Shown here: piece after piece, positions 1 to 19,449 of the stretch
Layout of the letters: each line of letters opens with the position of its first letter
Numbering within the stretch: the first letter of the stretch is position 1
IMG/VR virus record: IMGVR_UViG_3300009551_000045
Coordinates: 1 to 19,449 of that record
DNA: 19,449 nucleotides
Reading direction: 5' to 3' (one strand)
Source of the DNA: a virus
Taxonomy: Duplodnaviria; Heunggongvirae; Uroviricota; Caudoviricetes
Notes under the pieces: model-generated
Told to the model about the DNA's origin: nothing
What the model saw: only the letters and a program-made list of their open reading frames with translations
Databases searched by the model: none
Translations under genes and position numbers: made by a program

Positions 1-71
1 AATAGATTGGCCTGGATGCTTTGGAGTTCATCTATGGTTTGATTCTGATTAGGGGGTTGATTTGTAGCCAT
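1..71 (-). CDS. 5' end of a gene running off the window (MATNQPPNQNQTIDELQSIQANL...); tape measure protein candidate by position only
   Basis: ATG at 71-69, frame open to base 1 (translated by hand), GATATTTATA motif 4 nt upstream. It follows the sheath-tube-chaperone(frameshift) series, where tape measure genes usually lie. Only 23 codons are visible. Confidence 0.5.
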   Translation of the reverse strand, partial: MATNQPPNQNQTIDELQSIQANL

Positions 72-75
72 ATAA

Positions 76-85
76 TATAAATATC
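76..85 (-). promoter_or_regulatory. GATATTTATA motif, putative phage late promoter
   Basis: Same 10-mer at 1135-1144 and 5253-5262, and GATATTTATT twice at 4658-4677, always on the minus strand upstream of a start codon. Confidence 0.6.
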
Positions 86-113
86 AAAGCCGGGGCTATT
101 TTTTCCCGGCTTT
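86..113 (-). terminator. GC-rich hairpin, probable intrinsic terminator after the frameshift-extended chaperone gene
   Basis: Perfect 9-bp inverted repeat aaagccggg (86-94) / cccggcttt (105-113) with a 10-nt loop containing the TAG (98-96) of the +1-frame ORF. The U-tract on the minus strand is short (TTTGATATTT). Confidence 0.65.
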
Positions 114-374
114 TGTAACATATGCTTCTGATTTTGATCGTTTTTTAGGAGGAACTCTCTTTGAAAGATCCGTTGTACTGGTTAATATCTTGTTTTTCTT
201 ATCTATTTCATCTGCAAGTTTCTGATTTTCATCAGATATCTTCATTATATAATACTTTCTGAGATAAGTCGGCATTTCGTAAGCATCCGTAAAAGTATAA
301 GCTCCTTTGGATTCTCTAACTAAAAAATCGATCTCATCATATAATATTTTTTTATAGGAGATATGGAGATCGAA
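96..374 (-). CDS. Frameshift-accessed C-terminal extension of the gp26-like chaperone (analogue of the T part of lambda gpGT); alternatively a separate 59-aa ORF from ATG 275
   Basis: Hand translation of the +1 frame: FDLHISYKKILYDEIDFLVRESKGAYTFTDAYEMPTYLRKYYIMKISDENQKLADEIDKKNKILTSTTDLSKRVPPKKRSKSEAYVTKAGKK*. The frame is closed upstream by TAA at 389-387 and has no ATG until 275. The LYDEIDFL...YEMPTYLRKYY segment resembles small post-chaperone tail assembly domains (recognised by eye). Confidence 0.75.
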   Translation of the reverse strand, partial: FDLHISYKKILYDEIDFLVRESKGAYTFTDAYEMPTYLRKYYIMKISDENQKLADEIDKKNKILTSTTDLSKRVPPKKRSKSEAYVTKAGKK

Positions 375-1116
375 AAAAGGTAGTATTTATTGGTAACGGA
401 AGGCCCTCCAATACCTCGCCGTTTTCTAAGATATAATCGAATTTAAAATCTATACCAGGGGAATTTTCATACATATTTTTACCCAATTCAACTGAATCCA
501 TCGTTATCAATCCATTATTTACAAAGTCTCTAATTGCGGCGGTAGATCTATCTCCATTTACGGCTACAATTTTATGATACCAATGTATAGAAGCTTCTTT
601 GGTGTTTTCTTCATTATAATGCTTTTTCATTGCCGCAATTTCTGTAGCAATCGATTCCTCATCTTTATGAGTTAATAATTTATAAGTTATATTTACACCT
701 GTTATAGGTAACACAAATTCAAATTCATTCTTGCCAGGTTGAATAGATGATTCATTAAATGACTTATCTTTAATCGTAGTAAGATCTACTTTTATTTGCT
801 TTGGTTTATATTCTCCTGGTAAAAGATAATTTAAATCATAATACTTACCAAACATAAGTATTCTAGAAGCTACAAATATAGCATTTTTATCACCAACAAT
901 GATATCGTCATAATTTATCTTAGATACGATCAGCGATTTAATCAAACGAGTCATCGTAGTTCCTTCTTCTTTGAAAGAATCATTCGCTAAAATATCTTCT
1001 TGTGCGGCTCCGCCGAACATCATTTCTATTGTACCAGAACTTAATGGATTGTCTTTCGCGTATATAAGACCTTTTGAAGGAAGAGGAATAACCTGTGTGG
1101 GTTTTTGATAAGCCAT
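352..1116 (-). CDS. T4 gp26-like baseplate hub / tail assembly chaperone protein
   Basis: 254-aa ORF. The IPLPSKGLIY...QEDIL...LIVSKINYDDIIVGDKNAIFVASRILMFG pattern and C-terminal SPGIDFKF...LPLPINTTFF are typical of T4_baseplate-family proteins encoded after the tube gene in large phages. Confidence 0.75.
   Translation of the reverse strand: MAYQKPTQVIPLPSKGLIYAKDNPLSSGTIEMMFGGAAQEDILANDSFKEEGTTMTRLIKSLIVSKINYDDIIVGDKNAIFVASRILMFGKYYDLNYLLPGEYKPKQIKVDLTTIKDKSFNESSIQPGKNEFEFVLPITGVNITYKLLTHKDEESIATEIAAMKKHYNEENTKEASIHWYHKIVAVNGDRSTAAIRDFVNNGLITMDSVELGKNMYENSPGIDFKFDYILENGEVLEGLPLPINTTFFRSPYLL
370..381 (-). other. Putative programmed ribosomal frameshift site ACC TTT TTT CGA (+1, or the frame-equivalent -2)
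   Basis: It is the only homopolymer run within the ~32-nt window (386-355) where frame 0 and the +1 frame are both open. Phe-tRNA can re-pair TTT to TTC. Confidence 0.65.
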
Positions 1117-1134
1117 AACTTAATTATTTGTGTA

Positions 1135-1144
1135 TATAAATATC
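1135..1144 (-). promoter_or_regulatory. GATATTTATA motif, putative late promoter for the chaperone gene
   Basis: Exact copy, 18 nt upstream of ATG 1116 and just downstream of the terminator at 1151-1181. Confidence 0.6.
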
Positions 1145-1150
1145 ATATAA

Positions 1151-1181
1151 TAGAAAAACCTCCGGGTCTAAGCGGAGGTTT
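1151..1181 (-). terminator. Rho-independent terminator ending the sheath-tube-acidic protein transcript
   Basis: Minus strand reads AAACCTCCG-CTTAGACC-CGGAGGTTTTTCTA: 9-bp stem (1181-1173 / 1164-1156), 8-nt loop, U5 tract. Confidence 0.85.
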
Positions 1182-1225
1182 CTGATTCCGAAGGTAGCTC
1201 AGAATTACGAGTTCTGATACAATTT

Positions 1226-1822
1226 TTATAGTTCAAATCTATGATCCTTAATACGTTCTGCAACTTCGGCAGGCTTTTTGCCTTTCTTATGAGCTTTCGC
1301 TATATAAGGCATATATTTTTCTTTGATTTTCTTTCCATGACTTTCATCTTTACAATATTTACCAAGAGCTTTGACTACCTTATCACCAAATATATTGGCT
1401 TTTTCAGCATCTTCTTGCAAGATAGCATCTCTTGCATCTTTCATTTCAGCAATAACTTTGGTTGCTTCATGTAAATGTTTAGCTAATTTTCCTGAAAGTT
1501 TTTCAAGTTTCTTGTCTTTATTAGCTTCTGCAAATTCATTTAATGAATTAACATCTTCAGACAATCCTTGAAGAGTTGCGAATACTTCAGATACTTTGGG
1601 AGCAATTTCTTCTTCGTTAAGTTCTCCTTCTTCCGATGAACCTTCTTCTAATTCACCAGGCTTTACGAATTTTACATCATCTCCATTTTTAGTAGCATCT
1701 TTAGCTTTCTGCTTATTTTCTTCAGATGCTGAATCTGAAGTTCCATCCGGAGACGGAATCGTTAATTCTTCTTTAAGGATCTCTTTATAACATTCTCTTA
1801 CTAGGTCTTTAAATTTTTTCAT
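1226..1822 (-). CDS. Hypothetical phage protein with an acidic low-complexity N-half and a helical, Lys-rich C-half; possible internal head protein
   Basis: 198-aa ORF co-oriented 12 nt after the tube gene. Glu/Lys-rich with many (L/I)-x-E motifs. No family recognised with certainty. Confidence 0.75.
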   Translation of the reverse strand: MKKFKDLVRECYKEILKEELTIPSPDGTSDSASEENKQKAKDATKNGDDVKFVKPGELEEGSSEEGELNEEEIAPKVSEVFATLQGLSEDVNSLNEFAEANKDKKLEKLSGKLAKHLHEATKVIAEMKDARDAILQEDAEKANIFGDKVVKALGKYCKDESHGKKIKEKYMPYIAKAHKKGKKPAEVAERIKDHRFEL

Positions 1823-1834
1823 TAGTTTGTTAAA

Positions 1835-2323
1835 TTAGAAATTCAAGACGCAATAATCCATTTTCAAAATAATAGGTATCATCAAAGCTTGATCACCTGC
1901 AGACCAATCCAATTCGCCAAAAGCAGCATCTTTCACCCAAGATCCTATCATTTTCCATTCTCCGATTATATCTCCAACTGGTCCAACCAGTTCAAGTGTA
2001 ATATCTTTTTTATAGAAATCAGAATAACCAGCACGTCCTGTAACAGATTCATAACAAAGACGAGCCCATTCCATTACAGCTTGTTGTCCTGAAGGTGTAA
2101 TAGGATCGTATAATTCCATTGTTACATCCTGCCATTCTCTTTTACCAGCTACGAAGAAATAAGTATTGATATGATCAATTTTGATTTCTGCATCAGTAAA
2201 GTGGGGAGAAGTGACTTTTTTAATAATGTAGGATGGAATTCCATCAATATACATGTAGAAACGGTTAGCTACCTTTGGTTGAAAAGCAGTAAACATAATT
2301 TCGTTAGGGTCCAGAATCGACAT
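1835..2323 (-). CDS. Tail tube protein (T4 gp19-like)
   Basis: 162 aa directly after the sheath. The NRFYMYIDGIP...VAGKREWQDVTMELYDPITPSGQQAVMEW...YKKDITLELVGPVGDIIGEWKMIGSWVKDAAFGELDW...LKMDYC pattern is characteristic of gp19-like tubes. Confidence 0.93.
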   Translation of the reverse strand: MSILDPNEIMFTAFQPKVANRFYMYIDGIPSYIIKKVTSPHFTDAEIKIDHINTYFFVAGKREWQDVTMELYDPITPSGQQAVMEWARLCYESVTGRAGYSDFYKKDITLELVGPVGDIIGEWKMIGSWVKDAAFGELDWSAGDQALMIPIILKMDYCVLNF

Positions 2324-2349
2324 TGATATTTAATTAGTTATATTATTAA

Positions 2350-4617
2350 TTATTGTGAAACAACTGTACCATTAGAAATAAGAGTTCCTGTTGGGTTTAT
2401 TGTAAAATTCAATACGATATATTCCGCAGTTTTAGTTGGCCATACTCTTATTTCGCCGACTAATTCATTCTGATCGATAACATCAGCAGTATTATTAGTT
2501 TCATCCATTATTACCTGGATAGCATAAACACCTTGTTTAGATTGGACAAAAGAGAAATAAGGTCTTACAGCGTTTAAGAATTTATTTCTTGTTTGAGTAG
2601 TATTACCTTCAAATACAAGATATTTTGCAACAGATGCTGAGAATTTACGAAGATTGATAAGCAATCTACGAACATTGATCCTATTAAGAGCAGTATTTGC
2701 ACTTTGAAGTGTCTTTTGACCCCATACAGCAATACCAGTTCCTGGGAAATTAGCTATAGGGTTAATTTTAGCCGGATACAGGACATTTCTTTCTTTCTCC
2801 GATAGTTTATTAACCAAACCAACAACCCCTGAAATTCCACCTCTATTTAAACCAGCAGGAGCATACCATTCTTGACCGACTGAATCATTGTAAGCAATTA
2901 CTTGTGGTATAACTACAGAAGGCGGAACAGCCACTTTTTTATTATTAGAGCTATCAATTATTTTAACCCATGAATAATATACTGCTCCATAATTAGAGTC
3001 CAACGAAGCTGCACTAGCTTTAGCAGTAGCAATCGTATCATTTTGACCACAAAGATCTGGGATATATATCGCATCTGTTCTACTTTCTACTGTACTAAGA
3101 CCATATTGAACCACATAAGGATGTAATGTATTAATAACACCCGGCATAACCAACAGATTCATATCATATTGTTCAACATTAGATAATATATCCAAAGCAC
3201 GAATATAAGAAAGAGTTCCTGGTGCAGTAGATGTACTAAGATCAAATCCAAATAAATTACTTGGAGTTATATTAGCACCTGTATTTTTAATAACGGTATA
3301 ATTCATACCATCCAATCCACCTTGGAAAGGGACAAGGAACTTGTCATCTCCCGCAGGAAGTATAAAATTGGAATTATTACCTTGAGTAGCTTCTTTCGGA
3401 ATAGGATTAAGATAATTTAGATTATCTGTATTATTATAATTAAATCCAGAATATATCACAGAACTAGCCGTACTGTAAACCATACTAGCTGTAGGCAATG
3501 AATATCCTACAAATCCTGTGATTGTTTCATATACAGCCTCAAATCCTGCAGGATATACCTTCGGATCAATAGACCCATTCTTTACAGCATCACTTACCTC
3601 TACCCATACATAAGCAGAATTGTTAGGATAATCTCCATAATCAATTACTTTCTGTATATTTGAATCATATTTACTATATTCATCTCCAATTTTTTGGCTT
3701 ATATAAGAAGAGGCATCATCCGGATCTATTGTAAGATTATTAAATTGATCTACAATAGAGGGGACATTATCTGTATCATTGAAAGATCTCAAAAGAACAG
3801 AGAAAGTACTATATACTCCATCTACTGTGCTAGGTGAAATATCAGCAATAGCTAATTTCACGTCAATATTAGAGTCATTTCCAGGAGATATATGATGAAA
3901 TCTGAATAATCTTACACCACCTTCTGAAATGATCCACGGGGTTATAGCCTCACTATATCCACCTTGATTTGAACTTGTAAAAGTACAAGGGGCACTACTC
4001 AAAATAAGAGTAGCCTGATCAGAATAAGAAGAAGTACCTATAGCAACAGAAGCAGATAAATAATTATTGAATAACAAATAAGGAAATGCCGATCCTGTTT
4101 TAAAAGAAGGACTATTACCAAATATCTTTGTGATATAATTGTTATTTGTAGGATTCAAAGAAGAAGATGCCTGATAATTGACCGAGCTTCCACTTACATA
4201 TAAATTAAAACTATTCAAACTACCCGTAGCAAGTGTTGCCGAAAGTTCCGCTGCACCATCATTTGCGTTAATACTTGGATGTAAAACCGATAAAACAGAG
4301 CTTCCACTGACAAAAGCTGCCAATTTCCTAGAAGTTCCGTCAAAACCCCATCCCCCATCTCCTAAAATTCTTACAATTGTTGCTACAGGTGCAGATTTTA
4401 GATAATTTCTTACAGCATAAGGTATATAACTAGTTGGAGTTTCCTGGCCGAATTGAGCAGTAAAATCAGAAAAGGAATACACTGGTGTTGGTACATATGC
4501 AGGTCCCTTTAAAGTTGGTCCCACAAAGGCAGCACCAATTTGAGAAATACCCGATGCTACACCAGATAAATCTGTTTCTTGTGTAAAAACGCCAGGTGAT
4601 AGAAGTCTTCCAGCCAT
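2350..4617 (-). CDS. Contractile tail sheath protein (T4 gp18-like)
   Basis: 755 aa. N-terminal LSPGVFTQETDLS and AAFVGPTLKGP; C-terminal WYAPAGLNRG...INPIANFPGTGIAVWGQKTL...RINVRRLL...FEGNT...PTKTAEYIVLNF. All are hallmark sheath motifs. Confidence 0.97.
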   Translation of the reverse strand: MAGRLLSPGVFTQETDLSGVASGISQIGAAFVGPTLKGPAYVPTPVYSFSDFTAQFGQETPTSYIPYAVRNYLKSAPVATIVRILGDGGWGFDGTSRKLAAFVSGSSVLSVLHPSINANDGAAELSATLATGSLNSFNLYVSGSSVNYQASSSLNPTNNNYITKIFGNSPSFKTGSAFPYLLFNNYLSASVAIGTSSYSDQATLILSSAPCTFTSSNQGGYSEAITPWIISEGGVRLFRFHHISPGNDSNIDVKLAIADISPSTVDGVYSTFSVLLRSFNDTDNVPSIVDQFNNLTIDPDDASSYISQKIGDEYSKYDSNIQKVIDYGDYPNNSAYVWVEVSDAVKNGSIDPKVYPAGFEAVYETITGFVGYSLPTASMVYSTASSVIYSGFNYNNTDNLNYLNPIPKEATQGNNSNFILPAGDDKFLVPFQGGLDGMNYTVIKNTGANITPSNLFGFDLSTSTAPGTLSYIRALDILSNVEQYDMNLLVMPGVINTLHPYVVQYGLSTVESRTDAIYIPDLCGQNDTIATAKASAASLDSNYGAVYYSWVKIIDSSNNKKVAVPPSVVIPQVIAYNDSVGQEWYAPAGLNRGGISGVVGLVNKLSEKERNVLYPAKINPIANFPGTGIAVWGQKTLQSANTALNRINVRRLLINLRKFSASVAKYLVFEGNTTQTRNKFLNAVRPYFSFVQSKQGVYAIQVIMDETNNTADVIDQNELVGEIRVWPTKTAEYIVLNFTINPTGTLISNGTVVSQ

Positions 4618-4657
4618 TTATAGAAGTTTATTGGTAATTAATTGATCTTTATACAAT

Positions 4658-4677
4658 AATAAATATCAATAAATATC
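4658..4677 (-). promoter_or_regulatory. Tandem GATATTTATT x2 upstream of the sheath gene, putative duplicated late promoter
   Basis: Plus strand aataaatatc at 4658-4667 and 4668-4677, an exact head-to-tail 10-mer duplication; the proximal copy ends 40 nt upstream of ATG 4617. Confidence 0.6.
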
Positions 4678-4697
4678 GAGAAAAATGATTTTTCATA

Positions 4698-4958
4698 TTA
4701 GGTTATTTCACCCGTAGAAAGATCTACTTTAACTGACCCATATTTATTTGATAATGTTGAAGATAAAACTGATTCTTCTTCTAATATCTTATAATAAGTA
4801 GACAAATAGTTTTCTTTTGTAGATTTCAATTCATCAAGTTTCTTCTCTAATTGATCAATTTGTATTACAATTGATCCTATTTCGGGAAGAATTTTATCAT
4901 AACCATCTTTTATTTGAACGATTTTATCTAATTCTTCTTGTGATAACTTGTTACTCAT
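4698..4958 (-). CDS. Small coiled-coil phage protein of unknown function
   Basis: 86 aa with a heptad-like helix (IDQLEKKLDELKSTKENYL) and C-terminal KYGSVKVDLSTGEI; sits immediately upstream of the sheath. Confidence 0.85.
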   Translation of the reverse strand: MSNKLSQEELDKIVQIKDGYDKILPEIGSIVIQIDQLEKKLDELKSTKENYLSTYYKILEEESVLSSTLSNKYGSVKVDLSTGEIT

Positions 4959-4971
4959 AACTATTTATGTA

Positions 4972-5226
4972 TTAAGACTTTATAACGGAATTATTATTTA
5001 CATTATCTATCGGAGCAGTTTTAGATGCTCCATAATAAAAACCTGCTACAGCAGAGAATGCTCCACCGAAAACGAATCCAATAGCAGCATACATTATATC
5101 TTTGTTCTCAGGAGGTACTGGCTTTATTGTTAGCAAATACAAAAGAATAAAAACTCCTAATGTAATTATCACAGCCAAAATATTACGTATTTCTACATTT
5201 ACTATTTTTTTAAAAAATTCAGTCAT
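4972..5226 (-). CDS. Small two-TM membrane protein, holin-like
   Basis: 84 aa with two hydrophobic segments (ILAVIITLGVFILLYLLTI; IMYAAIGFVFGGAFSAVAGFYYG) followed by a FYYGASK motif like that of small phage holin-type proteins. No endolysin is visible in the window. Confidence 0.6.
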   Translation of the reverse strand: MTEFFKKIVNVEIRNILAVIITLGVFILLYLLTIKPVPPENKDIMYAAIGFVFGGAFSAVAGFYYGASKTAPIDNVNNNSVIKS

Positions 5227-5252
5227 AAAAAATAATTTAGTTTGGTTACTAT

Positions 5253-5262
5253 TATAAATATC
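5253..5262 (-). promoter_or_regulatory. GATATTTATA motif upstream of the holin-like gene
   Basis: Exact copy overlapping the TGA of the 886-aa gene, 26 nt upstream of ATG 5226. Confidence 0.55.
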
Positions 5263-7921
5263 AATTACTAATGATATTAATTCTATAACTTCTTGGTATA
5301 ATCAAATAATTTTTAATAATATCAATTGTTTCAGCAAATCCTATATTAGGGTGTACTGCATCTCTCGTATTTCCATAATAATCTAAAGAAGTATAGGTAG
5401 GTCCTGGAATACCTTGTTTATATAACATACCGGTAGTTGTAGGTATGAAAAATGTACTATCTTGTAGACCTATTAATGGAATAGAAGGCACAAATCTTGT
5501 AGCAGCTGTATCCCATACTATTGTACTTCCAGGATTATTTATGAATTTATTACATCCTTGATTTAAGGTTCCAAAATTACAAGCAGTCCAAACTGTATCA
5601 GTAGGTCCTACTAAATAACAATTTTTTACAAAAAGTGAATCATGATCATAGAAATCAAATCCTGGTACATATGGATCATTTCCAATCCCAAGACCTTGAT
5701 GACGTAATGTAATAAACCAAACTTCTGGAACTGTTCGCGCTCTAATATATGGTGATAATGAAGATGTATCTCCTGGATGTGATTGACATTCTAAAAATGG
5801 ATATTTTCTCGAACTATCACTTATACAATTATAAACTCTACTTCTTCCATTATATCCTGTACTCCATAATGAAAATAAATTAAACATAGACGGAATATCA
5901 GCTGCACCCCAATTTCGAACGCAGTTACCAAAATTATTTGTGCCAAACCAACAGTTGTAAACTTCGAAATAAGACATTCTTAAAAATAACATAGCAGCAT
6001 GACCTCTTGGATTAGGAACATTCATACCAAAATTCCAAAGACTATCATGATGTATATATATTCCATATACATTATATGCAAAAATGTATGTTGGTGGATT
6101 TGATAAAGCTGAATAATCTCCAAATTTATCATGATCTATTTCAACATTTATCCATGTCTGATTTTTAGCCAAAGCTCCGATGTAAATAGCTGTATTACCT
6201 GAATTTGCTCCAACTAAAGAATCAAAAGTACAATAACTCCATCTCCATTTATAAAAACAATTTATTGTATCTCCAGTAAAATTTGGAAGAGTTGCGAATG
6301 ATCTAGGACTTGATGGGAAAAATCCATTCATTCCTCTAAATGTGCAATGATCAATCCAAATATGTTGTGAATATCCCAAATTGGCATAAGAAGTAAAAGC
6401 AACATCTATATTATCATTCATAGTCCAATTATATATATGAACCCAAAATGATGAATCTATGCTATTTGCTCCCAATGGTGATGATGTGTTAGGAGTTATA
6501 AATGATCCATTTTGCCAAACTATAGTTATATATTTACCTTCGGATCTAGTACCAATACGATCTATTGTAAAACTTCTATATCCTCCTGATCTAACTGGAA
6601 TAAATACTGTATCTCCTCCCATTAAAGATACTCCAAATGTTGTATTATTAATTAATATATTAGAATTTGTTGAGGGCCAAGTAAAATTCATCGGTGATCT
6701 TGTAGAAGAATTAACAGTAACTTGAACCGTAGCAGTTCCAGTTAATGAAGTATTATCAGTTACAGTTATTTTAAATACATAAGTTCCCTGAATAAGTCCA
6801 GCAACCCCAGTAGTTAATAAATTCGGAGATGTTATACTAGCATTATTTGGTCCACTAACTTGACTCCAAACTATATTTGATGCTGTATTTCCGCATTGAT
6901 ATGTAACACTTGCAGAAATAGATGATGAACTTGTCGGTAAAGTTATTGTTTGATTAGATCCTGGTGTAACAATTGGATTACATGTAGGTCCAACTAGTGT
7001 AGTATCGCCCTGTGCAAGCATCCAAGTAAATATATTTTGACCGGTACGATAGGTTCCCTGCGTATTTGGTGCTGGTCCTGTACCAATATTAGGTCCTATA
7101 ACTGGAATAGTGCTCCAATTTGTTACAGATGGATCATACATAGAATTCCAACAGCAATGTGATCCCCCTCCAAGAGTTTCCCAAGCAAAATAAGCGGATC
7201 CTGGAACTGTATCATTCATAGGTTGTGACCAAAGATAACCATTTCGGAAATTATCCGAGCCATTACCTTCTAAATAAAAATACTTACCACCATATTTAGC
7301 TGCCCATACTTTATAAGCACCTTGTCGTCTATCCCATGAATTAATAGCTGGATTTGGAGTACCTTCGAGAGCTACAAGAGAAGTCATGCGACTCATACCA
7401 TCTTCTGTTCCAGCAGATTTTTCAAAACATACTAAAGCTCCCCAAGTAAATGCTCCTTCCGATAATCCGGCAAAGTGTCTACCTCTCGCTTTAATATGAT
7501 AGAATTTTATTAATGTATCTACTATATTAAGAACATCTGCTGCATATGTATTTACAGAATTAGTATAACACACAGTAATTAATAAAGGATAGTGTCTACC
7601 ATTACCCAATTGTATACCTCCATCCCATCCATTTTTTAACCAAAAATGAGGACCATATACAGTCAATTTACTTGTATCAGTAGTACCTAATTCACCCTGA
7701 CCTGGCATTGTAATAATAGCCGGACGAGATGCTGTATCTGGATGGCCTGCAGTAAAATAATTACGAGGACGAGTAATTCTTATATTCCATATATTAGTAG
7801 GCCCAAATGGCGCATTGAAAATCGAAATAGTGGTATCATAGGTAATCATGTCATGAGTCTCCGACTGACTGAATCCTATGATAGGTAAAAACAGTAAAAG
7901 AAAAAATAATTTCTTAATCAT
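5261..7921 (-). CDS. Exported multidomain protein: signal peptide + alpha/beta-hydrolase (serine esterase-like) + PKD/Ig-like domain + right-handed beta-helix-like domain
   Basis: Signal peptide MIKKLFFLLLFLPIIGFS|Q; oxyanion-like PAIITMPGQGE; nucleophile elbow GLSEG (7468-7454); candidate catalytic His in GGSHCCW; PKD signature GSNQTITLP...WSQVSGPN...GLIQGTYVFKITVTDN...VQVTVN; C-half with IDHCTF/YNCWF/YNCIS beta-helix-like repeats; 16 Cys. Confidence 0.8.
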   Translation of the reverse strand: MIKKLFFLLLFLPIIGFSQSETHDMITYDTTISIFNAPFGPTNIWNIRITRPRNYFTAGHPDTASRPAIITMPGQGELGTTDTSKLTVYGPHFWLKNGWDGGIQLGNGRHYPLLITVCYTNSVNTYAADVLNIVDTLIKFYHIKARGRHFAGLSEGAFTWGALVCFEKSAGTEDGMSRMTSLVALEGTPNPAINSWDRRQGAYKVWAAKYGGKYFYLEGNGSDNFRNGYLWSQPMNDTVPGSAYFAWETLGGGSHCCWNSMYDPSVTNWSTIPVIGPNIGTGPAPNTQGTYRTGQNIFTWMLAQGDTTLVGPTCNPIVTPGSNQTITLPTSSSSISASVTYQCGNTASNIVWSQVSGPNNASITSPNLLTTGVAGLIQGTYVFKITVTDNTSLTGTATVQVTVNSSTRSPMNFTWPSTNSNILINNTTFGVSLMGGDTVFIPVRSGGYRSFTIDRIGTRSEGKYITIVWQNGSFITPNTSSPLGANSIDSSFWVHIYNWTMNDNIDVAFTSYANLGYSQHIWIDHCTFRGMNGFFPSSPRSFATLPNFTGDTINCFYKWRWSYCTFDSLVGANSGNTAIYIGALAKNQTWINVEIDHDKFGDYSALSNPPTYIFAYNVYGIYIHHDSLWNFGMNVPNPRGHAAMLFLRMSYFEVYNCWFGTNNFGNCVRNWGAADIPSMFNLFSLWSTGYNGRSRVYNCISDSSRKYPFLECQSHPGDTSSLSPYIRARTVPEVWFITLRHQGLGIGNDPYVPGFDFYDHDSLFVKNCYLVGPTDTVWTACNFGTLNQGCNKFINNPGSTIVWDTAATRFVPSIPLIGLQDSTFFIPTTTGMLYKQGIPGPTYTSLDYYGNTRDAVHPNIGFAETIDIIKNYLIIPRSYRINIISN

Positions 7922-8352
7922 TTGAAATATTCTATTCTAAATCCTTTAAAAGTATTATTCCATATAATAATCTCATTTGGATGCCATTCAATATCGCCTC
8001 TACTTTTAATATGGAAATAAACGACTCCTTTTTCATATTGTGGATTATGCTTACTGGTTTCCCAATTATCCCAAGATATATAATGAAATTTACTAGTTCT
8101 TGATTTACCTAACCAATTCCAAGTTCTATAAATCATACGAACAGATGTATCCAATTTGAAAGATACACTAATAGTATCTCTTTTGGAAGAAATACTATTC
8201 AATGCCGGTCCTTTATTATCTTTTTTAGAAGATGTATCTAAACGATATAAAGATTGAAATCTATAGTTACTTTCTAATGTCCAGGAATTATTAGGAACTT
8301 GGGCTATACTTTTAAAAGATAAAAAAATTATTAAAATTAATATATATTTCAT
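7918..8352 (-). CDS. Small exported protein of unknown function (basic, Trp/Tyr-rich)
   Basis: 144 aa; signal peptide MKYILILIIFLSFKSIA|Q; its stop overlaps the next start (ATGA at 7921-7918). Confidence 0.8.
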   Translation of the reverse strand: MKYILILIIFLSFKSIAQVPNNSWTLESNYRFQSLYRLDTSSKKDNKGPALNSISSKRDTISVSFKLDTSVRMIYRTWNWLGKSRTSKFHYISWDNWETSKHNPQYEKGVVYFHIKSRGDIEWHPNEIIIWNNTFKGFRIEYFK

Positions 8353-8357
8353 AACTA

Positions 8358-9680
8358 TTAATGTTTTGTAATTTTGATATAAGACAGAAGAGCAACTTGT
8401 TCTCCGCTTGTTAATTTACCAATATAGAATGTAAAGTTACCACCTGCATCTGGTGTTATAGCAGTCCATGTAGCTTTACTACTAGTATTTGCATTTCCAT
8501 TAAAATTCTTAGCGGTTTGCAAAACTGATCCTCTTACATTATAATTGCCTACAGCTGCAAGTGGGAAATGAGTAGTACCTGATAATTCTATATCATATGT
8601 AGTACCATCTGTTTTTAATCCACCAACTACAAATTGAGCATTAGTAGTTTGATATAAATTGCTTGTAAATACAGTTTCTTTCATGACTCCACTATTTGCC
8701 GGATCTGGTATAGTAGCATTAGTTACACCATTATTTACACCTATGCAACCTGCCGGGCTTCCAAACGTTCCCCAATTTGAATTAGAAGTAGATACTGTCG
8801 TAAATGTAATAGTAGTATTTGGTATTGTTCCAGAAATAATATGTTTACTAGGATCTCCTTGAACAATTGTCCAACCTGCTACGTTATTAGCAGCAGTTGT
8901 ATCGAATTGAAATTTAACTGAATCTGGAGTACTTGCCGCTCCTGATGTGGTACCATTTACTGTAACATTTTTAGTTGTTGCACCTCCTCCACTATTTCCA
9001 ATATTTCCTGAATACGTTCCTGGGATAGTATTTGTGTCAGATAGAGCTACATATATCGTTTGAGATATAGACCCTGAGACAGGAACCACTGTTTGTTGGA
9101 ATGCAAATGAACTATTATCTTTAGATACTTTATATCCAGCAGGAGATTGAACAGTTATATTACCCGTCAAGGCAGTACCTGTAAGCGAATATGATTGAGA
9201 ACCTCCCAATGAACCAGTTATGGAAGTAAATCCTGTTAAACTTGTTGGATTAACGATTAAAGTAGGAACAGCTGTTACTGTAGCAGAATAAGCAACATCA
9301 GCTGTAGCGGAGCCGCTAGATCCATGTATATTACCAGAATAAGATCCGGCAGAAGTAGCAGCCGCTACTCTAACATAAACGGTTCCTGAAGGATTGGATC
9401 CAAGAAATGTAATTGTATCAGTCCATGTTGAGTTATCTTTACTAATTTCCATTCCAGAACCAGTTTTCCATCCAACAGCCGCACTTAAATTACCACTAAC
9501 AAAATTAAAGGATTGAGATGCAGATGCTGTTCCTGTACTTGTTAAAAAAGCAGATAATGTATTTAATGAGTGTATATATGGCCCTGGGTTTATCTCTGTT
9601 ATACTAGAGGTAGGTTGAATTATTTGTGCCGAAGCAGAAATAGAAATTATACTAAATAAATATATTAATATTGTTTTCAT
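8358..9680 (-). CDS. Exported protein with two tandem Ig-like domains and a C-terminal beta-sandwich (possible carbohydrate-binding) domain
   Basis: Signal peptide MKTILIYLFSIISISASA|Q. Two similar ~100-aa units (SQSF/Y...ISKDN/VSKDN...VYVR/IYVA...GSYSGNI/GTYSGNI) like those in Bacteroidota surface proteins; the C-domain is beta-rich. Confidence 0.75.
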   Translation of the reverse strand: MKTILIYLFSIISISASAQIIQPTSSITEINPGPYIHSLNTLSAFLTSTGTASASQSFNFVSGNLSAAVGWKTGSGMEISKDNSTWTDTITFLGSNPSGTVYVRVAAATSAGSYSGNIHGSSGSATADVAYSATVTAVPTLIVNPTSLTGFTSITGSLGGSQSYSLTGTALTGNITVQSPAGYKVSKDNSSFAFQQTVVPVSGSISQTIYVALSDTNTIPGTYSGNIGNSGGGATTKNVTVNGTTSGAASTPDSVKFQFDTTAANNVAGWTIVQGDPSKHIISGTIPNTTITFTTVSTSNSNWGTFGSPAGCIGVNNGVTNATIPDPANSGVMKETVFTSNLYQTTNAQFVVGGLKTDGTTYDIELSGTTHFPLAAVGNYNVRGSVLQTAKNFNGNANTSSKATWTAITPDAGGNFTFYIGKLTSGEQVALLSYIKITKH

Positions 9681-9689
9681 ATTATCGAT

Positions 9690-12600
9690 TTAAAGAGAAT
9701 AATCAATGTTAATAACAACAATTGACGAAGTGTTTAAGGTTCCCGAATTAAAATCAAATGTTGCCTGAGTTGCAGAACTAGTAATACTAGCTGTACCAGC
9801 CATATATCCGCCTGCTCCATTTATATTAACATTTTCAACCCCAAAACCAATACCACTTTGCGTTGTAACACTGGTAGCAATTGGAAGACTAAACGTTATT
9901 CTACTGGACGTATTCGTTGCAGAAGTTTGTATTATTACACTTATACGAGCGTGTACAATGTTACCAACTTGTATATAATTTGCACTACTTAACGAAATAC
10001 TAGCTATATTAGTTGTTCCTGTCAAAGTTGGTGTGAAACTACCAGAGGTTCCTCCTCCAGGAGAAACCTGCCATGAAGCATTACCATTAGCATCAGAAGT
10101 AAGAACTTTAAGATTTCCCTGTGTTCCATCAACTATGGATATACCACCACCAAAATAAGATTTACCGGTAGCCACTTTTAATGCCCAAGGACTTGGTATA
10201 GTTACATTAGTTCCAGCAGTAGGAGCCCCAGCAATATACAAAGTAGATGCATTTGTGAATGTTACACCAGTATTAACTGCTGACATTAAAATATTACTTA
10301 AACCAACTAATGCCACATCTGCCCTAGTTCCACCACTACCAGTAAATCCAGCATCACTCACAGCTGGAGATATATTAATTGCAGAACCAAGAGTGCCATT
10401 AAATTGAACTGTTCCATTAGAAATTATTGATGTTGAAGCTAAATTAGCCAACCCGTTATTTAAATTAAGACCTCCAAGTGTTAATGTACTTGTTGTAGCC
10501 AAATCTTGAGGTATTGTTAAAGTTAAATTACCCGTTTGATTAGCTCCAGACGTTCCATTAACAAGAACTTGATTAGCTGTACCTTTAACTGCATAAGTGA
10601 TACCACTCAAACCAGTACCAGCACCATTTGTGGGAAGTAATGTTCCAGACGTGGGTAATGTTACGTTAGTATTACCAGTAAGAGTTAATGTAGCGTTAAA
10701 AGCTCCCGAAGTTGCAAAATTACCACCCAACGTTATTGTCTTGGTAGCATTATTTACACCAGTACCACCGTGATCAGGTGGTACTATACCTGAAAGTCTA
10801 GAAACATCAACAGATGATCCGGACATCATAACGCTATCTATACCACAGGATGGACATATACCAGTACTAGTTATAACCCATTCATAAGTATTTGTGTGTG
10901 AAGGAGCATTATTGTGAATAACTTCACCAGCAAAATATAATCCGGTTGTAGGAGCTGATGCTGCGTAAATATCTTGATTAGATACAGCAACAACTACCCA
11001 CGTATTTAATAGATCACTTCTTTTTAGTATAGCCGACTGTTTATCACGTAAGATAACCATTCTACTAACACCAAATTTATTAACATCAATATTACCACCA
11101 ACACCATTTAACATAACGACACCACTATTACCTGCCTGATCATTAGCACGAATAGATATAAATTCACCTGGCCCGGCATTACTATTGATTGTGCTAATAT
11201 AAGCTGAAGAAGTGGTAGTAGTGTTAACCACAATATCTTTGAAATAGTTTGCTGTAATAGCATTACTGGATACACTTAACGTTTGACCAGCAGATGAACT
11301 GGTAACAGATCCATTTGTTTGAAAACTATTTCCCCAAATATCAAATCCACCAGCAGTACCTGAAGGAGAAGTGTACCATTTATTAACTACACTATATACA
11401 AAATTACCTGCAAATATTCCATGACTCAAATCATCTCCTATAATATAAGCATTCGTACCAACACCTACATTTTTCCAAGTATTCCAAAAAAAGTTTATAG
11501 TACTACGATTAGTCAGATGTACGCCAATGGAATCATTTTCAAACCAACCAGATATTACTGACACACCTTGTGCATTTGATGTCCGCATTATATCATGATA
11601 TGCCTGTACTGTTGGTCGATCAAATACAACAGCACCTTGTATCTGATCATTACTCGTTCCTAAAGAATTTAATTCAACTGCACAAGTATTTAAGTTAGTA
11701 GACCCTGCACCATAAGCTTCTAAATTACGAAAAGTTGTTTGACCTAACTGTCCTGACACATATACCGCTCTTGCAGTTGTATCAGCAGTATTGTATACCC
11801 TAACATCCTCAAAAGTAAGGAATTGGTTAGCTAGATCTCCAGAACCATCAGACGCGATTAAATTAATAGCACGTCCTGAACAGTTCTGAATTTGAACATT
11901 GTTCATTCTAAAATGCCATACGCCGCCATTGAAAGGTGAACTTACAGATCCAACAGCTGTAAAATTAAAACAACCTTGACCTACATATCCAGAATTCATT
12001 ATAACTTGTAAGTCACTAATACCCCACTGATCAACAGGACCCGGAACTATACCAAAAATATACTTCCTAGAACTGTTATTTGGTGCAATCCTAACTCGAA
12101 CATTATCTCCTTGTATAATAACACCTGTTTTGATAGTGATACTATCTACCATGATGTTTTTATTACCACTGATACCTTCATCAATTATCACCTTTCTGGA
12201 TAATGCTCCGGTAGTGGCAGCATAATCAATTACAGACTGTAATTGAGCGGTCATATCGGTAGAACCATCACCTAGAACCTTGAACCATATACTATGAATA
12301 GGTCCTGTAAATTCTCTTTTAAATCGATGGCCAGCCGCATCAACTATACATGTACCTAAATTATCTGTAGTAGTATTATCAGAAGCATCATATACGTATT
12401 TTCCACTAATATATTGGTCTTTTATAAAATAAGCTTTATTTGCAGATGGAGTAGCTACCAAAGCTCTAAGTTCGGAAACATAAATACCTACAACTGTTCT
12501 TCCATATAATCCAACAGTATCCAAGTTAACCTTAAAGTTAATACTATCTCTATTAGTTTCAGTAGTAACATTTAGTAATCCAGCAGCACTTGCACTTATA

Positions 12601-13325
12601 CCTTTGAATAACATAGAGTCCTTGGTAAAATTAAATAGTACCATCTGATTACCATGACCATACCATCCAACATAAATAGTTGAATCAATACGTTTTTTAT
12701 CATTTGCAGTCAACGATCCAGCATTATTATGATCGGCTCCAGTTAATACAATGGAATTACTATTAGATATCTTAATGGTATCGGCTGATGATGATTGTGA
12801 TAAAGATAATGATTGAGTTCCTCCTATTGTAGAAAAAGGAGTTACCCACACTTTCCCGCTATTATCTCTTAACATAAAACTATCAGTAGATAATGGAGAT
12901 GCTTTGTTAGGTAAACCGGTGATACTAAAATCAAATCCAGTCGTACCTAATGTAGTATTTCGTAATAAATTACCACCAAAATAAAGACTATCACCATGAG
13001 ATCCTGTTAATCCATTTACAGGATATACATTGAATGTACCCGATAATAATGTCCATCTATGACCTCCGGTTATAACAGTGTCTCTTTTGTATATATCACC
13101 AGTTGATCTGATTTGAATAAAAGCTCCTAAACTATCTAAACCTCCATTTAAACCATTCGTAGTATCGTTTACTACAGGTATATAAATGTTTAATTGTGCT
13201 CTCAATCTAGCATCGGAAACAGTTACACCAGGTCCACTTCTTAATGCAATAGAAGGAATTTTATTTTGTGCTTTTGCAAAAAAAATTGAAAAAAGCGGAA
13301 TAAGAAATATTAATAATCGTTTCAT
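9690..13325 (-). CDS. Tailspike/depolymerase-like mosaic protein with a pectate-lyase-3-type beta-helix, carrying an N-terminal Sec signal peptide
   Basis: Signal peptide MKRLLIFLIPLFSIFFAKA|Q; spike-head motif VSELRAL...GTCIVDAAGHRFKR; beta-helix cap WFKVLGDGSTDMTAQLQSVID (~12300-12230); post-helix SAPTTGLYFAGEVIHNNAP...EWV; fibre motifs PDHGGTG and KVLTSDANGNASW; C-terminal GSFTPTL...YIQVGNIV fibre-tip-like domain. Confidence 0.75.
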   Translation of the reverse strand: MKRLLIFLIPLFSIFFAKAQNKIPSIALRSGPGVTVSDARLRAQLNIYIPVVNDTTNGLNGGLDSLGAFIQIRSTGDIYKRDTVITGGHRWTLLSGTFNVYPVNGLTGSHGDSLYFGGNLLRNTTLGTTGFDFSITGLPNKASPLSTDSFMLRDNSGKVWVTPFSTIGGTQSLSLSQSSSADTIKISNSNSIVLTGADHNNAGSLTANDKKRIDSTIYVGWYGHGNQMVLFNFTKDSMLFKGISASAAGLLNVTTETNRDSINFKVNLDTVGLYGRTVVGIYVSELRALVATPSANKAYFIKDQYISGKYVYDASDNTTTDNLGTCIVDAAGHRFKREFTGPIHSIWFKVLGDGSTDMTAQLQSVIDYAATTGALSRKVIIDEGISGNKNIMVDSITIKTGVIIQGDNVRVRIAPNNSSRKYIFGIVPGPVDQWGISDLQVIMNSGYVGQGCFNFTAVGSVSSPFNGGVWHFRMNNVQIQNCSGRAINLIASDGSGDLANQFLTFEDVRVYNTADTTARAVYVSGQLGQTTFRNLEAYGAGSTNLNTCAVELNSLGTSNDQIQGAVVFDRPTVQAYHDIMRTSNAQGVSVISGWFENDSIGVHLTNRSTINFFWNTWKNVGVGTNAYIIGDDLSHGIFAGNFVYSVVNKWYTSPSGTAGGFDIWGNSFQTNGSVTSSSAGQTLSVSSNAITANYFKDIVVNTTTTSSAYISTINSNAGPGEFISIRANDQAGNSGVVMLNGVGGNIDVNKFGVSRMVILRDKQSAILKRSDLLNTWVVVAVSNQDIYAASAPTTGLYFAGEVIHNNAPSHTNTYEWVITSTGICPSCGIDSVMMSGSSVDVSRLSGIVPPDHGGTGVNNATKTITLGGNFATSGAFNATLTLTGNTNVTLPTSGTLLPTNGAGTGLSGITYAVKGTANQVLVNGTSGANQTGNLTLTIPQDLATTSTLTLGGLNLNNGLANLASTSIISNGTVQFNGTLGSAINISPAVSDAGFTGSGGTRADVALVGLSNILMSAVNTGVTFTNASTLYIAGAPTAGTNVTIPSPWALKVATGKSYFGGGISIVDGTQGNLKVLTSDANGNASWQVSPGGGTSGSFTPTLTGTTNIASISLSSANYIQVGNIVHARISVIIQTSATNTSSRITFSLPIATSVTTQSGIGFGVENVNINGAGGYMAGTASITSSATQATFDFNSGTLNTSSIVVINIDYSL

Positions 13326-16300
13326 ATATAAAGAATTTGAAAATATGAATCCTGACTGAAGGTTGTATTATTTATATCAATTCTACCTTGAGAAGAGGTA
13401 AAACTGAACCAGGAAGCTAATGATCTTGAAATAGGAGCCATTATAAATCCTTCTTGACTAAACTGTAAAATACTAGAACTAACTAATAAAGAACTACTGA
13501 AAATTGTTGATCCAGAGGAAGGAGTAAATGATTGACCATCACCTATAACAAAATTTATAACTTTAGTAAAATTTCCAGCACTACCAGTATTAACCCATTG
13601 GAATCCTGATTGCGTCTTTATCAATGTTTGATTCAACGATCCTGTAGAACCAATTGAATCATATATCGATTTGCTAATATAAATATCTCCAAATACTTGT
13701 AAAACGGCATTATTGGATCCTGTATTTCTTCCTATTAATATAGAACTACCTGATTGATATATACTACTTGTTGTTAATATATTTGATCCACTAAATACTG
13801 CTAAATAATTAGATAAACCCCGTAATGAAGATGATGGTAAATAATTACTTTCACTTGCAAATACATTATTTATTATGGTATTAAAAGATGAAGAATCAAC
13901 TATATAAGATGCTGTAAATGAATTGAAAGTTCCTGTAATAACATATGATCCGGTAAGAGTTGATAAAGATCCAGAAATGGTCTTGATTCTTGTGTCAAAT
14001 GAACCGGAATCTATGATATAAGAAGATGTAAATGTATTAAATGATTGTGTTAATAAATTAAATGAAGAAGTTAATGTATATTTACTTTCTGAAGCAAATA
14101 TATTAGCAATCTGAATATTCGTGGATGAAGTATATGCCTGGAATATACCATTTGTAACAAATCCATTTGAGCCAGTAGATGATCCTGATAGATCAGACCA
14201 TTTTATTCCTCCTATTATCGAAGAAATTACTTGCCCATTTGATCCAGTATTACCAAATGAATCATATAAATATTGTCCTACATGAAGAGAACTGGTATTT
14301 AGGTAAAGATCTTTATTAAATTCAATTGATTCGGAATAATAAGTAGCTACATCATTTCTACTCATTGAACTAAATCCATTTCCTATTATAAATAATGAAT
14401 TAGCATTTATCTTATTAAACCTACCTATCACTAATTGATATGAACCTGTTGAAATAGTACCAAGACCTTCAGTATGTGATCCAAACCCATAGGATATACT
14501 TCCGGAACCTTCAGCATGAGAATAATCACCATAAGCAGTATTTCCTGTTCCTTCAGAATGTGCTCCTACCCCATTAATAGCATTATTAGAACCCTCAGCA
14601 TGACCTATATATGAATTTACAGTATTGTTAAAACCGTGGGCAAAGGATCCTGATCCATATAAAATATTATTAAATCCAAAAGCTACCGTATTAGTAACAG
14701 ACGGAGTAAAGTTAGTTGGTTGTATAATTGCACCAGATATAGATATAATAGAATTACCTAGTTGATTTATTAGACTCGATGTTAAACTATGAGGAGTATT
14801 AAACAATGCTATTTGTCCTGAACTACCGCTTATGAAATTATTAAATGAAGATGTAAGTAAATAATTACTCTCAGAAGCATATACATTATTTATTTTAACA
14901 TCTGTAGAGGATGAATAAGTAAGAAAACTAGAGCTAAATATATTAAATGATGCGGTTGATAAATAATTAGATTCAGAAGCAAATATGTTATTTATTCTAT
15001 TACTGAATGATGAAGAATCTATATTATAAACAGATTGAGACACAACCTGCATATTAACAATATTACCATTATTGTCAACACCAAGAACGGCACTAGAAGT
15101 ATTGGCATAAAAAGATAATACTATGCTGCCCGTTTTATTAACAACAAAAGCGTTAGATAATGATCCTGTTGAACTTCCATTACCTATTATAAAAATAGGA
15201 TCACCTCCAATCCATGAAGATTGATTAGACGAAGCAATTGGATCATTAAATCTACCCAATACAACGGCATATGCTGCAGATGCTGATAAATTTATACCAC
15301 CTAAAGTAACAGATCCGACTCCTGGAGTGATATTACTTTGACCTCCTACGACTACTGAAGAATTACCAATCGCGCTATTATTAGCACCATCAATAACAAC
15401 CGCCATATTGTTGGCAAAGTTATTAACACCACCCAATACTATAGCATTTGATCCTGTCGTGCTATTATTTGAATTACCAAAAACGATATTATTATTAGTA
15501 AAAAATGCCCCAACTTGAACATTATTTCTTTTAAATATAAGATCCTGAGCATTTGTAGAGCCTAGAAACGATCCAGAAGAAATTGAGTTTCCTGAAAGAT
15601 TCCATCCGCCAGATCCAGTAGAAATCCAAAGTATTCCACCTGGAGCAAAACCTAACATTTGTCCTGCAGATCCAGTTGAATTTGAAGAATCATATATAGA
15701 TCCAGATATATATATAGAACCAAATAATTGTAATAAACTATTATTTATTGATCCTGTTCTTCCTAATATTATAAAACTACCAGATTGATATATGGAACTC
15801 TGTGTTATCGCAGAAGATCCGGTGAATACAGCTAAGTAATTATTATTGCCTATTATAGATGCAGTTTGAAGATAATTGCTTTCGGAAGCAAATACATTTA
15901 TAATTCTAGTTAAAAATGAACTAGAGTCATTTAGGTAAGACGAACTAAAATTTGAAAATGAAGAAGTGAGCAGATAATTCGACTCAGAAGCGTATACATT
16001 GCTTAGACTGTTATTTATCGAAGCTGAGATGTTGAGATAACTAGCAGTAAAAGGATTATAAGATGATGTTGGAACATAATTACTTTCGCTTGCAAATACA
16101 TTTGCGATGTTTATTAATATTGAAGCAGAATCTATAAAATACGATGATGTAAATGTGTTGAAAGAACCAGTTAAAACATATCCAGCAATAAATGACGACG
16201 TAAGAGCAGCTATATCGGTAATATCCAAAGCTCTAAAAATAGGGATTCCAGATGTTCCTACTGGAGAAGCATATACAAGATTTGCACTTTGAGTATTTAA

Positions 16301-17392
16301 AGATGCAGATAAAACTCCTGCACCAACTATTGGTGAATTATAAACACTGAATAATGAAGAAGGTAATGATAATCCAACGGAAGTTACAGAACCACTAGCA
16401 AATATTCCACTTCCACTTCCTAAAGAAATCCATCCAACACCATTATGAAATTCAATATTAGTAGTTTCGGTATTTCCTCTAATCATAGCAAAAGAACCTG
16501 TTGGTCTTTGAGCAGTAGTACCACGAGGTAATAACAAATATGAAGTATCGTTTACAGATACAGGTCCAGCTACCTGCAATAGGGCATTATTAAGACCATT
16601 CACTTGATTGATCAAAAGTGAAGATCCAGAATAATAAAGTAAACCAAAAGTAAATCCTTTTGATCCACTATATATAGGTATATAATTATTACTTCCTAAT
16701 ATAGAACCTGTAGGTAAGTAATTACTTTCAGAAGAATAAACATTATTTATTCTAGTATCTATTGAAGATGAATCATTTTTTATTGAACTGCTTAAAATAT
16801 TAAAAGATGATGTTGGAACATAATTACTTTCTGAAGAATAAACGTTATTAATTTTATTTAAAAAGGAAGAAGAATCTACAAAATAAGAAGCAGTAAAAGG
16901 ATTATAAGATGATGTTGGAACATAATTACTTTCTGATGCATTAATATTTACCAACTTCTGATTAATAGAAGATGAATCTATTACGTAGGATGCACTAAAT
17001 ACACCGAATGTTGTAGTAGTTATATATGATCCAGATGGTATAGATCCAGAAATGGCTTTGATTCTGATATCGAATGAACCAGAATCTACAAAATAAGAAG
17101 CAGTAAAAGGATTATAAGATGATGTTGTAGTATATCCACTTTGAGATGAATATATGTTCTTATCATTATTATAAAATGAACTAGAATCGTTATTATAACT
17201 TGATGAAAAATTATTAAAAGATCCTGTAGTTACATAAGATCCTGTTAATAAAGATGATATTCCATTTTGGAAATAATCTTTCATTGCACGATAACTTGTC
17301 TCTGTTAATGCACCTGTATTTGGATCTCCTATAAATCCTATAGAAGAATCATTTATTGAGCCAGATGGAAGATTTATTATTTTTTTTGACAT
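13322..17392 (-). CDS. Long tail fibre / adhesin-like protein with Ser-rich 34-aa repeats and two YadA-head-like repeat blocks
   Basis: 1356 aa, no signal peptide, no Cys found. Ten (A/S)SES(N/K)Y repeat cores; YadA/Hep_Hag-like blocks NAIVLGG...AVVLGRFN and GHAEG/AHSEG/SHAEG/SHTEG; phage fibre module SVTSVGLSLP...SGIPIFRAL. Confidence 0.8.
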   Translation of the reverse strand: MSKKIINLPSGSINDSSIGFIGDPNTGALTETSYRAMKDYFQNGISSLLTGSYVTTGSFNNFSSSYNNDSSSFYNNDKNIYSSQSGYTTTSSYNPFTASYFVDSGSFDIRIKAISGSIPSGSYITTTTFGVFSASYVIDSSSINQKLVNINASESNYVPTSSYNPFTASYFVDSSSFLNKINNVYSSESNYVPTSSFNILSSSIKNDSSSIDTRINNVYSSESNYLPTGSILGSNNYIPIYSGSKGFTFGLLYYSGSSLLINQVNGLNNALLQVAGPVSVNDTSYLLLPRGTTAQRPTGSFAMIRGNTETTNIEFHNGVGWISLGSGSGIFASGSVTSVGLSLPSSLFSVYNSPIVGAGVLSASLNTQSANLVYASPVGTSGIPIFRALDITDIAALTSSFIAGYVLTGSFNTFTSSYFIDSASILINIANVFASESNYVPTSSYNPFTASYLNISASINNSLSNVYASESNYLLTSSFSNFSSSYLNDSSSFLTRIINVFASESNYLQTASIIGNNNYLAVFTGSSAITQSSIYQSGSFIILGRTGSINNSLLQLFGSIYISGSIYDSSNSTGSAGQMLGFAPGGILWISTGSGGWNLSGNSISSGSFLGSTNAQDLIFKRNNVQVGAFFTNNNIVFGNSNNSTTGSNAIVLGGVNNFANNMAVVIDGANNSAIGNSSVVVGGQSNITPGVGSVTLGGINLSASAAYAVVLGRFNDPIASSNQSSWIGGDPIFIIGNGSSTGSLSNAFVVNKTGSIVLSFYANTSSAVLGVDNNGNIVNMQVVSQSVYNIDSSSFSNRINNIFASESNYLSTASFNIFSSSFLTYSSSTDVKINNVYASESNYLLTSSFNNFISGSSGQIALFNTPHSLTSSLINQLGNSIISISGAIIQPTNFTPSVTNTVAFGFNNILYGSGSFAHGFNNTVNSYIGHAEGSNNAINGVGAHSEGTGNTAYGDYSHAEGSGSISYGFGSHTEGLGTISTGSYQLVIGRFNKINANSLFIIGNGFSSMSRNDVATYYSESIEFNKDLYLNTSSLHVGQYLYDSFGNTGSNGQVISSIIGGIKWSDLSGSSTGSNGFVTNGIFQAYTSSTNIQIANIFASESKYTLTSSFNLLTQSFNTFTSSYIIDSGSFDTRIKTISGSLSTLTGSYVITGTFNSFTASYIVDSSSFNTIINNVFASESNYLPSSSLRGLSNYLAVFSGSNILTTSSIYQSGSSILIGRNTGSNNAVLQVFGDIYISKSIYDSIGSTGSLNQTLIKTQSGFQWVNTGSAGNFTKVINFVIGDGQSFTPSSGSTIFSSSLLVSSSILQFSQEGFIMAPISRSLASWFSFTSSQGRIDINNTTFSQDSYFQILYI
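13830..17130 (-). repeat. Intragenic 102-bp (34-codon) repeat family, including exact DNA duplications
   Basis: taattacttt recurs at 16719, 16821 and 16923 (period 102). Exact 47-bp duplicate at 16871-16917 = 17081-17127; exact 45-bp duplicate at 16043-16087 = 16889-16933. Confidence 0.9.
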
Positions 17393-17393
17393 C

Positions 17394-17552
17394 TTATGTA
17401 ATTATAGTTTTAAAAGTATCAGCTTCTAGCCTATTTCCTGCCTGATTTGGGTGTAGACTATCAAGAAATAATGAATTTGGATCTCCTATTAAACCTAAAG
17501 ATGAATCTAAAATAGATCCTGAGTCTAATTGATTTATTCTTTTATCTGCCAT
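17394..17552 (-). pseudogene. 52-aa chimeric mini-ORF (fibre N-terminal module fused to an SGNH-hydrolase C-terminus); probable internal-deletion remnant
   Basis: Hand translation: MADKRINQLDSGSILDSSLGLIGDPNSLFLDSLHPNQAGNRLEADTFKTIIT*. The first 27 aa match the start of the 1356-aa protein at 18 positions; the remainder carries DxxH(PN)xxG of SGNH block V. An A-rich initiation region lies upstream and TAA-G-ATG couples it to the next gene. Confidence 0.75.
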
Positions 17553-17573
17553 TTTTTTATTTTCAATTTTTTT

Positions 17574-18257
17574 CTATAATGTTAATAGAGATTGTTTTAC
17601 TAATTGAGCTACTATCTCATATCCTTGATCAGAATAATGAACATTATCAGAAGCATAATAAGTTGGATTGTAATTTTGGAATCTGTCGTCTGCTGCTATA
17701 TCACATAGAGCATCAGCATAAGTCATATATCCACTACGCAATAACGTATTTGCTTGCCCCAATTTCGTATTATACTGAGGAATAGTATCTCCAAAAGATG
17801 TGCTTTGGCTTCTAGGAGTTAAAGTAACTGCAACTACTTTAAAACCTGTAGATTTTCTCGCACTACAATAACTAGCATATCGTGAAATAGAACCTGTTAC
17901 ATCTCCATTAATTCCTATATCGTTTCCTATCTCCCATGCTACAACAACTGATCTAACATTGCTATTATATAACGGATCAACTTGTGTTATGGCATCATCT
18001 ATCATCTGTTGTGTAGTTTGTCCACCAACACCCAGATTATAAATAGTACTATTATCATTAACAAATGGATCTAAATTTTTTAAAAAAGTCGGGTAACTAG
18101 AAGTTGGTGGAGAGGAAGACCCAACACCATAAGTCAAAGAATTTCCATCACATACGATAACAGATCCAATATAATTATCAGGAATAGAAACTTGTGAAGA
18201 TATTCCAGTCTTATGTTTACTTATCATTAGATTTATTATAGGAATTATATTATTCAT
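17574..18257 (-). CDS. SGNH/GDSL-family hydrolase (probable carbohydrate O-acetyl esterase)
   Basis: All four SGNH blocks are present: DGNSLT (Ser), NLGVGGQTT (Gly), WEIGND (Asn), SDNVHYSDQG (DxxH). Confidence 0.92.
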   Translation of the reverse strand: MNNIIPIINLMISKHKTGISSQVSIPDNYIGSVIVCDGNSLTYGVGSSSPPTSSYPTFLKNLDPFVNDNSTIYNLGVGGQTTQQMIDDAITQVDPLYNSNVRSVVVAWEIGNDIGINGDVTGSISRYASYCSARKSTGFKVVAVTLTPRSQSTSFGDTIPQYNTKLGQANTLLRSGYMTYADALCDIAADDRFQNYNPTYYASDNVHYSDQGYEIVAQLVKQSLLTL

Positions 18258-19449
18258 TATACTACATTTCTACCTAAAGTTGTTTGAAAATTCTTTGTTG
18301 CATTGCCTAATGCAATAGCTTCCGTATCAGTTAAACCACTACCAACTGAAACAAATGCTAAATTAGAACTTGCTGCAGTGACAGACCCTGAATTATCAAA
18401 TCCTAAAACATATATAGGAAATGGAGGCAATGAACCACTAGTTGTGGATGAAGATGATACGATTAAATTAGAATTATAATATCCTTTCATCGTGTTTGAA
18501 TTTGTACGAGAAATAATTAATGAACCTGTACCATTTGCAGGAGTTGACACTTGACTATTGGATGAATACATCCTTCCTAACATTCCACCTATATTACAAA
18601 GTATAAGTTCATCTGTTCCATTCTGACTACCCATAGCTCTATTAGTTCCTACTACGGTTCTTTCATAATAAGACAAATGAGTGCTATTATATATTAAACT
18701 AGCACTAGGGTTTATATTTGTATTACCAAACGCATTAGATGCATTTCCAGTTATACCATTACTATTATGGGTAACAGATCCTGTCCAGCTAATTCTAAAG
18801 GCTGCATCTAAATCACGAGGATCTTTTAAATTAAATTTATGAGCAAATGCATTACCTCCAATAAAAGGATATACAGCAGTCATCTTAGTCCATATACCAG
18901 CATTTTTAAGATCAAGTACTAATTGATTTATAGCAGTCTTTTGCGTATTATCACCAATATTAGCCGCATTTATAAATGTAAATGCATCTGAATCGAAATT
19001 ACCACTACCAGTTAATACAGTACCAAAATTACTATACGACCAAAAAAATGTAGATCCATCATAATAAAATCCAAGTAGATCAACACTATTTGGATTCTGA
19101 CTTAAAGACGCACTTGTTTGAATACTTCCTGGTAAAGATAGTGCTCTGCTCCCTGTGGAATCCTGCGTGACTTTAATTATACCAAATGAATTAATAGACG
19201 CACTAATTAAATTCAATGAAGCATTTCCAATTAATGTAACATTCGCTACACTTCCAGACAAATAATTCCATACTATTGATGATGAATAAACTAAATTTAC
19301 TGATCCATTTGAGGCATTACTAGCTGAGAGACTATTAAATGATGAAGATATGGAATTCAATGACGCACTCACCGTAGTAAAAGAACTTGAATTAGATACA
19401 TACGATGAACTGAATGCATTGAAAGACGATGTAAGCAAGTAATTACTCT
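18257..19449 (-). CDS. 3' part of a long fibre/receptor-binding gene (truncated by the window edge), ending in a fibre domain and a lectin/ConA-like beta-sandwich
   Basis: The track's start at 19438 is a TTG inside an open frame continuing to the edge as (E)SNYLLTSSF, i.e. the same 34-aa repeat. It contains IKVTQDSTGSRALSLP...DLLGFYYDG and DSDAFTFINAANI...AINQLVLDLKNAGIWTKMTAVYPFIGG, motifs of phage receptor-binding modules. TAATG overlap with the SGNH gene. Confidence 0.75.
   Translation of the reverse strand, partial: SNYLLTSSFNAFSSSYVSNSSSFTTVSASLNSISSSFNSLSASNASNGSVNLVYSSSIVWNYLSGSVANVTLIGNASLNLISASINSFGIIKVTQDSTGSRALSLPGSIQTSASLSQNPNSVDLLGFYYDGSTFFWSYSNFGTVLTGSGNFDSDAFTFINAANIGDNTQKTAINQLVLDLKNAGIWTKMTAVYPFIGGNAFAHKFNLKDPRDLDAAFRISWTGSVTHNSNGITGNASNAFGNTNINPSASLIYNSTHLSYYERTVVGTNRAMGSQNGTDELILCNIGGMLGRMYSSNSQVSTPANGTGSLIISRTNSNTMKGYYNSNLIVSSSSTTSGSLPPFPIYVLGFDNSGSVTAASSNLAFVSVGSGLTDTEAIALGNATKNFQTTLGRNVV

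What the first reader, a model, noticed from the sequence alone, without database searches (positions are those of the whole stretch)
96..389. Hidden programmed +1 (or -2) frameshift at TTT TTT CGA giving a G/GT-like pair from a T4 gp26-like gene
Seen: the 254-aa ORF ends ...NTTFFRSPYLL*. The +1 frame opens just before (TAA at 389-387) and runs stop-free to TAG 98-96. It has no ATG for its first ~35 codons, yet that stretch (LYDEIDFLVRESKGAYTFTDAYE) looks like genuine protein, and its stop lies in the loop of a terminator-like hairpin. Slippage TTT to TTC in front of a CGA codon would give a ~339-aa fusion (248+91). Known: tailed phages often make tail chaperones G and GT by a frameshift between the tube and tape measure genes (usually -1; -2 in Mu), and UUU_CGN is the +1 site of influenza PA-X. 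Inference: this supports a chaperone role for the gp26-like protein and a less common +1/-2 mechanism that annotation pipelines would miss.
Basis: partly seen in the sequence, partly recalled or inferred. Interest (0 to 1): 0.75.

Follow-up and report, generated by a model that had tools for sequence, protein, structure and literature searches.

The report
+1 frameshift in phage tail chaperone
A tail-assembly helper gene of this soil phage very probably makes a short (254 aa) and a long (339 aa) protein because some ribosomes slip forward one base on a run of U's. Over 80 related phages keep the same hidden arrangement, and none of the six isolate records I read annotates it.

Summary
The 254-aa ORF (1116..352, minus strand) ends ...TTFFRSPYLL*. 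The +1 frame is open from 386 to TAG 98-96 and has no ATG, GTG or TTG before 275.

This is not an assembly error. The same 254-aa ORF lies on six contigs, and another run's contig covers the site without an indel.

- **Conservation:** in 80 of 80 usable related viral loci (31-50% identity) the +1 frame is open across the stop for 65-112 codons. The -1 frame is closed (median 10 codons).
- **Frame switch:** constraint moves from frame 0 to frame +1 exactly at two invariant Phe codons.
- **No independent start:** 28 of 83 loci have no start codon upstream of the conserved FFxL opening.
- **Site:** UUU_UUU_UGG in most loci, UUU_CUU_UGG in some, and UUU_UUU_CGN in the window's own subclade.
- **Other direction:** distant relatives PA5oct and RsoM2USA shift -1 at the same Phe-Phe position.
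- **Context:** the gene lies between the tube and tape-measure genes. Its N-terminal 90 residues resemble solved tail assembly chaperones.

Novelty is limited. T4 gp26/gp51 were published as tail assembly chaperones in 2022. This scan has already followed up the -1 version many times, and three first readers noted the +1 version on other DNA.

The parts
352..1116 (-). Frame-0 ORF, 254 aa: the short form of a T4 gp26/gp51-like tail (baseplate-hub) assembly chaperone
   Evidence: ORF list and translation. Family matches: PF12322 E 5.7e-4 (below Pfam's cut-off) and phrog_150 E 4e-7. There are 3103 homologs, and the best 120 are all 241-274 aa. The model has pLDDT 91, and its BFVD matches are T4-like baseplate hub assembly proteins.
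370..378 (-). Shift site UUU_UUU_CGA: Phe247, Phe248, then rare Arg codon CGA in frame 0. Proposed slip of P-site tRNA-Phe from UUU (375-373) to UUC (374-372).
   Evidence: The sequence itself. Both Phe codons are invariant in the alignments. Homologous sites were tabulated in 83 loci. The subclade keeps UUU_UUU_CGN. CGA makes up 2.5 per 1000 codons, 8% of Arg.
96..371 (-). +1-frame extension: 91 codons (GAT 371-369 to AAA 101-99) plus stop TAG 98-96. This is the C-terminal part of the 339-aa long form.
   Evidence: Translation. The extension is conserved as protein in 77 distinct loci from FFxL onward. In the first 34 columns, codon-position entropies are 0.84, 0.71 and 1.30. The model shows three helices (6-22, 29-34, 37-67) and a disordered basic tail. 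A profile of the extension finds 1090 representative proteins.
387..389 (-). TAA that closes the +1 frame upstream. With the frame-0 stop at 354-352 it bounds the shift to 386..355.
   Evidence: Across loci the bounds narrow to about -2..+15 nt around the first Phe codon.
86..113 (-). Terminator-like hairpin with the long form's stop codon in its loop. It is followed by UUUGAUAUUUAU and the next gene's ATG.
   Evidence: Fold: -16.8 kcal/mol, z -2.8. The same arrangement is present in relative L094.
1154..1183 (-). Terminator-like hairpin upstream of the chaperone gene. Together with 86-113 it brackets the short ORF and the extension as one unit.
   Evidence: Terminator scan: 11 pairs, then a T-rich tail.
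1..71 (-). First 23 codons of the next gene (ATG at 71-69), cut off by the contig end: a tape-measure homolog
   Evidence: Its N-terminus matches that of the 760-aa protein of relative L094. That protein aligns with the annotated tape measure protein of Flavobacterium phage immuto, E 2e-32. The window is the start of the contig.
1835..2323 (-). Tail tube gene (162 aa)
   Evidence: phrog_4542 tail tube, E 1.8e-21. PF06841 is weak.
2350..4617 (-). Tail sheath gene (755 aa)
   Evidence: PF04984, PF17482 and phrog_23 (E 8.6e-66).

Best explanation
The gene at 1116..352 encodes the tail (baseplate-hub) assembly chaperone of a T4-related myovirus from soil or rhizosphere metagenomes.

Most ribosomes read frame 0 and make a 254-aa short form. 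A minority slip forward one base when tRNA-Phe sits on the second UUU (375-373) and the rare codon CGA (372-370) waits in the A site. The tRNA re-pairs with UUC (374-372), and decoding continues in the +1 frame with GAU. This gives a 339-aa long form.

The long form carries a three-helix domain and a basic tail. The two forms share the chaperone domain. By analogy with lambda gpG/gpGT, both would coat the tape measure protein encoded by the next gene. The extra domain of the rare long form would link that complex to another tail part (hub, tube initiator or tube).

**Shown:**
- the two-frame layout and its conservation
- the exact place where coding constraint changes frame
- the lack of a conserved start codon
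- the gene's position
- the chaperone-like fold

**Inferred:**
- the ribosomal +1 mechanism
- the ratio of the two forms
- the binding partners
For: 1. **Conservation.** In 80 of 80 usable related viral loci (31-50% identity) the +1 frame is open across the frame-0 stop and runs 65-112 codons (median 86). The -1 frame runs a median of 10 codons. The same holds in isolates Flavobacterium phage immuto, Microcystis phage Mel-JY01, Bacillus phages SP-15 and HSE3, Listeria phage LIS04 and Streptococcus phage GXN1.

2. **Frame switch.** Per-base entropy shows frame-0 periodicity upstream of the Phe-Phe codons, a 15-nt nearly invariant block (TTTTTTTGGCCTGAC in most loci), then +1 periodicity. Between the slip site and the first Met the extension has a coding signature in frame +1: 0.84, 0.71 and 1.30.

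3. **No independent start.** Of 83 loci, 28 have no ATG, GTG or TTG in the +1 ORF at or upstream of the conserved FFxL, and only 13 have an ATG there. The Leu of FFxL is invariant in frame +1, while the overlapping frame-0 residue varies between Pro and Ser.

4. **No fused forms.** The best 120 of the 3103 homologs are 241-274 aa, with no in-frame fusion. The best 150 matches to the extension profile are nearly all under 135 aa, with two of 159 and 266 aa.

5. **Ribosomal +1 rather than slippage on a homopolymer.** Eleven of 83 loci have UUU_CUU or UUU_CUA, where Phe UUU to UUC or Leu CUU to UUU can re-pair. On the tree this interruption arose at least 3 times. The window's subclade keeps UUU_UUU_CGN with CGA, CGT, CGA and CGG, while the +1 residue there varies (D, V, D, G). 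CGA is rare in this phage.

6. **Chaperone role.** The gene order is sheath, tube, (198-aa ORF), this gene, tape measure. The top four of 48,161 solved chains for residues 1-95 include YqbN 3klu (Z 6.5, rmsd 4.1 A over 86 residues) and the HK97 tail assembly chaperone 2ob9 (Z 5.0, rmsd 3.9 A over 75). The next unrelated row has Z 3.1. T4 gp26 and gp51 are listed as hub assembly chaperones (PMC3004832). They are cited as the short and long tail assembly chaperones of T4 (PMC10885494).

7. **Not an artefact.**
Against: - No protein, peptide, reporter or ribosome-profiling data exist for any member, so the long form is inferred.
- No conserved downstream RNA structure was found: mean z -0.54 over 83 loci, and the window's own hairpin has z -1.45. 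There is no Shine-Dalgarno-like element before the window's site, so efficiency may be low.
- In-frame UUU_CGN is not avoided elsewhere in this phage: 7 seen against 6.6 expected. The motif alone therefore cannot be very shifty.
- On the window's own T6 run a -2 slip or loss of one U during transcription would give nearly the same product.
- The structural Z-scores (5-6.5) are in a range that can arise from a common fold arrangement.
- Homology of the extension to the C-terminus of T4 gp51 could not be shown.
Confidence: 0.75

Rival explanations
1. The long form is real, but it arises from a -2 ribosomal slip (giving ...TTFFFDL...) or from RNA polymerase slippage on the T-run that drops one U from some transcripts.
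For: The window has six T's and most relatives have seven at the site. A -2 slip from UUU 375-373 back to UUU 377-375 re-pairs perfectly. Homopolymer runs of about this length can support low-level transcriptional slippage (general knowledge; reviewed in PMC5009743).
Against: Eleven of 83 loci interrupt the run (UUU_CUU, UUU_CUA) yet keep the same two-frame layout, and the interruption arose at least 3 times. Two Firmicute phages have only UUC_UUU_CGU. For these a +1 re-pairing works, and a -2 slip or homopolymer slippage does not. One mechanism for the whole family is more economical.
Confidence: 0.12
2. The downstream frame is a separate small gene, translated on its own from ATG 275 or from an unusual start codon. 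No fusion protein is made.
For: Gene callers call small ORFs here: 49-82 aa in the window's relatives and 50-134 aa among the profile matches. A Met at the position of ATG 275 is nearly invariant. Isolate records annotate separate hypothetical proteins.
Against: The 34 codons before that Met are conserved as protein in frame +1, including the part that overlaps the end of the upstream ORF. Twenty-eight of 83 loci have no ATG, GTG or TTG upstream of that conserved part, and where one exists its position varies from -65 to -5. In L052 the first start lies 235 nt downstream. The conserved Met sits inside a Y-x-M-P motif of helix 2-3.
Confidence: 0.08
3. The arrangement is an artefact or a decaying gene: a sequencing indel or a pseudogenised fusion.
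For: Homopolymer runs are typical sites of indel errors.
Against: The same ORF is called on 6 contigs. An independent run's contig is identical over 98-539. The same frame offset occurs in 80 of 80 related loci and six isolate genomes.
Confidence: 0.01

Closest known systems
Lambda gpG/gpGT and the conserved frameshift of tail assembly chaperone genes (Levin 1993; Xu, Hendrix and Duda 2004, 2013, 2014; summarised in PMC5009743)
   Same: The gene lies between the tube and tape-measure genes. A second ORF without its own start overlaps the 3' end of the first. A slippery site lies in the overlap. A short form and a rarer long form share the N-terminal chaperone domain. Weak fold likeness to the solved HK97 chaperone.
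   Different: The direction is +1, not -1. The site is UUU_UUU_CGA or YUU_UGG, not an X_XXY_YYZ heptamer. The chaperone is about twice as long (254 aa) and has extra domains. It belongs to the T4 gp26/gp51 family. Binding partners are untested.
Phage T4 gp26 and gp51 (PF12322, phrog_150): hub assembly chaperones, reported as T4's short and long tail assembly chaperones encoded by two genes (Vladimirov, Gautam and Davidson 2022, as cited in PMC10885494)
   Same: Same family by profile and fold. T4 gp26 ends ...KEFFELL*, with the same Phe-Phe motif a few residues before its stop. gp51 has about 45 extra C-terminal positions in phrog_150 relative to gp26.
   Different: T4 has two separate genes, no overlapping frame and no extension after gene 26. 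Sequence similarity between this extension and the gp51 C-terminus is not significant: hhalign E 0.1, and HMMER scores are no better than shuffled controls.
-1 frameshift at U_UUU_UUC in gp26-like genes of jumbo and T4-like phages (earlier follow-ups of this scan; poly-T -1 signals in T4-like TAC-N genes as cited in PMC12846349)
   Same: Same gene family and the same Phe-Phe position. The hidden extension has the same size and is unannotated. Checked here in PA5oct (AGT_TTT_TTC, -1 frame open 69 codons) and RsoM2USA (T9, -1 frame open 79 codons).
   Different: The opposite direction of slip. In the window's clade the -1 frame is closed.
Influenza A PA-X +1 site UCC_UUU_CGU (Firth et al. 2012, cited in PMC5009743)
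   Same: tRNA-Phe moves from UUU to UUC in front of a rare CGN codon, with no evident stimulatory structure. Two Firmicute phage relatives read UUC_UUU_CGU_C.
   Different: A bacterial ribosome and an unrelated gene. In most relatives the A-site codon is UGG or UAY, not CGN.
Haloarchaeal myovirus HSTV-2 tail chaperone, reported as very likely +1 (PMC5009743)
   Same: A tail chaperone pair joined by a presumed +1 shift.
   Different: Archaeal host. I did not compare the sequences.

Membership tests
Tail assembly chaperone pair with programmed frameshift (lambda G/GT type) | The gene lies between the tail tube gene and the tape measure gene | tested here: met
   The order is sheath, tube, 198-aa ORF, this gene, then the tape-measure homolog. 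The same order is annotated in immuto, HSE3, LIS04 and SP-15.
Tail assembly chaperone pair with programmed frameshift (lambda G/GT type) | A second ORF in another frame overlaps the 3' end of the first and lacks a conserved start of its own | tested here: met
   80 of 80 loci have the overlapping ORF, and 28 of 83 have no start codon upstream of the conserved part.
Tail assembly chaperone pair with programmed frameshift (lambda G/GT type) | A conserved slippery sequence lies in the overlap | tested here: met
   A YUU codon followed by U or C occurs in nearly all the loci; L083 reads TTC TTC before its TTT_C. The site is a +1 type, not the classical -1 heptamer.
Tail assembly chaperone pair with programmed frameshift (lambda G/GT type) | The chaperone fold of solved tail assembly chaperones | tested here: inconclusive
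   Residues 1-95: 3klu Z 6.5 (rmsd 4.1 A, 86 aligned), 3fgx Z 5.8, 2ob9 (HK97 chaperone) Z 5.0, 5ir0 Z 4.5, then Z 3.1. Foldseek against the PDB gave nothing at E <= 1e-3. That YqbN (3klu) is an XkdN-type tail chaperone is from my own knowledge.
Tail assembly chaperone pair with programmed frameshift (lambda G/GT type) | Both forms are made in a set ratio, bind the tape measure protein and are absent from virions | not testable with these tools
   This needs expression, pull-down and virion proteomics.
T4 gp26/gp51 family (PF12322 T4_baseplate, phrog_150) | Significant match to the family profile | tested here: met
   phrog_150 E 4.1e-7. Many homologs carry PF12322. The window's own PF12322 score of 20.1 bits is below Pfam's cut-off of 24.5.
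T4 gp26/gp51 family (PF12322 T4_baseplate, phrog_150) | Shared fold with named family members | tested here: met
   BFVD gave 53 matches at E <= 1e-3. They include the SP-15 baseplate hub subunit (E 1.9e-16, TM 0.80) and 'baseplate hub assembly protein, bacteriophage T4-like' (E 2.3e-12).
T4 gp26/gp51 family (PF12322 T4_baseplate, phrog_150) | The extension corresponds to the C-terminal part that gp51 has beyond gp26 | tested here: inconclusive
   The layout fits: gp26 covers phrog_150 positions 14-235 and gp51 covers 13-280. hhalign aligns extension 6-54 with gp51 206-251 colinearly, but at E 0.1. HMMER scores are no better than for shuffled or reversed gp51.
PA-X type +1 site (UUU_CGN) | UUU in the P site can re-pair as UUC, and a rare CGN codon is in the A site | tested here: met
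   The window has UUU_UUU_CGA, and its relatives have CGT, CGA and CGG. CGA is 2.5 per 1000 codons in this phage's ORFs. The host tRNA pool is unknown.
prfB (RF2) type +1 site | A stop codon in the A site and a Shine-Dalgarno-like stimulator three bases upstream | tested here: not met
   The frame-0 stop is 6 codons downstream of the site. No G-rich element precedes the window's site. Relatives with CUU_UGG resemble CUU_UGA only in the P-site re-pairing.

The most novel reading that the evidence does not exclude
The Phe-Phe/U-run codons near the end of gp26-like chaperone genes may be a slip site that evolution uses in both directions.

- Sister lineages shift -1 at U_UUU_UUC.
- A very large aquatic and soil clade shifts +1 at YUU_UGG or UUU_CGN.
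- That +1 shift has no stop codon, no Shine-Dalgarno element and no RNA structure.
- The 15-nt block UUUUUUUGGCCUGAC is more conserved than either reading frame needs. It would then be a new kind of bacterial +1 signal.
Probability: 0.25. Interest if true: 0.7.

Novelty: new variant of a known kind. Interest (0 to 1): 0.55.

Why it matters
- **The T4 exception.** Tail chaperone frameshifting was described as conserved in long-tailed phages 'except T4' (PMC5009743). This gene shows that the T4-type chaperone family does use recoding, and here in the uncommon +1 direction.
- **Annotation.** The frame-0 protein has 3103 homologs and the extension profile finds 1090 representative proteins. None of the six isolate records I read joins the two ORFs, so annotation pipelines split one long protein into a 'baseplate hub subunit' and a 'hypothetical protein'.
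- **A test system.** The family offers natural series of +1 sites (UUU_UGG, CUU_UGG, UUU_CGN, UUU_UAY) and -1 sites at one homologous position. It includes culturable members: immuto on Flavobacterium and SP-15 on Bacillus subtilis. That makes the rules of stimulator-free +1 slippage in bacteria directly testable.

Tried and rejected
- **Fold of the fused long form.** The short form and the extension were folded separately instead.
- **Extension with tube protein.** Complex prediction returned 'no answer'. It says nothing either way.
- **Extension versus T4 gp51 C-terminus.** hhalign gave E 0.78 (single sequence) and 0.1 (profiles). HMMER against 92 gp51 homologs was no better than shuffled or reversed controls.
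- **Short-form profile versus T4 proteins.** hhalign against gp26 and gp51 was not significant, although both sides hit phrog_150.
- **Downstream stimulatory RNA structure.** The window's hairpin has z -1.45, and the mean z over 83 loci is -0.54. It is not conserved.
- **Foldseek.** The short form against the PDB gave nothing at E <= 1e-3. The extension against BFVD gave only small ORFs with E >= 0.09.
- **In-frame fusions.** None appeared among the best 150 matches to the extension profile. Lower-ranked matches were not seen.
- **RNA evidence.** No RNA holder is listed for this stretch, so transcript slippage could not be examined. Three of the four laid runs do not cover the site.
- **Chance estimate.** The genome-wide survey of alternative-frame extensions is confounded by real overlapping genes.
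- **Literature.** The full-text searches run before one search found no paper describing a +1 shift in gp26-like genes. The primary paper of Vladimirov et al. 2022 is not held, so I cannot say whether it mentions +1 cases.
Full report
**What is in the sequence**

On the minus strand the window carries these genes:

- a tail sheath gene (4617..2350)
- a tail tube gene (2323..1835)
- an acidic 198-aa ORF with no family (1822..1226)
- a terminator-like hairpin (1183..1154)
- a 254-aa ORF (1116..352)

The 254-aa ORF ends ACC TTT TTT CGA TCT CCA TAT CTC CTA TAA, which reads ...T F F R S P Y L L *. The +1 frame is closed by TAA 389-387. It is then open for 97 codons to TAG 98-96. Its first ATG, GTG or TTG is ATG 275.

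TAG 98-96 lies in the loop of a 9-bp hairpin (113-105 / 94-86; z -2.8). The hairpin is followed at once by the ATG (71-69) of the next gene, which the contig end cuts off.

**Not an artefact**

The identical 254-aa protein is called on six contigs from different sequencing runs. A contig from another rhizosphere sample and study covers 98-539 with no difference and no gap.

**Conservation**

The frame-0 protein has 3103 homologs. The best 120 are all 241-274 aa, so none is an in-frame fusion of about 340 aa. I fetched 80 related viral contigs and added three phage records and the window.

- In 80 of 80 loci not cut by a contig end, the +1 frame is open across the frame-0 stop and runs 65-112 codons further (median 86). 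The -1 frame runs a median of 10 codons.
- The extension aligns from its first residues: FFxL, then a motif like PEYR..LF.QIHEIVFHG.GGYD..TVYNMPIWLR.F, a variable linker, and a basic end.
- In the 34 columns before the conserved Met (ATG 275 in the window), the entropy by +1-frame codon position is 0.84, 0.71 and 1.30. That stretch is therefore coding.
- Base by base, constraint shows frame-0 periodicity up to the two Phe codons. A 15-nt nearly invariant block follows (TTTTTTTGGCCTGAC in most loci), and then +1 periodicity.
- Twenty-eight of 83 loci have no ATG, GTG or TTG in the +1 ORF at or before FFxL, and only 13 have an ATG. Where a start exists, its position varies.
- The Leu of FFxL is invariant, while the overlapping frame-0 residue changes: Pro in most loci, Ser in the window.

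An independent small gene does not explain these facts. A change of frame at the Phe codons does.

**The site and the direction**

Site counts among the 83 loci:

| Site | Loci |
|---|---|
| TTT TTT TGG | 65 |
| TTT CTT TGG | 6 |
| TTT CTT TAC | 4 |
| TTT TTT TAC | 3 |
| TTT TTT TAT, TTT TTT TTC, TTT CTA TTC, TTC TTC TTT C | 1 each |
| TTT TTT CGA (the window) | 1 |

- On a quick tree, the window and its three closest relatives form a well-supported group (99). They read TTT TTT CGA, CGT, CGA and CGG.
- There the frame-0 Arg codon family is kept, while the +1 residue at that place varies (D, V, D, G). This points to selection on UUU_CGN itself or on Arg.
- CGA is rare in this phage: 2.5 per 1000 codons and 8% of Arg codons.
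- The C-interrupted sites arose at least three times inside the T7 group. They still allow +1 re-pairing (UUU to UUC, or CUU to UUU). They do not allow a -2 slip or polymerase slippage on a homopolymer.
- More distant relatives in Firmicute phages also have the extension in frame +1: HSE3 and GXN1 at UUC_UUU_CGU, SP-15 at UUU_UUU_C, and LIS04 at UUU_UUU_A.
- The jumbo phages PA5oct (AGT_TTT_TTC) and RsoM2USA (a T9 run) have it in frame -1, at the same Phe-Phe position.

I found no conserved downstream RNA structure. The window has no Shine-Dalgarno-like element before the site. In-frame UUU_CGN is not avoided elsewhere in the phage. The shift is therefore probably inefficient, as in lambda G/GT and influenza PA-X. 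That is an inference.

**What the protein is**

- The window's short form matches phrog_150 'baseplate hub' (E 4e-7). It matches PF12322 weakly (20.1 bits, below the cut-off of 24.5). Many homologs carry PF12322.
- Its model is confident (pLDDT 91, pTM 0.86). It matches predicted structures named baseplate hub subunit or hub assembly protein of T4-like phages, for example SP-15 at E 1.9e-16 and TM 0.80.
- Against 48,161 solved chains, the four best matches all cover residues 1-95: YqbN 3klu (Z 6.5), 3fgx (Z 5.8), the HK97 tail assembly chaperone 2ob9 (Z 5.0) and 5ir0 (Z 4.5). The next row has Z 3.1. These Z-scores are modest, so I treat the fold likeness as supporting, not proving.
- The extension folds as three helices (6-22, 29-34, 37-67) with a disordered basic tail.
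- A profile of the extension finds 1090 representative proteins. The best 150 are almost all small ORFs of 50-134 aa, which are the pieces that gene callers cut out of this frame.
- The next gene's N-terminus matches that of a 760-aa protein in the 75%-identical relative L094. That protein aligns with the annotated tape measure protein of phage immuto (E 2e-32).

**Comparison with what is known**

- The lambda G/GT frameshift is conserved in long-tailed phages 'except T4', and one archaeal myovirus probably uses +1 (PMC5009743).
- T4 gp26 and gp51 are listed as hub assembly chaperones (PMC3004832).
- Vladimirov, Gautam and Davidson (2022) are cited as showing that T4-like phages carry a short and a long chaperone as two genes (PMC10885494). 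They are also cited for poly-T -1 signals in the TAC-N genes of T4-like phages (PMC12846349). I could not read that paper.
- In T4 itself, gp26 ends ...KEFFELL* with the same Phe-Phe motif, but no second frame follows.
- gp51 extends about 45 profile positions beyond gp26 in phrog_150. I could not show that this window's extension is homologous to that part.

**Earlier notes of this scan**

- Many follow-ups describe the -1 U_UUU_UUC version in jumbo and T4-like phages, for example e1-5370134 and e1-4019537.
- Three first-reader notes describe +1 versions on other DNA (e1-5341964, e1-5373128, e1-5387343).
- My checks agree with them. The new points here are the survey of the +1 clade, the recurrent C-interrupted sites, the UUU_CGN subclade, and the fold match to solved chaperones.

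**Verdict**

It is a new variant (the +1 direction and its site types) of a known kind: the tail assembly chaperone frameshift, and the T4 gp26/gp51 chaperones. None of the six isolate records I read annotates it. The mechanism, the ratio of the two forms and their binding partners remain inferred.

Noticed in passing
window 1226-1822 (-): An acidic, Lys/Glu-rich 198-aa ORF lies between the tube gene and the chaperone gene. It has no Pfam family and only a marginal PHROG hit (phrog_17358, E 0.028). Close relatives keep it (201-212 aa in L094-L096). Immuto, Mel-JY01, SP-15, LIS04 and HSE3 lack it, and there the chaperone follows the tube gene directly.
   Followed up: partly
related loci L004-L083, 15 nt from the first Phe codon: The block TTTTTTTGGCCTGAC is nearly invariant at all three codon positions of both frames (entropy 0-0.74). 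That is more than either protein needs. It could be dual-coding constraint or a nucleotide-level signal for the shift. The window's subclade lacks it (TTTTTTCGATCTCCA).
   Followed up: partly
window 345-354 (-): The frame-0 stop TAA runs into a run of seven A's (CTA TAA AAA AAT). In frame +1 this reads Lys-Lys. Relative L094 does not keep it (CTA TAA GAA).
   Followed up: partly
window 72-86 and 1135-1154 (-): Both terminator-like hairpins that bracket the chaperone unit are followed by GATATTTAT(A/T) just before the next ATG. This is the motif another first-reader note proposes as a late promoter. The copy after the extension's stop is identical in relative L094.
   Followed up: partly
L091 (LR756511.1, uncultured 595-kb phage): Here the frame that carries the N-terminal match runs on to a tail without the Phe-Phe motif. 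Another frame holds ...SGFFLPTP... and an extension-like sequence. The layout differs from both the +1 and the -1 patterns and was not resolved.
   Followed up: no
T4 locus L084, genes 27 and 28 (6349-6404): T4 gene 28 is annotated as starting 56 nt inside gene 27. T4 gene 26 also has an annotated in-frame internal product 26' (95 aa).
   Followed up: no
gp51 homologs P0123-P0214: Nearly all carry a second precomputed Pfam family, PF28602, beside PF12322. The local Pfam scan returned no PF28602 match for T4 gp51 or for the long form P0122, so I could not establish whether the window's extension belongs to it.
   Followed up: no
BFVD matches to the extension model: Small ORFs that match the extension have accession numbers adjacent to gp26-like proteins of the same phage, for example Leptospira phage LE4 A0A343LED7 next to A0A343LED6. 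A small ORF and a gp26-like protein of Myoviridae sp. ctgXL3 (A0A8S5QR30, A0A8S5QRT9) were also both matched. This suggests the split annotation is widespread.
   Followed up: no
whole window: The runs that hold this stretch are rhizosphere, soil and plant metagenomes from 14 studies. Most homologous viral contigs carry the aquatic-type TTTTTTTGG site.
   Followed up: no

Follow-up and report, generated by a model that had tools for sequence, protein, structure and literature searches.

Four genes beside a tail fiber gene of an uncultured tailed phage encode proteins that are, in our judgment, very probably exported from the cytoplasm of a Bacteroidota host. Given these export signals, host-recognition gear encoded next to tail fiber genes in this phage probably matures outside the cytoplasm. 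We refer to the whole stretch of DNA that was analyzed (19,449 nucleotides, positions 1 to 19,449 of IMG/VR record IMGVR_UViG_3300009551_000045) as the window. The four genes are tightly packed on the minus strand (5261-13325), and their products are 1211, 440, 144 and 886 aa long.

9690-13325, minus strand: 1211-aa ORF; leader, residues 1-19, at 13269-13325; predicted N-terminus MKRLLIFLIPLFSIFFAKA, then Q
8358-9680, minus strand: 440-aa ORF; leader, residues 1-18, at 9627-9680; predicted N-terminus MKTILIYLFSIISISASA, then Q
7918-8352, minus strand: 144-aa ORF; leader, residues 1-17, at 8302-8352; predicted N-terminus MKYILILIIFLSFKSIA, then Q
5261-7921, minus strand: 886-aa ORF; leader, residues 1-18, at 7868-7921; predicted N-terminus MIKKLFFLLLFLPIIGFS, then Q

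Predicted signal peptides encoded beside a tail fiber gene

Leaders were judged by inspection and a simple scan for a basic n-region, a hydrophobic core of 7-15 residues, and small residues at -3 and -1. Each of the four leaders has Lys or Arg in the n-region, a core of 10-13 residues, small residues at -3/-1, and Gln at +1. No lipobox Cys lies at or close to any of the four predicted cleavage sites, and thus the proteins do not resemble SPII lipoproteins. Among the approximately 100 ORFs of the 83-kb contig, a crude scan found a leader with Gln at +1 only in these four; the other matches were small and membrane-protein-like, without Gln at +1. A further ORF on the contig (37280-37708) has a longer leader that ends in SIS before Gln and was not picked up by the crude scan. 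None of the flanking virion genes examined has a leader. The cassette is joined to the fiber gene by an ATGA overlap at 13325-13322, a second ATGA overlap is at 7921-7918, and the other two junctions are gaps of 9 and 5 nucleotides. A scan for promoters and terminators within the cassette gave nothing above chance, with a consensus unsuited to the host or to T4-type late promoters.

The predicted mature N-termini are highly consistent among relatives. All 31 cassette-type proteins inspected in eight related loci (the window and L001, L002, L003, L005, L006, L011 and L012) have Gln at +1, and the leaders and mature N-termini are kept in relatives when the sequences are compared. Gln at +1, the Q-rule, is specific to SPI substrates of Bacteroidota (PMC5837995). 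An initial annotation of this DNA had described four genes of these lengths with Gln-exposing leaders, linked by the two overlaps and by gaps of 5-9 nucleotides, among virion genes without signal peptides; the checks of ORFs, junctions and related loci bear out this description. That annotation had also raised the possibility that the true starts lie downstream of the hydrophobic leaders. The next in-frame starts are at residues 41 (1211-aa protein), 77 (440), 51 (144) and 25 (886), and each would cut into conserved sequence, which argues against this. The public gene call P0001 (862 aa) begins the 886-aa protein at Met25. We rejected this start as an error because the leader and the motif Q-SETH-x-F-x-TYDTT are conserved in at least 25 relatives. 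Judged by this conservation, the leaders are genuine coding sequence.

Glycosylation sequons and the missing sorting domain

Export agrees with a second signature, enrichment of the Bacteroidota O-glycosylation sequon, scored as D-(S/T)-(A/I/L/V/M/T) (motif from PMC8550257). The 886-aa protein contains 13 sequons (2.7 +/- 1.6 expected) and the 1211-aa protein also contains 13 (5.0 +/- 2.1 expected), an enrichment of 2.6-4.8 fold; the observed count was reached in 0 of 500 shuffles. Cytoplasmic virion proteins showed no enrichment. When the comparison was replicated at five loci, observed/expected ratios were 1.8-3.9 for cassette proteins versus 0-1.5 for cytoplasmic virion proteins. Sequon positions are conserved, including those inside a beta-helix that is found only in phages (below). 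Based on these counts, we suspect that the cassette proteins are probably O-glycosylated in the periplasm.

No T9SS C-terminal sorting domain, whether type A (PF18962/TIGR04183) or type B, was matched by Pfam or NCBIfam in any of the four proteins. Most bacterial relatives of the 886- and 440-aa families carry PF18962, whereas none of the phage copies has it, and no full-length phage-type relative of the 886-aa protein lists it. The phage 440-aa protein ends where the PF18962 domain of its bacterial relatives begins. We considered its C-terminus (..SYIKITKH) as a degenerate sorting domain and rejected it; bacterial relatives share that end and then have a separate PF18962.

Domains of the four proteins

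Scans of the cassette with Pfam, PHROGs and NCBIfam gave almost nothing besides a PKD domain. Fold and sequence matches agree with the earlier domain calls, a beta-helix glycanase-like protein, an Ig-like binder and an esterase-PKD-beta-helix protein.

12966-13268, minus strand: loosely conserved N-module, residues 20-120 of the 1211-aa protein
10860-12434, minus strand: beta-helix, residues 298-822 of the 1211-aa protein
9693-10841, minus strand: fiber-like C-terminal part, residues 829-1211 of the 1211-aa protein
8940-9584, minus strand: two Ig-like (BACON/DUF1573-type) sandwiches, residues 33-247 of the 440-aa protein
8361-8933, minus strand: lectin/CBM-like domain, residues 250-440 of the 440-aa protein
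6992-7867, minus strand: CE1-type alpha/beta-hydrolase esterase, residues 19-310 of the 886-aa protein (G-L-S154-E-G, His255)
6713-6961, minus strand: K319L-like PKD, residues 321-403 of the 886-aa protein (Pfam PKD E=1.6e-16)
5597-6694, minus strand: right-handed beta-helix, residues 410-775 of the 886-aa protein (TM 0.64-0.75)
5264-5596, minus strand: low-confidence basic tail, residues 776-886 of the 886-aa protein

The 1211-aa protein appears to be an exported, mosaic, tailspike- or fiber-like beta-helix protein that is glycanase-like. A precomputed match to PF27114 (Phage_tail_beta) is listed for it; our own Pfam scan (E<=0.01) and a comparison with PDB sequences gave no match. Its signal peptide is followed by the loosely conserved N-terminal module, which is retained among other big leader-bearing proteins with which the protein is mosaic. 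Such mosaicism is typical of receptor-binding proteins. The beta-helix is 41% identical to the leader-bearing 739-aa protein of L001, which has Pect-lyase domains (PF27114 and PF12708), and tblastn gave short, weak matches to Klebsiella phage depolymerases and Bacillus phage Goe8.

The AF2 model of the 886-aa protein has a pLDDT of 77.9. Foldseek matched its esterase domain to feruloyl/acetyl-xylan esterases (1gkl, 5vol, 6ne9) and also to 7b5v, with E of ~1e-5 to 1e-6, and all 27 sequences compared share Ser154 (GLS154EG) and His255. In the model, residues 19-310 have the fold, the G-x-S-x-G nucleophile and the catalytic His of a CE1-like alpha/beta-hydrolase. The protein has 16 Cys. Over its N-terminal 45%, it shares 45-55% identity with Chitinophagaceae T9SS proteins, and the beta-helix half is phage-only.

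The AF2 model of the 440-aa protein has a pLDDT of 86.6, and fold matches back the Ig-like and lectin-like domains; we regard it as an exported protein that is glycan-binder-like. Homologs that are 41-61% identical are found in at least 5 phage contigs. No relatives of the 886- and 440-aa proteins turned up when cultured phages were searched with megablast and tblastn. The 144-aa protein may be a small, lipocalin-like beta-barrel, a weak lead that comes from matches in an Atlas structure search. It has only 3 relatives among 1.8 billion representatives and is 42% identical to a 146-aa protein of L002. Genes of this type are always directly upstream of, and overlap, the esterase gene.

Distribution of the cassette and the upstream fiber

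The initial annotation had called for a survey of related genomes for a conserved exported cassette, and one is present at fiber/baseplate loci of other phages. The cassette recurs on at least 4 phage backbones. In L005 and L006 it immediately follows baseplate wedge genes, and in the window, L001, L011 and L012 it follows a leaderless fiber. Flavobacterium phage immuto, with a related backbone, has no such genes. The phage with the cassette also encodes conventional leaderless fibers of 670 and 1356 aa, and thus the cassette is not needed as the sole receptor-binding gear.

The end of the longer fiber is itself conserved.

13325..13579, minus strand: C-terminal ~85-aa domain of the leaderless 1356-aa tail fiber (fiber gene 13322-17392)

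The leaderless genes that immediately precede the big leader-bearing gene in L001, L011 and L012 (452-453 aa) and L006 (256 aa) terminate in this domain too, which is common to three lineages. In L002 and L005, no copy of it precedes the cassette. We consider the domain a candidate site where the exported module might join or dock. When three copies each of this domain and the mature 1211-aa N-module were modeled as a complex, the score was 0.01, against a mark of 0.32, which counts neither way on binding.

Related systems

Leader-bearing proteins have already been recorded as virion proteins in other Bacteroidota phages. Cellulophaga phages phi10:1 (NC_021802) and phi18:3 (NC_021794) encode leader-bearing tail-end proteins (gp091-gp095 and gp085-gp087, respectively), and in the GenBank records 7 of these 8 (phi10:1 gp091-gp094 and phi18:3 gp085-gp087) are virion proteins by MS/MS. 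The premise of the initial annotation that structural proteins lack signal peptides therefore fails for Bacteroidota phages. As in the cassette, these are consecutive tail-module genes, some of them for pectate-lyase-like and fiber-like proteins, each with a Q-rule signal peptide. However, the two phages are a siphovirus and a podovirus, whereas the cassette phage is a T4-like myovirus; the phi10:1 proteins lack sequon enrichment; and the leader-bearing proteins look like the sole fibers of their phages, whereas the cassette proteins are additional to fibers. No homology of the cassette to phi10:1 gp090-gp095 was detected by sequence. The records of these cultured phages thus combine leaders with virion MS/MS, and the leaders are unremarked there and in the searchable literature. 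Detection by MS/MS in purified virions could also come from co-purifying secreted proteins.

T9SS cargo from Chitinophagaceae and Sphingobacteriales (for example, P0029, P0034, P0131 and P0132) has the same esterase-PKD and BACON-lectin domains as the cassette. The leader type and the mature QSETHxFxTYDTT are the same, identity is 45-63% over shared domains, and both groups keep the catalytic Ser and His as well as three sequons. In the bacterial proteins, a PF18962 type A sorting domain forms the C-terminus, and CBM6 or RCC1 modules are often present. In contrast, the phage proteins have no sorting domain, and the 886-aa protein has its phage-only beta-helix half instead.

Phage tailspike and tail fiber depolymerases and branched receptor-binding complexes (T4 gp34-37, CBA120, G7C) combine beta-helix glycanase with esterase activities, as predicted for the cassette, are mosaic, and are encoded beside fiber genes. 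They resemble the cassette in a possible serial fiber-to-fiber junction as well. The known tailspike and fiber depolymerases fold and assemble in the cytoplasm and are not known to carry a signal peptide. Prophages of P. gingivalis encode Q-rule signal-peptide proteins of unknown function, predicted to be Gln-exposing SPI substrates and read as an adaptation to host secretion (Matrishin et al. 2023, PMC10367356). Those are scattered small genes of temperate phages, proposed to encode outer-membrane modifiers, whereas the cassette is a conserved enzyme set in the fiber operon of a lytic phage. WceF of Pantoea stewartii is a tailspike-fold glycan-modifying enzyme reported with a signal peptide and a periplasmic context (PMC7949094), a combination similar to that predicted for the cassette; its gene belongs to a bacterial EPS cluster and is neither phage-borne nor fiber-linked. 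Beyond the remark on P. gingivalis prophages and bacterial WceF, we found no description of exported fiber or depolymerase proteins of tailed phages in the searchable literature.

A possible route from periplasm to virion

We postulate that the four genes are a late, co-transcribed extension of the tail fiber operon and that their products leave the cytoplasm. The precursors would cross the inner membrane via Sec, and SPI would cut before Gln, a step that we strongly infer; host glutaminyl cyclase would then cap the exposed Gln as pyroglutamate. In the periplasm, the proteins would fold, form disulfides, and probably receive O-glycans at the numerous D-(S/T)-(A/I/L/V/M/T) sites that they contain. 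Because the T9SS sorting domain of the bacterial relatives is missing, they would be held in the periplasm until lysis. We consider the route highly probable up to this point. Once the inner membrane has been opened by holin, or in the lysate, the proteins could join the finished particle as distal fiber or side-enzyme parts. We favor joining at lysis because the records of the two Cellulophaga phages list leader-bearing, though non-homologous, tail-end virion proteins by MS/MS. This step, argued by analogy, is the least certain of the chain, and we judge the whole chain to have about an even chance of being correct. The variable 1211-aa beta-helix protein would confer specificity. Within the conserved trio, the 440-aa protein would bind glycans, the 886-aa protein would deacetylate and cleave them, and the 144-aa protein would act as a helper or chaperone. 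Attachment might be through the conserved domain at the C-terminus of the leaderless fiber encoded just upstream.

The main rival to joining the virion is that free enzymes are released at lysis. The matured proteins might never be on the virion and, freed at lysis or leaking earlier, could strip capsule, EPS or matrix so that progeny diffuse and reach neighbors. Taken together, their domains are those of carbohydrate-active enzymes that are secreted, and the domains of the 886- and 440-aa proteins are common to bacterial T9SS cargo that also bears CBM6, RCC1 or PKD. In addition, the cassette is an accessory element that moves from one phage backbone to another, and the phage already has ordinary fibers. 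However, lysis releases cytoplasmic proteins anyway, so export alone leaves this design unexplained unless folding or glycosylation needs the periplasm. The constant placement in fiber/baseplate operons, the mosaicism like that of receptor-binding proteins in which an N-terminal module is retained, and the records of the analogous Cellulophaga proteins as virion proteins by MS/MS all fit virion parts better, and we view free enzymes as a possible but rather unlikely explanation.

Alternatively, periplasmic enzymes might remodel the envelope from within, acting on the nascent surface polysaccharide or receptor of the infected cell to block superinfection and the sticking of progeny to debris, like receptor-masking proteins encoded beside receptor-binding genes. 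The llp gene of T5 and the cor genes adjoin receptor-binding genes. The predicted periplasmic retention, with no T9SS sorting domain, would suit such a role, and WceF indicates that a periplasmic tailspike-like enzyme can modify EPS and that such envelope chemistry is possible (PMC7949094). But 8 kb and four large proteins far exceed the needs of known exclusion factors, late co-expression with fibers leaves exclusion little time to matter, and the fiber-like C-terminal part of the 1211-aa protein suggests outward binding, making this role improbable. It is very improbable that the proteins are not exported, with hydrophobic N-termini that are uncleaved anchors or cytoplasmic assembly tags, or with true starts downstream as in P0001. 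Relatives from phages and bacteria, bona fide T9SS cargo among them, keep the leader and cleavage motif; the cores of 10-13 residues are too short for membrane anchors; alternative starts would remove conserved residues; and cytoplasmic proteins would have no reason to show both an invariant Gln at +1 and sequon enrichment.

Implications for phage assembly

In the textbook view, assembly of tailed phages is wholly cytoplasmic. We speculate, with confidence a little short of even, that some of the host-recognition gear of Bacteroidota tailed phages is made in another compartment than the particle, as Sec-secreted, pyroglutamate-capped, host-glycosylated fiber or enzyme subunits with exported helpers that dock only when lysis merges the compartments, and that the cassette is a mobile version passed between unrelated backbones. 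If receptor-binding or depolymerase parts do pass through the periplasm and gain host glycans, this would change the view of virion assembly and the reading of host range from genomes. Laboratory production would also be affected, and cytoplasmic expression in E. coli would yield unprocessed, unglycosylated fibers. Gene callers and annotators would need to handle such genes differently; one public call already trims a leader. Gln at +1 plus glycosylation sequons could also provide a sequence-only marker that links uncultured phages to Bacteroidota hosts.

Leaders and Gln at +1

The four cassette genes have the coordinates, lengths, leaders (N-terminal signal peptides) and junctions described in the initial annotation, as checked against the ORFs and the sequence:

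9690-13325, minus strand, 1211-aa protein
8358-9680, minus strand, 440-aa protein
7918-8352, minus strand, 144-aa protein
5261-7921, minus strand, 886-aa protein

All four leaders start with basic residues and have a hydrophobic core of 10-13 residues, small residues at -3 and -1, and Gln at +1; none contains a lipobox Cys. Both AlphaFold models (440 and 886 aa) show the leader as a separate helix, with a low-confidence linker after it. In a crude scan covering about 100 ORFs of the contig, a leader together with Gln at +1 was found only in the four cassette proteins; the remaining matches were small membrane-protein-like ORFs without Gln at +1. The scan overlooked one candidate outside the window, a 142-aa ORF (G000:C1 37280-37708, minus strand) directly after a terminase-like gene and away from the fibre region. 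Its long leader ends ..NFRSIS|QTID, and it is possibly another exported protein of this type. In the window and related loci, Gln directly follows the leader in 31 of 31 cassette-type proteins.

Judging from conservation, the leaders do not result from misplaced start codons. More than 25 relatives, of phage type as well as bacterial, keep the 886-aa leader and the mature N-terminus, Q-SETH-x-F-x-TYDTT, and later in-frame starts of the 1211-, 440- and 144-aa genes would cut away conserved sequence. Because of the conservation in the 886-aa family, we consider the public call for this protein, P0001 (862 aa, start at Met25), which removes the signal peptide, to be wrong. As in this case, such leaders may go unseen in phage catalogues that are annotated automatically.

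O-glycosylation sequons

The Bacteroidota O-glycosylation sequon is D-(S/T)-(A/I/L/V/M/T) (PMC8550257). Compared with shuffles of each protein sequence, the 886-aa protein has 13 sequons versus 2.7 +/- 1.6 expected, and the 1211-aa protein 13 versus 5.0 +/- 2.1. In the sheath, the fibres and further large virion proteins, counts match or fall short of expectation. At five other loci, observed/expected ratios are 1.8-3.9 for leader-bearing proteins versus 0-1.5 for their neighbours, and sequon positions are conserved, including those in the phage-only beta-helix. The enrichment appears to be an export signature that is independent of the leaders.

In this genome and at the related loci L001, L003 and L005, the sequon counts of cytoplasmic virion proteins and of neighbours tend to lie below those of their shuffles (for example, 2 versus 7.0 expected in a 1795-aa protein, and 0 versus 4.3 in L001 neighbours). 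These low counts may be an effect of composition or order.

The four proteins

The 886-aa protein has a CE1-type alpha/beta-hydrolase domain that folds like feruloyl and acetyl-xylan esterases (structure model matches), with G-L-S154-E-G and His255 invariant in the family alignment. Its other parts are a K319L-type PKD domain, a right-handed parallel beta-helix and, at the end, a disordered basic tail; the protein contains 16 cysteines. The 440-aa protein contains two BACON/DUF1573-like Ig sandwiches and a lectin/CBM-like domain (model and fold matches). The 144-aa protein has almost no relatives; a structure search hints weakly at a small lipocalin-type barrel. The 1211-aa protein probably contains a tail-type beta-helix, judging by a precomputed PF27114 match, weak matches to phage depolymerases, and 41% identity to a leader-bearing L001 protein with a pectate-lyase domain; its C-terminal part is fibre-like. 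Its relation to the big proteins that open the cassette at other loci is mosaic, and only a loose module of about 100 residues after the leader is kept.

Proteins of Chitinophagaceae, Puia and Sphingobacteriales match the N-terminal 45% of the 886-aa protein and the last 60-75% of the 440-aa protein at 45-63% identity, and some bacterial proteins are fusions of 886-type and 440-type domains. These bacterial homologues end in a type A sorting domain of type IX secretion (T9SS). The phage copies end exactly where that domain would start, and PF18962, the sorting domain, is listed for none of the full-length phage-type relatives. From this kinship and the missing domain, we infer that the phage probably infects Bacteroidota of this sort, and that its cassette proteins do not serve as T9SS cargo and would stay periplasmic until lysis.

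Phage backbone and conservation of the cassette

The phage contig (83.4 kb, 32% GC) has a T4-like myovirus backbone, and by sheath comparison its closest cultured relatives are Microcystis phage Mel-JY01 and Flavobacterium phage immuto. The window covers the first 19.4 kb of this contig, and every gene in it is on the minus strand. The cassette is flanked by a 1356-aa fibre on one side and a small membrane protein on the other, among the following features:

352-1116, minus strand, gp26-like hub (profile searches)
1835-2323, minus strand, gp19-like tube (profile searches)
2350-4617, minus strand, sheath (Pfam Phage_sheath_1 and 1C)
4972-5226, minus strand, 84-aa protein (PHROG 9990, function unknown), immediately downstream of the cassette, with a single strong hydrophobic segment
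17574-18257, minus strand, leaderless GDSL/SGNH esterase between the 670-aa and 1356-aa fibre genes (Pfam, E=3e-13)

The phage thus encodes one cytoplasmic-route esterase and a different, export-route CE1-type esterase. The 84-aa protein could be holin-like or another membrane protein; between the leader-bearing genes of L001 there is a weak Phage_holin_2_3 match.

The 670-aa and 1356-aa fibres upstream of the cassette are leaderless and share an N-terminal motif, M..K.I..LP...D....GDP.TG.L... (window 13322-17392 and 18257-19449, the latter gene extending to contig 20269), that is probably a baseplate adaptor. The motif also occurs in L003 (6359-7858, 7877-8152 and 12890-13795) and is absent from all leader-bearing proteins.

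The same series of genes, a big variable protein and then proteins of about 440, 140 and 900 aa, occurs at other loci:

L001, L011 and L012: large phages that belong to a single related family
L002: a contig of 98 kb whose backbone differs
L005 and L006/L007: small myovirus-type contigs
L003: a variant in which the middle genes differ

Comparison of the two homologue lists points to co-occurrence of the 886 and 440 families on several more contigs. The cassette comes straight after the baseplate wedge genes in L005 and L006, a position usually taken by tail-fibre genes. The gene order of immuto matches that of the window (fibres, 86-aa-like coiled-coil protein, sheath, tube, hub), and this fibre-to-hub series contains no leader-bearing genes. 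Recurrence on differing backbones and absence from immuto argue for an accessory cassette that has changed phage backbones.

In L005 (14510-14830) and L006 (14419-14862 and 14886-15254), the cassette is followed by additional small Q-rule proteins with leaders (106-147 aa), which could be exported helpers or chaperones.

Known parallels and fate of the proteins

In Cellulophaga phage phi10:1, all of gp091-gp095 have Q-rule leaders, and gp091-gp094 are annotated as structural from experimental MS/MS; the same leaders and MS/MS-based annotation are found for gp085-gp087 of Cellulophaga phage phi18:3. These are leader-bearing tail-end proteins found in purified virions in the same phylum, although they are not homologous to the cassette. 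Q-rule phage proteins have been remarked on once, in P. gingivalis prophages (PMC10367356), and an exported tailspike-like enzyme is known from a bacterium (PMC7949094). In the literature searched, we found no description of tailed-phage fibre or depolymerase modules that are exported. We read the cassette as a fibre/depolymerase module with a probable export route.

From the sequon enrichment together with the Q-rule, the Bacteroidota SPI cleavage that exposes Gln at +1 (PMC5837995), export and processing of the cassette proteins are very likely, and a lack of export is highly improbable. What happens after export is less certain. The proteins could mature in the periplasm and then attach to the particle at lysis. 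We favour this whole chain, at about even odds, because of the Cellulophaga virion proteins and a domain of about 85 residues: in the window, L001/L011/L012 and L006, this same domain closes the leaderless gene that immediately precedes the big leader-bearing one, which suggests a fibre-to-fibre junction. Release at lysis as free enzymes is a less probable fate, and remodelling of the envelope of the infected cell is unlikely.

In the 886-aa family (window 5264-5350; public homologues P0002-P0038), the full-length phage-type members share a short basic, beta-strand-like C-terminal tail (for example, ..IRIKTGHKRKFIRI and ..KPRGRKYIYH), modelled with low confidence, that is possibly a sorting or docking signal.

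Follow-up and report, generated by a model that had tools for sequence, protein, structure and literature searches.

Four adjacent late genes within the tail-fibre operon of a soil phage form a cassette whose products would be exported and O-glycosylated by a Bacteroidota host, the two large ones being released at lysis as free polysaccharide-acting enzymes; judging from the sequence features described below, we put the probability of this reading at roughly two in three. The two large products carry sequons for O-glycosylation at 2.5 to 5 times the frequency expected by chance and, because the excess falls at positions that are conserved across related phages, both enzymes are likely to be glycosylated by the host.

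The window analysed here is a 19,449-nucleotide stretch of a Bacteroidota-type, myovirus-like phage with a genome of 83,449 bp, and all coordinates given below refer to features on its minus strand. The gene encoding a 1211-aa, tailspike/fibre-like protein (9690..13325) is followed by those for proteins of 440 aa (8358..9680) and 144 aa (7918..8352), and then by that for an 886-aa esterase-PKD-beta-helix protein (5261..7921); all four products are predicted to be exported. At two junctions, stop and start codons overlap as ATGA: between the 1356-aa fibre gene, located upstream, and the 1211-aa gene, and between the 144-aa and 886-aa genes. Cassette gene order is conserved across loci of 51, 40, and 33% GC, and at locus L002 the cassette comes directly after the baseplate genes, which is the position expected for a fibre gene. 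The 440-aa protein had no match in Pfam, PHROG or the phage database. We infer that the host belongs to the phylum Bacteroidota. The bacterial homologues all come from Chitinophagaceae or Sphingobacteriales, one cassette-like module is located in a prophage beside a SusC-type gene, and the closest isolate phages infect Flavobacterium.

The sequon, D-[ST]-[AILVMT], had been recognized in a sequence-only reading of this DNA as the Bacteroidota O-glycosylation motif, and this is confirmed by a review of the system (PMC12871550). According to that review, the motif is sufficient when engineered into a protein and is enriched throughout the phylum; the glycosylation system operates phylum-wide and only on non-cytoplasmic proteins, and its sites are nearly fully occupied. 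We compared sequon counts with the expectation from within-protein shuffles. The 886-aa protein contains 13 sequons versus 2.64 expected (z 6.6; reached in 0/5000 shuffles; Poisson tail 4e-6) and the 1211-aa protein contains 13 versus 5.1 (z 3.7; p 0.002-0.003). Nine of the latter fall between residues ~20 and 300 (12426..13268), where 1.38 are expected (Poisson 1.5e-5), namely DTT54, DSL64, DTV82, DSL112, DTI182, DST214, DSM236, DSI260, and DTV269. An atlas search with this region gave weak leads to tail proteins. The 440-aa and 144-aa proteins, with three sequons and one, respectively, together have 4 versus 1.8 expected, which is not significant. All of these totals, and the two sequons each in the sheath and the 1356-aa fibre, agree with the earlier hand counts, and the enrichment claimed for both large proteins holds against shuffled sequences.

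Within the genome, the excess is restricted to proteins with an N-terminal signal or anchor, as judged from sequence features by a home-made heuristic rule rather than a trained predictor. The 17 ORFs in this class have 41 sequons versus 12.9 expected (z 8.4); the 84 ORFs lacking a signal or anchor are at chance (62 versus 67.3), so that the comparison with non-exported proteins also came out as the sequence-only reading would have it. The 97 ORFs other than the four cassette genes have 73 versus 69.9, and among them 13 further membrane-anchored or exported ORFs have 11 versus 3.4; in the TM-anchored early proteins, every sequon is positioned after the anchor. No control motif exceeded chance; those used were E[ST]x, N[ST]x, D-x-[ST], the sequon read backwards, and D[ST] with a third residue outside the permitted set. 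In the two large proteins, 26/31 D[ST] dipeptides continue with A, I, L, V, M or T, versus 62/193 in the non-exported ORFs (Fisher 1e-7). The caution about broader motifs was borne out: if Ser is also accepted as the third residue, the count for the cytoplasmic 1356-aa fibre becomes 12 versus 5.7, because of its nine DSS repeats.

The same pattern was seen when protein families were pooled over four phages. The 886-aa family has 57 sequons versus 10.5 expected (z 15), the 1211-aa family 58 versus 23.8 (z 7.7), and the 144-aa family 6 versus 1.4 (p 0.0015); the 440-aa family lacks enrichment (7 versus 5.2) despite its exported-type leaders, and the non-exported neighbours have 23 versus 25.9. 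As a baseline for ordinary secreted proteins, leader-bearing ORFs of Chitinophagaceae, taken from crude ORF calls in 405 kb, gave 83 versus 78 (~1.06 times; top ratio 3.3 among 26 large ones), and the exported proteins of Flavobacterium phage immuto gave 14 versus 11.1. As neither set is enriched, the sequon density of the cassette is specific to its protein families and exceeds a generic secretome effect. The small control with a Microcystis phage fell short of a clean negative (7 versus 3.3; p 0.045).

The leader of each of the four cassette proteins shows K/R at its N-terminal end, 10-14 residues of hydrophobic core, small side chains at -3 and -1, and Gln at +1, the last being the Q-rule, a Bacteroidota-specific signal-peptide feature (PMC5837995). 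Leaders with Gln at +1 are present in 21/21 cassette proteins of the four phages. By our heuristic rule, the signal peptide of the 1211-aa protein comprises residues 1-19 (13269..13325), with cleavage predicted between A-K-A and Q, and all four members of its family have such leaders. That of the 886-aa protein, placed by the same rule and by alignment of homologues, comprises residues 1-18 (7868..7921), and Gln19 is invariant in 17 homologues. We also considered whether the proteins might be T9SS cargo, and rejected this identity, since no C-terminal sorting domain (PF18962 / TIGR04183 type) was matched at E <= 0.01 in any cassette protein with either Pfam or NCBIfam; precomputed Pfam annotation places PF18962 in the bacterial relatives and in none of the full-length phage-type homologues. 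Given the lack of a sorting domain, the proteins would probably remain periplasmic until lysis.

Structural modeling, Foldseek, and alignment point to a carbohydrate or feruloyl-esterase-like domain in residues 20-310 of the 886-aa protein (6992..7864), which contains 5 sequons versus 0.81 expected. Foldseek matched it to feruloyl and carboxyl esterases (target TM-scores 0.5-0.63), and Pfam gave no esterase match. The motifs GLSxG and GxHCCW are kept in 28 aligned phage and bacterial homologues, with one exception each, and the Asp block GSDNF is retained by the phage copies and by roughly half of their bacterial counterparts. On the model, the domain has an alpha/beta-hydrolase fold with a Ser-Asp-His triad, and we regard it as a predicted esterase. 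It is followed by a K319L-like PKD domain without a sequon (Pfam and model; residues about 317-404; 6710..6973), a right-handed beta-helix that Foldseek identifies as GH28/GH49-like (residues 411-774; 5600..6691; 5 sequons versus 1.0), and a tail of 112 residues modeled at low confidence (residues 775-886; 5264..5599), which contains the remaining three sequons.

Among 17 full-length homologues with a mean identity of 40%, 8 of the 13 sequon Asp residues are invariant, including D775, D804, and D821 of the C-terminal tail, and sequon Asp account for 8 of the 11 invariant Asp columns. S and T swap at position 2, and position 3 varies inside the permitted set. One way to explain such retention is that the sequons arrived with genes captured from Bacteroidota and persist through conservation of their surroundings, glycosylation itself being unselected in the phage. 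The esterase domain agrees with this idea, as D29, D62, and D237 are found in 15-18 of 19 bacterial T9SS-type Chitinophagaceae homologues and D135 and D306 in 8-9 of 19, and five bacterial relatives (P0027, P0028, P0031, P0042, and P0045) are themselves about 7 times enriched in sequons. The sequons of this domain are therefore a family trait that the phage has retained rather than invented. However, sequon residues are far more conserved than their counterparts in the same proteins (Asp, 0.86 versus 0.45, p 2.6e-4; Ser/Thr, 0.87 versus 0.49, p 1.6e-6; 17 homologues). Furthermore, the beta-helix module, which also stands alone in proteins of about 500 aa and is found only in metagenomic proteins without a T9SS domain, several of them on phage-sized contigs, has eight sequon columns of its own. 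Nineteen stand-alone proteins, all with hydrophobic leaders, have 177 sequons versus 34.4 expected; seven of the columns are kept in 16-18 of the 19, and D626 in 12. The 1211-aa family holds a 2.4-fold excess at 16-27% identity even though the positions turn over, and enrichment is also seen in unrelated small proteins of this genome that are exported or anchored. We therefore consider simple inheritance unlikely as the whole explanation. The claim that the phage proteins are shaped for glycosylation by the host is thus likely to be correct insofar as the enriched proteins bear Sec/Q-rule leaders and their sequon positions are conserved beyond the background, but it does not extend to the esterase-domain sequons, which are an inherited trait.

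Equally improbable, in our view, is that Asp-Ser/Thr-hydrophobic serves as a fold element, such as a turn or cap that precedes a buried position of the beta-helix or esterase, unrelated to glycosylation. An invariant Asp and position-specific conservation would be expected of a structural residue too; the enrichment is family-specific and does not appear in ordinary exported proteins of either Chitinophagaceae or the Flavobacterium phage; and several sites in the 886-aa model fall within predicted strands or helices, which a glycosyltransferase acting on folded protein might fail to reach. Yet at least five unrelated exported families or folds show the excess, namely the esterase, the beta-helix, the 1211-aa N-terminal part, the 144-aa family, and small anchored or PKD proteins; cytoplasmic proteins of this genome that are fibres or resemble a beta-helix show none, and neither do leaderless fibre proteins with shared repeats (ratios 0-1.0). 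In addition, three conserved sites lie in the tail predicted to be disordered, and S and T replace each other freely while a sequon Asp is never replaced by Glu, albeit with replacements too few for significance.

The position of the cassette raises the further question of whether its products are virion parts. The 1211-aa protein, and perhaps its cassette partners, might be exported, O-glycosylated, and joined to progeny virions at lysis or later. The cassette lies inside the tail-fibre operon, translationally coupled to a fibre gene, and at L002 lies where one would be expected. Moreover, parts of the 1211-aa protein are tailspike-like or tail-fibre repeats. Its beta-helix-like centre (residues 301-820; 10866..12425; 3 sequons versus 2.1, unenriched) is 35% identical to metagenomic protein P0122 and matches tail proteins of isolate phages by tblastn, and a repeat of about 60 residues (838-900; 10626..10814) is 69-71% identical to repeats of phage fibre proteins. 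Nevertheless, the phage already has two ordinary leaderless fibres, of 1356 aa and 670 aa, whose common N-terminal attachment motif is missing from the 1211-aa protein, and the N-terminal half of the 886-aa protein has its homologues among bacterial enzymes that are free or located on the cell surface. With a cleavable-type leader instead of an N-terminal anchoring module, the 1211-aa protein does not qualify as an ordinary virion-anchored tailspike or fibre. To our knowledge, no extracytoplasmic assembly step has been described in tailed phages, and we regard attachment to virions as very unlikely; if it did take place, this would be a tailed phage with an extracytoplasmic assembly step and with host-type glycans on its receptor-binding apparatus. 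Finally, a chance or composition artefact, to which the 1211-aa protein considered alone comes closest (p about 0.03 after correction for about 13 proteins examined), is refuted by the within-protein shuffles, together with the Poisson tails, the family-pooled z values, and the null control motifs.

Known substrates of general O-glycosylation in B. fragilis, Tannerella, Porphyromonas, Prevotella, and Flavobacterium johnsoniae have the identical three-residue motif in proteins with signal peptides or anchors; the proteins described here differ in being phage-encoded, within a tail-fibre operon, and, compared with ordinary Chitinophagaceae exported proteins, in having 13-18 sites per roughly 900 aa, or ~5 times chance. 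Phages are not mentioned in the review of Bacteroidota O-glycosylation (PMC12871550), and our literature search found no report of phage-encoded substrates of this system. The closest precedent for the leaders is in Porphyromonas gingivalis prophages, which likewise encode proteins whose leaders expose Gln; these were read as an adaptation to the Bacteroidota secretion pathway, the function of the proteins being unknown, and the term "glycosyl" does not occur in that paper (Matrishin et al., 2023; PMC10367356). In contrast, the cassette belongs to a late structural operon in a soil phage of myovirus-like type, and its products include large enzymes whose sequon excess is both strong and conserved. 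Residues 1 to ~410-438 of the 886-aa protein are 42-57% identical to T9SS esterase-PKD-(CBM/RCC1) proteins of Puia, Chitinophaga, Flavisolibacter, and Flavitalea, with which it shares the leader, esterase, PKD, catalytic motifs, and most esterase sequon positions, but it carries the beta-helix module in place of the sorting domain. Both large proteins resemble phage tailspike depolymerases and tail fibres, the 886-aa protein in its beta-helix and the 1211-aa protein in its centre and fibre repeat; unlike these, the latter has a cleavable-type Sec leader rather than a virion anchor, ahead of sequon-packed N-terminal 280 residues. The MAT fibres of Bdellovibrio are likewise exported and surface-displayed with phage-fibre-like modules, but a predatory bacterium rather than a phage encodes them, and nothing connects them with the glycosylation motif of Bacteroidota (Caulton et al., 2024; PMC10769870).

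Based on these observations, we propose that the four late gene products leave the cytoplasm via the host Sec pathway and that cleavage by host signal peptidase I would expose Gln at their N-termini. Once they are in the periplasm, the host's general O-glycosylation system would modify Ser/Thr within the sequons of what we take to be two polysaccharide-acting enzymes, one a serine esterase with PKD and beta-helix modules, and the other built from tailspike and tail-fibre modules. They would probably be held there and freed at lysis as heavily glycosylated enzymes, whose targets may be capsule, EPS or other surface polysaccharide. Camouflage with host glycan, which had also been suggested, is unsupported, and a bacterial setting offers no obvious audience for it. 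Stability has been put forward as a possible role of the glycans (PMC12871550), and stability outside the cell is most plausibly their role here as well. Selection would then maintain a high number of glycan sites by two routes, through fixed sites in the 886-aa family and, in the 1211-aa family, through a density that is maintained although the sites shift.

The virus record comprises 83,449 bp at 32% GC, and all long ORFs of the window, its first 19.4 kb, lie on the minus strand. Along the direction of transcription, genes for a 670-aa fibre, a GDSL/SGNH esterase and a 1356-aa Ser-rich fibre are followed by a cassette of four genes (encoding 1211, 440, 144, and 886 aa), two small genes, and the genes for tail sheath, tube, and baseplate hub. 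Judged by sequence features, all four cassette proteins carry a classical Sec leader with Gln immediately after the predicted signal-peptidase I site, and the start codons of the 1211-aa and 886-aa genes each form an ATGA overlap with the stop codon of the gene before. Phage-database searches returned zero matches for the DNA of the cassette, for the 886-aa protein and for the 440-aa protein. The first fibre gene (18257-20269, minus strand), counted as 393 aa inside the window, runs past its edge to a total of 670 aa; its product bears the same N-terminal attachment motif as the second fibre, and a 52-aa ORF (17394-17552, minus strand) carries this motif again. Immediately downstream of the cassette lies a gene whose 84-aa product has two hydrophobic segments (4972-5226, minus strand). 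Related loci have a holin-like gene (L003:2511-2705) or one for a muramidase (L032:14337-14969) next to the cassette, which suggests possible co-expression of cassette and lysis genes.

The sequence-only reading had counted by hand the Bacteroidota O-glycosylation sequon, D-[ST]-[AILVMT], and every count was reproduced when we repeated it. Relative to an expectation from 5000 within-protein shuffles, the enrichment it had anticipated was borne out: the 886-aa protein has 13 sequons, where 2.64 were expected (z 6.6, Poisson 4e-6), and the 1211-aa protein has 13, where 5.1 were expected (p 0.002-0.003), nine of them within residues 21-300 (1.38 expected, Poisson 1.5e-5). Six control patterns (Asp replaced by Glu or by Asn, the motif reversed, its order swapped, and Asp-Ser/Thr ahead of a residue outside the permitted set) were at or below chance in these two proteins. 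Furthermore, Asp-Ser/Thr is followed by A, I, L, V, M, or T in 26 of 31 cases in the two large proteins, compared to 62 of 193 in non-exported ORFs (Fisher 1e-7). Thirteen non-cassette ORFs whose products start with a signal or anchor contain 11 sequons (3.4 expected, p 0.0007), every one after the hydrophobic segment, whilst the other 84 ORFs of the genome hold 62 (about 67 expected). Two early-region proteins encoded outside the window on the same contig, of 153 aa (genome 74704-75165) and 298 aa (73395-74291), have N-terminal membrane anchors and contain four and three sequons (0.41 and 1.11 expected). All of these lie past the anchor, which suggests that the phage has more proteins that face the periplasm and are probably glycosylated. 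The caveat that a broader motif would also match the Ser-rich fibre held as well: with Ser allowed at position 3, this leaderless protein (13322-17392, minus strand; 20% Ser) rises to 12 matches (5.7 expected) through nine DSS triplets, which probably stem from repeats and have no bearing on glycosylation in the periplasm.

Three further phage-like contigs, with GC contents of 51, 40, and 33%, have the four genes in the same order, in every case alongside baseplate, fibre or lysis genes, and a related module in a prophage adjoins a SusC-type receptor gene. Every one of the 21 leader-bearing cassette proteins encoded by the four phages has Gln at +1, as in the Bacteroidota Q-rule (PMC5837995). 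When the four phages were pooled, sequons were in excess in the 886-aa family (57, 10.5 expected), the 1211-aa family (58, 23.8 expected), the 144-aa family (6, 1.4 expected) and extra small exported proteins (9, 1.7 expected); the 440-aa family had 7 (5.2 expected, not significant), and 42 non-exported neighbours had 23 (25.9 expected). In two of the contigs (L001:12721-13513 and L002:12729-13564) the cassette is longer by a 146-147-aa PKD protein and a 106-122-aa protein, both leader-bearing, strongly sequon-enriched and absent from the phage under study. Just upstream of the cassette on a 148-kb contig, a 739-aa pectate-lyase-like tailspike-type protein (L003:288-2507; PF12708, precomputed Phage_tail_beta) also opens with a Q-rule leader.

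A structure model of the 886-aa protein, built from 17 homologues (pLDDT 74), suggests an alpha/beta-hydrolase resembling feruloyl and carbohydrate esterases, followed by a PKD domain, a right-handed beta-helix of GH28/GH49-like type, and a C-terminal tail of 112 residues modeled at low confidence. The esterase motifs GLSxG and GxHCCW are kept in nearly every homologue; the Asp block GSDNF is kept in the phage copies and in about half of the bacterial homologues. Members of this family have 13-18 sequons, many of them invariant. Across 17 sequences with a mean identity of 40%, 11 Asp columns are invariant, and eight of them are sequon Asp residues, out of 13 in the protein; position 2 alternates between Ser and Thr, and position 3 varies inside the permitted set. 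Sequon residues are conserved far above other Asp (p 2.6e-4) and other Ser/Thr (p 1.6e-6). Glu replaces the sequon Asp in zero cases in three alignments, although substitutions were too few for significance and the result is consistent rather than discriminating.

Inheritance of the sites from host genes accounts for part of this pattern. From its start to about residue 410-438, the 886-aa protein shares 42-57% identity with Chitinophagaceae/Sphingobacteriales proteins that have a C-terminal T9SS sorting domain; we searched the phage protein for such a domain and detected none. D29, D62, and D237 of the esterase domain recur in 15-18 of 19 bacterial homologues, and D135 and D306 in 8-9 of 19. 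The proposal that the phage proteins are shaped for host glycosylation is thus only partly supported: they are enriched, conserved, and leader-bearing, but the esterase-domain sites are shared, some more widely than others, with bacterial homologues. Inheritance alone, however, leaves the phage-only module unexplained. The beta-helix half also occurs as stand-alone proteins of ~500 aa with leaders, all unnamed and metagenomic, without a T9SS domain, and several on phage-sized contigs; 19 of them together contain 177 sequons (34.4 expected), and of the eight beta-helix and tail sites, seven are kept in 16-18 of the 19 and D626 in 12. Among the stand-alone proteins P0136-P0151, many leaders are followed by Thr-Asn-Tyr-Thr-Trp in place of Gln, so that the module frequently breaks the Q-rule, whereas its fused form in the phage under study keeps it. 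Inheritance also fails to explain why density has been sustained in the 1211-aa family, which evolves fast, or why small, unrelated exported proteins are enriched.

The 1211-aa protein consists of a leader, 280 residues dense in sequons, a central region with 35% identity to a metagenomic SGNH-containing protein and weaker matches to isolate-phage tail proteins, and a 60-residue repeat with 69-71% identity to tail-fibre repeats. Its structure model, from a six-sequence alignment, was too low in confidence to use (mean pLDDT 40), a sequence search of the PDB gave no match, and protein-atlas matches to residues 21-300 scored 0.86, which we treat as a lead only. With identities of 16-33%, the family alignment was too divergent for column scoring, and we therefore judged this family by sequon counts only. 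That the sequon is a structural motif and nothing more is hard to reconcile with its excess in no fewer than five exported families unrelated to one another and the lack of any such excess in cytoplasmic fibre-like proteins. A role for the exported, fibre-like 1211-aa protein in virion assembly is a possible but unlikely reading. The phage has two ordinary fibres whose common N-terminal motif is not in this protein.

The expected outcome had been a generic export effect in Bacteroidota. This was ruled out by the exported proteins of the nearest isolate, Flavobacterium phage vB_FspM_immuto, which have no sequon excess (14, 11.1 expected). In the 405 kb surrounding the bacterial homologues, leader-bearing ORFs hold 83 sequons (78 expected), with a top ratio of 3.3 among 26 large ones. 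In all these baselines the ORFs were called crudely and leaders were assigned by a home-made rule; even so, they agree that the sequon density is a property of the cassette families, and not of exported Bacteroidota proteins generally. In vB_FspM_immuto_2-6A, with its known Flavobacterium host, six of seven consecutive genes (NC_055915.1 9935-16409; 151-474 aa) encode a Sec leader ending in Gln and one does not. Microcystis phage Mel-JY01 was not a clean negative control (7 sequons, 3.3 expected, p 0.045, from only 12 leader-like ORFs). Its 124-aa ORF (PP395634.1 15385-15759) has a Bacteroidota-style leader ending in FSQSEP that resembles the leader and mature end of the 886-aa family, which is odd given the recorded cyanobacterial host.

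Viruses of eukaryotes routinely use host protein-glycosylation machinery; to our knowledge, such use by phages is essentially undescribed. Our literature searches turned up no phage-encoded substrate of Bacteroidota O-glycosylation. Porphyromonas gingivalis prophage proteins share Q-rule leaders with the cassette, and the paper noting these does not mention glycosylation (PMC10367356). The sequon and its phylum-wide enrichment are already known, and the system is limited to non-cytoplasmic proteins, also modifies motifs introduced by engineering, is effective across species and fills most of its sites (PMC12871550). The cassette proteins are new putative clients of a known system, encoded by a phage and unusually dense in sequons. 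We infer that they would be expressed late, together with the fibre genes, and exported by Sec, with leader removal exposing an N-terminal Gln. The host general system would O-glycosylate them in the periplasm where, given the absence of a T9SS domain, they would be held until lysis; the freed glyco-enzymes might then attack surface or matrix polysaccharide. Stability is named as a possible role of Bacteroidota O-glycans (PMC12871550).

What such glycans do for a protein is an open question in the field (PMC12871550), for which the 886-aa family, with its assayable predicted esterase, would be a handy model. E. coli may prove a poor expression host for depolymerase-like enzymes of this kind. 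Combined, a Q-rule leader and an excess of sequons offer a sequence-only marker linking uncultured phages to Bacteroidota hosts. Should the cassette proteins prove to be glycosylated, phages infecting a major phylum of soil and gut bacteria produce glyco-enzymes by way of the host periplasm.

Follow-up and report, generated by a model that had tools for sequence, protein, structure and literature searches.

A tailspike-like protein with an export leader and a predicted trimeric N-terminal domain in a tail-fibre locus of a Bacteroidota phage

The tail-fibre locus and its leader-bearing genes

The window analysed here is the stretch of 19,449 nucleotides at positions 1 to 19,449 of the tailed phage record IMGVR_UViG_3300009551_000045 (Caudoviricetes), an 83-kb record that is approximately 49% complete and whose host phylum is Bacteroidota. 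An open reading frame at positions 9690-13325 on the minus strand starts with ATG and encodes a protein of 1211 aa. It is preceded by a fibre gene and accompanied by three further genes with export leaders:

13322..17392, minus strand: upstream leaderless fibre gene P0002 (1356 aa; phrog_25468), whose stop overlaps the start of the 1211-aa gene
9690..13325, minus strand: gene of the 1211-aa protein
8358..9680, minus strand: second leader-bearing gene (440 aa), leader ending in SASAQ, no family match
7918..8352, minus strand: third leader-bearing gene (144 aa), leader ending in KSIAQ
5261..7921, minus strand: fourth leader-bearing gene (886 aa), with an esterase-like N-terminal part, a PKD domain and a beta-helix-like C-terminal part

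In the overlap with the fibre gene (ATGA) the ATG of the open reading frame shares bases with the upstream TGA. The four leader-bearing genes are consecutive and tightly packed, and the encoded proteins are otherwise unrelated. The PKD domain of the 886-aa protein is matched at 1.6e-16. P0002 has its N-terminal motif in common with a fibre encoded at 18257-20269; these two ordinary fibres share the motif MSKKIINLPSGS / MADKRINQLDSGS. The 1211-aa protein lacks this motif and its N-terminus shows no similarity to the fibre N-termini of this phage, in agreement with a first-pass annotation of the sequence, which had noted that the ordinary virion-anchoring N-terminus is missing.

Judged by its sequence, the leader of the 1211-aa protein is a textbook Bacteroidota Sec leader. 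It is tripartite, with a hydrophobic core of 13 residues between MKR and A-K-A, small residues at -3 and -1 and Gln20 as the next residue, as in Sec/SPase I substrates that follow the Bacteroidetes Q-rule (PMC5837995, PMC10653852). A twin-arginine motif is absent from the leader. Codons 2-40 contain no in-frame ATG or GTG, so that an obvious leaderless isoform is not encoded; with a TTG at codon 41 as the sole alternative in-frame start around these codons and residue 151 as the next Met, an internal start is unlikely to provide such an isoform. The protein is laid out as follows:

13269..13325, minus strand: Sec/SPase I signal peptide, residues 1-19 (MKR n-region, hydrophobic core, A-K-A; predicted cut before Gln20)
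13038..13268, minus strand: conserved N-terminal domain, residues 20-96 (77 aa), a predicted intertwined homotrimer with conserved O-glycosylation sequons at D54, D64 and D82
12486..13037, minus strand: shaft modules, residues 97-280, which match internal stretches of long leader-bearing fibre proteins
10836..12485, minus strand: tailspike neck and putative pectate-lyase-type beta-helix region, residues 281-830, based on profile matches, PF27114, ESM Atlas features and tblastn
10056..10835, minus strand: fibre repeat modules, residues 831-1090 (HGGTG at 852), with repeats in related proteins
9690..10055, minus strand: C-terminal tip domain, residues 1091-1211 and stop, which matches the C-terminal ends of P0095, P0137 and P0077

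Tailspike modules and the conserved N-terminal domain

The first-pass annotation had described a mosaic of phage spike and fibre modules, and its motifs were all found (ELRAL at 285, WFKVLGDGSTD at 347, SAPTTG at 790, GEVI at 800, CPSC at 824-827 and HGGTG at 852); the SAPTTG..GEVI..EW module and CPSC close the region of residues 281-830. A profile of residues 270-840 matches the solved tailspikes 5w5p (1.2e-9) and 23sh (7e-7), the K2 tailspikes 8iq5 and 8iqe (approximately 2e-6), the Sf6 tailspike 2vbe and also AlgE beta-helix epimerases. A precomputed Pfam match of the 1211-aa protein to PF27114 (Phage_tail_beta), protein language-model neighbours in the ESM Atlas that carry PF12708 and PF27114, and tblastn matches to phage tail proteins point the same way and support the mosaic as described, here with an export leader that looks genuine. 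Solved structures are matched just over the neck and the initial turns of the beta-helix, and an AlphaFold2 model of residues 270-840 from a 3-sequence alignment was unusable (pLDDT 34.6); the fold of the entire beta-helix is therefore a putative one. The search of a local Pfam copy gave no beta-helix match, PF27114 being the precomputed hit, and word-index searches for relatives of residues 280-800 delivered two weak matches only. The fibre repeats are 41-73% identical to those in P0004, P0006, P0007, P0027, P0086 and P0126, and residues 1004-1068 share 46% identity with the tail fiber protein of Synechococcus phage BUCT-ZZ01. Matches of the shaft modules include residues 647-772 of P0006 as well as P0009, P0011 and P0012.

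Residues 1-280 have no match in Pfam, PHROG or NCBIfam, and a particle-binding N-terminal domain of known type is absent as judged by family searches, the phage's own fibre N-termini and solved folds. The leader and the sequon-rich region that had been read in residues 1-270 are both there, but the conserved trimer-forming domain and the shaft modules had been overlooked. Residues 1-300 are matched by 154 representative proteins, 123 of which have the 77-aa domain N-terminally, so that leader and domain stand at the extreme N-terminus in at least 123 protein clusters. The C-termini differ across this family and comprise esterases, beta-helices and fibres, with carbohydrate esterases and beta-helices predominating; a constant N-terminal domain joined to changing C-termini is the usual layout of phage attachment domains. 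The earlier view that a signal peptide had merely taken the place of an anchor is not supported in that form, since the predicted cut site is followed by a predicted trimeric domain kept in more than 120 clusters.

Position +1 is Q in 80/80 aligned family members and likewise in 50/50 of another alignment, position -1 is A, S or G in 79/80, and the median leader length is 19. Q20, D64 and D82 are invariant in the alignment of the N-terminal domain; as sequons, D54, D64 and D82 are retained in 53, 75 and 65 of the 80 members, respectively.

The monomer model of the domain has a pLDDT of 79.5. Residues 20-100, which are the part covered by the trimer prediction, are predicted as a homotrimer when given in three copies (score 0.89 vs 0.01 for the best control), a trimer model being one check that the first-pass annotation had proposed; three runs agree on at least 90% of contacts, with a partner pLDDT of at least 86. 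In the calibration 20/30 solved pairs and 1/23 single chains reach the mark, and it applies only roughly here, as an own alignment and three copies were used. The Foldseek comparison that had also been proposed as a check found nothing in the PDB at E <= 0.001 for the model of the domain, and with no solved fold of this kind the trimer score is unlikely to be the recall of a known complex. A shape search of the ESM Atlas reached a TM of 0.52 at most, chiefly with viral tail proteins, and its feature scores are all below 0.9; both serve as leads only. The domain has no match in 50,697 GenBank phage records, and scanning viral and metagenome contigs with patterns of it or of the fibre C-terminal domain delivered nothing confirmed.

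Marks of export and the site of action

The O-glycosylation sequon D[ST][AILVMT], as defined in PMC8550257, occurs 13 times in the 1211-aa protein vs 5.0 expected, with nine of the 13 in residues 1-270, and 13 times in the 886-aa protein vs 2.7 expected; in both cases 0/500 shuffles reach 13. In 107 family members 1313 sequons stand against 403 expected (3.25-fold), whereas permuted control motifs in the same set give ratios of 0.74-0.98. The leaderless fibres and the baseplate proteins of this phage show no enrichment, and in the fetched loci the ratio of observed to expected sequons is 3.1 for leader-bearing proteins and 1.3 for others. Leader anatomy, family-wide invariance, sequon enrichment and the position of the locus come directly from sequence and comparison. 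The canonical leader, the invariance of the Q-rule residue, four leader genes in a row and the enrichment of sequons make it well supported that the protein passes out of the cytoplasm by export, and the tailspike-like protein probably matures outside the cytoplasm. A C-terminal sorting domain of the type IX secretion system (T9SS) is absent by Pfam and NCBIfam from the protein, its three neighbours and five relatives, and by Pfam from 50 further family members; type IX secretion cargo is thereby ruled out.

It is very improbable that the leader goes unused, with a hydrophobic N-terminus buried or held by a chaperone in an ordinary cytoplasmic tail spike. That reading agrees with the textbook assembly route and with a locus position that is that of a tail fibre, but the 80 members, with their invariant +1 Gln and their small residues at -1 and -3, bear the traits of SPase I cleavage and not those of a buried helix, the unrelated neighbour proteins bear the same type of leader, and a 3-fold enrichment of a motif read solely in the periplasm would be left unexplained.

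From these marks we infer export, cleavage, glycosylation and enzyme activity, and, with the greatest reserve, docking. We tentatively propose a tailspike-like trimer, expressed late, that takes the host export pathway before use and is then loaded on the virion at lysis, a course that we rate as somewhat short of probable. The 1211-aa protein would be translated together with the tail fibres, carried over the inner membrane by Sec and cleaved by signal peptidase I before Gln20, and the new N-terminal Gln would cyclise to pyroglutamate, as in other exported Bacteroidota proteins. The general O-glycosylation system of the host would put glycans on D-S/T-hydrophobic motifs, three of them within the N-terminal domain, and residues 20-96 would wind three chains together and initiate the trimer. 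The beta-helix would bind, and probably cleave or modify, a host surface polysaccharide, with the fibre modules and the tip adding binding. Once holin and endolysin have merged cytoplasm and periplasm, the N-terminal cap would dock the matured spike on the tail, perhaps on the C-terminal domain of P0002, the fibre from the preceding gene, and the resulting virion would carry a host-processed, protease-resistant accessory receptor-binding enzyme.

All genomic contexts read for family genes are phage tail-fibre loci. At 40-60% identity, the N-terminal domain is present in at least four unrelated backbones: those of a 368-kb jumbo phage and a T4-like myovirus, and two more. The family gene follows the tail-tip genes in HK97-like siphovirus contigs and another backbone, and in these a small leaderless gene with a shared C-terminal domain lies directly upstream and overlaps the family gene; in several backbones the family gene takes the usual place of the receptor-binding protein gene. 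The gene directly upstream of the family gene in the sister phage L001 encodes a protein of 247 aa, made up of the fibre anchor motif and a C-terminal domain that shares 59% identity with the one of P0002. A PHROG search gave no names to the tail genes of locus L006. The position after the tail tip, the small upstream gene and the 247-aa protein favour a virion destination.

Other observations count against it. Tailed phages assemble in the cytoplasm, and we know of no mechanism for joining a periplasmic part to a tailed-phage particle. Since two ordinary leaderless fibres are present, the 1211-aa protein is not needed as receptor-binding protein. The spread of the domain over at least four unrelated backbones is easier to reconcile with a role on the host side, or a self-contained one, than with a socket on a single type of baseplate. 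The idea that the C-terminal domains of this phage's fibres are homologous to the gene conserved upstream in backbones B and D was rejected (hhalign probability 0.3%), and that gene family, the candidate adaptor, has no homologue in this record, whose completeness of approximately 49% means that the missing homologue does not show absence from the genome. A free end protected by pyroglutamate and as many as nine glycans would be an equally good reading of the cap.

On balance we lean slightly towards virion loading at lysis over an enzyme that acts free or on the envelope, a possibility that as a whole we rate only a little lower. Its first form, unlikely by itself, is an exported, cleaved and glycosylated trimer that never joins the virion, builds up late in the periplasm and comes free when the cell lyses, as a soluble, stable depolymerase or adhesin; by removing capsule, exopolysaccharide or biofilm matrix in the neighbourhood of the burst it would help the progeny to spread, with the N-terminal domain as folding nucleus and protected free end only. 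The entire export evidence applies here too, a known virion-binding domain and any likeness to the phage's fibre N-termini are absent, and the C-termini of the family are largely carbohydrate esterases and beta-helices. Relatives of the 886-aa protein adjoin family genes in two other phage backbones; the combination of a family gene with a PKD or esterase protein, both with leaders, is found in three unrelated backbones, a recurrence expected of a self-contained module. Depolymerase activity free around plaques is known (PMC6116005), and WceF of Pantoea, which acts on exopolysaccharide, is tailspike-like, trimeric and exported and has no particle-binding domain (PMC7949094). A plain folding nucleus is, however, not expected to show 40-60% identity and invariant surface-type residues across disparate phages; release at lysis needs no prior export, and without a T9SS domain the outer membrane is not crossable before lysis. 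The locus position and the adjacent adaptor-like genes also suit a virion part, and analogues in Cellulophaga phage phi10:1 are recorded in virions.

The second form, distinctly improbable, is a factor that destroys or masks the receptor on the producing cell: acting from the envelope or the periplasm, the spike and its three neighbours would trim or deacetylate surface polysaccharide during its export, so that infected cells and debris cease to adsorb phage, with superinfection exclusion and protection of the progeny as the result. Small leader-bearing genes reportedly lie beside receptor-binding genes in T5 (Llp) and phi80/N15 (Cor), and the cassette can be likened to these exclusion-type genes. 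The export evidence applies again, the cassette contains an esterase-PKD-beta-helix protein inside a fibre operon, a typical site of exclusion genes, and for the Q-rule leader genes in prophages of Porphyromonas gingivalis a modification of the host envelope has been suggested (PMC10367356). Late expression with the structural genes, which is judged from operon position only, would leave such a factor only a short time to act before lysis; a masking role sits badly with proteins of such large size and fibre-like character, the spike tip is not common to the phage's fibres and gives no sign of targeting of the same receptor, and the conserved trimeric N-terminal cap is left unexplained. The tip has no paralogue within the 83-kb record, and the idea that it is a decoy of the tip of the phage's own fibres was rejected on this ground. 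A soluble or receptor-masking enzyme, the first choice of the first-pass annotation, is thus no better supported than the alternative it had named, a spike matured outside the cytoplasm, which the MS/MS record of phi10:1 and the receptor-binding-gene position keep from being the weaker one.

Comparison with known systems and implications

The solved tailspike depolymerases (5w5p, 23sh, 8iq5/8iqe, 2vbe) are homologous to the protein in the neck and the start of the beta-helix (E 1.2e-9 to 2e-6), and like them it is a predicted trimer from a tail-fibre operon and a mosaic with fibre modules. Known tailspikes are leaderless, their first part being a cytoplasmic particle-binding domain, whereas the 1211-aa protein has a predicted cleavable Sec leader, an unrelated conserved cap and an enrichment of periplasmic glycosylation motifs.

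In phi10:1 (NC_021802) the genes gp091-gp095 form a run at the tail end, all with Q-rule leaders, and include two annotated pectate lyases and a tail fibre. According to the notes of the GenBank record gp091-gp094 are structural by MS/MS, and leader-bearing structural proteins favour a virion destination; their detection by MS can also be explained by co-purification. The phi10:1 proteins have no detectable sequence similarity to this cassette, and gp091-gp095 show neither the family N-terminal domain nor sequon enrichment. The record is silent on the leaders.

WceF of Pantoea stewartii is likewise an exported trimeric exopolysaccharide enzyme of tailspike fold without capsid or tail adaptor, but it is a bacterial protein encoded in an exopolysaccharide biosynthesis cluster, with a Tat leader and without fibre modules or N-terminal cap (PMC7949094); the gene described here lies in a phage tail-fibre operon instead. 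The mosaic adhesive trimer (MAT) fibres of Bdellovibrio bacteriovorus are phage-fibre-like mosaic trimers that exit the cytoplasm and have varied glycan-recognition tips, but they are encoded by the bacterium outside a phage tail operon, sit on the predator surface and have an unrelated N-terminus (PMC10769870). P. gingivalis prophages, which are read as using the general secretion system of the host, also have genes with Bacteroidetes Q-rule leaders; these are five genes of unknown function that are not described as tailspike- or fibre-like, with neither N-terminal domain nor sequon enrichment reported (PMC10367356). Sec-exported and SAR endolysins show that tailed phages pass late proteins through Sec before lysis, but these are small lysis enzymes acting on peptidoglycan, neither fibre nor spike (PMC6116005).

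The family is now defined by sequence as a Q-rule leader, a predicted trimeric cap and enzyme or fibre parts that vary, in more than 120 clusters and at least four unrelated backbones, and it carries strong sequence marks of export and O-glycosylation. In textbook tailed phages each virion part is built in the cytoplasm, and to our knowledge tailed-phage proteins do not receive host periplasmic modifications. As a tentative generalization, many Bacteroidota tailed phages might bring their outermost tail parts through the periplasm, cleaved, capped with pyroglutamate and O-glycosylated by enzymes of the host and trimerised by the cap, and attach them to particles built in the cytoplasm only between holin action and rupture of the outer membrane; we know of neither two-compartment assembly nor host-glycosylated virion proteins for Caudoviricetes. 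If the proteins are on virions, phage assembly in one of the major bacterial phyla would have a second compartment, with host range possibly dependent on the secretion and glycosylation genes of the host. If it is free, about a tenth of this 83-kb record would be devoted to secreted glycan-active enzymes, which would bear on the polysaccharide ecology of biofilm, soil and gut. The N-terminal domain is a marker for locating such genes, a leader is no ground for excluding candidate receptor-binding proteins in Bacteroidota phages, and recombinant production of these depolymerases may require periplasmic expression.

The phage record and its leader-bearing cassette

The virus record (83,449 bp, 32% G+C, about 49% complete according to CheckV), whose first 19.4 kb make up the window, belongs by its gene sequences to a contractile-tailed phage with the following tail-region features.

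Tail genes and fibres of the record
1835-2323, tail tube
2350-4617, tail sheath
9690-13325, minus strand (from 13325 down to 9690), spike gene, encoding 1211 aa
13322-17392, minus strand, leaderless long fibre gene P0002, N-terminal motif in common with the other fibre
17574-18257, SGNH esterase
18257-20269, minus strand, leaderless long fibre gene, N-terminal motif in common with P0002

The N-terminal motif of about 30 aa in both leaderless fibres (MSKKIINLPSGS.. and MADKRINQLDSGS..) is found in the sister phage L001 as well and presumably binds the baseplate. A protein of 84 aa with two hydrophobic stretches (4972-5226, minus strand) lies between the leader-bearing cassette and the sheath gene and could be a holin-like membrane protein; its sole match is phrog_9990, of unknown function.

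The start codon of the spike gene and the stop codon of the fibre gene upstream (ATG and TGA) overlap in the sequence ATGA. Residues 1-19 of the spike consist of MKR, 13 hydrophobic residues and A-K-A, followed by Gln20. Downstream lie three genes (440, 144 and 886 aa; cassette spacing 9-nt gap, 5-nt gap and 4-nt overlap) that start with the same kind of leader, ending in AQ or SQ, and whose products show no relation to the spike beyond it. No leader-type N-terminus was found among the remaining tail proteins of the record. On this anatomy the signal peptide reported in the first-pass annotation is upheld and the leader is considered real. Neither ATG nor GTG occurs in frame in codons 2-40, and the first Met after the start is residue 151, so that a leaderless isoform is not obviously encoded. 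No paralogue of the spike was found in its own genome (the 83-kb record). A leader-like stretch ending ..RSISQ was also noticed outside the window, in a 142-aa ORF adjoining the terminase-side genes (G000:C1:37280-37708, numbered on the whole record); it begins some 13 residues after the called start, and the true start of the ORF may lie further downstream.

The N-domain family and its O-glycosylation motif

Directly after the leader follows a conserved domain, the N-domain (residues 20-96); proteins with leader and N-domain are referred to here as the family. An exhaustive HMMER search with spike residues 1-300 (E <= 0.001) matched 154 representative proteins; 123 of these, about 100 to 1900 aa in length, carry the match to residues 1-100 at their extreme N-terminus. 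All of 80 aligned members have Gln20, Asp64 and Asp82, and R29, D38, P50, G67, R81, T83, G87, G88, H89 and W91 are nearly invariant. The leader has a median length of 19 residues, with A, S or G at position -1 in 79 of the 80 members and mostly small residues at -3. Small residues at -1 and -3 together with Gln at +1 characterize signal peptidase I substrates under the Bacteroidetes Q-rule (PMC5837995, PMC10653852), a pattern that the family leaders match; the spike itself has the sequence features of Q-rule Sec substrates. The variable parts of 50 members contain, according to Pfam, GDSL/SGNH esterases, SASA esterases, DUF5907 repeats, fn3 and a pectate-lyase domain, and in none of the 50 was a T9SS sorting domain found. 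The spike likewise has no such domain and was rejected as T9SS cargo.

All ten family members traced to their origin came from metagenome sources, and tblastn delivered no match to the N-domain in 50,697 GenBank phage records. Eight distinct contexts of family genes were examined and all eight are phage-like. In the sister phage L001 the gene is flanked by two fibre genes, followed by three further leader-bearing genes. A 368-kb jumbo-phage contig holds two family genes adjoining leaderless fibres, one with SASA, the other with GDSL and pectate lyase. On the HK97-like siphovirus contigs L002, L009 and L010 the order is tape-measure and tail-tip genes, family gene, lysis genes, and the placement is the same in a fourth backbone (L005, L006, L011). 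Genes following the family gene in these loci also carry leaders, and relatives of the 886-aa protein of the window, with PKD or esterase parts, recur in three backbones. The esterase-like part of that leader-bearing protein (5261-7921, minus strand) has short leaderless relatives beside lysis genes in another backbone:

Short leaderless relatives of the esterase-like part
L005:20099-21100
L006:20025-20879
L011:17204-18019

Bacteroidota glycosylate extracytoplasmic proteins at the sequon D-(S/T)-(A/I/L/V/M/T) (PMC8550257), and the spike has the sequence features of such O-glycosylation substrates. It contains 13 sequons against 5.0 expected from shuffles (13 reached in none of 500), and its 886-aa neighbour 13 against 2.7, whereas each leaderless fibre and large baseplate-region protein of this phage has two, with 2.6-6.9 expected. 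The 107 family members that are 300 aa or longer hold 1313 sequons against 403 expected (3.25-fold; 2.83 after removal of the first 110 residues), and in 93 of them no more than 5 of 200 shuffles reached the observed count; for four control motifs, permuted or substituted, the ratios were 0.74-0.98. Over all fetched loci the ratio is 3.1 for leader-bearing proteins versus 1.3 for the others. The three most conserved Asp residues of the N-domain each start a sequon, retained in 53, 75 and 65 of 80 members. The enrichment is read as a mark of export independent of the leader, and export of the spike is well supported and highly probable. The early region, beyond the window, encodes a membrane-type protein of 153 aa (G000:C1:74704-75165) with four sequons against 0.44 expected, a count reached in none of 500 shuffles.

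Predicted architecture of the spike

In a monomer model of the N-domain (pLDDT 79.5) the leader forms a helix, residues from about 14 to 50 are extended and residues 69-93 fold into a small sheet of three strands. Three copies of residues 20-100 were then predicted together from an 80-row alignment in three runs, with three controls. Each run scored 0.89, versus 0.01 for the best control; the runs have at least 90% of contacts in common, with a partner pLDDT of at least 86. In calibration of the tool, 20 out of 30 solved pairs and 1 out of 23 single chains attained this mark, counts that are only roughly valid here because the alignment was our own and three copies were modelled. In the prediction the N-domain is a homotrimer whose chains meet along residues 22-51, each shifted by a constant register offset relative to the next; this suggests that the chains intertwine into a stem and that the globular part packs around it. 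Of the trimer model and fold search proposed earlier, the former succeeded for residues 20-100, but the structure search found no solved structure similar to the N-domain model, and recall of a known complex by the predictor is therefore unlikely. Shape neighbours in the ESM Atlas are mostly viral tail proteins (TM <= 0.52), which serves as a lead only.

Residues 97-280 match internal stretches of other long leader-bearing fibre proteins. A small profile of residues 281-830 matches the solved tailspikes 5w5p (1.2e-9) and 23sh, 8iq5 and 8iqe (about 1e-6), as well as AlgE epimerases and, weakly, the Sf6 tailspike; the matches to solved tailspikes are confined to the neck and first helix turns. 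The precomputed annotation of the spike is PF27114, and its language-model neighbours carry PF12708 and PF27114. For residues 281-830 we infer a full beta-helix with a possible catalytic site. Residues 831-1211 consist of fibre repeats and a tip in common with other family members.

Destination of the spike and comparison with known systems

Whether the exported spike ends up on the particle is less clear; loading onto the virion is quite possible, and we lean slightly towards it over a free or envelope-acting enzyme. The layout of constant N-terminal and variable C-terminal parts is that of an attachment module, and in several backbones the family gene occupies the position of a receptor-binding protein. 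However, this phage already has ordinary fibres, and the N-domain is common to unrelated tail architectures. In two unrelated backbones, the HK97-like contigs and the fourth backbone, the family gene is immediately preceded by a small gene without a leader, and the two genes often overlap:

Leaderless small genes upstream of family genes
L002:7304-7681
L009:9549-9941
L010:6759-7133
L005:9241-9996
L006:9234-10004
L011:5025-5792

Their products have different N-terminal halves in the two backbones and share a domain of about 75 aa at the C-terminus; they are candidate adaptors or chaperones for the exported spike. In L001 the product of the gene directly upstream (L001:2691-3434, 247 aa) looks like a minimal adaptor: it contains little beyond the anchor motif of the fibres and a C-terminal domain that matches the end of P0002 at 59% identity. 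Against this, the adaptor-like family of the other two backbones was not found in the present, incomplete record and is without relation to the fibre ends of this phage. In Cellulophaga phage phi10:1 each of the proteins gp091-gp095 begins with a Q-rule leader, and the GenBank record lists gp091-gp094 as structural from MS/MS, but that phage is an analogue only, with no sequence similarity to the cassette and no sequon enrichment.

A further point against loading is that we know of no mechanism that would attach parts from the periplasm to particles built in the cytoplasm. If it happens, such attachment could plausibly take place after holin and endolysin have acted and before the outer membrane is disrupted.

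A literature search found no description of tailed-phage tailspikes or fibres that carry a leader. The closest functional analogues of the spike are WceF, a bacterial enzyme of tailspike fold exported by Tat (PMC7949094), the MAT fibres of Bdellovibrio (PMC10769870), the unexplained Q-rule genes found in P. gingivalis prophages (PMC10367356) and endolysins exported through Sec (PMC6116005). Tailspike depolymerases are defined in part by a known particle-binding N-terminus, which the spike lacks. The first-pass view of a tailspike-like depolymerase without a virion-anchoring N-terminus accordingly holds for the tailspike homology and the missing known anchor, but needs amending in that a conserved domain, predicted to be trimeric, follows the signal peptide. 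The spike may work like a tailspike depolymerase.
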